NCBI GenBank assembly: GCA_032718475.1
Contig: JAUCBJ010006803.1
Span: forward strand, 824 to 64,823
Direction of reading: 5' to 3'
Source: Nemertoderma westbladi
Lineage: Eukaryota; Animalia; Xenacoelomorpha
Length of the DNA: 64,000 nt
Part shown: in pieces, positions 1 through 64,000 of the stretch
How positions within the stretch are numbered: the stretch's first letter is position 1
Layout of the letters: each line of letters starts with the position of its first letter
Program-made: the position numbers and the translations under genes
The notes under the pieces: model-generated
The model's input: the letters and a program-made list of their open reading frames with translations, nothing else
Told to the model about the DNA's origin: nothing
The model's database searches: none

Positions 1-239
1 CACAATAGAAAGTGAAACATTTCTACTGAAGTAGTTCTTACTAAAAGCCTATACATACTTTAGCAGCTTCAAACTACAATACTGTACATGTACAAGGCAG
101 ATTAGAGAGGGGTGCCCTGTTAATGTTAGGGATTAAATTCAATGTTATTGAGTTTATTGTTTTTTCCTTAGAGTTTCCCACTCATCTACAAATGTGTTGG
201 TCAAAGTCAAGCTAACATTAAAGCATACCGTAGAACATC

Positions 240-363
240 GCCGTGACCGTCACAAAAGTCACCCCCCCCCCCCCCCCCCCCCCTATGTCACAAAATGTCA
301 CGCAAGCTCGACCACCCCCCCCCCCCCCCCCGGATTGCGTGACCTACTTTATGAACGCCCCCT
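240..363. mobile_element. Terminus of a MITE-like element with poly-C tracts
   Basis: Ends GCGTGACCTACTTTATGAACGCCCCC; a reverse-complement remnant GGGCGTTCATAAAG occurs at ~62217. Partner end not found. Confidence 0.35.
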
Positions 364-1049
364 TTAAACTTTTTCTGGAGGTCTTAAAAATCGACGGCAG
401 TTTTCAAGCCTGCCTCTAGGCTGGTGTAAAGTGATCAAGGGCATCTGCTTAGATTTTGCTTATATTTCTTTCAAGTTGACACTTACATAAGTTTATATCA
501 CGTGCTGCGCGAAGGACCCACTTGAGGTATAATATGGTTAAGGTTAAGTTACACCAAATTATAGATATGGATACCACCGCAAGTAACCCTCACCGCCTAT
601 CCTTTTAGCTGCAAGCTGGCTCCCAAATTACAGACAAATAGACAATGGGTCAACAACAAACAACCCCTGGTAGCCAATGAGAGACCTGGAGCTTTCCGGT
701 ATTTTTAGTAATAATTACAGGTAGGTACAGTAGCTTAATGTCATATAGTATTATATAATTGGACCAAAATGGGATGGTGGGGAGTCAGGTCAGTGTGTAG
801 AAGTGTGTATCCCTTAGTATATCAATGTGTATCCAATAATATTGATCACTGGGGTCAACACTATTATTATTAATTAATTGTGAACAAGACGAGTGAACAA
901 GACATCTCTGGGGGGGTCAGTGGGACTTGTCTGGGGGGGCAGTGCCCCCAAGCCCCCCCCCCCCCCCCCCCGCACGATACGGGCCTGCTAGGCATGCTTG
1001 CTATTGCAAGCATGCCAACGAAGGAGGGAGCTAGAGCTGGAGACGGGAC

Positions 1050-1372
1050 ATTTTAATCAGTTAATTACGATTATATCATTTAAAAACACATTTCTTAAAG
1101 CAAATCTCTTGAACTAATTAAACAGTATAATGGAATGGGGTATTGGGAATACAGTTGTATAATTTTTAAGTATAATTATTTAAATCTTATACTATAAAAT
1201 AATTTATATCCGTTAATAGGCAGGTTGAAAATTCTGTTTTTACCCTAATCAACTTAATGAACTAATTAACTACTATTATCTTAGCTTCTCGAAGGCCACA
1301 CGGAAATCCAACTTTGAAAATTTCTAAACCCTTATGCTAAGCTCGCTTACTTTCGTGGCTCGCCCCACAGTG
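1050..1372 (-). mobile_element. Internally deleted copy of a DINE-1/HINE-like dispersed repeat
   Basis: Reverse complement of parts of 62247-62660 (e.g. TTAGCTTCTCGAAGGCCACACGGAAAT at 1281 vs 62426-62452); shared terminus TGTGGGGCGAGCCACGAA. Confidence 0.6.
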
Positions 1373-1647
1373 CAATAACAATAACTACCGGTACATCGTG
1401 CTTGGCTTCGGATTAAATAATTATTGTTAACGATAAAAAGGCATCAATCATTCAAATTCATTTATTATTCATAATATTGAACCTTCGAGCTCGAGCCATC
1501 AGCAAAAATTTCGGGTTAATACAATCAATATTATGATTGAAATTGAGCTAAATTTCATAATAAAACTTTTTTGCTAGTAATGAACCTGCATGTATATAGG
1601 CGGGGTGAGTATTTTGTCAAAAATTTTGGTGTAGGGGCCTCCTATAA

Positions 1648-3310
1648 CTGTGGGGCAACCCACGAAGTTGGTGGAGCCAGCGAACAGATTCGTCGAATTT
1701 AACGCTGTCGAGTTAAAAAGATGTAGGCATCAATAACACCAAAAGTTGAGATGTTTTAGATACTTTCAGAAACCATCAGTTCAACAGTCTCGCGCTAGAG
1801 GGCTACATGACGAAGCATTAAATGTCCTCCCTTTTCTTTTCTTTTAATCCGTTTAACCTGAAACTTGGCAGATCTTAACTAGAAAACATACTGTCTTTGT
1901 GGTGTCGGTAATCGGTCAGCAGTTCTCCAGTCTGTCGATTGAGGGTGAAATGTATGAAAGTTATAACCTTCATTTCCTTGATCTTAATCCGTTTAAGCTG
2001 AATTTGGAATTGTACCAAACCACATGTTGTAATTGAAAACACAAGCAATTTATATGAATATACAATTTAATATTTAAACAATGTATAATAATAATATTAA
2101 AGAAATTAATTATACTAACTAAATAAACAAGAAACAATATGAAACAATCTTGACTTACAATTCATCACACAACCACCACTTTTTCCAATCCTCTCTGCCT
2201 CTCCTCTATTCTCTCTCCCTCACTACTCACTTTCTCTCACACAGCTGATTACCTTAGATTATACACTATTATTGAGAATATTAAATAATCACAATGTTGT
2301 CTTTTGAGGAAGGCGATTCATCTGCAGTTATCCAGTCTGCCGGCTGCCGCTAGAGGGCGAAATGTCTAAAAGTGAAAACCTTCCTTAATTTTGTTAACAT
2401 TAACATTTCCTTAATTTTAATTCGTTTAAGCTGAATCTTGGCATAATGCACTACAAACATGAGTGCAGTGGGGCCTTAGTGCAGCAAAAGTAGTCCTGCA
2501 GTTCTCTGGACTGCCCCTAGTGGGCAAAATGTCTGAAAGTGAAAACCTCCCATTTCGTTGTTCATACTCTTGGAAGCTTAGCTTATACTATAGTGGACTT
2601 TAGCTTCCTTATACTATAGTGGACTTTAGCTTCCTTATACTATAGTGGACTTTAGCTTCCTTATACTATAGTGGACTTTAGCTTCCTTATATTATAGTGG
2701 ACTTTAGCTTCCTTATACTATAGTGGACTTTAGCTTCCTTATACTAGCTCAGTGGACTTTAGCTTCCTTATACTATAGTGGACTTTAGCTTCCTTATACT
2801 AGCTCAGTGGACTTTAGCTTCCTTAAACTATAGTGGACTTTAGCTTCCTTATACTAGCTCAGTGGACTTTAGCTTCCTTATACTATAGTGGACTTTAGCT
2901 TCCTTATACTATAGTGGACTTTAGCTTCCTTATACTAGCTCAGTGGACTTTAGCTTCCTTATACTAGCTCAGTGGACTTTAGCTTCCTTATACTAGCTCA
3001 CAGATTGCGTGTGGGGAGGCTGATCGGTCAGCAGTCTGCCGCCATGGGGCGAAATGTTTGAAAGTAAAACCTTCTCTCATTTCGTTATTTTTTATGCGTT
3101 CAAGCTTAAACTTGGCAAATATAAGCACTAGACCACCTAGAGACTAGGTCTTTTTGGGGAGGGTAATCCATCTAGAGTTCTCCAGTCTACCGCTAGAGGG
3201 CGAAATTTCGCAAATGCCAATCTTCTCCCATTTCGTATGTTATTTATAATAATTTCGACCGCGCACATATTTTCTAAATCTGAAGGAGAAATCTGCTCAT
3301 ATTTCTTTGG
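1648..3310 (+). repeat. HINE-like element with degenerate internal repeats
   Basis: Starts TGTGGGGCAACCCACGAAGT; recurrent blocks GCTAGAGGGCGAAATGT..AAAGTGAAAACCT and TTTAAGCTGAA.CTTGGCA at roughly 1795, 1940, 2350, 2515, 3045 and 3190. Confidence 0.5.
2578..3000. repeat. 26/29-bp minisatellite (TTATACTATAGTGGACTTTAGCTTCC)n, about 15 copies
   Basis: Directly visible; 29-bp variant carries CTAGCTCAGTGG. Confidence 0.95.
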
Positions 3311-4826
3311 AGCAACACTTAAACAAACCCACGTTTACTCCACGTACTGTACGCCCCACTTCGCGTATCGTGTACCAGTTTCGAGACTTTGTATAGTTAT
3401 AAACGTCGTCAGGATGCGTTTAGCATAAATATTTTAAAGACAGGACGAGCGCAACGAGGTTAATAATGAAAACATGTACTACGTTTATAAACCAACTCTA
3501 GTTTAGCATACATACACATCGAACGTTGTCTCATTTTGTTCAGTACCAGTTGTAGTGGAATAGTGTTTTAAGCTTTATTAGGTTACCAGATTACATCTCG
3601 AACGCAACGAGGGTTGCGACATTTCTTGCAATCAAAAATAATTAATCTAATAAATAAATATTATGCCATACTATACATTTTATATTTATTAACAATAAAA
3701 TACGAATGTTGTTAGTTATTTACACTAACGGAATATCAGTGTATTGTATTATATTATATCCGCAACCAGTGTACGACTAAATATATATGCACCAAAAATA
3801 GAGATAATAATATGCTAGCAAGTTTCTTTTGACGCAAAATAATTCCCTTTGACTCTTTAATCTTTTCAAATAAATAACTTTGGCCCCAAATAATACCGCT
3901 ATAATAGTAGTACCTTCTCCAATAAATTAAATAAGTACAGTTATATCCAACGTATGGCTTACTAATTAACATGAATTGTGCACTGGAGAACATAACTGTT
4001 ATAAAAAACACGGTAGTCTTTAAAATAAAAGCCTTATAGAATAAGTGCTATAAATAAAAACAGCGCAATACGCAAACCAGAGATTCACTCAAATGCAAGT
4101 TTAATTTTTCGATGGAAAAATAAAAGCACCTGCTTCAATATAATGTCGATAAATAGCGAGACACCGCCAAACTAAGCCGAATCATACAATAATAAATAGT
4201 AAAATAATTAAATCATTATTTGGTGGGATTTTAAGACAAACGTATTTGGTGAAACTGAATATTTATGGCGAGTCATTGAAGAAAAAGTATTTTAATTTTT
4301 CGAAATACGGTACGTAGGTATTTAATTATATAGGTAATTTCATAAAATGTTTCACAAATAGTTTCCCTGTTTTATCGCCCATTTCGATAAAATAATATCG
4401 AGTCATTTATTTCGGAAATAATAAAAATATTTTCGAAATTAAATCGACATTGAATGTGAGAATATTTATTTTTAAGGGTGGTGTTCAGCTTTTCTTCAAG
4501 AAAATGACGTCAGTTATATTTCATGTGACCATAGCACTTTGTACCGGTAGCACAAGACTTTATTTTTCAGATTATGTTATGAGAATAAAATAAAAGAAGA
4601 TCCTGAATTATATAGTCCAGTGAACTTTAATGTTGAATAACGTGTTTGACTACATTTTTGTATTTGCTCCAAACTAGGCATTAGGCTATACTATGTTTCA
4701 AAACAAATTCTTTATTATTTCTGACAACTTCAGTCAGTAGTATTTAGACTGATGTACTGCGCCAATAAACGAAATAAACACAGCGTTCCTATAGCAGTAT
4801 AGGAACGAGACCCGATAAATAAACAG

Positions 4827-5525
4827 CTAGTCGTTCAAAGAAGAAAATACATGTTTAACGATGTAACCAAAAACGATTGCGCCGATGATAACGAGGCAGT
4901 TGGCTGCGGCCCCGTAGTAGGAACCTTGACCCCGTCTGCTGTCCGTCGGGGCCCCGGACACTAAGGGGTCTGCGCAGTTCGATGTCTGCAACTCCAGACA
5001 ACGCCGACCCTGTATGGCAACCATCTCCGCGTGAATCTCCTGAAACAGTTCGGGAATTACATTATCTTTTAGGTTGAACTCGACTGACTGGTAGGAAAGC
5101 TGTCGCTTAGTTGAGTCTCCAGTCTCCACGCTGCCCAGAGTCGGAGCAGTCTCCAGCATGAAGCTGAGCAACCCCGTCAGTATGGTAGAGACACTCCACG
5201 CGGGGTTCCACGAGTCTGGATGAAAGTCGCTTATAGATAAACACAACCTCGTGTTGACCTTGAACCGTCCGTTCGGTGTGGTCATGTATATAGCGGGAGG
5301 TTTAAACGGGAATTCTTGGGGGAACACTAGTTTCCCGTGGTAGAATCCGCCTTCGTAAAGGGATTTCTCAGGGCCCTTTACGATGTAGTGCCATTCTAGT
5401 AAGTTGGATGGAAGAGGAGCAGCTGTTATGTAAGGGACGGGGTCTTTGACAATACGAATATAATCTTGTTTTAGTCGAGCAGCGGCCGTCGAATTTATAC
5501 GTTTTTTAGGAGGATTTGATGTCAT
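4827..5525 (-). CDS. UBE2J2: Ubiquitin-conjugating enzyme E2 J2 (Ubc6 family), single exon
   Basis: RLKQDY...EWHY...YHGKLVFP.EFPFKPPAIYM.TPNGRF..NTRLCLSISDFHPDSWNPAWSVSTILTGLLSFM with catalytic Cys, plus C-terminal TM anchor. Start placed at the ATG at 5525; the ORF-track extension is non-ATG. Confidence 0.95.
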   Translation of the reverse strand: MTSNPPKKRINSTAAARLKQDYIRIVKDPVPYITAAPLPSNLLEWHYIVKGPEKSLYEGGFYHGKLVFPQEFPFKPPAIYMTTPNGRFKVNTRLCLSISDFHPDSWNPAWSVSTILTGLLSFMLETAPTLGSVETGDSTKRQLSYQSVEFNLKDNVIPELFQEIHAEMVAIQGRRCLELQTSNCADPLVSGAPTDSRRGQGSYYGAAANCLVIIGAIVFGYIVKHVFSSLND

Positions 5526-6329
5526 TTTAGAAATAGAAACCAGGTAACATACGATCTCTGATACCGGTATAGAGAATGAAGAAGCAGTACCGGTATAACA
5601 GTACAGTATGAGTAGGCCTAATCCAGGTGTCGGATGTAGTGTATGACAGTACACAGTTAGTCAGTACTGCTGCACTGCAAAACAGCAGTATGAGTAAGAG
5701 TTAGGCCTACAGTAGGCCCACTATTACTGCAATGTACCGTACCAGTTACTAGTGAAAACAACAGTAAAGCAATACCGATGGCGACAATATAAGCAACAAT
5801 GCAGTGCCCCCAGTGACTACTGTACGACTGTATCTTACGGCGTCCCTGGACCGCTGACGATCTGTGTCAAGGACTTCTAGAACATAGTATTTATTCAGGA
5901 TGTCAACGATGACAAATATTGACTCAAATGCACACCCCTAACAGTGTCAGTTCGCTAAAGGTTCCAACAACTTCGTGACTCGCCCCATAGAGTGCAGTTA
6001 GACTTGCAGATTTAGTTTTTATTGTACACTAACAGTTAGTTTAGTTAGATTATTTATTAGCTCTTCCATAAAACAGTAATATAGTATTGCATAAACCTAT
6101 AAGGAAATAACAGTAGTGGGATATATGCCGCCAAATCGCAGGCGAGTAAAGCGCGGGAGCCCCCTAGCTGCCTAGTCATAAAATATGGAGATTACTGTAT
6201 GATGGATGAACATTATGAGTGAAATTATGGATGAAATATGAAGATATTACTGCATACAACCCAACACCATAATACGGACACGGGGACACGGAAAGATACA
6301 GTAGTACAGTATGTTCTAGAATAAATTAA

Positions 6330-6490
6330 ATCAATCAGCAGTAAATCGGTCAAAGGTAATTTTTAGTAATTGGTTTATCCAGCTCGAAAAGAAGAATCCT
6401 TAGTTTTTTAAAAGGTGTCGTGTTTTTATTTGAGTTAAATTTTATGGTAAATTTGTTCCACAGCTGAGCTCCGCGCACCGCTACACAATG
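6330..6490 (-). mobile_element. Decayed 3' fragment of an L2/CR1-like LINE
   Basis: Minus frame reads CVAVRGAQLWNKF...FKK, resembling LINE ORF2 C-termini. Confidence 0.35.
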
Positions 6491-7393
6491 ATTGATAGAA
6501 GAAGTTTGCCCAGCCTAGGCCTACATTATTCTTACAATAGACTCATTTACTGTATTTGGCCCCAGCCTGCCAGCCTACATTATTCTTACAATAGACTCAT
6601 ACTTTACTGTATTTGGCATTAACTTTTCAGTCGCACTATATTATTAGAATCAAACTTACAGTATGTTATAGTTCTTTGATATCATTCCAGACGTCACATA
6701 TCGCGATGTTGCCCGCAATCAGAGTATCGCACTCAACCATGACATGGTAAATTAACAAATCTAAGTGGGTTTTGTACAGATGTAATATACCACGGTCGAA
6801 ATAGACGCTATGTCATCTTCATCTACGACTATTGGAGGCTCTGTGAAAAACCATCCATGGCCGTACAGATGCGAAGCCCAAACAGATGAGGTTTCATTGT
6901 ATTCTCTTACCGTACTAACTCAGTCTTATCAGTGTCAATCTCATTGAACAATCTGTCTATCATATTTATATCCATGTGAACCTGATCGAGTTCATTGTAC
7001 CACCTGCTAAAACTGGCTATTAAAAAAATACTAATACTACTAATATTGTTACTATAATTATAATAACAATAAACTGTATGCAAACTGTATGCTTTATTTT
7101 TTTTTTAGGCCTACCTACTACAGTATTAATGAATATCAGGTCAGTAAACAAATCAACACTGCATGCGAGCTTCGCATCCTGAATAAATAATACTACAGGT
7201 ACTGTATGTCCTAGATTTTATAGTCCTGATATTTTATTAGTACAGTCCATAGAGTGCAGTCAATTTTTGGATTTTTGGCTTTTACCCTAGTAGTAGTTAC
7301 ATTCTGCATTTACCGGTAGACCTAAGCAGATTTCAGATTTGTGTTCGTTTGTACTGCAGTACTGTTAGATGCAGTGTAATCCAGCAATCTGCC

Positions 7394-8632
7394 ATGTTTA
7401 AGCTTACAAACAGTGTGGTTCCGTTGAGGGAATCCGGAGTTCGCCTATTTCGGAATCCGTACAGCTCGCGAAGGATACAGTTCGGCTTGCGGAATGTTAG
7501 TAACGCAAATCGTGATGCCTTAATCAAAACCTCAGAACTGATGATAAAGTTAGGGTGGAATAAAAAATCTATCGAAGGTTTAGTTAAAGGAGTAAGTAAA
7601 GAGAAGGGAAAGTCTGGAGGAAGAAATAAACTGGAGGGTCTTTTGGGTTCCTACGAACGATGGTTAAAAAATAGATTCCCGAAAGCCTACGTGTACCACA
7701 TGGCGTTTAAGGATGGGTTGAATAATTTGTACTCAGATACGAAGCATTGGATCTACCTGGTACCCAAACAGGACTTACACAATCTCCAACCATGGGATTT
7801 ACGAAGTCTAGAGATAGGCATGAATTTCCCTCGGGCGTTGATTATATCGCTTCCCGTGGTTATAGTCGGGGCTATTCTACCCGAGGCCCTCATCCTAGCC
7901 GCCCCATTATTCTACTACGCGCCCCATCACTCTTTGGATCAACGGTTTCAGCTGTTTTATCTGAAGGAAGAAGCCGCCAAGACCATCTCGGTTATAACCA
8001 AGGAGGCCGGGGATTCTATTTTAGATTGTCATCTACGCACGTTGACCTCCCATCCTGGGTTACCTCTGGAGGATAGAGCCTCGTTCCGAGAGCTTCTAAC
8101 TCTGTTAGATAACCCAACACGCACCCCAACCAACGGACAACATCTAGCTGGGTTGCTAACGGATTTATTCTCCAGCCACCGGGATAAGATACCCCGACTT
8201 TACTGGACGGCTTTAGCGCGTTCTCAGTTCCAGTCTCGGTTCCTACCCGTCTGGCTGATTCGCTCCCGTCTGCAGAAACGCGCCACTATCCTCAGCGCTA
8301 TGGACTCAGTTATACGTAGCGAGGGAGTTCATTCTCTGAGCTGCGATTCGCTAACTACTCAGTGTTTGTATCGTGGGTTGCCAAGCAGCCTCTCGCAGAC
8401 AGCAATGCGTCACCAACTGGATATCTGGTTATCGGTCTCTCGATCTGTAGGTCCTGTCGTTTTCTCCGATTTCGCACAAATATTAACTTATCTCCATCTG
8501 CTACTCGCGGCCTCTCGATATTTCGGTAATCATCAACCCGACCGCTGGAATTCCCACCAGTTTATAGCCAAGGAACGGAAAGATAAACTCGTGAGAACCA
8601 AAACTAAGTATATTTCCCGATTAATCAATTAG
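7394..8632 (+). CDS. LETMD1: LETM1-domain-containing mitochondrial protein (LETMD1-like), single exon
   Basis: Basic N-terminal presequence, FKDG...LYSD, Pro-containing TM segment, D..IRSEGV.SL....L...C..RGL......M...L..WL motif; ATG at 7394; AATAAA at 8644. Confidence 0.7.
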   Translation: MFKLTNSVVPLRESGVRLFRNPYSSRRIQFGLRNVSNANRDALIKTSELMIKLGWNKKSIEGLVKGVSKEKGKSGGRNKLEGLLGSYERWLKNRFPKAYVYHMAFKDGLNNLYSDTKHWIYLVPKQDLHNLQPWDLRSLEIGMNFPRALIISLPVVIVGAILPEALILAAPLFYYAPHHSLDQRFQLFYLKEEAAKTISVITKEAGDSILDCHLRTLTSHPGLPLEDRASFRELLTLLDNPTRTPTNGQHLAGLLTDLFSSHRDKIPRLYWTALARSQFQSRFLPVWLIRSRLQKRATILSAMDSVIRSEGVHSLSCDSLTTQCLYRGLPSSLSQTAMRHQLDIWLSVSRSVGPVVFSDFAQILTYLHLLLAASRYFGNHQPDRWNSHQFIAKERKDKLVRTKTKYISRLIN

Positions 8633-9239
8633 CTCGATTATTTAATAAACTGTATCCGCAAATAGATGTAATTAAATTAATGTAATTTAGTAGGTCATGG
8701 GGGGAATCTACATATTTTAGTGAAAAAAACATTAAATTTAGTGGAAAATCAATTATTTTATTGACCAATAAAATTAATGCGTTAAATAAATAACGTCTGA
8801 AATAATTGAGATACCATACAGTAGGGCCCGATGATATGTTTTTGAATTCATCACAAATCATTATCCGTTTTAATCAGTGACAAGTAAATGTCCTTCCCAT
8901 GCTAAATCAATTTTATCCTATTTATCCGCGTTTAATAATAACACACCCCGCCACTCGAGTCAAGGTACCATGTTAATTACGGAAAGTTTCATTCATGAAA
9001 GAAAACATTTTTTTTTGCTAAGTCGTGCGAATGACTTAGTAACCCGTGCGAAGGTCTTTCGCACCTATACAAAGTGGAACAAATGTGATGAAAATTCGCC
9101 ACATTCCCAAGTATTTCACAGATCCAGTTAGGTAATACAGTATATATTCTATTATTAGAAAACCGTTAGGACTTCTTACTGTAAAAGTATTCACTATCTA
9201 TCTATCTATGTATACTACCTATGTATACTATCTACGTAC

Positions 9240-9808
9240 TACCCCGGACTGTTTCGGTTCCCATACATAATTTGATAACATCGGAAGTACTTTACTTCTC
9301 ATGTATTTTTTGAATGTTGCTGGTAGTTTTTTCGATAACAAAGTGTCAGAACGTTCATGAAAGGTTATATCATCCTGAGAATCAAGCATCCCGTCTGTAT
9401 CAAATATCAATTTAATAATCTCTATGCGAGCGATTTTATCAACACCGCAATCTATCAGATGTTTCGTTACATTTTTCCTTACATGCAACACGCATATTAG
9501 TGTATGGGAGTTAGGAAATGCAATACGGATTGCTTTCCTTAAAGCTGCTTCTTCATCTGAACCAAGACACAGTTTTTCTAAAGGTTCACCATCTAGTCGG
9601 GCGCGTAAATTACATAGGAAAATATAAAATACTAAAAAATCTGATTTTCCATGGATAAATATGGGTCCAATAAATATGGGATGATCACCCGTGTCATTGC
9701 ATACCACTGATAAATTCTTGTTAACACTAGATGTTACTAGGACACGACCAAGATTAAAGGTCTTATCAAAAGATAATACACATGATCCGGCACAGCAGAA
9801 TCGTTTAA
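9240..9808 (-). pseudogene. MULE transposase catalytic region (3' half of interrupted element, truncated)
   Basis: LSFDKTFNLG, GSDEEAALRKAI..AFP, CVLH (CxxH) motifs. Joins the 18197 side in frame once the Helitron is removed (QQITD|IKRFCC). Confidence 0.85.
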
Positions 9809-9954
9809 TCCTACTAATATAATAGCTCAAAAGTACTGCGACGACTACTACTACTACTACTACTCCTAAGTTGGTAATATCTCACTGTTATTTCTAATTC
9901 ACAATGCTAATCAAAGGTCAAGCACATTATTATGATTGTTGAGTTGGAAATCAA

Positions 9955-10769
9955 TTGTGGCGGTGAAAGCGAAAAGGTACCTTAAGGTGAAAATGACGTT
10001 TTGAGAAAATCGTATTTAAAGAAAAATTCAATTTTCAAGTCAAAATTTTCAATTTTTTTATTTTCAATGTGATATATGCAGTTTTTAATGAGGAATCCAA
10101 ATCTGTTAACGGTATGTTAACAGCAAGCTTAGTTTTGGAGATAGTCAGCTTTGATTGAGGGTAGTCAGAAGTTTTGAAATTTAAATTTCATTCCCGATAG
10201 ATATTATGTTGTTCTATGTAGATTTACTCTTATAAATTAATTTATATGCCTTATTATTCCAATAGAAAACTATCTTCCAGTTATTTTCAATATGTTTGCT
10301 TGTCAATCGGTCTCTTAGTTGTTCACGTGCTGCTCGGAGTCCCAGACTTGATAAAAACCCAGCATAGTTGTTCACGTGCTGCTCGAAGTCCTGGCTAGAA
10401 AAAAAGGCCGCATAGTTGTTCATTAGTTTGCTAATGCACATTCCTGTTACACATTTTGCCCCTCAAGCCTTAACATCACAACACAACCCCCGCCTCACTC
10501 CAATTTAGCAAACTCACTTTCAAGATATTTTGTAAGTAATCCCTACGACTATTAAAATACAACAAAAACTTTAACGCGATTTACTCATAGTAGTATATTT
10601 TCCATCTGGTTGTCTTGCCAATACTTAAATTCTAATAACTCTTGATGTACTCATCCAATCAGGATGATTTATAGCTCATTAGAGAGCTGAGATGTTGGCC
10701 AATCACATGCAATATCTAACTCAAAAACCTCATTTTCACCTTAAGGTACCTTTTCGCTTTCAGCCACAA
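9955..10769. mobile_element. MITE-like inverted-repeat element inside Helitron 5' region
   Basis: About 55-bp inverted repeats containing TGAAAGCGAAAAGGTACCTTAAGGTGAAAATGA and its reverse complement; no convincing TSD. Confidence 0.7.
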
Positions 10770-11589
10770 GGACATTTCAGTAACAAGAGTTGTTTCCATA
10801 ATCACCAGCTGTTAATAAACGGATTATTACCATTCATTGAAGGATAACAATGCCAATCAAAGGTCAACCACAATTTCTCAAACCAACTGCTTATTAGTTT
10901 TGTTTCCAATCCCCAGTAAATGAATTGCATTGCATCAAGTATCATCAGTAAGAATAGGTAGGTCACTGTAAACAAAATTTGTACTGTATATTTGTCGCAA
11001 CAGAACAAGTACGAAATTCTGTATAAATTATGATTTTTTGAGAAGCCGTTCTGAAATACAATTTATTTTTACTTTATAATAAAACGGAAGCTGAAACTTT
11101 TAGCATTGGATTTATCTCCCGAACACGCAAATCTCCTTCACGGATAACAGGATTATGAACCGTGATCAAGGTAAGATATTGAATGTATATTACATAATAT
11201 TAAATTTTTTGAATCGTTACACAGTAGGTCTATTATTATTTTTATGTATCGTTATCCAGAGTACGGTATTACCATAGATAGGCAAAATAATTTTTTGTTC
11301 TTTTTCATGCTTGCTCCATCAGAGGCATTATTTGATCCATTAAAATAGTTTACGAAATTAAACAATTAATTCTAGATACAACCCTAATAATATTTTGATG
11401 CAGATAGAGTGAGAAGGTGCAGTAGGTGCGGCAGTCACACTAAAGGACACCCATTGCCGCTTGGAGAGAAGTGTGTTCAGATGGTAAACAAATCGGAATT
11501 GGATAAGCGGCGGGTAAATAATGGTGATGCAAGGAAACGGTATCAAACTGCTGACAGACAAAGAAAAAAACAGAGTGATGCAGTTACTG

Positions 11590-11915
11590 CTAGAAACAGA
11601 AGTGCAAAACCTTCTGCAATGGCTGCTGCCAGAGTGAGAAATGCAAAACCTTCTGCAATGGCTGCTGCCAGGGTGAGAAATGCAAAACTTTCAGCAAAGG
11701 CTGCTGCTAGAGAGAGGAATGCAGAACCTTCAGCAAAGGCTGCTGCTAGAGAGAGGAATGCAGAACCTTCAGCAAAGGCTGCTGCTAGAGAGAGGAATGC
11801 AGAACCTTCAGCAAAGGCTGCTGCTAGAGAGAGGAATGCAGAACCTTCAGCAAAGGCTGCTGCTAGAGAGAGGAATGCAGAACCTTCTGCAATGGCTGCT
11901 TCTAGAGCGAGGAAT
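11590..11915 (+). repeat. 39-bp coding tandem repeat (PSAKAAARERNAE)n in RepHel N-terminus, about 8 units
   Basis: Directly visible. Confidence 0.9.
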
Positions 11916-12188
11916 CAGCAACCAGCTGCATTGGTTGCTGCTAAGAAGAGGAAAGCGGATCCTGTTGTTCAATCTGAAGCGAGGAAACGAGCGAAAACTG
12001 CCCCATCACTCACAAAGGCAAGCAAGCGGGCACATGATGCTAGAGAAAATAGTAAAAAATCAAAATATAAGTTAGCATGGTATCATCATGGGGAAGTTAA
12101 CTCCCTTATAAAATCCCTTCCAAAGATTAATGAAACGTGCAACTCCTGTGGGGCGATAATGTTCCCTTGGGAACTTTCAAAGACACCT

Positions 12189-12814
12189 ACTACTACTACT
12201 AGGATCGGCATGCTGCATTGCAGCTGCATTTTTAAGAATGCTGTGCCGGCTTGTCAACAAAATTGCACCGCCACAACTCCCTATCACCCATGACATTTGC
12301 TAGATCATCCGCATCTTTAAGGCCAGTGTCCTTTAAGATGCGTCTCAAGAAAGTCATGGGCTGTCCACCATGCTTATTCACTCCATGAGGCTGCCAAAGT
12401 ACAAGATTATGCACTGGCTGGTCCTCACGGCGAAAGCAATGTCCTGCAAAGCGGAGGCGATTTTGTTCTAGTGTCAAGCTTGGGGGAACCAATGAGACAC
12501 CTCCAATGTTATATAGTGTCTGGTTGGAGATGTGTGCATTGTACTTGAAACAATGTACCCGGCGTAGCATTCTTGTGAATGTGCCATCCAGAGATTTGGT
12601 GTCCTCAGCAGTTAGAGCCCAGCATGGACTCCCGTAGAGGAGTACTGGAACTACTGCTGCTTTAAATAATCGGACCTTAAGTTTCCGATTAATTCTAGGT
12701 GACTTCCAAATCCTGGAAAGCCTATTCAAGGCTGCCCATGCCTTTCCCTTACGTATTCGAAGGTCCTCACCTGACTTCCGGATCCATGATCCCAGGTAAC
12801 AGAAGTCGTAACAG
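12189..12814 (-). mobile_element. 5'-truncated RTE-like LINE with (TAG)n tail
   Basis: KVRLF.A.V..VLLYG..W, RLRFAGHCFR; TSD AAGACACCT at 12180-12188 and 12815-12823; removal restores the Helitron Zn finger (CNSCGAIMFPWE...CCNYG). Confidence 0.9.
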
Positions 12815-15800
12815 AAGACACCTGCAGGTGGTTCGAAGGTATTCAGTGCATGCTGTAACTATGGAACAATCCAGTTAGTACCCTTCAAGGATCCATCGCA
12901 TAACCTCCAAAAACTCTATTCCAGGGACAATACCAAATCGCGGAATTACCTTGATAATATTAGGGCTTATAATGGATTAGTGGCAATGGCATCCAAGTGT
13001 ATTACTGGAAAGGAAATTCAGTTCAATAAGGGTAGAGGTCCCAAACCCTACAAGATGAGTGGGCAGATGTATCATCTAACCCCATCACATTTACAGTACT
13101 TCCTAACAGAGACACGGCTCCAAAGTTTTCGCAGATCTTTATATTCGACAAGCAATATGAAACAGATAATAGGTTAAAGCACAGCCATAATGCGAACAAC
13201 AACATCGACAGAGATACTCTCGAAATCCTTCAATATGAACTGGATAAGATCAATCCATATGTTAGAGAGTTTAAAAATGGTTCCAATGTATTTGAAGAAA
13301 ACCCAGGCAAACAATTAAAGATGGTGTTCAAAGCCAAGGGATCCTGGGCAGCCAAGAAGATGACTAAGAATACGGATGTTCCTGAAGTTGTGGTAGTTGC
13401 CCCAGGAGATCAGACAGAGCCTAGGGATGTAATACTTTACAGAACTCAGTCCGATCATCCAAATAACCACAGTACAGTCAGAATTGACGAGAACCACCTG
13501 ATGTATGACCCCGTAGCTTATCCTTTGATTACACCTCATGGTGATTGCGGTTACAGCATTGACTGTGACATCCGGAAGTCCAACGGAAGGAAGATAAGTG
13601 CCATGGAGTTTTTTCGATTCCAGTTGCAGGTGCGAGACAATTTCAACACGCTCCACAAGTCTTGCAGGCTAGTGTGCGATGTGCAATGCTACATGTGCGA
13701 TCAATGGAGCAAAATAGAGGGGAGTCGACTTAAGTTTCTTCGATACAATCAAGATAAGCTTAGGGTGGAACAGTACAGCGGTTTACAGGATGCTCTAACT
13801 CAAACGACAACAGACAATGTGAATCAGAGTGAGGTTGATAAAATTGGGCAACAGATCATTCTCCCTGCCAGCTTTACTGGGTCTCCTAGATACATGTACA
13901 AGCACTATCTAGACGCCCTGGCCATTGCGACAAAGTACAGAAAGTTCGATCTATTCATCACGATTACTGGAAACCCCAGGTGGGATGCGGTTAGAGACAA
14001 CCTGTTTAGCAGTCAGCAGCCCTCAGATAGACCTGACATAATGAACAGGATATTCAAAAAGGTGTTGGACGAACTGCTTGACGATTATTAGCTCTGGAGT
14101 ATTTGGTGCCATGAAAGCGAAGCTGTACACTATTGAAGGGATGATGCGAGGTCTGAAGCACCAAGCACGCTCACATCCTTCTGCTGCTACATGAGATCTT
14201 GACAGTAGAAGATATAGACGAGATCATTAGTGCATAAATTCCGAACCCAGAAGATAATGCTGAGCTGTATCAGATTGTCTCTAAATGCATGCTCCATGGT
14301 CCATGTGGTTCAGTTTTTCCTACTTCCCCTTGCATGGTTGATGGAGTTTGCAGTAAAGGATTTCCCAAGGACTACCACGAGGAGACTGTGCTGCCTAATG
14401 ATGGTCATGGTTATCCACTCTATCACCGGAGAAAAGAGGGCCATACAGTAGAGTAAAATGGATTCAAGTATGACAACAGGTGAACAACTTTATTAAATTC
14501 ACACCACTTAAGTTTGATATATTTTTGCTTGAATTTATATATACGTAAGAAAATCCATTTGTAAATTTAACATGAATCCTATTAGCATTGATTTTAATTA
14601 ATTAATTAAACAACCACCATTAGTGGCATCGTTAATACAACGGCAAAGTTGTTATCGCTGTTAATTTGTACCGGTATATTAAATGAAATAGAACACATAT
14701 TACACATTTTTACACATTAATAACACAATCATTGTGTACATATTAATTACACAATATTGCAATATTACAATGTAAATATCTGTTTTCAATATTTCAGGTG
14801 GGTTGTTCCTTACAACCGTTATCTTCTTCAGAAGTTCAGCTGTCACATTAATGTTGAGTATGTTGGGTCCTTCCATACTATTAAGTACATTTATAAGTAC
14901 GTTCATAAAGGAGTCGATGTCTCTACCATAGGGATTGATTCAAAAGAGCAGAAACAAAATAAGGATGAAATATCTCTCTTCGTCAATGCCAGGACCATTG
15001 ATGCCCACGATGCTCACTGGCGAGTAATGGAATATGGAGTTCAGGGAAGGTTAGTTGAAAATTAATGATTCCCTCTCAATGGTTCTTTTAAAATAAATTC
15101 AAATTTTTTGATCAAGGAACTTTCGACCAATTATATATGTGCATTTAATTGTAACATTAAGCAACTACTGCAATATCAAACTATACTAACCAGGACGTTA
15201 CAGTACAATATAATTAATTTACTTTTTAAGATTTCCCGCTGTTATTTCCTTGGCGATCCATACAGACGGGCAGCAGAATATTGTGTTTCACGATGGTCAG
15301 GCAGAAAAGGCATTGAATGATGCTAGGGATACTACCCTCTTAGCATTTTTCAAGCTAAACCAGATAGATCCTTCTGCTAGACTGTATCTATACCAGGAAA
15401 TTCCAGAGCACTATGTGTGGTCTAATAACTCATGGATGTTGCGCAAGAAGCAACCAGATGAGAATGCTGTACCAAGGATGATTGGTCGAATCAACAATGT
15501 CAGCCCTACACAGGGTGAACGATTTTACCTGAAGATGGTACTCAGTCACATTCGGGGTCCGCAATCATACAAGGACTTGATGTTCTATGAACATAAACAG
15601 TATATTACATTCAAGGCGACGGCAATGGCAATGGGGTTGCTAGAGGATGACTTTGAATGGAAGCAGGCTCTCACTGATATAACTGAATATGGGTCCAGCA
15701 GGCAGATTAGGGCCTGCTTCGCTGTCATACTACAGTATTGTCTCCCAACCGAGCCAAATAAATTGTTTCAGCAATTTCTCCACTCCATGAGCGATGACAT

Positions 15801-18196
15801 CATATATGATGAGATGAAGAAAGCTCACTGTTCTAGGGAGACTGTGGACATGGGGACAGTTGAAGACAAAGTTCTGTCTTTGATTAATGATGAACTGAGT
15901 CAGATGGGATCAAGCCTAGATAGTTTCCCTGACATGCCACAGCCGAGGGCCATCACTGACGAGGAGAGGTTGACAAGAGTATTTAGTGAGGAGCGGTACG
16001 ATGCAGTTAAACAGGTAAAAATCGTCAGCATGTTGGAGCCTAAGTTAAACGAGGCACAGTCAGCACTATGTGGGGAGATTTTCCAAGCAGTAAATGCAGA
16101 GACTTCAGGTCATGGACGCACAAAACAATTCATTCTCAATTCTCCTGGTGGATATGGAAAAACGTTCACATTCACCGTTATTGGTGCCAAGATCAGGGCT
16201 GAGGGAGGAATTGTACTCATGGTGGCCAGCACAGGTTTGGCTGCTCAAAATCTGGAAGGGGGAAGGACGGCACATAGCCGTTTCAAAATTCCAAGTAACA
16301 TAATGGAAGACTCCACATGCAACATCAAGGCCCAGAGCGATCTAGCAAAGCTGATCAGGGCATGTTCACTCATCATCTGGGACGGGATTTTCAGTGTGCA
16401 TCGGTTTATTATTGAGTGTGTGGAAAGGAGTCTGCGGGACATTATGGATTGTGATGAACCGTGGGGTGGAAAATTGGTTTGTCTTGGCGGCGACCCCAGG
16501 CAGACTCCGCCGGTGGTTAAGAGGGGTGGTCGACCACAGATAGTTCGAGCATGTGTACAAATGTCTCATCTCTACCCTTGCATGAAGGAGCACAGGCTAA
16601 CACAAAATATGCGAACTGATCCTGGTGAGTTGGAATTCTCCAGTTACCTTCTCAAGTTGGGGGAAGGGCATGAAAAGACATATGAAGAGGAGGGCGAGAA
16701 CAAGATCAAAATACCATTAAATCACCTTACTACATCAGTGAAGGATTTGATCAACCTTACATTCCCAGACTTGGAGTATGGCTGTCACGGATCAGACAAT
16801 ATAATCAATGGCGCTATATATACTCCATTAAACCAGAATGTCAAGGAAATAAACGATCAATGCATCAGCAAATTTCCTGGTGAATCAAAGCAATATCTGT
16901 CTGCCGATTCTATTCTTGAAGACAACCATAAAGATACTCTTCCTTCAGAATTCATCAATTCGCTCACTCCCTCTGGCCTTCCTGATCATCGTTTAATCCT
17001 GAAGACTGACTGTCCTGTGATGTTGCTACGAAACCTTCAGGCTGGATCCAACAGTTGCTTGAGGAATGGGACAAGGATGATAGTGATTCAGATGATGGGT
17101 AGAGCTATCGAGTGTGAGGTTGCCGTTGGGACGAACAAGGGTCTACGAGTATTCCTGCCCAGGATTCCGCACCATGACAGAAGCGATGAGCTTCCCTTCA
17201 CTATTGTCAGGAGGCAATTTCCTATCAGGTAAATATTAAAATCACGTACGAAGATAGACATGCAGCTTTAAAACATTTTTATCGTATTATTGTTGTGAGT
17301 TCTGAAATTTTCGATGTGATTTCAGTTCAGTTGTGAATTCAGCCGGGAATTTGAAATTTGGACATTACGTCGAAGCATATGGTTCCAAAATAATACTTTT
17401 TGCTAAAAATGCGCCATTCCTTTTGACAAACCTTTCAAAATTTACATTGCGGCAAGATATGGTTATAAAATATTTCGCATATAGTCTCCAAAACATTACA
17501 ATATTCTAATTTAGATTTAATTATTTAGTTAATTAATTCCATTTAATTATTCTAAATTAAATTTAATTAAATACTACAGGTTGGCTTTTGGAGTTACGAT
17601 AAATAAAGGTCAGGGCCAGGAGAATGAGAGAGTTGGAATCTACCTACCCAAGCCGGTATTCGCTCATGGTCAACTTTACACCACCTTCTCTAGAGGAAAG
17701 AGGAAGGAGAACGTTAAAGTAACAATTATAGACAATGATGAGGGTTATACAGACAATATTGTTTACAAAGAATTAATCTAAATCTATCTCCCGTTATATT
17801 ACTTATTATCAATTTAATTATACTCAGTACCACCGTTATTTCAAAGTTGTCTGTTACTTACACTACTCTATTATGGTCACTATAATTTTGCACTATCGTA
17901 TTATTTTGTATGTAATAATTAATTTACGATAATGAGCTGCCAGTATATTAATCTTTTTTATATTCGAATATAAAGTGTCTAGATCGATATACTACTTTAT
18001 ATATTTTTTAAATTTACTTTGCTTCTGCTTTTTGTAAAGAAGTTCCATATACTAATAAAAAGTGGGTGGCTGTTCAAACTCGGAGGACACACGCAGTAGG
18101 CATACCAAAATTTCTGTCGATTCAAATTACGAACTCTGCTTATCGCTTGTATAAAATTGTAACTAGCAATTGCGCGCCGAAGGCGCGCATTGCTAG

Positions 18197-20290
18197 TATC
18201 AGTAATCTGTTGATTATTGTATAAAATTATTGATGGAATATCGTCTTTAATATGAATAACACTTTGAACATACTCGTTAGATTGAACCAATGTTGTAATA
18301 TGTTGAATCTGATCAGCAAAATTTCCTTTGCATCACAAATCTGAATCGTTGTCCAATGCGCATGTTTTCTGTAATCTTCTATTCTTCAATTGCTTTATGT
18401 TTCGTGGAAGATGTCCAAGTTCATTATCAAGCATGGCTTTGTATGCTTTTTGGGGAGAATTCATTTCAACCATTTCGTCAATTTTATCAAGAGTTTCTTC
18501 TGGGGATCGAATATACTGAGTTGATGGAATAGCATGAGCACACACTTCCTCCATATCGGCTACCTTAGTGCAGGACTGGCAATGGCATAGAATCTAGCAA
18601 ATTTCAATGAGCCGAATTTGAATTGAAACTTATACAAATTATAAAGGGGAATTAGTTTATTCAAATTAAATTTAATTTAAATTTAATTTGTAGGTAGAGA
18701 AGAATGCATAAAATGTATAACGTTTTTCATCGGGTGAGTTTTTATTATTATCGTCGAGTAAAAACACTTTACATGAAGATGCTTCTAATCAAAAATATTG
18801 GAAATTGCTTTTGATTCAATACCAGTCTCCCTCCTACCCCTCCTACCTATATTGCAATTTAAAGTTTCCAGAATTTCAGGTGATATTGATGTTTTAGTTA
18901 TGTATGTCACACGCTTTTTGAAAGAAGAGTTTGCCTTTAAAGTTGTGAAATGCTTTTCAATGTCTATAATATTTTTGGGTTGTGGATCCAATGGAATATA
19001 ACGCCGCTTACGATTTCTTATTTTTTCGAGGCAATATTGACCGCTTGAAGTAAATAATCTGTTATTAATTTGCCCATTTTCGTTCAAACTATAAGACACT
19101 TCGATAGAAGTTCCGCTATGTGCATCCCATACACCACAATCATCCTCATACCGTGCTTTCTCATTTGATTTTGCTTGTATATTTGACATATTATCTACAA
19201 TGAAAAAACTGTTAGATTTGTTTCCATTTGGGACCTTAGATAGGCATCAACTGTGCAGTACTCAAAAAGTTATCATCAAGACGTCCTCCAATATTCTCAG
19301 CTTCGCATAACATGATAAAATCTTTTGAAGATTGATTTGATGATTTATGAAAATATTGCGGCTCGGGGATATGCTTAAGAACATGTATGGAACATATTGA
19401 ATTGGAGTTAGGATCACTTTCACTTGCACAACTATCACCAGAATTATAACTGAATGATGAACTAGTTTTACGGAAATGTTGTTGTTGGGAACATATCGAC
19501 TCGGAGCTATGATTATCAGCATTATTATCAACAGAATCGTCACTGGAACCAGTGTCATTATCGCTTGAACGCGAATCGCACGTGTGTGATATTTTAACGT
19601 AATTAGTTTCAGGGTTATTAGTAAATCGTTTACTAAAAAGAACCACAAAATGGTTCAGTGTTGTAGATTTTAGCAATTTCAAGGAACCCATAAAGCTCCA
19701 CATAATGGTCGGACAAGCTGAATCTTTTTGAACACCATCTGAAACACCACGACCTATAACCCTTCGAGAATAAACGTCACTTAACCGAATAAGTGATGTA
19801 GAATCTAATGGAGGCATATATGAATTTATGGGACTTCCAATAGCTGCAGAGATCGCATATATAGTTGCAGTTGGCAACCCACCCCAAGAACCTAGTTTAC
19901 TACAATCTGTCAACATTTTCATAAAAGGTGGTACCACTACATATGCAGACTCAATTAAGTCGACAAAATCATTTTCATCATAATATCGCCTATGTTTTAT
20001 TAATTCAAGTGTAGTAAATAATCTAATCATTATGTGGTTAGAATCTGAACCATATGCTGCCAGTGATACAGCACGATACAGGCAATTACCATCTCCAGTG
20101 ACATATAACGGATAATAGTCTTTTAAAATCCCTGAATCGAATTCCTTCAGTAACTTTTCAGCAGACTGATCTATCGGACTGATCTTGGTCGGAATCTTAA
20201 CAGGGGGACATTTTATGTCGTAAGTGTGCAACAGTAAATCTTCATTATTAACTGCTGTGAATAATTTATCTTCCTTTGTTACATTGTTTA
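18197..20290 (-). pseudogene. 5' half of MULE ORF with OTU-like (vertnin-like) protease domain
   Basis: VTGDGNCLYRAVS...LNHFV (Cys/His), then P.G.K.N.FFIVDN, EDDCGVW, FKKRVT, PSIILYNNQQI; frameshifts and an insertion around 18570-18850. Confidence 0.8.
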
Positions 20291-20620
20291 AGAGACCTTC
20301 GCGCAGCACGTAGCGTACTCCAACATTGTTTAACAAGCTGTTGAAACGTTTAAGAGACCTTCGCGCAGCACGTGGTGTACTGTAACATTGTTAACAAGCT
20401 GTTGAAACGTTTAATAGACCTTCATGCAGCACGTGGGGTACTGAAACAATCTGTTGAAACGATTAAGATACCTTCCTGCCTTCACGCAATATGTGAGATA
20501 CTGAAACAATCTGTTGAAACGTTTGAGATCTTCGCGCAGCATGTGACGTACTGTAACATTGTGTAACAAGTTGTTGAAAAGCTTAAGAGACTTTCGCGCA
20601 GCACGTGGCGTACTCCAAAC
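20280..20620. repeat. Degenerate ~60-bp tandem repeat (CTGTTGAAACGTTTAAGAGACCTTCGCGCAGCACGT...), 5-6 units
   Basis: Directly visible. Confidence 0.85.
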
Positions 20621-20659
20621 AGTGCTGCCCCCGTGCACCATGTCGTGCCCAGGCTGGCG

Positions 20660-20735
20660 TGCCCCATCTAGGGATCGAACCAGGGCTTCCTAATCGGAAG
20701 CCCAGGAATGTTACCAATAGACCAAGCTACTGCTT
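20660..20735 (-). other. tRNA-derived (Glu-like) pseudogene or SINE head
   Basis: Minus strand TGGTCTATTGG (A box) ... GGTTCGATCCC (B box); cloverleaf not canonical. Confidence 0.55.
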
Positions 20736-20861
20736 GATCTAGGGTCTCGCTGCAGCTGTGCTTCTAGCGTACAACTGTGCTGTTTGCTGTACAGGGTACA
20801 GCTCTAGTCATGCCCATATAGCCGTATGAACAGACCCATGTACCTTGTTAGTGTTACAGCA

Positions 20862-21582
20862 TGTAAAAGCTTTTGCGTAATTAACCGGTTATTTTCCCGT
20901 AAAGTACTCTGTACTTAACTTTACTGCTTTTGCTGTCGGTTGTTCATTATATTTGTTGATGAAATATTATATCGGAATACTGATCAATAGTCAGACACCC
21001 CAATCTTCTTGATATACTAAAGGTTAGAGAGACCGGTTACATATAAACGATTGCGTCCTATGTTAAGTGGTTTGAAGTGAATCTAATGCTATTTCATAGG
21101 CCCGACATAAATTGTATGTTGCTCTCTTTATACGTGACTAAATTTAGTGAAGGTCGGCAGATTAGTGTGCAGTATTGTGCAGCATTGTGTATGATTGTAA
21201 CTGATAACAAAGCATCTCCTAAAGAATGCGCCATATACGTGAATCTATAGCCTTTTCGTTGTGTCTAGTTTAAGTCATAACTCTGTTTACATATTTAGAG
21301 CGCCACGTCCTAAAGGAACTGTTAATATTTCCCGAAAGTGAATAATATTTGTCAGAGATTATATATTACGATCAGTCGAATAATACAGTAGGCTTACACC
21401 ATCAATCATTAAGCTTCCAAATTCAGTCTCCCGGGTATATCCAGCGGGTGAATGATTGCGCATAGACTGGCTTCGGCTAATGTAGTGTATCAAATACTCG
21501 TCATAGGCTAAAGACTATATATCATCTAAAAGACATCCTAATTTGGCAGGTTAAACTGTCAAAGGTCTTAAAAGCGCAAACA
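20862..21582 (+). repeat. 5' LTR of copy B (about 480-bp internal deletion)
   Basis: Matches 44927-44978 and about 45460-46123. Confidence 0.93.
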
Positions 21583-21593
21583 ATAACAGATAT
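21583..21593 (+). promoter_or_regulatory. PBS-position 11-mer of copy B (ATAACAGATAT), putative self-priming site
   Basis: Abuts the LTR end; exact reverse complement of LTR-internal ATATCTGTTAT at 45361-45371. Confidence 0.7.
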
Positions 21594-21929
21594 TTGGTTC
21601 TGATTGCGGTGTAGGCAATAAATACAGTTTAATATTGTTTTGGTAAAAACAATAACAGATAGTGCTTCTAGATTGCGGTGTAAGCAATCTAGTCGAAAGT
21701 ACCGGTCGACCGGTAACCAGTAGGCCTGACTGCCTGATCATCCGGACCGGTACCTACAGCAGTACAGGTACAACAGTATTATTCGATTGTGGTATTGTAT
21801 ACCGGTAGGCTGTTTAAGAGATTAGGGACTGTACACCCCTTGTTTCTTTTGGAGCTTACTTATTTCTGTCAGTTTTATTTATTTGTAGGCCAGTATTGAG
21901 CAGAAGGCATGTAAGCCTGCTCAGATTGT

Positions 21930-22500
21930 ACAGATAATTTGTAGGCTTGACTGTTGTCTAACTGTTGTTAAGTCTGAACGGATTGCAGTGTGTGTAGAGC
22001 ATCTGTCCGATAAAGTGCTAGTTAGGAAAGTAGGGGCTTCAAGTGCTGTGAGGTAAACCCCCTGTGAAAGAATAAGTCGTACTACTGGGTTAGAACGCAT
22101 ACTAACTAATCATTTCGGAGTCTGCATATACTGTAGTGTATTTAGGCTTGATAGTAGTCTGCCATCGTTTGGTCTGTACTTTGTTTGTGTAGTCTGTACG
22201 GGTAGCGTATAATTTTATTTAGATAATTTGTAGGCTGGATAGTTGTCTGGCTGTTGTTGGGTTTGAGGAAATTTCGGTGTGTGTAGAGCATCTGTCCGAT
22301 AAAGTGCTAGTTGGGAACGTAGGGGCTTCAAGTGCTGTGAGGTAAACCCCCTGTGAAAGAATAAGTCGTACTACTAGGTTAGAACGCATACTAACTAATC
22401 ATTTCGGAGTCTGCATATACCGTAGTTTGTTTAGGCTTGATAGTAGTCTGTCAGTATTTGGTCTGCATTTTGTTTGAATAGTCTGTACGCGTAGCGTAAT
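21930..22500 (+). repeat. Two ~289-bp direct repeats in leader of copy B (equivalent about 33960-34530 in copy A)
   Basis: ATCTGTCCGATAAAGTGCTAG at 22001 and 22290. Confidence 0.85.
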
Positions 22501-23124
22501 ATTTATTATTCAGAGTTTATGCGATTATTCGCAACATTCATATCCCCAAGTTTATTCCTACAGTAATTGTGTTTGTTATACATACCGTTATAGTTAAACT
22601 AACCCCGGTACTACATCAGGGCTGCTCGGCGTAGGTAAAGACTGGAGATTTTGTGCTTTGGTCACTCCGGCAGATACCGTGGTTCTTTTAACTGTTCAAG
22701 TATTTTTAACTACTAATTATTTGTTGTACAAGTACTTGTACCTAATTTAGGGTTTAGTGTACTGTACTTTCCGAAGGTGATTAGTGTGTAGGCAGTATAT
22801 TTGTGTTGTAAAGTGGTTAATAGGCACGTTGGTTCTGGTAGACCGCGGTAATTAATCTCTAGGTAGGAACACTCCGTGATACATAACGTAGTACCTATAG
22901 CGATACGGTTATAGGTCGTCAGACGGTGGTATTTTCCTATCTGGACAACGCAGTATATTTACTACTACTTATTATTTTCAAATACCGTAGTAACCTGTCC
23001 GTTGTAATAACCAGATATTCTAACCCTTTGTTAGGCTGGTTAGTAGACTTCTTGTAAAATTACCCTAAAAATTCGCATTTGTGTATTTGTAATTAAATTT
23101 TTGTGTTTATTTAGAGATTGTAAT

Positions 23125-24312
23125 TGTTCGCGCTTTCAGACCTTTGGCAGTTTAACCCGCCAAATTAGGATGTCTTCTAGATAATAAATCGCTTTAGCCT
23201 CTAACAAGTATTTGATTCACTACACTAGTTGAAACCAATCTGTGCGCGATCATTCACCCGTTGGATATACCCGGGAGATTGATTTCGACAGCTTAATCGT
23301 ATTGCTATGTAAGCCTAATGTATTATTCGACTGACAGTATTATATAATCTCTGACAATATTATTCACCTTCGGGGAATATTAACAGTTCCTTTAGGACGT
23401 GGCGCTCTATCTATATAAACAGAGTTATGACTTAAACTACTCACAACGATATGGCTTAGTTACAATTCACATATATGGCGCATTCTTTAGGAAATGCTTC
23501 GTTATCAGTCTCACTCATACACAATGCTGCACAATACTGCACACTAATCTGCCGATCTTCACTGATTTTAGTCACATATAAAAGGAACACGGACCGAATC
23601 ATGTAGGGTCTATCAAATAACATTAGATTCACTTCAAACCACTTTAACATAAGTCACAATTGTTATATGTAACCCTTCTCTCTTACCTTCGGTATATCAA
23701 GAATATTGGGTTTCGGGGTTATTTATCGTTATTCCAAATATAATAATTCATCAACCATATTATGAAGAACTGACAGTAAATAGCAGTATAACAATATAAA
23801 GTATGCACAGGTTGTTTGATTAGGTATGGTATGTTATGTTGTGATAAATGCAGATAACGGATATATGTCCTTATAATTAAGCCTACTAGTGTAGGGCTAA
23901 AGCCGTTCTTCCTGGCTTAGAATCACCAACAACACTAAAAACTGATAAGAATAACTATAAGAATACCAGCTACCCTTATTCTACAAAGATCTCACCCACC
24001 ACAGAGAATGAGCATACAGATAGGAAATTCAGTTCAGTAGATCTGTGATAGGTCAAAATCAAAACCAACTCAAATCCTATTGGCAGATACAGAAAGCAGG
24101 GCTATGGGGCAACGTGGCAATATCAGCCGTTAGCCGTCGTCATGGTAGCGACACTGTTTTCAAGAGTATCGAGCTTTTACGTCACGAAATTGAAGATTAT
24201 GTCCTCTAAAGTACAAATACAGAAGAAATGGCTTTTATGTCCTCCAAAACACCAGTACAGCAAGGACACTTTACGGGGATAATAACCGGCTAATTACGCA
24301 AAAGCTTTTACA
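23125..24312 (-). repeat. 3' LTR of copy A
   Basis: Matches 34956-36179 apart from a 36-bp deletion; preceded on the minus strand by PPT-like GGGAGCGG. Confidence 0.95.
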
Positions 24313-24390
24313 CCGCTCCCAGAAAATGGGATTTAAGTCTATAAAATATAACAAATCACAGTTTCTAAAATATAAAGATACTCTAAACAG

Positions 24391-25722
24391 TTAGTCTTTC
24401 TTACGCAGACGGCGTTTACGCAGTTTTTTTGAGGCTAGCAAGAGTCCTTTTCTCTTTGGGGCGAGCCACTTTACTAGGAGGGCTATAAATCCTGGGTGAA
24501 GGGTGCAATATGATTGTATCAGAAGGTGTAGGATTATGGTCGGGGTATCCGCCGTTTCGATATGCTTCTCCTCGAGCTGATTTTCCTCCGCTCGTAGCTG
24601 GATACGTTCATCCAAAACTCTCGCAGAGAATAGGGTTTTCTAAGCTTGATATCTTCTTAGAGATTCGAGATTTCCCAATCGAACTGAGATAAGGCCAATT
24701 CGTTTATCGATTGGACTTACTGTTATAACTTACGTTTATCTGAACAAACGCAGGTTTCTTTTTTGATCTTTATAGAATAGCGTTTAACTCGTTTCGTACA
24801 ACGCTCTCCTTCACCTTGATGAAGGGTTGTATCGCGTTAAACGGGAACGACCATACGGTTGGATAGTGATATTAGGTGTCCGCGTCACAATCCGGCTAGG
24901 TAAGATGGGCGGCTAGCTAGAAATCACTATCGGAGTGTTACCGATTAATTGTTAGGGTAGCACTAGATCTTTGAACAGTGAATACAGTCCGCGAGGATCC
25001 GCGACACCACCAGGATCGCAGGTCTGAGGTCCAACTAAGGAATGAGGAGGTTTGACCGAGTATTCCGGGACTCTGATCGTAGGTTTACTCCAGGATCGTT
25101 CGAGCCGAGTGAGCATAGGTGATACGTCAAACAAGTTTGGCTCGAAACTCCAATAAATATAACGAGCACAACTGTGTTTAACACAACGTTTCCGTGGATG
25201 TTTATGTCTTTCCGTTTATTAGTTGGGTCTAGGGCATTTATCGTAATAATACCAAAGACGCACGTCTGGTAGGGGAAACGCGGGTGATATTTATTTGTTG
25301 TTACAATGCTTCTATCAAGAATTCCAAATATACGTTGGAGTTACCGCGTTTATTTGTTTCTTTAGTGTCTTTTCTTTCGAGTCGATTTCGAATAGAATTT
25401 TCGCATTCGAAATTCAGTTTATGGTTCCGACTCCGCTGGGCAGGATATATAGTCGACATAGTCCGTATTGTGTAAATCGATAGGATGACCAGTAGTTAAG
25501 AAGCCCATATACGTACCATTACGCTGCGTATATCGAGCAGCGAATTTTCTATAGTCCAACTCGCGCGAGCTGCTCTTGGGACATTGGCGGTTCGATATAA
25601 CGACCATCGTCCTCTGCAGCAGTTGGACTAACGTCGCCGCGTATTAAGCTATCAACAAACGCTTGTAAAAGTAGAGTATATCGCTCCCCGATACCAAGAC
25701 CATCTTCTATCAACTCCGTCAT
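24391..25722 (-). pseudogene. Decayed 3' accessory ORF (ORF2) of copy A
   Basis: Fragments MTELIEDGLGIGERYTL..., FDVSPML..., DERIQLRAEENQLEEK are collinear with 43333-44860. Confidence 0.6.
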
Positions 25723-27377
25723 ATCTGCTATATATGAGTTTATCCATATTATAATGAGTTTATATTTAGGCGAGCGGGCGTCGCTGCCTACCCCAATCAA
25801 CCCCCGGACAGTACGAGATCCTCAGCGCCGATGTGTCGTCGCCACTGTACTTTCGCCAACGACGTAGCCGCACAATGACAACGACAACCGGCACAAGTCA
25901 CTCGACTGTCCGTCCCAAAGGCTTAGATACACCTCAGGTTCTTACTGGAGAGTTAGGGTTACTTTCACAATTGCGACTCGCTACTGTAAACACACCTTAG
26001 TAGTAACATTCGCCTATAAACTCACAAATACCACACACACAACTTGTCACAAATTACACACACTCGGGTCACTTGTCCGTTAGTCAATGCCTTCCAGAAT
26101 GTCACTGTATTATTATGTATCCTTGGATACTATCAGTGCACTATTTATTCCCTATGCTATTCAATGGGACAAGCTTTCTATTGTTCTCTTAACTCAATTC
26201 TAATTCTAGCGTGGTTGTTGCTATGGTGACATTATGTAAAGCTAGCGGTAGAATTAGGGTAATTCCAATGCATACAGATCTGGGATGTTATTTAATAGTA
26301 ATTCTTTAATAGTCAATGTCCTGTTTTATACATGACTTTATGAATTTTATCGGCTATTGACTATGTTTGGGAGACTTCGCACACTCATACTCATAATAAG
26401 ATAAATCTCCGCTCCCTTGATCTATTAATTAATGGAATTTTGGGAATGTTATAAATTGCGTAAAAATGGCAATTTATTAAATTCATTAAAAGGCATGAAT
26501 TTAAATTTATTCCCTGAAATTTTATTATTTGATAATTAAATTGACATATTTTGATTCTAGAACATGTCTGGGGACACAAGATCCTTAATTCTATGACAAT
26601 TGTCTTTTTAAGAATATCGGTAAATGCTACGATATCTTAATTGACTAGAATTGTTGAAGGATCTGAATTTTACAGATTTTGATTTATTAGATTTGCAAAT
26701 ATTAAATAATTAATATTTGAGATGGGCACCAATTTATTCCAGAACTTGTCTGGGGACGTTAACCACTGATTCTAAAATTTGTCTTTCAAGTATATCGGTG
26801 GGTGCCGCGATATCTTAATCGACTAGAATTACAGATGGTCAAAAGGTTTAACAGATTTATGTGCGTTTTACGCTACTGTTAGAGGGACATCACGCTACTA
26901 TATGTATTATTATATACGGTATGAGAGCAATATCGCACGAAGCAATGTCAGTGTGAAGAGGCAAGTCGTTTCCAAGGTCTACCCAGAGCTTGGTTTAGCC
27001 GAGACACGAGGATCTGAACTTTGCATTCCTAATACTCTGCCTACCAATAATACTTAAATATAGTAGTGGCTTTATTGTACTTTAATAAGTACGGACATTT
27101 CATCTTACTGTAGTCACGTATTTATAATATGATACGGACAGTAAGGAAAGAGGAAAAGAATTATTTCTTGCCGTCGCATTAAATATAATATATACGTAAT
27201 TAAGTAATAAACGCGAATATATATTGCACTAATCTACTAAATAATCGCTAAAATAACATTCTACTGAATAAAATTAAAGAAAACGATTATAATAAAATTA
27301 CATAGTAATACATACAGAAATATAAAAATAATAAAATAATATAAAATAAAAGAGTCACACACCCACTCCATATGTTG

Positions 27378-30300
27378 TTACGTTATGGAGTCCCTAGATG
27401 TTTGAAGGATTAGGGAGGTGGTCGTGGGAAGAGAATCTTGCCTTCCACAGTTTCCGGAGAGTCCTCCATTCCCTTCCGGTAAACACAAACGACCGACTGG
27501 GTGATTGAGTCGCTGCATCCCGAATACAATTCCAGGTTTCCTCTTCATCCTGGAATAGTGACGATAGAAGCATCGCTCTAAGTACACGACGGCCTTACAA
27601 AGCCGATTCCAGGAGCTATAGTGGTCCGTCGCTCCCTGCAGGAGAGGTGAGAGTCCCTGCGAGACGTCTGATGTTCCAGAGCTCCAATCGCTCTCTCTGA
27701 TCTTCATGAAGGATCCACTCGCGGTGGGGAGGTCCAGATCCACGGCGTCGTCCCTGGCAATATGTAATACCGACAGATCTATCCCGGGTTCAAATAACTC
27801 CGCTCCACCCGTCCGGGTTTTAGGTTTAACTTTCTCCGCTCCCTTGGCTGGTCTAATCTCAGTCGGAGTAAGATGGGGAGGCCATTCATCCTCCTTACTC
27901 AGGAAGTCGGGTTCACCTAACCGGTCTGTAGTATCTGTCAGTTCTTGAGGAGTTGCTCCTCTGGAAGCGATGTCAGTTGGATTAAACTTCTTGGGGCAAT
28001 ATCTCCATTGATCTACATTGGAGCTAATATCGTCATTATCTGAGGAGTATGGTGTTCCCTCAGTTGGGTCGTCTCCCTCACTAGTATCATCTTCCCATTC
28101 ACTCACCTGGCAGACGCGATCTTGAAGCAGTCTTTCTCTGAGCGTTCTACGGGAAGGTCCAGTAAGGTACCAACCTACTCTAGTTCTTACCGCATAGGTC
28201 TGAAGTGGTTGCGGTTGAGTAGGTCGTTTCTCTAATGTCTCCAGCGCCTCATGCGCGTTTTGACCGATTAATATTTGTACTCCAGGATAATCGGTGTCGA
28301 ATCTAGGGATGTTAAGTTGTTGCGCATGATCATCTTCGTCCCAATTATAAGGTTCCACTTGGGTGGTAGCGAAGTTCTTTATTGCCACCATTTTTACTGA
28401 CCTTATACTGTATTCTCCTAGTTTATCCTGTGGAGTGGACAACTCACCTATATAATAGTCGGCAGCTACAGTAGAATTCCAAACCTGCATGATCCCTGAC
28501 ATGTTTAGCTTGGTTCGGAACTTGGGTTGTCCAGCAAAGATGACTTCGGCTAGTTCTTTATCGATGAATGTTCCTGTGCTACCGGAGTCCAGGAGGGCGT
28601 TCACTATATAGCTCTTCTGAGGTCCGTGAACCCGTAACTGGACTACAGGAAATTCTCGGATTCCTATATTGGAAGTTGGCGCTTTCCAAGATGGTTGTTG
28701 ATCTGAAGTAGTTAGGGTGAGGTCGCTGTCTGTGTCTTTCTCATACATGAGTGCTCGATACACTGCGGTGGTGTTTATTAAGTAACAGGATTCGTTTTCG
28801 TCGGAGAACTCGTCCGTATAGAATCCTTCCATCTCAGATTGATCAGTGTCGTTCACATCACTGAATTGGACATGTAGTTCGGACTCACTTACCTGACTCG
28901 GGCTGTTTCGTTCGAATTCCGTGTGCAACAAGATATGATGTTTTGCGCCGCACTTCGCACACCTTGCGTCGGAGTAACAGGTTCGCCGTTGGTGTCCTCG
29001 TCTGAGGCAATTATAACACAACCGCTTATCCCACATGACTTCACGTCTATCCTTTAGTGATTTCCTCAGGAATTTATCACACGCATTTAAACGGTGGGGC
29101 CCGTCGCACAGCACACATTTCGGCTTGATGTTACTTACTTTAACCTGTGCTATGTGGTGCACACTTGTTCTTTCCTCGGGCTTTCTCACCTGAATTCTTT
29201 TAGGAGACGTAGGAAGGGTTTTTTGTACCGGTTCCCTTCTGTCATTGGGTCGAGACTCGGATTTACTTACCTGATCTTTAGGCATTTTATTGACATAATA
29301 AGATCTGTCAGTGTCTTTCCTGCTGTCCTCTCCTTGAGAAGTTTGGCTTTCACCGTCGTCGGTATAACATACTGGTGTTACCCTTCTCCTAGAAACGGGT
29401 TTCTCACTTACCTTGTTTTCCAATGTCTTCTCTCTGGACTGCCTTAGGAGCTGTAATTTCACTTCTCTATCTAAGAATGACATGAGATCAGTCATGGTAG
29501 GGTCTCGTCGTTGTTGTTCCATCATATATAACACCTTCTTGCCCCAGCGTGTACCTACTCCACCCTTGGGCAAAGTAGATGCTAAGGCTCCTACAACCAT
29601 AGAATTCTGGTATTCATGAGACTTACCTAACCAATCTAGTTGTCTACAGATCTCCTGAATCTCATCGGAAAACTCTATAATCCCGCTGCTAAGAAACTTT
29701 CGGGGCGCCATTAATTTCGCATATAAATACCTAGCTATGTTAGTCCTATTACCATACCTGATGTTTAGTGTATCCCAAACTTGTCTTAATCCATCTGGAT
29801 GTCCAATAAATTTTAACGCCATTGACTTGGGAGATCCTTCCAAGCACTCGATGAGGAATCTAAGTTTCTCTCCATTAGATAGCACAGAGTTCTGTATGTT
29901 ATCTTTGTAATATTCATTAAAAGGTAACCATTTCATCTCATCTCCATTGAACTTGACGATCTCTCCCACCTTTACCGCTTGCCGGGCTTCGGTTCTAGCC
30001 ATTTGACGCGTAAAACTTTCTTGAGCCATCGTATTATTGAATATAGAATTATCGGTATATAAATTTCTCGGATTATGATCAGGTCTATAAGGAATATTAT
30101 TATCAACAGGTTTATAATTACCCTGAATAGGGTTTACTATAGGAGTTTCTACTTCACTAGCAGTATGGATGCGTGTAGGCTCCACACCTTGCACATGAAA
30201 TACTTCAGACCTAACGGGTTGACACATTGTTACAGGGGGTGGTGTTATACCCCTTTGTATGTTCACTAATTTATCGCATTCTAACGCGATACTTTGCTGC

Positions 30301-32495
30301 ACCTTTTGCAACTCTAACCTACTTTCCCTTACTGTTCCCTTGAGCTGCTGAACAGTCTCTTCCATTTCCCGGACCTGCTGAGAGGAGCACAAACAGTGTT
30401 CCCTCAGCTGCTCGAGCAGGAGACCCATCTCCCGTCGTCCCTCAGCTACCCACTCAACCGCCGAAGCGGGAGTCGCCAACGTTGTAGCGGGCGAGCGAGA
30501 GACGACGGGCGATAAATTCTTGATACCTCGCTCGGCGTCCAGGACGGGTTCGGACTCGGGAACAATCCTACTGGGCACAGGTAGTTTAGTACTGTGCAAA
30601 GGGAATCTAGAGGTGGTTTCTGGGAGCACAGGTGTCTCTAGCACCGAAGGGGTGTCTTCGAGAACAGGCCTAATTATTTCAGGCTCATCTGTTATAGTAG
30701 GGAGTCTTTCTATTTTAATTATTTGGTCTGTGGGCTCTGTACTACCTAAGTTGGTGTTATTTAGTTGCCTTCTAACAGCTGGAGGCAAATCAGGCAATTT
30801 TTGATGGTGGAATGTTCTTTTACGTCTACTTAGACGAGATCTATTTCCCTTGCCTTCAGTATCGGTGGTATCGCCTTCCTCAGATGATGTGTATCCCTGT
30901 CTTTTGGGAGTAGATCGATTCATCATCTGCATATTACTAGCTGTTAACTGTTTATTTATGCAGTCTTGATTCTCCTGAATGTTTTCCAATTCTAATTGGG
31001 TGGTTTCTTCAGTCGCTCTCCGTTCAGCTTCTGCCACTGCCTCTGTGGCCTTTCTCTCAGCCTCGGCCGCCTTTGCTTCTGCCGCTGCCGCTGCCGCTGC
31101 CGCTGCCGCTGCCGCTGCCGCTTTTGCCTCTGCCGCTGCCGCTGCCGCTTTTGCCTCTGCTGCTGCCTCTGCCGCCTTTGCCTCTGCCGCTGCCTCTGCC
31201 GCCTTTGCCTCTACCGCTGCCGCTTTTGCTTCTGCCGCTGCCGCTGCCGCTTTTGCCTCTGCTGCTGCCTCTGCCGCTGCCGCTTTTCTTTCTGCTTCTG
31301 CAGCTACCACTGCTGCTTTCTTTCTGTCTTCTATACGTTTTTTCTTTACTTGCTCTTCTTGGACTCGTGTGATGCGGAGTTGTTCATCGAATTTAGCCTG
31401 ATTCGCAGCCCTCATTTCCACATCGATGGCATCCAACACAAGCTTGGTTCCTTCACTATTAGGGCTAAGTCCCTCTAACCTTCTCCTCAACTCGTCATCA
31501 CCTAAAAAACGTTGATAGTCCGACAGATAGATGTCAATGGCATCCCTCTTATGCGGTTTCTCTGCCGTCGCTTCACTTTCCACTTGGGAATAAGTAGCGT
31601 CTGTTGATTCTCCATGGGTTGAGTGCTCCTCCAGCTGAGCTTTCCACTGAGCTGTTCCTTGAACCTGGCGACTCACCCGTTGAAACCAAGTTTTTACGGC
31701 AACTTGCAACGACGTGTCTTGTCTTCGTTTAGAAGCCTCCTCAAAGGCCGATAATATTAACCTGATTCGTAGAATTCTTTCTCTTACTTGATAAAGCAGC
31801 TGTCCCTGCTCTTGAGGTCCTTGAGGTTGTTGTAACAGTTGTTTTTCTACTCGCTCCATAGAGCTGAAGAATCCCTGTGCGTATCCGGCTGCGGACCTCT
31901 TCCACACAGCTGGATCGATGGTTTCCTCGGCTACTCCCATCCGGTGTATGTCTTCCCAGGCAGCTTCGGATAAATCAAACGGGAGTCCGGGTCCGGGAAA
32001 GTTCCATTGCGACTCGACCATGGACTTCAGTTCTTCCCTTGTGTATCCAGCATAACTATCTCTAGTTGAACGCTGGCTTCTCGCCCAATCGATCTGGTGT
32101 TCTTCCACAGCGATCAATAACCTAGTGAGTACGGCTGCAGGAAGGATGAGAAGGGGATCTGAATAAGCCTCATCCGTCATCCTTGCTCCGCGTTCGGGTG
32201 TCAGCTCTGCAGTATCTTCACTACTGGAGCTGTTGAGCCGCTGAGAAATAAGTTCTTGGCTCGCGGGTTGTTGCTGTTCCGCTGCTTCTTGGTTCCGCTT
32301 GACCTGAGCTCGAGTGCCTATGACAGACCTACGATGTTGGACCAGCCTAGGTTCTTTTATTACTACTGGAGGGATGACCTTCCTCACAGTGGGAGGTGAA
32401 CTGAACTTACGACCAGACGGTTCTACGTCTCTATCTGAGTCGCAGATAGTTACATCTAATAAACTGTCTGACAGGTTCTGCTTAGTATCAGACAT
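27378..32495 (-). CDS. BEL/Pao Gag-aspartic protease polyprotein, 1705 aa, lacking RT and integrase
   Basis: KFNGD...W..F (DUF1759-like), three Cys/His knuckles, ALLDSGS, TRVGWYLTGP, then RNase H tail QWRYCP..FNPTDIASRG; no YxDD or integrase motifs. Confidence 0.9.
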   Translation of the reverse strand: MSDTKQNLSDSLLDVTICDSDRDVEPSGRKFSSPPTVRKVIPPVVIKEPRLVQHRRSVIGTRAQVKRNQEAAEQQQPASQELISQRLNSSSSEDTAELTPERGARMTDEAYSDPLLILPAAVLTRLLIAVEEHQIDWARSQRSTRDSYAGYTREELKSMVESQWNFPGPGLPFDLSEAAWEDIHRMGVAEETIDPAVWKRSAAGYAQGFFSSMERVEKQLLQQPQGPQEQGQLLYQVRERILRIRLILSAFEEASKRRQDTSLQVAVKTWFQRVSRQVQGTAQWKAQLEEHSTHGESTDATYSQVESEATAEKPHKRDAIDIYLSDYQRFLGDDELRRRLEGLSPNSEGTKLVLDAIDVEMRAANQAKFDEQLRITRVQEEQVKKKRIEDRKKAAVVAAEAERKAAAAEAAAEAKAAAAAAEAKAAAVEAKAAEAAAEAKAAEAAAEAKAAAAAAEAKAAAAAAAAAAAAAAEAKAAEAERKATEAVAEAERRATEETTQLELENIQENQDCINKQLTASNMQMMNRSTPKRQGYTSSEEGDTTDTEGKGNRSRLSRRKRTFHHQKLPDLPPAVRRQLNNTNLGSTEPTDQIIKIERLPTITDEPEIIRPVLEDTPSVLETPVLPETTSRFPLHSTKLPVPSRIVPESEPVLDAERGIKNLSPVVSRSPATTLATPASAVEWVAEGRREMGLLLEQLREHCLCSSQQVREMEETVQQLKGTVRESRLELQKVQQSIALECDKLVNIQRGITPPPVTMCQPVRSEVFHVQGVEPTRIHTASEVETPIVNPIQGNYKPVDNNIPYRPDHNPRNLYTDNSIFNNTMAQESFTRQMARTEARQAVKVGEIVKFNGDEMKWLPFNEYYKDNIQNSVLSNGEKLRFLIECLEGSPKSMALKFIGHPDGLRQVWDTLNIRYGNRTNIARYLYAKLMAPRKFLSSGIIEFSDEIQEICRQLDWLGKSHEYQNSMVVGALASTLPKGGVGTRWGKKVLYMMEQQRRDPTMTDLMSFLDREVKLQLLRQSREKTLENKVSEKPVSRRRVTPVCYTDDGESQTSQGEDSRKDTDRSYYVNKMPKDQVSKSESRPNDRREPVQKTLPTSPKRIQVRKPEERTSVHHIAQVKVSNIKPKCVLCDGPHRLNACDKFLRKSLKDRREVMWDKRLCYNCLRRGHQRRTCYSDARCAKCGAKHHILLHTEFERNSPSQVSESELHVQFSDVNDTDQSEMEGFYTDEFSDENESCYLINTTAVYRALMYEKDTDSDLTLTTSDQQPSWKAPTSNIGIREFPVVQLRVHGPQKSYIVNALLDSGSTGTFIDKELAEVIFAGQPKFRTKLNMSGIMQVWNSTVAADYYIGELSTPQDKLGEYSIRSVKMVAIKNFATTQVEPYNWDEDDHAQQLNIPRFDTDYPGVQILIGQNAHEALETLEKRPTQPQPLQTYAVRTRVGWYLTGPSRRTLRERLLQDRVCQVSEWEDDTSEGDDPTEGTPYSSDNDDISSNVDQWRYCPKKFNPTDIASRGATPQELTDTTDRLGEPDFLSKEDEWPPHLTPTEIRPAKGAEKVKPKTRTGGAELFEPGIDLSVLHIARDDAVDLDLPTASGSFMKIRESDWSSGTSDVSQGLSPLLQGATDHYSSWNRLCKAVVYLERCFYRHYSRMKRKPGIVFGMQRLNHPVGRLCLPEGNGGLSGNCGRQDSLPTTTSLILQTSRDSIT

Positions 32496-32629
32496 GTCTA
32501 CGTATACCGTTGAATGTCTACTGCTGTATTACAGTCTGAGCAAGTCTAGTAACTCAGTATTAACTGCTAGCCTAGTAATTAATTACCGATACTGCTACTC
32601 AGTGTAGTAGGATATATATATAATATATT

Positions 32630-33010
32630 AGAGCACCGGTATGCTTATAGTATATATAACTATATAAGTTTTATTACAGACTAGGTTTATCGCAGAATAC
32701 CGGTATAATTTTAGCACAAATATATATAAATATATAATAGGCCTATCGGGAATACCGGTATACAGCTTACAGTTTGTAGTATATATAATTCTGGACTAGA
32801 ATTAATTATAAAGTACCGGTATAATTTCAGCCTAAATTTATAGAAATAAAGATAATAGGCCTATCGTAAATACCGGTATGCAGTTTACACTTATAGTGTA
32901 TATATATAAGTATAATTACAAACTAAAATTAATTACAGAATACCGGTATGATTTCAACCTAAAATTTATAGAAATAAATATAATAAGCCTATTGTAAATA
33001 CCGGTATATC
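32630..33010. repeat. ~60/120-bp AT-rich repeats centred on TACCGGTA upstream of gag (also 36525-36900)
   Basis: Directly visible in both copies. Confidence 0.8.
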
Positions 33011-34944
33011 AATTATTTTAAATAATTGAATTTCTGAACTTTAGGGTTACTTGGTTACTTTACTTACTTTATTACCGCTATTTGAGCAGTAGTCCAACTG
33101 ATATTGAGACCTAATGGTTGTGTGGTAGGCCTACTATTTATAAATCGTTAGATTTGATTTATAATATATATATACCCGTTTTAATGGGTTTTGTCAATGT
33201 TTGAAATAAATGTTATTATTTCTGGGGAGTAATCACTACACAAAGCGGTGCGCTTTCAGTGAAGTGTTACTTATAGGACACTAAAACAAATAATTCTAAT
33301 TTACCTAAGTTACTTAATACTACAAATTACGTACAAATCGGGTGAGATTACAATCTCTAAATAAACACAAAAAATTTACAAAAAACACAAAATACGAATT
33401 TTCAGGGTAATTTTACAAGAAGTCTACAAACCAGCCTAACAAAGGGTTAGAAATCTGGTTATTACAACGGACAGGGTACTACGGTATTTGAAAATAATAA
33501 GTAGTAGTAAATACACTGCGTTGTCCAGATAGGAAAATACCACCGCCTGACGACCTACAGCCGTATCGCTATAGGTACTACGTTATGTATCACGGAGTGT
33601 TCCTACCTAGAAGTTAATAGAGCTAATCGAACGTGCCTATCAACCACTTTACAACACAAATATAATGCCTACACTAATTACTTTCGGAAAGTACTGTACA
33701 CTAAACCCTAAATTAGGTACAAGTACTTGTATAACAAATAATTAGTAGTTAAAAATACTTGAACAGCTAAAAGAACCACGGCATCTGCTGGAGTGACCGG
33801 TGCACAAAATCACCAGTCTTTACCTACGCCAAGCAGCCCGTGTAGTACCGGGGTTAATTTAACTATAACGGTATGTATAACAAACACAATTACTGTAGGA
33901 ATAAACTTGGGGAATGAATGTTGCGAATAATCGCATAAACTCTGAATAATAGATATTACGCTACGCGTACAAACTACTCAAACAAAATGCAGACCAAATA
34001 CTGACAGACTACCATCAAGCCTAAACAAACTACGGTATATGCAGACTCCGAAATGATTAAGTAGTATGCGTTCTAACCCAGTAGTACGACTTATTCTTTA
34101 GATGGGGGTTTACCTTACAGCGATGGCTGCCCCTACTTCCTAACCGTTCTTTATCGGACAGATGCTTTGCACACACCGAAATTTCCTCAAACCCAACAAC
34201 AGCCAGACAACTATCCAGCCTACAAATTATCTAAATAAAATTATACGCTACCTGTACCGACTACACAAACAAAGTACAGACTAAACGATGGCAGACTACT
34301 CTCAAGCCCAAATAAACTACAGGACATGCAGACTCCGAAATGATTAAGTAGTATGCGTTCTAACCCAGTAGTACGACTTATTCTTTAGATGGGGGTTTAC
34401 CTTACCGCTATGGCTGCCCCTACTTCCTAACCGTTCTTTATCGGACATACACTCTACATGCACTGTAATCCGTTCAGACCTAATCAACAGTTAGCCAACA
34501 GTCAAGCCTACAAATTATCTGTACAATCTGAGCAGGCTTACACGCCCTCTGCTCAATACTGGCCTACAAATAAATAAAACTTGACAGAAACAAGTAAACT
34601 ATACAAAAGAATGAGGGGTGATCAATCCCTATTCCCCTGGCAGCCTACAGTATACAATAGATCACATCGAATAATACTAATGTACTTATACGGGAAGTAC
34701 CGGTTAGGACAGTTAGGCCTACGGACCTACAGAAGTACCGGTTCTGGCAGTTGGACCTACGGGCCTACAGCAGTACCGGTTCTGGCAGTTGGGCCTACTG
34801 ACCTACAGATGTACCGTTCAGGTTTACCGGTTGACCGGTACTTTCAACTTTATTGCTTACTGCAATAAAGAAGCTATATCCGTTATTGTTCTTACCAGAA
34901 CAATATTAAACTGTATTTAATGCCTACACTGCAATACAGACTAA

Positions 34945-34955
34945 ATATCCGTTAT
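34945..34955 (-). promoter_or_regulatory. PBS-position 11-mer of copy A (ATAACGGATAT), putative self-priming site
   Basis: Abuts the LTR end; exact reverse complement of LTR-internal 11-mer at 35685-35695 (and 23854-23864). Confidence 0.7.
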
Positions 34956-36179
34956 TGTTCGCGCTTTCAGACCTTTGGCAGTTTAACCCGCCAAATTAGG
35001 ATGTCTTCTAGATAATAAATCGCTTTAGCCTCTAACAAGTATTTGATTCACTACACTAGTTGAAACCAATCTGTGCGCGATCATTCACCCGTTGGATATA
35101 CCCGGGAGATTGATTTCGACAGCTTAATCGTATTGCTATGTAAGCCTAATGTATTATTCGACTGACAGTATTATATAATCTCTGACAATATTATTCACCT
35201 TCGGGGAATATTAACAGTTCCTTTAGGACGTGGCGCTCTATCTATATAAACAGAGTTATGACTTAAACTACTCACAACGATATGGCTTAGTTACAATTCA
35301 CATATATGGCGCATTCTTTAGGAAATGCTTCGTTATCAGTCTCACTCATACACAATGCTGCACAATACTGCACACTAATCTGCCGATCTTCACTGATTTT
35401 AGTCACATATAAAAGGAACACGGACCGAATCATGTAGGGTCTATCAAATAACATTAGATTCACTTCAAACCACTTTAACATAAGTCACAATTGTTATATG
35501 TAACCCTTCTCTCTTACCTTCGGTATATCAAGAATATTGGGTTTCGGGGTTATTTATCGTTATTCCAAATATAATAATTCATCAACCATATTATGAAGAA
35601 CTGACAGTAAATAGCAGTATAACAATATAAAGTATGCACAGGTTGTTTGATTAGGTATGGTATGTTATGTTGTGATAAATGCAGATAACGGATATATGTC
35701 CTTATAATTAAGCCTACTAGTGTAGGGCTAAAGCCGTTCTTCCTGGCTTAGAATCACCAACAACACTAAAAACTGATAAGAATAACTATAAGAATACCAG
35801 CTACCCTTATTCTACAAAGATCTCACCCACCACAGAGAATGAGCATACAGATAGGAAATTCAGTTCAGTAGATCTGTGATAGGTCAAAATCAAAACCAAC
35901 TCAAATCCTATTGGCAGATACAGAAAGCAGGGCTATGGGGCAACGTGGCAATATCAGCCGTTAGCCGTCGTCATGGTAGCGACACTGTTTTCAAGAGTAT
36001 CGAGCTTTTACGTCACGAAATTGCAGATTATGTCCTCTAAAGTACAAATACAGAAGAAATGGCTTTTATGTCCTCCAAAACACCAGTACAGCAAGGACAC
36101 GGCCTTTTTATGCCTGGTAAACCAACCACAGAGTACTTTACGGGGATAATAACCGGCTAATTACGCAAAAGCTTTTACA
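34956..36179 (-). repeat. 5' LTR of copy A (1224 bp)
   Basis: Direct repeat of 23125-24312. Confidence 0.95.
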
Positions 36180-37024
36180 GTAATCTCAACCTGAATTGTA
36201 CGTAATTTGTAGTATTAAGTAACTTAGGTAAATTAGAATTATTTGTTTTAGTGTCTAACAAGTAGCACTCCACTGAGAGCGCACAGCTTATGTGTAGTGA
36301 CTCCCCCAGAAATAATAACATTTATTTCGAACATTGACAAAACCCATTAAACAGGTATATATATATTATAAATCAACTCAAACGATTTATAAATAGTAGG
36401 CCTGCCATACAACAATTAGGTCTCAATATCAGTTGGACTACTGCTTAAATAACGGTAATAAAGTAAGTTAAAGTAACCAAGTAACCCTTAAAATTCAGAA
36501 ATTCAATTATTCTAAAATAATTGATATACCGGTATTTACAATAGGCTTATTATCTTTATTTCTATAAATTTAGGCTGAAATTATACCGGTATTCTGTAAT
36601 TAATTCTAGTCTGTAATTATACTTATATATATACATTATAAGTGTAAGCTGTATACCGGTATTCACGATAGGCCTATTATATATAAATTTAGGCTGAAAT
36701 CATACCGGTATTCTGTAATTAATTCTAGTCTGTAATTCTACTTACATATATACATTATAAGTGTAAGCTGTATACCGGTATTCACGATAGGCCTATTATA
36801 TATATAAATTTAGGCTGAAATCATACCGGTATTCTGTAATTAATTCTAGTTACTAATAATACTTATATATACTATAAGCATACCGGTATTCTAATATTAT
36901 ATATATATCACGCTATACTGAGTAGCAGTATCGGTAATTAATTACTAGGCTAGCAGTTAATGCTGAATTACTAGACTTGCTTAGACTGTAATATAGCAGT
37001 AGCCATTCAACTGTGTAAACAAAC

Positions 37025-40000
37025 ATGTCTGATACTAAGCAGAACCTGTCAGACAGTTTATTAGATGTAACTATCTGCGACTCAGATAAGGGTGTAGAAC
37101 CGTCTACACCTAAGTTCAGTTCACCTCCCACTGTGAGGAAGGTCATCCCTCCAGTAGTAATAACAGAACCTAGGCTGGTCCAACATCGTAGGTCTATCAT
37201 AGGCACTCGAGCTCAGGTCAAGCGGGACCAAGAAGCAGCGGAACAGCAACAACCCGCGAGCCAAGAACTTATTTCTCAGCGGCCCGACAGCTCCAGTAGT
37301 GAGGATACTGTAGAGCTGACACCCGAGCGCGGAGCAAAGATGACGGATGCGGTTTATTCGGATCCCCTTCTCATCCTGCCTGCAGCCGTACTCACTAGGA
37401 TATTGATCGCGGTGGAAGAACACCAGATCGATTGGGCGAGAAGTCAGCGATCAACTAAAGATAGTTATGCGGGATACACAAGGGAAGAACTGAAGTCTAT
37501 TGTCGAGTCGCAATGGAACTTCCCCGGACCCGGACTCCCGTTTGATTTATCAGAAGCTGCCTGGGAAGACATACACCGGATGGGAGTAACCAAGGAAACC
37601 ATCGATCCAGCTGTGTGGAAGAGGTCCGCAGCCGGATACGCACAGGGATTCTTCAGCTCTATGGAGCGACTAAAAGAACAACTGTTTCAACAACCACAAG
37701 GACCTCAAGAGCAGGGACAACTGCTTTATCAAGTTAGAGAAAGAATTCTGCGAATCAGGCTAATCTTATCGGCCTTTGAAGAGGCTTCTAAAAGAAGACA
37801 AGACACGTCGTTGCAAGTTGCCGTAAAGACTTGGTTTCAGCGGGTGAGTCTCCAGGTTCAAGGAACAGCTCAGTGGAAAGCTCAGCTGGAGGAGCGCTCA
37901 ACCCATGGAGAATCAACAGACGCTACTTTTTCCCAAGTGGAAAGTGAAGCGACGGCAGAGAAACCGCATAAGAGGGATGCCATTGACATCTATCTGTCAG
38001 ACTATCAGCGTTTTTTAGGAGATGAAGAGTTGAGGAGAAGGTTAGATGGACTTAGCCCTAATAGTGAAGGAGCCCAGCGTGTGTTGGACGCAATTGATGT
38101 GGATAGGATAGCTGCGAACCAAGCTAAATTTGATGAAAGTATCCGCATCGCTAAGGTTCAAGAAGAACAAGTAAAGAAAAAACGTATAGAAGATAGAAAG
38201 ACAGCAGCAGCGGCAGTGGCAGCGGCAGAAGCGGAAAGAAAAGCGGCAGAAGTGGATAGAAAAGCGGCAGAGGCAGCGGCAGAGGCAAAAGCGGCAGCGG
38301 CAGAGGCAAAAGCGGCAGCTGCAGCGGCCGAAGCGGAAAGAAAAGCGGCAGCAGCAGAAGCGGAAAGAAAGGCGGCCGAAGCGGAAAGAAAAATAGCAGT
38401 GGCAGAAGCAGAACGGAGGGCATCTGAAGAGACAACCCAACTAGAGTTGGAAAATCTTCAAGAGAGACAAGACAACTTTAATAAACAGTTAACAGCTAGT
38501 AATATGCAGATGATGAATCGATCTACTCCCAAAAGACAAGGTTATACATCATCTGAGGAAGGCGATACCACCGACACTGAAGGCGGAGGAAATCGATCTC
38601 GCCTAAGCAGACGTAAAAGAATGTCCCACCAGTCAGAAATTGCCTGATTTGCCTCCAGCTGTTAGAAGGCAACTAAATAACACCAACTTAGGTAGTACAG
38701 AACCCACAGACCAAATAATTACAATAGAAAGACTCCCTACTATAGTAGATGAGCCTGAAATAATTAGGCCTGTTCTTGAAATCACCCCTTCGGTGATAGA
38801 GACACCTGTGCTCCCTGAACCTACCTCTAAATTCCCTCTGCACAGCACTAAGCTACCTGTGCCCAGTAGAACAGCCCATGAGACAGTTCAGGTCCTGGAC
38901 TCCGAGCGAAATATTCATGATTTGTCGCCCGTTGTCCCTCGTCCGCCCGCTACAACGTTGGCGAATCCCGCTTCGGCGGTCGAATGGGTGGATGAGGGAC
39001 GACGGGGGATGGATCTCCTGCTCGGACAGATGCAGGAGACCGTTCAGCAATTCAAGGGCACAGTAAGGGAAAGTAGGTTAGAGTTGCAAGAAGTGCAGCA
39101 AAGTATCGCGCTAGAACGCGATAAATTAGTAAATACACAAAGGGGTATACCACCACCCCCTGTAACAATGTGTCAACCTGTTAGGTCTGAAGTATCTCAT
39201 GCGCAAGGTGTGGAGCCTACACGCATCTATACTGCTAGCGAAGTAGAAACTCCTATAGTGAACCCTATTAAGGGTAATTATAGACCTGTTGATAATGACA
39301 TTCCCTATAGACCTGATCATAATCCGAGAAATTTATATACCGATAACTCGATATTAAATAACACGATGGCCCAAGAAAGTTTTACGCGCCAAATGGCTAG
39401 AACCGAAGCCCGCCAAGCGGTAAAGGTGGGAGAGATCGTCAAGTTCAATGGAGATGAGATGAAATGGTTACCTTTTAATGAATATTACAAAGATAACATA
39501 CAGAACTCTGTGCTATCTAATGGAGAGAAACTTAGATTCCTCATCGAGTGCTTGGAAGGATCTCCCAAGTTAATGGCGTTAAAGTTTATTGGACATCCAG
39601 ATGGATTAAGACAAGTTTGGGATACACTAAACATCAGGTATGGTAATAGGAATAACATAGCTAGGTATTTGTATGCAAAATTAATGGCGCCCCGAAAGTT
39701 TCTTAGCAGCGGGATTATAGAGTTTTCCGATGAGATTCAGGAGATCTGTAGACAATTAGATTGGCTAGGTAAGTCTCATGAATACCAGAATTCTATGGTT
39801 GTAGGAGCCTTAGCATCTACTTTGCCCAAGGGTGGAGTAGGTACACGCTGGGACAAGAAAGTGTTATATATGATGGAACAACAACAACGAGACTCTACCA
39901 TGGCTGATCTCATGTCCTTCTTAGATAGTGAAGTAAAATTACAGCTCCTAAAGCAGTCCAGAGAGAAGACATCGGAAAACAAGGTAAGTGAGAAACCCGT

Positions 40001-41704
40001 TTCTAGGAGAAGGGTAACACCAGTGTGTTATACTGACGACGGCGAAAGCCAAGTCTTCTCAGGAAGAGGACAGCGGGAAAGACACTGCAAAGATCTTACT
40101 ATGACAATAAAATCCTAAAGGACGTAAGTAAATTCAAGTCTCGAACCAATGACAGGAGAGAACAGGTAAGAAAAACTCCTCCTACGTCTCCTAAGAGAAT
40201 TCATGTAAGAAATCCCGAGGAAAGAACGAACGTGCACCACACAGCACATGTTAAAGTAAGTAACATCAAGCCCAAATGTGTGCTGTGCGACGGGCCCCAC
40301 CGTTTAAATGCGTGTGATGAATTCCTGAGGAAATCACTAAAGGATAGACGTGAAGTCATGTGGGATAAGCGGTTGTGTTATAATTGCCTCAGACGAGGAC
40401 ACCAACGGCGAACCTGTTACTCCGACGCAAGGTGTGCAAAGTGCGGTGCGAAACATCATATCTTGTTGCACACTGAATTCGAGCGAAATAGTCCGAGTCA
40501 GGTGAGTGATTCCGAACTACATGTCCAATTCAGTGATGTGAACGACACTGATCAATCTGAGATGGAAGGATTCTATACGGACGAGTTCTCCGACGAAAAC
40601 GAATCCTGTTACATGATAAATACCGCAGTGTATCGAGCACTCACTTATGAAAAAGATACAGAAAGTGACCTCACTCTAACTACTTCTGATCGACAACCAT
40701 CTTGGAAAGCGCCAACTTCCAATGTAGGGATTAGAGAATTTCCTGTGGTACAGATAAGGGTCCACGGACCAAAAAGGAGTTATGTAGTGAACGCCCTCCT
40801 TGACTCCGGTAGTACAGGAACATTCATCGACAAAGAGCTAGCCGAAGACATATTTGCTGGACAACCCAAGTTCCGAACTAAGCTAAACATGTCAGGAATT
40901 ATGCAGGTTTGGAAATCTACAGTAACAGCGGATTATTATGTAGGTGCGTTGTCCACCCCCCAGGACGAACTAGGAGAACATAGCATAAGGTCAGTGAAAA
41001 TGGTGGCAATAAAGAACTTCGCTACCACCCAAGTGGAACCTTATAACTGGGATGAGGACGATTTCACCCAGCAGTTTGAAATACCTAGATTCAACACCGA
41101 TTACCCTGGAGTCCAAATACTCATCGGTCAAAATGCGCATGAAGCGCTCGAGACATTGGAGAAACGGCCTGCTCAACCGCAACCTCTACAAGTTTATGCG
41201 GGAAGAACTAGAGTAGGTTGGTACTTTACTGGCCCTTCTCGTAGAACTCTTATGGAAAGATTACCAAAAGAACAGGTATATCAATTAAGTGAACGGGAAG
41301 TGGAGAGCAGTGAAGTTTACGACCCAACTGAGGGAACACCATACTCCTCAGATAATGACGACATCAACTCCAATGAAGATCAATGGAGACATTGCCCCGA
41401 GACGATCAATCTAGCCGACATCGCTTCCAGAGGAGCAACTCCTCAAGAACTTACAGATACTCCAAACCGGTTAGGTGGACCCGACTTCCTAAGTAAAGAA
41501 GATGAATGGCCTCCTCAGCTTACCCCGGTGAAGATTAGACAGGCCAAGGGAGCGGAGAAAGTAACACAACCACTCAATCGCCCAGCTGGTCGTTTATGTT
41601 TACCGGAAAGAGACCAAAAACTGTCCGGAAACTATGGAAGGCAAGATACTCTTCCCACGACCACCTCCCTAATCCAACAAATATCTAGGGACTCCATAAC
41701 GTAA
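37025..41704 (+). pseudogene. Frameshifted Gag-protease of copy B
   Basis: Collinear with the 1705-aa ORF of copy A; frameshifts near 38630 and 40050-40115; same missing pol. Confidence 0.9.
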
Positions 41705-43332
41705 CAACATACGGAGTGGGTGTGTGACTATATTATTTTATATTTATTTTTATTATTTTATATTATGTATGTATTATTATGTAATTTTATTATAATCGTT
41801 TTCTTTAATTTTATTTAGTAGAATGTTATTTACTGATTATTTAGTAGATCAGTGCAATATATTAGTGTTTATTACTTAATTACTTATATATTATATTTAG
41901 TGCGACGGCGAGAAATAATTCTTTTTCTCTTTCCTTGCTGCCCGTATTACATTACGAATACGTAACTACAGTAAGATGAAATGTCCGTACTTATTAAAGT
42001 ACAATAAAGCCACTACTATATTCAAGTATTATTGGTAGGCAGAGTATTAGGAATGCAAAGTTCAGATCCTCGTGTCTCGGCTAAACCAAGCTCTGGGTAG
42101 ACCTTGGAAACGACTTGCCTCTTCTCACTGACATTGCTTCGTGCGATATTGCTCTCATACCGTATATTAAATAATACATATAGTAGCGTGATGTCCCTTT
42201 AACAGTAGCGTATAACGCAAAATAAATCTGTTAAACCCTTTGACCATCTGCAATTCTAGTCGATTAAGATATCGCGGCACCCACCGATATACTTGAAAGA
42301 CAAAATTCTAGAATCAGTGGTTAACGTCCCCAGACAAGTTCTGAAATAAACTGGTGCCCATCCTAAATATTAATTATTAATATTTACAAAATCTGTCAAA
42401 TTTTAGATCCTTTAACATTCTAGTCGATTAAGATATCGTAGCATTTACCGATACTCTTAAAAAGACAAATTCATAGAATCAAGGATCATATGTCCCCAGA
42501 TATGCTCTGGAATAAAATTGTGTCTATTTAACATTAAATAATAAAATTTCAGGGAATAAATTTAAATTCATACTTTAATGAATTTAATAAATTGCAATTT
42601 TATACAATTTATAACATTCCCAAAATTCCATTAATTAATAGATCATGGGAGCGGAGATTCACTATATTAAGTGTATTTGTGTGTGAGAATCTCCAATGTA
42701 TAGTCAATAGCCGATAAAATTCATAAAATCATATATAGAGAGGATATTGACAATTAAAGAATTACCATTAAATAGCATCCCAGATCTGTATGCATGAGAA
42801 TTACCCTAATTCTACCGCTAGCTTTCCATAATGTCACCATGGCAACAACCACGCTAGAATTAGAAGTGAGTTAAAAGAACAATAGAAGGCATGCCCCATT
42901 GAATAGCATAGGGAATAAATAGCGCACTGCTAGTATCCAAGGATACATAATAAATACAGTGACATTCTGGAAGGTACTGACTAACGGACAAATGGCCCGA
43001 ATGTGTGCAGTTTGTTGCAGTTGTGTTGAATTTGTGCGTTTGTAGGTGAATGTTACTACTAAGGTGTGTTTACAGTAGCGAGTCGCAATTGTGAAAGTAA
43101 CCCTAACTCTCCAAGAAGAACCTGCAGTACATCTAAGCCTTTGGGACGGACAGTGAAGTGACTTGTGCCGGTTATCGTTGTCGTTGTGTAGCTACATCGT
43201 TGGCGAAAGCACAGCGACGGTACATCGGCACTGAGGATCTTACACTGTCCGGGGGCAAAAGAGGGGTAGGCAGCGACGCCCGCTAGCCTAATATATATAA
43301 ACTCATTATAATATTGATAAACTCATAGCAGA

Positions 43333-44860
43333 TATGACTGAATTGATAGAAGATGATCTTGGTATCAGGGAGCGATATACTCTACCTTTACAAGCGTTTG
43401 TCGATAGCTTGATACGCGGCGACGTTGGTCCAACTACTACGGAGGACGATGGTCGTTATATCTAACCGCCAATGTCCCGGGAGCAACTTGCGCGTGGGTT
43501 AGACTGTAGAAAATTCACCGCTCGCTATACGCATCGTAATGGTACGTATATGGACTTCTTAACTACTGGTCATCCTATCGACCTACACGATACGAACGAT
43601 ATAGACACCAAAGGGAAATGGTTTATTTAAATATCATACCCAGCGGAAGCGGAACGATAAACTGAGACTCGAACACGAAAATTCTATTCGAAACCGACTC
43701 GAAAGTGCAGATGTCGAAGAGCCGGATAAACGCAGCGACTCCACCAAATACCTGGAATTCTTGAGAGAAACCTATCTCGATATTACCAGTCAACAGAATC
43801 TAGAAACTCGATATCCTCAAGGTATACCTCATGACCGCATGGTGGAACTCAAACGGCTCTATTCCACTATGATGTATCTTACCGCCGATCGATCGCTACC
43901 TGTTGTACCGGATAGTTTCGAACGGATGGAGGAATATTGTAAGCTGGAGAAAGATCACTCGCATTTCCCCTACAAGACGTGCGTTTTTTGGTATTATTGC
44001 GATGAATGCCCAAGACCCAACCAACGAACGGAAAGACATAAACATCCGCGGAGACATTGCTTTAAACACGGTTTTACTCGCTATATTTACGGGAGTTTCG
44101 AACGAAACTTGTTTGATGTATCACCTACGCTCGTTCGACTCAGACGATCCTTAAATAAACCAATGATCAGAGTTTCGGAATACTCGATCAGACCTCCTCA
44201 TTCCCTAGTGAGACTCTTGATCCTATTAGTATGACGGATCCTCCTGAGCTGTACTCACTGCTCAAAGATCTAGTGTTACCTGAACAATTAGTCGGTGGCA
44301 CCCCGGTTGTGGGCTTCCTAGATATTAGCCCATCCTACCTAGCCGGATTGGGACGCGGACATTTAATATCGCTGTTTAACCCTTACCATCGTCCCGGCTT
44401 AACACGATATAACCTGTCACCAAAGTGGCGGAGAGCGTTGTACCAAATGAGTTAGACGCTATTCTACAAAGATCAGAAAGGGAACTTACGCTTGTTCAGA
44501 TAAACGTAAATTGCACTAGCAAGTCCAAGCGGTAAACAAAGTAACTATATCTCAGTTCGATCGGGAAATCCAGAATCTCTAAGAAGTTATCGAACTTGGA
44601 CGATCCTATTCTCTGCGAGAGTTTTTGGATGAACGTATCCAGCTACGAGCGGAGGAAAATCAGCTCGAGGAGAAGCATATCGAAACGGCAGATACCTCGA
44701 CCATAATCCTACATCTTCTGATGCAATCATATTGCACCCTTCACCCAGGAGTTATGGCCCTCCTAGTAAAGTGGCTCCCCCCAAAGAGAAAAGGACTCTT
44801 GCTAACCTCAAAAAACTGCGTAAACGCCGTCTGCGTAAGAAAGACTAACTGTTTAGAGTA
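43333..44860 (+). pseudogene. Decayed 3' accessory ORF (ORF2) of copy B, unknown function
   Basis: MTELIEDDLGIRERYTL... CVFWYYCDECPRP...HKHPRRHCFKH ... DERIQLRAEENQLEEK, with stops and frameshifts. Confidence 0.6.
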
Positions 44861-44926
44861 TCTTTATATTTTAGAAACTGTGATTTGTTATATTTTATAG
44901 ACTTAAATCCCATTTTCTGGGAGCGG

Positions 44927-46123
44927 TGTAAAAGCTTTTGCGTAATTAACCGGTTATTTTCCCGTAAAGTACTCTGTAGTTGGTTTACCAGGCATAAAAA
45001 GGCCGTGTCCTTACTGTATTGGTGTTTTAGAGGACATAAAAGTCATTTCTTCTGTATGTGTACTTTAGAGGACATAATCCGCAATTTCGTGACGCAATAA
45101 GCTGGATACTCTTGAAAACAGTGTCGCTACCATGACGACGGCTAACAGCTGATATTGCCACGTCGAACATTTCTTTGTTCTTTGTTCTCGCTTTGTATGG
45201 TCGACCAATCAGAGCGTTTTTTGTCTCTGTGATAGGAGGTTGGATACAGAAACTCAGGAATTCAGTGTTATGTTTTTGCCCAGAGCCTAAGAACACCGGC
45301 TTTTGGCACCTCCGTGTTTCAGTCTTTAGCTTAACATTAGTAGGCTTAATTATAGAACGTATATCTGTTATCGAGTTATCTTATCATATCTATCCATAAA
45401 TTACTAATCTTACGAGTTACCGAGTTAACTCACTCACTTAATAATCATTTATACCTTATCTTTACTGCTTTTGCTGTCGGTTGTTCATTATATTTGTTGA
45501 TGAAATATTATATCGGAATACTGATCAATAGTCAGACACCCCAATCTTCTTGATATACTAAAGGTTAGAGAGACCGGTTACATATAAACGATTGCGACCT
45601 ATGTTAAGTGGTTTGAAGTGAATCTAATGCTATTTCATAGGCCCGACATAAATTGTATGTTGCTCTCTTTATACGTGACTAAATTTAGTGAAGGTCGGCA
45701 GATTAGTGTGCAGTATTGTGCAGCATTGTGTATGATTGTAACTGATAACAAAGCATCTCCTAAAGAATGCGCCATATACGTGAATCTATAGCCTTTTCGT
45801 TGTGTCTAGTTTAAGTCATAACTCTGTTTACATATTTAGAGCGCCACGTCCTAAAGGAACTGTTAATATTTCCCGAAAGTGAATAATATTTGTCAGAGAT
45901 TATATATTACGATCAGTCGAATAATACAGTAGGCTTACACCATCAATCATTAAGCTTCCGAATTCAGTCTCCCGGGTATATCCAGCGGGTGAATGATTGC
46001 GCATAGACTGGCTTCGGCTAATGTAGTGTATCAAATACTCGTCATAGGCTAAAGACTATATATCATCTAAAAGACATCCTAATTTGGCAGGTTAAACTGT
46101 CAAAGGTCTTAAAAGCGCAAACA
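44927..46123 (+). repeat. 3' LTR of copy B (1197 bp)
   Basis: TGTAAAAG...GCGCAAACA; preceded by PPT-like GGGAGCGG. Confidence 0.93.
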
Positions 46124-47590
46124 CAGCAGTCATCCTACATAGCATCTCTGCAAACAAAGTCCAATTTTGGAATGTATGAATAAATTTCTGCAAAATCATG
46201 GCAGCATGGTAGGAATAATGAATTTGGCACAAAAAAACATATATTTATTGAAAAATGATAGAATTTATGATGGAAATATATTTGCAGGACTTTAAAATAT
46301 TTTTTTTTTAATTTAGAAAAGTCCAATTTTGGAGTGTATTCCGATTTTGGAATCTACCCTCGCACAAAGTTCCAAAATTTGAATAATTCCAAAATCGCCT
46401 ATAATTATACTATATTACTGTATAATAATAATAAAATCTTCCCACTTTAACATATTAACATTTAACACAGTTTAGTTTAGTTGGTGCCTGGCTGGCTGGG
46501 TCCGACGAATTTGTACAAAAAAATACAAAATAGTAGGGCCTGCAATATAGTACAAAAGAGTACAATAAATTACAAAAGAGTGCAAAAATAGTACAATGGA
46601 GTACAAACGAGTGAGAAACGGTACAAGTGTAGTTCAAATCGTGTAGAGGGGCGCACATGATGTGCAAAATAAAACAATGCATTGTGGCTGTGTGGGGCGA
46701 GCCACGCATTGAGCGGGGCGCTAATCTAGCAGTCAGAAAGTATGACAATAATACAATCTTTTGAGTTTAATGCCGCTTTTTGTGTTCGAAAAACACATAA
46801 ACTGTCCCAAGCTGCAAGCTGCCAAGCATGCAGAATTGCAGAAGGCAGGAGAACTCAATAAAATTGCTAGATAGAATAGAGAGAGGCATACATTACATTA
46901 CATACCGACTATACCGTACATAGCCTACATAACGTACCGGTAGTCTATACGTAGCATACTGCATCCTACATACTGCTGTACTGGCATACAGTCTATCCTT
47001 CAGTATATTGGCTACTTTAAGACTATGACAGTATGACGTAAATTTCTGATTTTTGAGTCTCAGTTATACGAGTTTATATTTACCCACTGCATAGTACTGT
47101 AGTATCAGAGTATGTACCATATTGCATTATATTGTAGTATACGAACAGTAGCCTACTAACTTTTACTGTATGCCAGTCAAAATCCACATATGAATCAAAG
47201 TTCTATCAATCATTTCATACTTGACCAATGCCGCTATTCAGCTATTGACACTGTACAGCTGTAGCGGCGCATATTTCTGTATTTCGGCGCCGTTGCATTT
47301 GCTTACAATTAATTATATTTGTATAAAAGTGAAGTGCATGTAGTGTATACTGGTATAACTGTATACTACACCTGTACACTTATTATAGGAAGGCATGAAG
47401 GGATCTAGGCTGCTAGGGGTCTTCTTAACCTCGAATGATAAGTTTATTTTACCGAAAATAACTTATCTTTTATTGGCGCAATTGTAGGACTAATCCCATC
47501 ACATGCGTACTTTTTAACCGGGCTGCCGGGTAATGTACAAATTTAGGAATCGCGTAATTTTCTTAAAATTAATATCTCATATCTCTCCAA

Positions 47591-47633
47591 ACCACGTACG
47601 CGTTTCGACCTTACTGGGTCTCATCAGCGTGGT
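47591..47633 (-). ncRNA. Minimal type I hammerhead ribozyme
   Basis: ACCACG-CUGAUGA-GACC(CAGUAA)GGUC-GAAA-CGCGUA-CGUGGU: intact core, 6-bp helix I, 4-bp helix II, palindromic minimal helix III. Confidence 0.88.
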
Positions 47634-47705
47634 GTCGGATTCGAACCTGGGACCTCTGGACCTCGAGGTGGAAGCAGAGACTACAACCACTAGGTGCTAG
47701 GCTAC
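47634..47705 (-). promoter_or_regulatory. tRNA-like Pol III internal promoter directly 5' of the ribozyme
   Basis: A-box-like TAGCACCTAGTGG; B box GGTTCGAATCC. Confidence 0.65.
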
Positions 47706-48353
47706 AGATTCTTGAGATATGGAGTATTAACTTCAAACTGTCAAAGCCAGCTGCCATTATCAGATTATATTAGCCCCTGACAGCCTGATTTTTGATTATT
47801 GATAGTAACAATGTGTTGGCAAGCTGCAGAGCTGTAGTTTTCGAGGTGTTTGTTATTATACATTTATAATGTATATAATACATCTTAATATATAATGCAG
47901 CTTGCCAACACATTGTATACTACACTGGTATACAATACACGTTTTGTATGCGTTTCTCGCTAGTTTGTACTATTTTTGCACTCTTTTGTACTATTTTTCA
48001 CTTTATTGTACTCTTTGGTAGGCCTACTCTTTCTGTCTTTTGTACTATATCTGTATACAGGTATAGGCCTTTTGTACTATTTTGTCAGTCGTCGTCGGAC
48101 CGGGCTGGCTGGAGGGACAAACTACAAACACGACATTCTCTAAAAGATTTCCGGTTGAAAAATCTGACCACCTACAAACTGCAGAACTGAATTTAATTAT
48201 TTATTTTAGGCCTATTAAATGTATTTATTAGGCCTATCCTGCTATCTGATTATTTTATTTAGTAATTATGCCTACTGAATTGAATTAGGCTCAGAAGAGT
48301 CAGAGAGTACCTACTGGAGTATAACTATTCTGCTATTGAATAATTAAATTAGT

Positions 48354-51319
48354 ATGGAAAATCCACTATTGCAGCATCGAACGCAGTTGACGGGTCGTTT
48401 AACTTCTCCAAACCTAACCAACAACTTATGTCAGCTTGGTCTACTCACTGGGGCCGTCAATTATTCTAGAGAAAAAATGCCAACGAAAGGCGCACTCGGC
48501 TTGTCTTCTCAATCAATGTCACTTCGAACGCCGCTACCGCTATCTAATATGAGAGCAACGTCATCGTTGGTTAACACTCAACTACAACAAAGTCATGTAA
48601 AGTCGGGAAAAAACTATTTGTCATCATCACTTATTCTGCAATCCAATTCCCCTAAGACAACTATTTCCTCTAATAAGGCGATTTCTATTATAAACACTAA
48701 AACATTTTATCTAACGAATTATCAACTGTCGTCACAGAATCCACTGCTGTTGGCACCAAGACTTTCCAAACTTCCACAGAAACGTAAAACACCAAGTACC
48801 GGTACCGGTACCTTAATAGATCCCTTGACAGCTGGTAGTCTGGAGCTAGGATTACGCAGTCATGGCAACCAACTCCGGCCGACACTATTGAAACTAGACG
48901 GCGGGACCCCTTCTCTGTCGAGGCAGAGATCTCAGGATAGTTGTCAGTCTCTAGACACCCAGACCTCGTCCGTGTCGCCCCAGTTTCCCGACTACCAGAC
49001 CATCTCCTTGGCTGGGTCATCTGAATCAAACGCACAGAGTTTGTTCGTTAGTCCCCCAAATCAGATAGAAGATGAAATCCCTTGTAAAAGACAAAAACAC
49101 GAAGATTCGGATGAAGTCGACGTTCTTAAGAAATCCTTTATAAACGGAATTGCGAGCAGTTTGGTTAGCTCTCCGGATTACCGAGACAGAAACGACGCAA
49201 CTCGTAACCGAATAGCCTCGCTGGTCTCTGACGTTGTCGCAGCTGGCGACCCGGAATTCGTCCTGAAGGTCGCTCTTTATTCCAGACTAGAACTCAACAT
49301 CCGAACCCCTTCCAATTACCTCGTCGCTTTGGCATCGTTTCATCCGGCTTGTCGACCGTTTCTCAAGCGCTATTTCTCTAAGATTGTTGTTATTCCGAAC
49401 GATTGGATCGAAGTCGCAGAAATCTACACGACTTTTTCTGACGGAAGTTTATTGGATGGACACGTTCCAGCCGCGTTGCGGAAGGTAATGTCTGCGAGGT
49501 TTATTGGGTTCGACGAATACCTTCTCGGTAAATATAACAAAGAGAAATCAAAGTTGAAACTCAACAGAGCCAAACTTTTAAGTAACAAATCGAGAATTCC
49601 CAGTAAAACAGTTCCGGAAGTGGGAATAGCGAGACGGCAGTTAACATCAGCTTGGAGAAAAAATAAAAAAGGAAAGGAAACTGAGTTATCGAGAGACGAA
49701 GTTGTTGAGGAACAAAAGAATTCCACTGGAGTTCATTTTACATTGAAACAACTGATAAGGAAACTACATATAACCGAGCCGGTTTACCATGTGATGTGCA
49801 TTCTGGGGAAGAAATACCCTGGAAATATGGAGGAATACTACAGGAGTAAACTCCCTGGTGAGTTCGATTCCAGTCGTGCTGGTATCCGGATGAAGTTGAA
49901 AACCCCGGAGACCTGGGAGACCCAGGTGTCTATGAAGGGGAATAAAGCAGAGGTCTGGGAGTCTCTGTTGGACAACAAGAAGCTCCCGTTCATGGCGATG
50001 CTGCGTAATCTACGCAACCTAATTCGCGCTGGAATCAGCGAGAAACACCACGCGATGGTGCTGAAACGCTTACAGGATAAATGGCAGGTGACTCGCTCCA
50101 AACAGTTCCCCTTTAGATTCTTCTCTGCTTATGAAGCTCTTAATGGCCTCGTTAAAGAGTTTGAGAAGACCGTCCTGCTTGCTGTAGAAAATGCGGAAAA
50201 GTCGTTTACTAGTAAAGGGATGTTTAATAATAAAGCTAAAATGATAAAGAGTTTGAAACAAAAGGGAAAATACGCAATGGCTAAACGATTAAAGAAGAAA
50301 GGCCAGGCCAAACCGACTAAAGTCTGTCTGTTCGATAAGTCAGTTATCGAGCGGTATAAGAAAGCTTTGGATCAGTCGGTTAAGATAGCGACGGTTCACA
50401 ATGTAACTCCTATCGCGGGTTGTACCATAATCTTGTGTGAGGTTAGTTCGGCTATGGATCTCCCCTGCACCGCGGCCCGGGGTCTAGGGAAGCCCAGGTC
50501 GCTGTTGGAGGTCGGCCTACTACTCGGGCTGATGTGCAAATACTGCTGCGAGGACTCCACCTTCTTTATCTACACCGAGGCTGAGAGTAAAGTAGTCGAG
50601 TTAGAGAAAGGCACTATTCTCGACGTGCTGGACAGTGTGCTGAAACTCGCGACAATAATGAAGGGTAAGTTAACGAACTGGAAGTCAGATGCGGGACATT
50701 CGCCTTGGACGTCTCTTATGGACATGGTCCATGATAGAAGTCAGCTGGACAACCTGATTACCATCGGAACTTCAACCGAACATATTAGAAATCTCGCGGG
50801 TAATTTTACTAGGAAGTATCGCCAACAAGTCAATAAAAACCTCTTGTATGTCAACGTTGATCTTTTAGCCAATACGAACGTCACTGACACCCCATTGGCT
50901 CATCCCAACGATGTTTTGCTAACTGGATATTCCGACCAAATCCTAAAGTTTATAGCCGAACGTGGGAACAAAGGCCAACTGAACCATGTAAACAACATTG
51001 ACAAAGTCTACCAACTGGACACCATCGATGTGACCCCGGTTACCAATCCTGGGATCGAGACCAAAGCTAAAGTTCCCGCAGTGGTACCCGTTCATCGTCC
51101 CACAGCCCAATGGCGGACCGTTAGAGTATTTATAAGTTCCACGTTCCGCGATATGTTTGGGGAACGCGATATGCTGTCACGGTACGTGTTCCCGGAACTG
51201 CGACGGCACTTCAACCCGTTATTTATCAATGTTTTCGAGGTTGATCTCCGCTGGGGAATCACTGAGGATGATTTCAAACACAGTAAATCTGTGGGATTGT
51301 GTTTGGAAGAAGTTATCAG
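48354..51319 (+). CDS. TEP1: Telomerase/vault protein component 1, coding exon 1 (TROVE, vWA-like, start of DUF4062)
   Basis: DPEFVLKVALYSR.ELNIR, FDEY.LGKYN, FTLKQLIRKLHI, TWETQVS, LPFMAMLRNLRN, QFPFRFFSAY, WRTVRVFISSTFRDM..ERD, VDLRWGI; donor GT at 51320. Confidence 0.92.
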
Positions 51320-52181
51320 GTGGGGTTTACGTCTAATCTAACATTGTAGATTGATTTGTTTTATATATATATTTAAAGCTTTAGTTACAATTCACGAACG
51401 CTTTTCGTAATAAATAAAATTAAAATAATTAATAACTAACTATATTATATTATATACATTATATTTGTAATAAATTAAGTAATAAATCAAATTTGTATAA
51501 TTTTATTGAAATTATTTTCAACTCTATTGACTCCTGACTGACATAGACTTCCTTGAACTTGAACTAGAACTTGAAATTTATTTGCCATATAGATATATTA
51601 ATTGCCGTAATTTTACCGAAATCATGGAGTGAGTGTGTGAGAGTATGATATGTCTATGATGGTCTGGATGGCAGCTAATAGCATTGCTAGTAAGCGTTAC
51701 CACCCAGAAAGTGAGAAAATGCATGATGCTGAATATGTGTAAAGAAGTAATGAGGGGTGGGTGGAGGGGGAGCTTCCTTATCAAGCTCCAGCTTCTCTGT
51801 CGGATTTCATTAATATTAATTCACACACTTCAAGGTCTCAATAGTTTTGATGTTAACTGGTATTGAGTCACTACCAGTTAACATTAATCAAGTCTGTTTG
51901 TGAATATAACTCTTATGGTGATTGAAGTTTCTCGTACGCAACACCTGTTATATTCAATCGGTTACCTACCAGCCAGAATCCAGTCTAGTATTATTACAAG
52001 AAGACACTAAAATCTGAATATTTCAACGTTTCTTTTGGACATTATTATAGATCTAAGTTTATTTAATTTCACTAATTTGGTTTGTATTTTTTACGCGCTT
52101 TAGACCTGCACTTATAGCAGATTAAGCGAGAAATAAGTTCTAGAATATCATATCCACAGGTGCGACTACTTTAATCCACAG

Positions 52182-52361
52182 GTGCGACTACTTTATCGGT
52201 CTCCTAGGGGAGCGCTATGGGTGGGTACCTGACCCGTCTGCAATACCTAAAGAACCCCAGTTCGATTGGTTGAATGAGTGCCGTTCCGATATCAGTATAA
52301 CTGACATGGAAATGCGTCAAGGATTGAAAAAAAACCCTGGAAAATCCTTATATTATCTGAG
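52182..52361 (+). CDS. TEP1: TEP1 exon 2 (DUF4062: CDYFIGLLGERYGWVP...SITDMEM)
   Basis: CAG| acceptor, |GT donor, phase-compatible, conserved motif. Confidence 0.85.
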
Positions 52362-52813
52362 GTACTGAAGTTTTTTATACCTGAGTTTTATGCGCTGCTT
52401 GACTTTAGCCAATCTATATTAAAGACCTTAACTAGACCTCTGGTACAGGTTCCAGTGCCTATTCTTTTGTACGTAACGTAACGTACCGTAATGTCACATA
52501 CATATAATAATAGGTATTATTACTATTTATGTCCAAATGTATAATAAATTAAGTTTGTTTAATGAATAATAATGGTTAATGTAATATAATAGTCGTTCCG
52601 ACTATTATATTACTATTACGTTATTCCTACTAATTTAGTACATGTTGTTCAAAACTAGAAGCTAATAGTGTCTCTACCGACTACAGGATCAACTATGTAG
52701 GCCTACTACAGTAACTCACTGAATATGTCCAGTTGTAGTAGAAGAACATCTGCCACCGGGAGTGCTGGTCCAGTTCTATTTAATTTAATTATTCACATAT
52801 TTTACCCATTTAG

Positions 52814-53010
52814 GGATAAACTGAAAGTACTTAAAGTCCTGCCGCAGAAGTGGGTCTCGGTATTCTTTCCTGACTCCCCTGGCCAGGTCCTCCGGTTGGA
52901 TGAACTTAAACAACTCGTAAAGGAGTCGAGGAAATACTTACCTGGTTACCATAGCAACTGGGTAGGAGAGATTAATGGGAAACCGGTGCTCGGTGGAATC
53001 CACCAGCTAG
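52814..53010 (+). CDS. TEP1: TEP1 exon 3 (...Y...W.G...GKPVLGG)
   Basis: TTTAG| acceptor, |GTGAGT donor, in phase with exon 2. Confidence 0.8.
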
Positions 53011-53055
53011 GTGAGTTGGAATGTGAATCGCTGTGGTTCAAGTAGCGGTGTATAA

Positions 53056-53630
53056 TTCGAATATGTAAGGGAAAGGCATGGGCAGCCTTGAATAGGCTTT
53101 CCAGGATTTGGAAGTCACCGAGAATTAATCGGAAACTAAAGGTCCGATTATTTAGAGCAGCAGTAGTTCCAGTACTCCTCTATGGGAGTCCCAGTCCATG
53201 CTGGGCTCTAACTGCTGAGGACACCAAATCTCTGGATGGCACATTCACAAGAATGCTACGCCGGGTTTATTGTGTCAAGTACAATACACACATCTCCAAC
53301 CAGACACTATATAACATTGGAGGTGTCTCATTGGTTCCCCCAAGCTTGACACTATAACAAAATCGCCTCCGCTTTGCAGGACATTGCTTTCGCCGTGAGG
53401 ACCAGCCAGTGCATAATCTTGTACTTTGGCAGCCTCATGGAGTGAATAAGCATGGTGGACAGCCCATGACTTTCTTCAGACGCATCTTAAAGGACACTGG
53501 CCTTAAAGATGCGGATGATCTAGCAAATGTCATGGGTGATAGGGAGTTGTGGCGGTGCAATTTTGTCGACAAGTCGGCACAGCATTCTTAAAAATGCAGC
53601 TGCAATGCAGCATGCCGATACTAGTAGTAG
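53056..53630 (+). mobile_element. 5'-truncated RTE-like LINE, same family as 12189-12814
   Basis: Near-identical sequence; (TAG)n tail. Confidence 0.9.
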
Positions 53631-56022
53631 AATCAGTGTGGTTCAAGTAACGGTGTGTTCGGTGGAATGTGAATCACTGTGGTTCAAGTATCGGTGTGTT
53701 CGGTGGAATGTGAATCACTGTGGTTCAAGTAGCGGTGTGTTCGGTGGATGTGAATCACTGTGGTTCAAGTAGCGGTGCGTTCGGTGAAATGTGAATCACT
53801 GTGGTTCAAGTATCGGTGTGTTCGGTGGAATGTGAATCACTGTGGTTCAAGTATCGGTGTGTTCGGTGGAATGTGAATCACTGTGGTTCAAGTATCGGTG
53901 TGTTCGGTGGAATGTGAATCACTGTGGTTCAAGTATCGGTGTGTTCGGTGGAATGTGAATCACTGTGGTTCAAGTATCGGTGTGTTCGGTGGAATGTGAA
54001 TCACTGTGGTTCAAGTAGCGGTGTGTTCGATGGAATGTGAATCACTGTGGTTCAAGTATCGGTGTGTTCGGTGGAATGTGAATCAGTGTGGTTCAAGTAG
54101 CGGTGTGTTCGGTGGAATGTGAATCACTGTGGTTCAAGTAGCGGTGTGTTCGGTGGAATGTGAATCAGTGTGGTTCAAGTAGCGGTGTGTTCGGTGGAAT
54201 GTGAATCACTGTGGTTCAAGTAGCGGTGTGTTCGGTGGAATGTGAATCAGTGTGGTTCAAGTAGCGGTGTGTTACTGTGTTCGGTGGAATGTGAATCACT
54301 GTGGTTCAATTAGCGGTGTGTTAGGTGGAATGTGAATCAGTGTGGTTCAAGTAGCGGTGTGTTCGGTGGAATGTGAATCAGTGTGGTTCAAGTAGCGGTG
54401 TGTTCGGTTGAATGTGAATCACTGTGGTTCAAGTAGCGGTGTGTTCGGTGGAATGTGAATCAGTGTGGTTCAAGTATCGGTGTGTTCGATGGAATGTGAA
54501 TCACTGTGGTTCAAGTAGCGGTGTGTTCGGTGGAATGTGAATCAGTGTGGTTCAATTAGCGGTGTGTTCGGTGGAATGTGAATCAGTGTGGTTCAAGTAG
54601 CGGTGTGTTCGGTGGAATGTGAATCAGTGTGGTTCAAGTAGCGGTGTGTTCGGTGGAATGTGAATCAGTGTGGTTCAAGTAGCGGTGTGTTCGGTTGAAT
54701 GTGAATCACTGTGGTTCAAGTAGCGGTGTGTTCGGTGGAATGTGAATCAGTGTGGTTCAAGTAGCGGTGTGTTCGGTGGAATGTGAATCACTGTGGTTCA
54801 ATTAGCGGTGTGTTACTGTGTTCGATGGAATGTGAATCACTGGTTCAAGTAGCGGTGTGTTCGGTGGAATGTGAATCACTGTGGTTCAATTAGCGGTGTG
54901 TTCGGTGGTATGTGAATCACTGTGGTTCAGGTAGCGGTGTGTTCGGTGGAATGTGAATCACTGCGGTTCAAGTAGCGGTGTGTTCGGTGGAATGTGAATC
55001 ACTTTGGTTCAAGTAGCGGTGTGTTCGGTGGAATGTGAATCAGTGTGGTTCAAGTAGCGGTGTGTTCGGTGGAATGTGAATCACTGTGGTTCAAGTAGCG
55101 GTGTGTTCGGTAGAATGTGAATCACTGTGGTTCAAGTAACGGTGTGTTACTGTGTTGGGTGGAATGTGAATCACTGTGGTTCAAGTAGCGGTGTGTTCGG
55201 TGGAATGTGAATCACTGTGGTTCAATTAGCGGTGTGTTCGGTGGTATGTGAATCAGTGTGGTTCAAGTAGCGGTGTGTTACTGTGTTCGGTGGAATGTGA
55301 ATCACTGGTTCAATTAGCGGTGTGTTCGGTGGTATGTGAATCAGTGTGGTTCAAGTAGCGGTGTGTTACTGTGTTCGGTGGAATGTGAATCACTGTGGTT
55401 CAAGTAGTGGTGTGTTCGGTGGAATGTGAATCAGTGTGGTTCAAGTAGCGGTATGTTCGGTGGAATGTGAATCAGTGTGGTTCAAGTAGCGGTGTGTTCT
55501 GTGGAATGTGAATCACTGTGGTTCAAGTAGCGGTGTGTTCGGTGGAATGTGAATCAGTGTGGTTCAAGTAGCGGTGTGTTCGGTGGAATGTGAATCACTG
55601 TGGTTCAAGTGGCGGTGTGTTCGGTGGAATGTGAATCAGTGTTGTTCAAGTAGCGGTGTGTTCGGTGGAATGTGAATCACTGTGGTTCAAGTAGCGGTGT
55701 GTTCGTTGGAATGTGAATCACTGTGGTTCAAGTAGCGGTGTGTTCGGTGGAATGTGAATCACTGTGGTTCAATTAGCGGTGTGTTCGGTGGTATGTGAAT
55801 CAGTGTGGTTCAAGTAGCGGTGTGTTACTGTGTTCGGTGGAATGTGAATCACTGTGGTTCAAGTGGCGGTGTGTTCGATGGAATGTGAATCACTGTGGTT
55901 CAAGTAACGGTGTGTTGGATGGAATGTGAATCACTGTGGTTCAAGTAACGGTGTGTTGGATGGAATGTGAATCAGTGTGGTTCAAGTAACGGTGTGTTGG
56001 ATGGAATGTGAATCACTGTGGT
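53631..56022. repeat. 41-bp minisatellite (GGTGGAATGTGAATCACTGTGGTTCAAGTAGCGGTGTGTTC)n, about 58 copies
   Basis: Directly visible; one further unit lies at 53017-53051, before the LINE. Confidence 0.97.
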
Positions 56023-56299
56023 TTTTAACTAGCGGGTTATTATCTGGGTTATTATTATCCAATCCTCCAAAGGTTACAAATCACCGTGTTCAGGTCTCTT
56101 ATTGTCTCTTATGTTCATGGTCTCTCCTACACAGGTTGGCATTGTATATAAATCTGAACGCTGTCGGATGTTTCCCTCAACCCATCTAAATCGCTTTTGT
56201 TTTCAATTATCTATATTTTTAATTGCTATATTTTTTAACTGCTACTGTGGACAACCTTATTTAATATCTGCTTATCAACTGTCACTTTAGTATCATCTT

Positions 56300-58855
56300 G
56301 TAAAACAAGTATTATGCAAGTATTGTACAAGGATAAAGGTTCGAGATCTGGGGCGGTATTCATAAATGTGACTAACTAGGAACTTAGTCCTAGTCACATC
56401 AAGTTAGTAAGTGCTTGTACTAATTCGGTATTCAGAGAAGTTGGTGCGACTTATTACTAACGTATTTAGTACTAGTTGTTGCTAAACTCGTATTCATAGA
56501 ATTTAGTCTTACTTAAGTTAGTAATAGCTGTAACTTAAATTTCTAGTCACATAACGATCTGACTAAGTTGGTAAGACCGCTTACTTATTGTATATTGGCC
56601 TTCCTACATACAGTATGGTTATTATGTTACTGACGACTCCGGCCACATTATACTCTCTTGTTTTTCTAGCGTTCTGTGTTCATTGCAAATGTGTTGTTGC
56701 AGAGAAACTGTCAAATGTAACGACATAAAGCTTTTTGTTTTTAAACATGTCCGACTTAAATTTCAGCTTACATTCTTGAATGGTGAGATTGCTGCCGAAC
56801 GGTCCGCGTCCGTTGAAAAATGTGTTTCGCTAAATAATTCTACCATTCGCGAACTTTCGCAAGATGAAAAAGCGGTAGCGTCCATCTTCATTATTTTCCT
56901 CTCTATGGTAGCCAATTGATTATCGCCTTACTAAAAATAATAATTTTTCACTAAAATTTTAACAGGAAATCACTATAAGATTCAGTTTCCACTAAAATCT
57001 ATTAATTAACATTAAATCTATTAATTATAAATTATTGCTAAAATGTGGGAAAGGGCAGGTTACAGTGCCACGTTATTCTAACCTAAATAATGAAGGGATT
57101 TTATTACAACAGGCCGTAACAGATTTATTTTTGATGAAAATATATTTTAGGGATAATAAAATTGAGTGGAGGAAATATATATTTGATAACGAAAAAAATT
57201 TACTGGAAAACAGGAATTGTTTTAGTGACCAATAAAATTAATGGGTTTAATGTAGGCTACCAGTACAACTAAAACAGTAAACATGAGACATGCAGGGCAT
57301 AGCTACCGTCCTTAAGTTGAATCTGAAAGCTTTTTGATAAACATAAGTTAAAGTACCGGCACTGCTACAAATAGGCTGGAACTAAGTTTAGTAACAGTTT
57401 ATGAATACTGATATTTTTTAAGGGCTAGTTGAAACTAAGTTAAGTCAATGCTCTTACTAAAATCAGTTGTTTATAGTAACAGATAGCTCTCACTAAACAT
57501 AGTTGCAGCTCTTACTAAAAGCTGCCACTAAGTAGCTGTAACTAATACTAACTCGATGAATACCGCCCCTGATCCCGATTGCTATATGGGTCTAATCTGC
57601 AATGCATTTAAAATACTAACTAGTCTGGTAGAGAAAGGTATGAGAAAGCTGGTATCACTCTATTTACCACCAGAACAATTTGGCTTCATGCCCGGTTTAT
57701 CTACAGCAATCACACTGGCGCAATTTATTAATCGTATATATGGCAACCTAACGTTGCCTAGACAACCGCTACACGCGGTTTATACCGGAAAGCGTTCGAT
57801 AGCGTTCCACGATAGAGACTACTGTTAAAACTTCAGCACATTTTCAAAATCAAAGGCGCGCTACTCCGGATAATCAAAGCGATTTTAAGTACAAATGACA
57901 AACAAATATATGACGGTTTACGTAAGTCTAAAATAATAAAGCAAGTACGTGGCGTCCTCCAGGGGGGACAGTCTGAGCCCATTATTGTTCATCATGTATG
58001 TTTACGACATTATCAACCATATCAAACGCGCAGCTAACTACATTGCAAACATAATCATTTTGTTATTCACAGACGACCTATGGTTTTATAGCGACTCTCT
58101 AGAGAAGCAATACAGGCTGCACTAAATGCCATAGCATCCTGGGCAGCCGAGAATGGCCTGAAAGTCAACCTTAGTAAGACCGCAATAATGAAGTCCAGAC
58201 GCGGTGGTCGTTTGGCTGCGCCTGATAAATTTACATACAATGGCGAATCTGTGAAAATTACAAACTCATACAAGTATTTAGGGGTTACTTTTCAGACTAC
58301 CCTATTGTTTACCACACATATAAATACAGTTCTTCTTACAAAGGCAATCACAGCAATTCACTATATACCGAACCCAAAATTACTATCAGTAGTACGTACA
58401 GCCCTCAAGTTGTTTAAACTGAAAATAATTCCTATCGCTACATACGGTATCAGAGAAATATGACCGCACATGTCCACAGCTAATTTTCACACCCTTGATA
58501 AGATTAAATCATCATATTTTAAAGAGCGTAATGGGGCTCCACAAGTCTACACAAAATAGACTAGATCTGGCACTAACTGTGGAAAATAACATAGTAAGCG
58601 ACATCGTGGAGCAATTGAACCAACACCCCATACGCCAGCATATCTGCAGTATTTACAGATAGTTAACAACAAAATGGCAGAAATACAACCTTCTCCGTAC
58701 AACGTTATACAGCTCTATTGCCTTCAGTGACAGACGATGGACGGGACATAACTACAAAAACCGACATGTAGTCACTAGATTCGCAGTACACGGCTTCCAT
58801 TTCCGGATATGTTGCACCAAAGTATTTCAACAACCCGCACACAGCTGTATCCTGT
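56300..58855 (+). pseudogene. Decayed non-LTR retrotransposon reverse transcriptase, interrupted by a MITE
   Basis: YKDKGSRS|DPDCY, LPPEQFGFMPG.ST, GVLQGDSLSPLLF, LLFTDDL, YKYLGVTF across frameshifts. Confidence 0.8.
56351..57568. mobile_element. PIF/Harbinger-like MITE
   Basis: TIR GGGCGGTATTCAT / ATGAATACCGCCC; 3-bp TSD CTG; removal restores the LINE frame. Confidence 0.85.
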
Positions 58856-58859
58856 AACC

Positions 58860-59330
58860 TCGAGCCTGTGGACGACTTCTAGATCCAGAAGTCAGGACCT
58901 TCAAATACGTAAGGGAAAGTAGGCAGCCTTGAATAGGCTTTCCAGGATTTGGAAGTCACCGAGAATTAATCGGAAACTAAAGGTCCGATTATTTAGAGCA
59001 GCAGTAGTTCCAGTACTCCTCTATGGGAGTCCATGCTGGGAGAAATTAAGCATGGTGGACAGCCCATGACTTTCGTCTTCGTGAGACGCCACCTAAAGCA
59101 CACGGGCCTTGAAGATGCGAATAATTTCGCGAAAATCATGGGGGATAGGGAGTTGTGGCGGTGCAACTTTATTGATAACTTTATTGATAAGCCGACATAG
59201 CATTCTTAATGCACACTGCCAATTGTGGATTGCATGGTGGTGACAAAATATTTTTTGTTTAGCCAGCATAGCATTTCAATGTGCGTGCAGTTTCAATGCA
59301 GCAGGCCGATTATAGTAGTAGTAGTATAGT
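58860..59330 (+). mobile_element. Internally deleted RTE-like LINE copy
   Basis: Matches 53056-53210, then jumps to the 3' end; (TAG)n tail. Confidence 0.85.
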
Positions 59331-60585
59331 ATGACCAGTCACACGCTGAAGCTTTTTGTGGTTTTGTTTTTACTGCATTTCCAATTATTTGCAACGTATG
59401 TATAATATAAGTACAAAGATAACCGCGGTTGAGTTAAACATTTTCAGAGGAAGCATTTTCAAGATTAAATTAAAATATAAATTGTAGAATTGTCGTCATT
59501 TAACATCATTATAGAGGTTCTGTCATACGATTTTATTCAACGTCTATTTTTTAAATTTTTTTTTAAATGTTATTTTTAAAAAGAAGCGCAACACGAAATA
59601 ATTTGGCATGTATCATTTGCATTATTATAAAATTTAACTAATTATTTAATTAAATACAAAATAACGCATACAGACAGTTAAAGCACCCAGACCAAAATTG
59701 GTAGTCGCAGTCTTTACTAACTAGATGAATTACATAAATTCAATTTGGAAAAATATATAAAATCGACCAATTGTAAGATTGGGAATTGCTACATTATTGA
59801 TAGAATATTAAATACTGTTGGAATACAGTTAGAAATACCGGTAATGAATGGGATTCTTTTAGGTTCGTTAGGCCAAGGAATGCCTGTTCACCACCATGGG
59901 TGATCTTCCACAGTAAACCCTTCCACGATACCGGTAATGGTAAGTGGAAAGTTGTAAGAAAATATATCGTGAATTATATAATCAATAAATCCAAGTGATG
60001 TGCGATACTTAATCCATAATCACAATAACAACAACTATTAATTAATTGCTATTATTGGTTGGACAAATGGATGAATATAAAAATTAAAAATAATGCACTT
60101 ACAATTATTATAAATAAATAAGGAAACCGTTTATATGAATTAACCGTCGTAATATGTTTGAATTATAACAGTCTGTCTGTACGTTATAACCTATTCCAAA
60201 CTGTAAGATAGAGAGAGAGAGAGAGGTAGGTATTACTGAGTATATCTCGTTAGTAGAATTATCAATTATGGTCGGTTTTACGGTGAAACATTAGTGAAAC
60301 TAAAGAACATTAATAATCACAAAGGGGAACGAACCACTATTAATTAGAGACATTTTACCATTAAACAAGTGTTAATTTAACAATATACTACAGAAATACC
60401 GGTACTGTTTGTTTATAATAATTATCCAAAGCCGAACAAGAATATACAATAAATTGTAATAATTATACGAAATGTAATTAAATAATATATTCTTTACAAT
60501 TATTGTAATTCACAGATACCGGTAACTGCAATCGTAAAATACCGAGGTGATTTCCATCAAGCGATGTTTTAATGGGATAATAATT

Positions 60586-61926
60586 CTAGGTAGGAAATTC
60601 CCTGTCTGGTAGAACAATAGGGGCTATTATGGTCCAGACGTAGATAATTATGCAAAACCAGGAGGATGAGATCTTAACCCAGACTGCTGCCCAACTCCGG
60701 CTGGTGGTAGAATCAACCGAGGCGGCACTGGGACTGGACCACTCTGTTATGGTCATCATGAGATATAGACTAGCCACCATCAGCATGCAATGGTACAGCG
60801 TGTAGCTGTAGGAGACATTGTCCACCTCGTTGTCGACGACTTTACCCTTCTCTGCGGTGTCTCCGTCGGTAGCAGTAACTACCACTTCCCCTTCCTCAAT
60901 CGGCCCGCAACAGCAGCAGAACTGGCCAGGTGCGGGATCCTCGCTGGAGACACTGCGGAGACTCGTGTAGGTTATCGTTACTATGGCAATAAGGACGCCG
61001 ACAATGATGCCGATAATCTCGCTGTCGTTTATCTTGACTATGGTGTCTGGAGGTCCGCAGTAGAGACCGTCTGTAGGGGGTTCATTGGAGAAAGCCGACC
61101 AGGTTAGGTACATAACGAACAGGGATATAAAGGATGACTGTAGGAGGCCAGACCGTGGGTTGGCATTTTGTACCTGGGGTAGGATAGATAGGATACTAAC
61201 AGCGACGCAAAGGATAAAGTTTATACTGACCACGGCCTTGTTGACTACACAGTGGGATTCATTGGCGTAATGGACGAGAATTACAATGAATATAGTGAGA
61301 GCCCCGACGAAAAACGTTGTCATAAAGACGCAAAGACCGATAAACCAAGCGAGTGCGCCGTCGCCTTCGTTGTAGTTGACAATCCATAACTTGTTCCAGA
61401 TGTGCGCCAAGTCCACGAGTTGAAATAGTTGAGTTAGAATAAAGAAAAAACCGCCGACAAGACCGAAGTAGAACCACACGTTGGCGAATGTTGTCGGATT
61501 CGGGATATAGAATGCGCCCACGCATATTCCTATAAGAACGAGCAGTTTGAAAAACCAGAAACCGTTTTGTACCTTCGATCTGATATCTTTGCTGGATTTC
61601 ACTCCAATCATTAGTAGCGCCAATAGGAAGAAGAAGGCGGTAAATGCGAACATAAGTCTGTAAACAGCGGTGTAACCAACCATTAGCGAGCAATTGGACT
61701 GGGCCCCGATGTACTGGCAGAACTTATCGAATCCCGGGATCTTCATTAAGGAAGTTTGCACCGAGGGTATGAGCATGAGGAAACTTACACCCACTCCCAT
61801 GAGTAGATAGATGGTGTACATGAGACGAGTTGTTACCGACGAGTTACAGGCACTGCAGCAACACGCACACGCCTGTCCTGTGAGACAACAGGCGGCCTGA
61901 GCCAAACAGCATCCTATGCCGCACAT
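60586..61926 (-). CDS. SERINC: Serine incorporator (SERINC/TMS1 family), single exon
   Basis: Cys-rich N-terminus, GYTAVYR, QNGFWFFK, NPRSGLLQS, YLTWSA, SLYLMMTITEW, VWVKI.SSW, WTIIAP.VLPDREF. Confidence 0.96.
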   Translation of the reverse strand: MCGIGCCLAQAACCLTGQACACCCSACNSSVTTRLMYTIYLLMGVGVSFLMLIPSVQTSLMKIPGFDKFCQYIGAQSNCSLMVGYTAVYRLMFAFTAFFFLLALLMIGVKSSKDIRSKVQNGFWFFKLLVLIGICVGAFYIPNPTTFANVWFYFGLVGGFFFILTQLFQLVDLAHIWNKLWIVNYNEGDGALAWFIGLCVFMTTFFVGALTIFIVILVHYANESHCVVNKAVVSINFILCVAVSILSILPQVQNANPRSGLLQSSFISLFVMYLTWSAFSNEPPTDGLYCGPPDTIVKINDSEIIGIIVGVLIAIVTITYTSLRSVSSEDPAPGQFCCCCGPIEEGEVVVTATDGDTAEKGKVVDNEVDNVSYSYTLYHCMLMVASLYLMMTITEWSSPSAASVDSTTSRSWAAVWVKISSSWFCIIIYVWTIIAPIVLPDREFPT

Positions 61927-62246
61927 AACGCCGAGACTACGTTACCGGTACCAGGGAAGGTACCGGTAGCTAGCGAACGTTTACCGCTTAGGTATTAGTG
62001 TACGGACGTACGGCGGTTCGGTCCGAGAACTGGTGCCGGGAGACGGAAACAACTGATAGTTCGGATAAGTTCTACAGATGGTTAAAAGCACAGGAAATAT
62101 ACGGAACCGTCAGACCGTTGATTAGGTCTAACTACTCAACTACTGAAGTACAGAATACATAATTCTGTAATTGTTATGTATCTGTTATAAAATATACTGC
62201 ATAACATCGGGCAGTCGGGCGTTCATAAAGGGTCAATTACCAGTAT

Positions 62247-62700
62247 TGTGGGGCGAGCCACGAAGTGAGTGAGCCTTAGCGTAGTGGTACCATTAATCAA
62301 CCTGTCGTTCTGTCGTTCTGTCGTGTTCAATTTTAAACGTTAATAACTCGGCCAATCTTTGATGAAATCTATCCAAACTTGGTACACATGTTGTATGGCA
62401 AAAGTTTAGAAATTTTCCAAGTAGAATTTCCGTGTGGCCTTCGAGAAGCTAAGATAATAGCAGTTAATTAGTTAATTAAGTTGATTACGGTAAAAACACC
62501 ATTTTCAACCTGCCTTTTAAAGGAAATTAATTGTTTTACAGTATAAGACTTCAATAATTATACTTAAAAAATATACAGATGTAATCCGCATACTCCATTC
62601 TATTATAGTTTTTAATTAGTTCAAGTGATTTGCTTTAATAATCGTGTCTTTAATTGATCTAAAGTAATTAAACCGGCATAAAAAATGTATTCTCATTAAA
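62247..62700 (+). mobile_element. DINE-1/HINE-like non-autonomous element
   Basis: TGTGGGGCGAGCCACGAAGTGAGTGAGCC start, (CTGTCGTT)n microsatellite, CCAAACTTGGTACAC; homologous to 1050-1372. Confidence 0.6.
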
Positions 62701-64000
62701 TACTGCTCATTTATTGGTTAACATCCAAGTTGGCTTGATTCCCAGCAACACTTGAGGTATTCAGTCAGCCTTGCTTGTAAGAGGCAGACTGCTGCTGCTG
62801 CTAGTAGCCATCCATTCACTCACTCTCCATTGAACTGGCTGATTGGAGGTGTGTGTGTATCGGGTTCAATGACATTAATATTATTACTAAAGTAACGTCG
62901 GGATGTTAATATTCACTGGAGCTATGAGTCTCTCTGGTTAGTTGAATGAATGAAATAAATAATTGTTTTACTGTTCCGAATATCAATGTTTATTTCTGTA
63001 GGCCAACTTACTGTATTATTATTTAATCTAAATGTACATAATAGTTTAAATAAATTATTTCACAATTTCATTCCAATTCATACTGCTTACGCAACCATGC
63101 TAATTAGGTATATTAAATGGCAGGATTGTTTTTAATTAAAATTTTTACAGAGCAAACAAGTATATTGTATTTAACTGAAAGTTAATTTATTTCGGTAAGT
63201 AGGCCTTGCGGTTTGTTAGTTTAGTTAGTATAATAAGTATCAAATATATTACGTGCTGCTGTACAGTAAACGCGGCTTTGCGTTATTGAATTACAGAATT
63301 GGCGGTACAAAGTACATTAATAGGGATCAGGCATATTGCATTTATATAATTGTTGTTGTAAATGTACAATAATATGCGCCACTTTTATTTTAGTAACTGC
63401 AATGTGTATTTCATTTGTACCTGCAACCCATTAAAAAGGGCAGCTGAACATATCGCGGACAGGCTGACTATTCACCATAACAAAAAAACCCAAATCGCCG
63501 CAGTTCCACTTACAGTTCCATATTATTCTGTTTTGCAATTCAACCCAATTTATCTGCTCTCTGCTACACGCGGTTTTATCCACGAGTTTTGTAAAGTCCC
63601 GACTTATCGGGAATGACATGAACTTAGCGTCCGGAATATTCTGATCAGATTAAATCTACTTGGCGCTGTAATACTGCATCCCGTTGTACCAGAAGTTATT
63701 AAAACATACCGGCCCCTCAAATGCGCTTGCAGTGGGTTAGAGAACAACATATACCGCCCCAGTACAACCGCTATTTTGATAAGGTCCAATATATAATATA
63801 TATATATGGTCTAACATATGATAGTTCACTAATCAGCTAATAGGCCTATTAATTCGTGAGATTTCAATTTATAAATAAAACTAATATACGAGCTCATATG
63901 AGCTCAATTGATTGATTGATTGAAGGTATGACCGTTGTTGTGGGGGACTAGGTCTACCTGTCTAGCAGCTAATAACTCGTCCGTGGAGAGAATAATATAA

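Follow-up and report, generated by a model that had tools for sequence, protein, structure and literature searches.

Results

Two nested copies of one LTR retrotransposon family

The region analysed, referred to below as the window, is a 64-kb stretch of animal DNA from Nemertoderma westbladi. Comparison of the window with itself revealed one LTR family in two copies, A and B, with A inserted within the leader of B and in the orientation opposite to it. A and B are copies from one family, not separate origins. The LTR ends of both are fixed by 5-bp TSDs, and their main parts are the following:

36179 to 23125, minus strand: element A, whole, with TSD ATTAC
36180..36184 (left copy) and 23124-23120 (right copy), minus strand: TSD ATTAC of A, 5 bp
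34956..36179, minus strand: 5' LTR of A, 1224 nt, TGT...ACA
23125..24312, minus strand: 3' LTR of A, 1188 nt, differing from the 5' LTR by a 36-nt deletion and one substitution
24313..24322, minus strand: polypurine tract (PPT) of A, identical in B (44917-44926)
20862 to 46123, plus strand: element B, whole, with TSD CAGCA
20857-20861 and 46124-46128: TSD CAGCA of B, 5 bp
20862..21582, plus strand: 5' LTR of B, 721 nt, internally deleted, with the island and the 11-mer described below gone
44927..46123, plus strand: 3' LTR of B, 1197 nt

The LTRs of A differ by 1 substitution in 1188 nt in addition to the 36-nt deletion, and those of B by 4 differences in 724 aligned nt in addition to the large deletion in the 5' LTR. 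The small number of differences between each copy's own LTRs indicates that both copies are young insertions. Compared with each other, A and B are about 90% similar in their internal parts and 79% in their LTRs. The leader, 2.4 kb in both copies, contains a tandem duplication of 287-289 nt (33957-34520 in A; 21932-22514 in B), and repeats of about 119 nt lie immediately ahead of gag in both.

Outside the two elements, the window contains a TROVE/TEP1-like gene (48348-53045, plus strand) with a first exon of 3 kb. A 23-nt duplication in this gene, at 52150-52195, repeats a splice acceptor; the second copy alone keeps the frame. Two ORFs are intronless, namely Serinc (60586-61941, minus strand), with no relative above 45% identity among the matches listed, and a LETM1-like ORF (7253-8632, plus strand), and the host genes in the window look intron-poor. 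Other repeats comprise Helitron-like Rep/PIF1 helicase remnants (11391-17232), a MULE transposase piece (9228-9881), an OTU-like piece (19236-20390) and a satellite array with a 41-nt unit in more than 50 copies (53600-55100 and beyond), which is adjoined by a repeat of about 570 nt with an inverted copy at 12193-12761. Short ORFs at 57532-58857 (plus strand) resemble, by eye only, a degraded non-LTR reverse transcriptase.

The encoded proteins are of BEL/Pao type

The protein-coding regions on which the assignment is based are:

27378..32528, minus strand: Gag-protease ORF of A, 1716 codons stop to stop, with DUF1759, a triple zinc knuckle, a DSG protease and a short RNase H C-terminal remnant
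37019..41704, plus strand: Gag-protease region of B, split into three ORF pieces

DUF1759 (PF03564) was matched by its profile in both copies with an E-value of 1e-12, and three Cys/His zinc knuckles and the DSG protease motif are readable in the translation of A. The six homologues of A's ORF are all BEL/Pao polyproteins, and PF05380 is present in each of them. The elements thus have the BEL/Pao combination of a DUF1759 Gag with zinc knuckles and an aspartic protease, together with TG...CA LTRs, a PPT and a TSD; they lack the RT-RNase H-integrase order and the 18-nt PBS for tRNA-Arg or tRNA-Gly. They also lack the Ty3/gypsy chromovirus proteins of the Tf1/sushi lineage, since their proteins are of BEL/Pao type. 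In a tblastn search with two full BEL/Pao polyproteins, only Gag-protease and a C-terminal piece of RNase H (45-50 aa) were matched, RT and integrase being absent. Because nothing but these two parts aligns to the full polyproteins, the family is, judged by its coding content, a non-autonomous BEL/Pao derivative, for which RT, RNase H and integrase would have to be supplied in trans by a helper.

The N-terminal extension of Gag is unusually long (~850 aa) and includes an alanine/glutamate/lysine repeat of variable length (30994-31338; 38204-38413). Both copies also have a broken sense ORF region ahead of the 3' LTR (25722-24391, minus strand; 43335-44848, plus strand), which ends in the basic stretch KLRKRRLRKK and of which a 209-aa piece had no match in Pfam or in the atlas.

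The 11 nt after the 5' LTR are complementary to the LTR

The first-pass annotation of this DNA had stated that no TGG-type tRNA site lies next to the LTR end and that the 11 nt immediately following the 5' LTR match, as an exact reverse complement, an 11-mer inside the LTR. Both statements hold in two of two copies, with sequences and coordinates as claimed:

34945..34955, minus strand: PBS position of A, 11 nt, complement of the LTR 11-mer
35685..35695, minus strand: candidate self-primer of A, LTR 485-495, with its 3' LTR copy at 23864-23854
21583..21593, plus strand: PBS position of B, 11 nt
45361..45371, plus strand: candidate self-primer of B, LTR 435-445, in the 3' LTR only
34875..34886, minus strand: second PBS-like copy of A in a 69-nt leader repeat (B: 21652-21661)

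The complement is exactly 11 nt long in each copy and starts at the first base past the LTR's CA. When partners were swapped, the pairing was short (5 nt for the PBS of A with the LTR of B, 6 nt for the PBS of B with the LTR of A). The pair proposed for B stands for the 11-mer of its 3' LTR, but the 11-mer of its 5' LTR was removed by a deletion that spans about LTR 56-528, and the partner is known from the 3' LTR alone. A TGG at leader +59 was rejected as a tRNA site: it differs between the copies, is distant from the LTR and sits in a hairpin.

Among 38,500 positions outside the elements, 24 had an 11-nt complement in the LTR of A and 10 in that of B; Markov estimates of chance were 0.7-4e-3, and the overall chance is about 1e-3 per element. 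In a comparison of 5,417 variable internal 11-mers with 720 variable LTR 11-mers, compensated complements were found at the PBS only, and the three control orientations (direct, complement-only and reverse-only) gave none. The claim that the one difference between the copies is compensated was confirmed, but its weight is modest: the change is an ordinary transition, and CG in A corresponds to CA in B at 28 of 443 sites, so that compensation taken alone would be expected by chance in about 6% of cases. CpG decay was rejected as its source, because transitions affected 149 of 1056 positions at CpG and 565 of 3810 elsewhere, i.e. no hypermutability was seen. The second PBS-like copy, 69 nt downstream, shows the same G/A difference as the first, a co-variation explicable by conversion between the repeats or by a shared primer with which both pair.

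Two related copies and a single change of this kind are what might be seen if the match were due to chance or left over from an old inversion, and a parallel transition had happened by coincidence. This explanation is very improbable in view of the placement of the 11 nt flush with the LTR end, and of the retention of the 11-mer within an island whose two flanks were replaced, in an element without any other primer site.

The 11-mer lies in an island conserved across family variants

Of seven sequencing runs listed, six contain part of the window, and none is recorded as RNA; one of them, X1, may be the source of the window itself. Variants of the family were read from the contigs of four runs, which are probably all DNA and which show presence, not absence. 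They draw attention to one part of the LTR:

35679..35733, minus strand: conserved island, LTR 447-501, ~55 nt, holding TAATTATA, a candidate AG acceptor and the 11-mer (B equivalent: 45324-45372)

The island is flanked by two hypervariable spacers. In all four runs, contigs concentrate on 35679-35732 and depart from the reference on both sides, the loose ends falling at 35732 and 35679. In run X1 the summed depth, which is not a copy number, was 442-499 thousand on the island and 21-39 thousand in most flanking bins, and one contig contains matches to LTR 119-237 and to the island, separated by 159 unrelated letters. The contig pile-up and the bridging contig show that family variants retain the island with the 11-mer while the sequence on either side of it is exchanged. 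Among the variants listed for these runs, none falls at the PBS centre or in the island. Contig joints in three of the four runs, with skips of 69-74 nt, correspond to leaders with one repeat unit fewer. A hairpin within the island was rejected (folding z -0.2 and -0.5).

Exact LTR patterns had no locus in metagenome, GTDB or viral contigs. Protein-based scans of the same three contig collections yielded 0, 1, 2, 0 and 0 loci, none of them a family member; these three loci are distant and lack paired LTRs. In one locus with a distant BEL/Pao gag (L002), positions 61-198, upstream of gag, hold the intron-like pair GTAAGT...TTTCTCAG; no complement to a PBS was found there.

Predicted RNA structure around the PBS

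Evidence of covariation for RNA structure comes from the comparison of two copies, A and B. The elements of predicted structure are:

34974..34995, minus strand: U5 hairpin, 8 bp (B: 21542-21563), kept by two one-sided changes
34848..34944, minus strand: structured leader with three hairpins, folding z -3.6 (A) and -2.4 (B)
34929..34935, minus strand: leader 7-mer, positions 21-27 (B: 21603-21609), which doubles as the 5' arm of a local hairpin
36020..36026, minus strand: LTR 7-mer, LTR 154-160, complement of leader 21-27 (B: 45079-45085), compensated between A and B

The folding z of the U5 hairpin was -1.3 in A and -2.5 in B, and two of the leader hairpins contain one and two compensated pairs, respectively. 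For leader 51-58 two partners are available, the LTR end and the second repeat, and both pairings are compensated, which suggests that the two alternatives form a switch. A U5-leader duplex like that of Tf1 is ambiguous in the predicted structure: a 9-bp U5/leader helix that is invariant and an 8-bp LTR-end/leader helix that is compensated can be drawn, both in competition with local hairpins. The leader 7-mer begins at position 21 in four of four leader units. Compensated 7-bp helices occur elsewhere as well, five in 10.6 kb as compared with 2-4 per control, i.e. ~0.01-0.02 per 30-nt window, and the present one was found post hoc. As a separate observation, the sole substitution between the LTRs of A, at LTR position 156 (3' LTR, 24312-23125), lies within the LTR 7-mer complementary to leader 21-27.

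A leader made of a set of alternative helices, with 51-58 as the compensated example, is compatible with a purely structural role of the 11-nt pairing, in which the pairing would be real and would serve packaging, dimerisation or a switch that hides the PBS, and a host RNA, e.g. a tRNA half, would prime. Priming by half-tRNAs exists in copia elements (PMC6317226), and the window, which has no tRNA gene and no Rfam match, offers no tRNA for comparison with the PBS. However, a host primer should keep the PBS constant, whereas the PBS is not the same in A and B and varies together with the LTR; furthermore, no TGG follows the LTR end, and the one at leader +59 is variable and enclosed in a hairpin. 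We regard this explanation as unlikely.

Transcription start and a possible intron in the LTR

The first-pass annotation had cautioned that the conserved TAATTATA, situated only a few nucleotides upstream of the 11-mer, leaves the transcription start unproven. A TATA-like core is indeed found just ahead of the 11-mer, but instead of a TATA box it may represent a 3' splice site, as a GT-AG intron ending there would put both helices in register. The features concerned are:

36064..36070, minus strand: CATAAAA box at LTR 110, with a second at LTR 68; candidate TATA box for a putative start near LTR 140
35701..36016, minus strand: hypothetical GT-AG intron, 316 nt, LTR 164-479 (B equivalent: 45089-45355, 267 nt)

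If TAATTATA were a TATA box, transcription would start just past the 11-mer, which would then be present only in the 3' LTR copy of the RNA, and its pairing would circularise the genome or allow priming from the 3' end or from a partner RNA. The core lies about 10 nt ahead of the 11-mer, no TATA-like box was found 25-30 nt ahead of it (no consensus box at -30), and neither LTR has an AATAAA or ATTAAA by which the RNA 3' end could be placed, all of which would suit such a start. In contrast, the boxes TATAAG and TATAGA are weak, transcription would be predicted to begin in a hypervariable spacer, and cutting there would presumably remove the 3' R required for strand transfer. This arrangement is therefore considered rather unlikely.

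In both copies an AG is located five bases ahead of the 11-mer. A donor GT at LTR 164 would join the 7-bp helix to the 11-mer through a symmetric 3x3 loop; it is the best among the 17 GTs common to A and B, and the only shared one that gives a helix of at least 6 bp in four of four leader units. With this donor, matched leader/LTR pairings were better than swapped ones by 11 kcal/mol summed. The box at LTR 110 is ~30 nt ahead of the putative short first exon, and the variants listed in LTR 154-163 are four C/T changes, none of them at the donor bases. Two host introns, predicted from frame continuity alone, have similarly weak donors. A donor at LTR 58 was rejected: it gave similar energy, but with G-U pairs and without copy specificity.

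Several observations speak against splicing. Scored singly, the LTR 164 donor ranks second of 33 GTs in A and third of 30 in B; of 211 cut sites, the top-scoring one lies a single base away from this donor and is not a GT, and finding a GT within such a narrow stretch is no rare event. In the leader, ATTGC already belongs to a local hairpin as one of its arms. The acceptor of A is AAG, without a branch-like motif, although B has one 21 nt upstream (LTR 405), and the CATAAAA box at LTR 110 is altered in the main contig of run X5. In addition, since the intron is kept in both LTRs, splicing would have to be confined to the 5' copy. No joint across the predicted intron was found in the four contig sets, which are probably all DNA and in which only presence is informative.

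Discussion

To our knowledge, Tf1, of the gypsy group, is the only element with proven self-priming; for some gypsy and copia lineages it has been predicted. The first-pass annotation had inferred a mechanism of this kind for the present family. The lack of a TGG-type site, the complement flush with the LTR, the island conserved across the family and the U5 hairpin make self-priming the best reading of the sequence features, but the mechanism itself stays a prediction from sequence. Weighed against a basis of only two copies from a single family and a single informative change, these features lead us to consider it probable that minus-strand synthesis is primed by the element's own RNA in a Tf1-like manner.

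By analogy with Tf1, the LTR 11-mer in the RNA would pair with the 11 nt after the 5' LTR, the RNase H of the helper element would cut just past the 11-mer, and the freed 3' end would prime synthesis into U5. If the primer were copied back into the PBS during plus-strand synthesis, a change in the LTR would be transferred to the PBS, and a compensated change could have passed from a C-G pair through a tolerated G-U wobble to U-A.

Self-priming could take three forms. In one, a real possibility though short of a probable one, transcription starts near LTR 140 and the GT-AG intron of LTR 164-479 is spliced out, so that the duplex would reach leader position 27. The first exon, short and capped, would be joined over the ~300-nt LTR intron to the 11-mer, the resulting duplex of ~26 nt with the leader would be cut by RNase H, and only RNA spliced in its 5' LTR would be reverse transcribed, the unspliced 3' LTR passing the intron on. 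A start at or just ahead of the 11-mer, in the style of Tf1, is also possible and is put forward tentatively. An upstream start with no splicing seems doubtful. A start mapped downstream of the 11-mer, which the first-pass annotation had regarded as refuting self-priming, would be insufficient for this on its own, because in wild-type Tf2 most transcription begins downstream of the self-primer (PMC5341516).

For Tf1, the literature describes an 11-mer that pairs with the PBS, RNase H cleavage after it and priming by the freed 3' end into U5 (PMC7175516), a three-duplex priming structure (bioRxiv 2022.12.06.519325), a PBS copy at the 3' end of about half of the cDNA and a PBS whose first five bases are ATAAC (PMC11042837). 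The U5 hairpin and the structured leader of A and B are features that a structure with three duplexes would require. The PBS of A and B shares with that of Tf1 both its length of 11 and the initial ATAAC; with two systems only, one cannot tell convergence from chance. Like Tf1 and Tf2 of Schizosaccharomyces pombe, Tj1, Tosmo and the Tf1/sushi and Tcn1 groups, which are Ty3/gypsy chromoviruses, A and B have no tRNA site, an 11-nt PBS directly after the LTR that complements the LTR, and a U5 hairpin. Unlike them, they are non-autonomous and have BEL/Pao Gag and protease; their LTR is 1.2 kb long, with 729 nt from the 11-mer to the PBS, and the 11-mer is only putatively the 5' end of the RNA; and they have a duplicated PBS unit, a possible second helix and a possible LTR intron.

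Belpaoviridae are primed by tRNA, with an 18-nt PBS for tRNA-Arg or tRNA-Gly (ICTV profile, PMC8742986). Members of this family (Semotivirus) share with A and B the DUF1759, the triple zinc knuckle, the protease, the RNase H represented here by a remnant, TGT...ACA LTRs and a 5-bp TSD, whereas A and B lack the 18-nt tRNA PBS, RT and integrase. Self-priming has been attributed to the Tf1/sushi, Tcn1 and copia TAR lineages (PMC6317226, PMC4600332, bioRxiv 2022.12.06.519325). The TAR lineage of Ty1/copia (Houba, Osr-1) resembles A and B in that self-priming was predicted, outside gypsy, from PBS/LTR complementarity; it differs in being plant copia and sets a precedent for the mechanism in another superfamily by prediction only (PMC6317226). 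An independent origin of self-priming in the present family, as proposed in the first-pass annotation, would follow from the family assignment.

The annotation also knew of no report of self-priming in BEL/Pao, and none was found in the literature searched here, which comprised listings and the starts of abstracts. The BEL/Pao survey PMC3118150 does not mention primer, PBS or tRNA, and no discussion of priming was found in the Sinbad paper (PMC554778). Passages from PMC13524379, PMC4558846, PMC6934838, PMC8220671 and PMC3286476 contributed nothing on this question. Within the same listings and abstract starts, no paper on a primer made by splicing was found, and an earlier mention is possible.

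Were the primer extended by splicing, reverse transcription would be gated by the RNA processing of the host, an arrangement for which no description was encountered in that literature. A self-primed BEL/Pao family, if true, would place the mechanism in a third superfamily and would mean that a BEL/Pao RNase H is able to cut an RNA-RNA duplex. Such an element would be freed from control through tRNA fragments, and self-priming would explain BEL/Pao elements that have been annotated as having no PBS.
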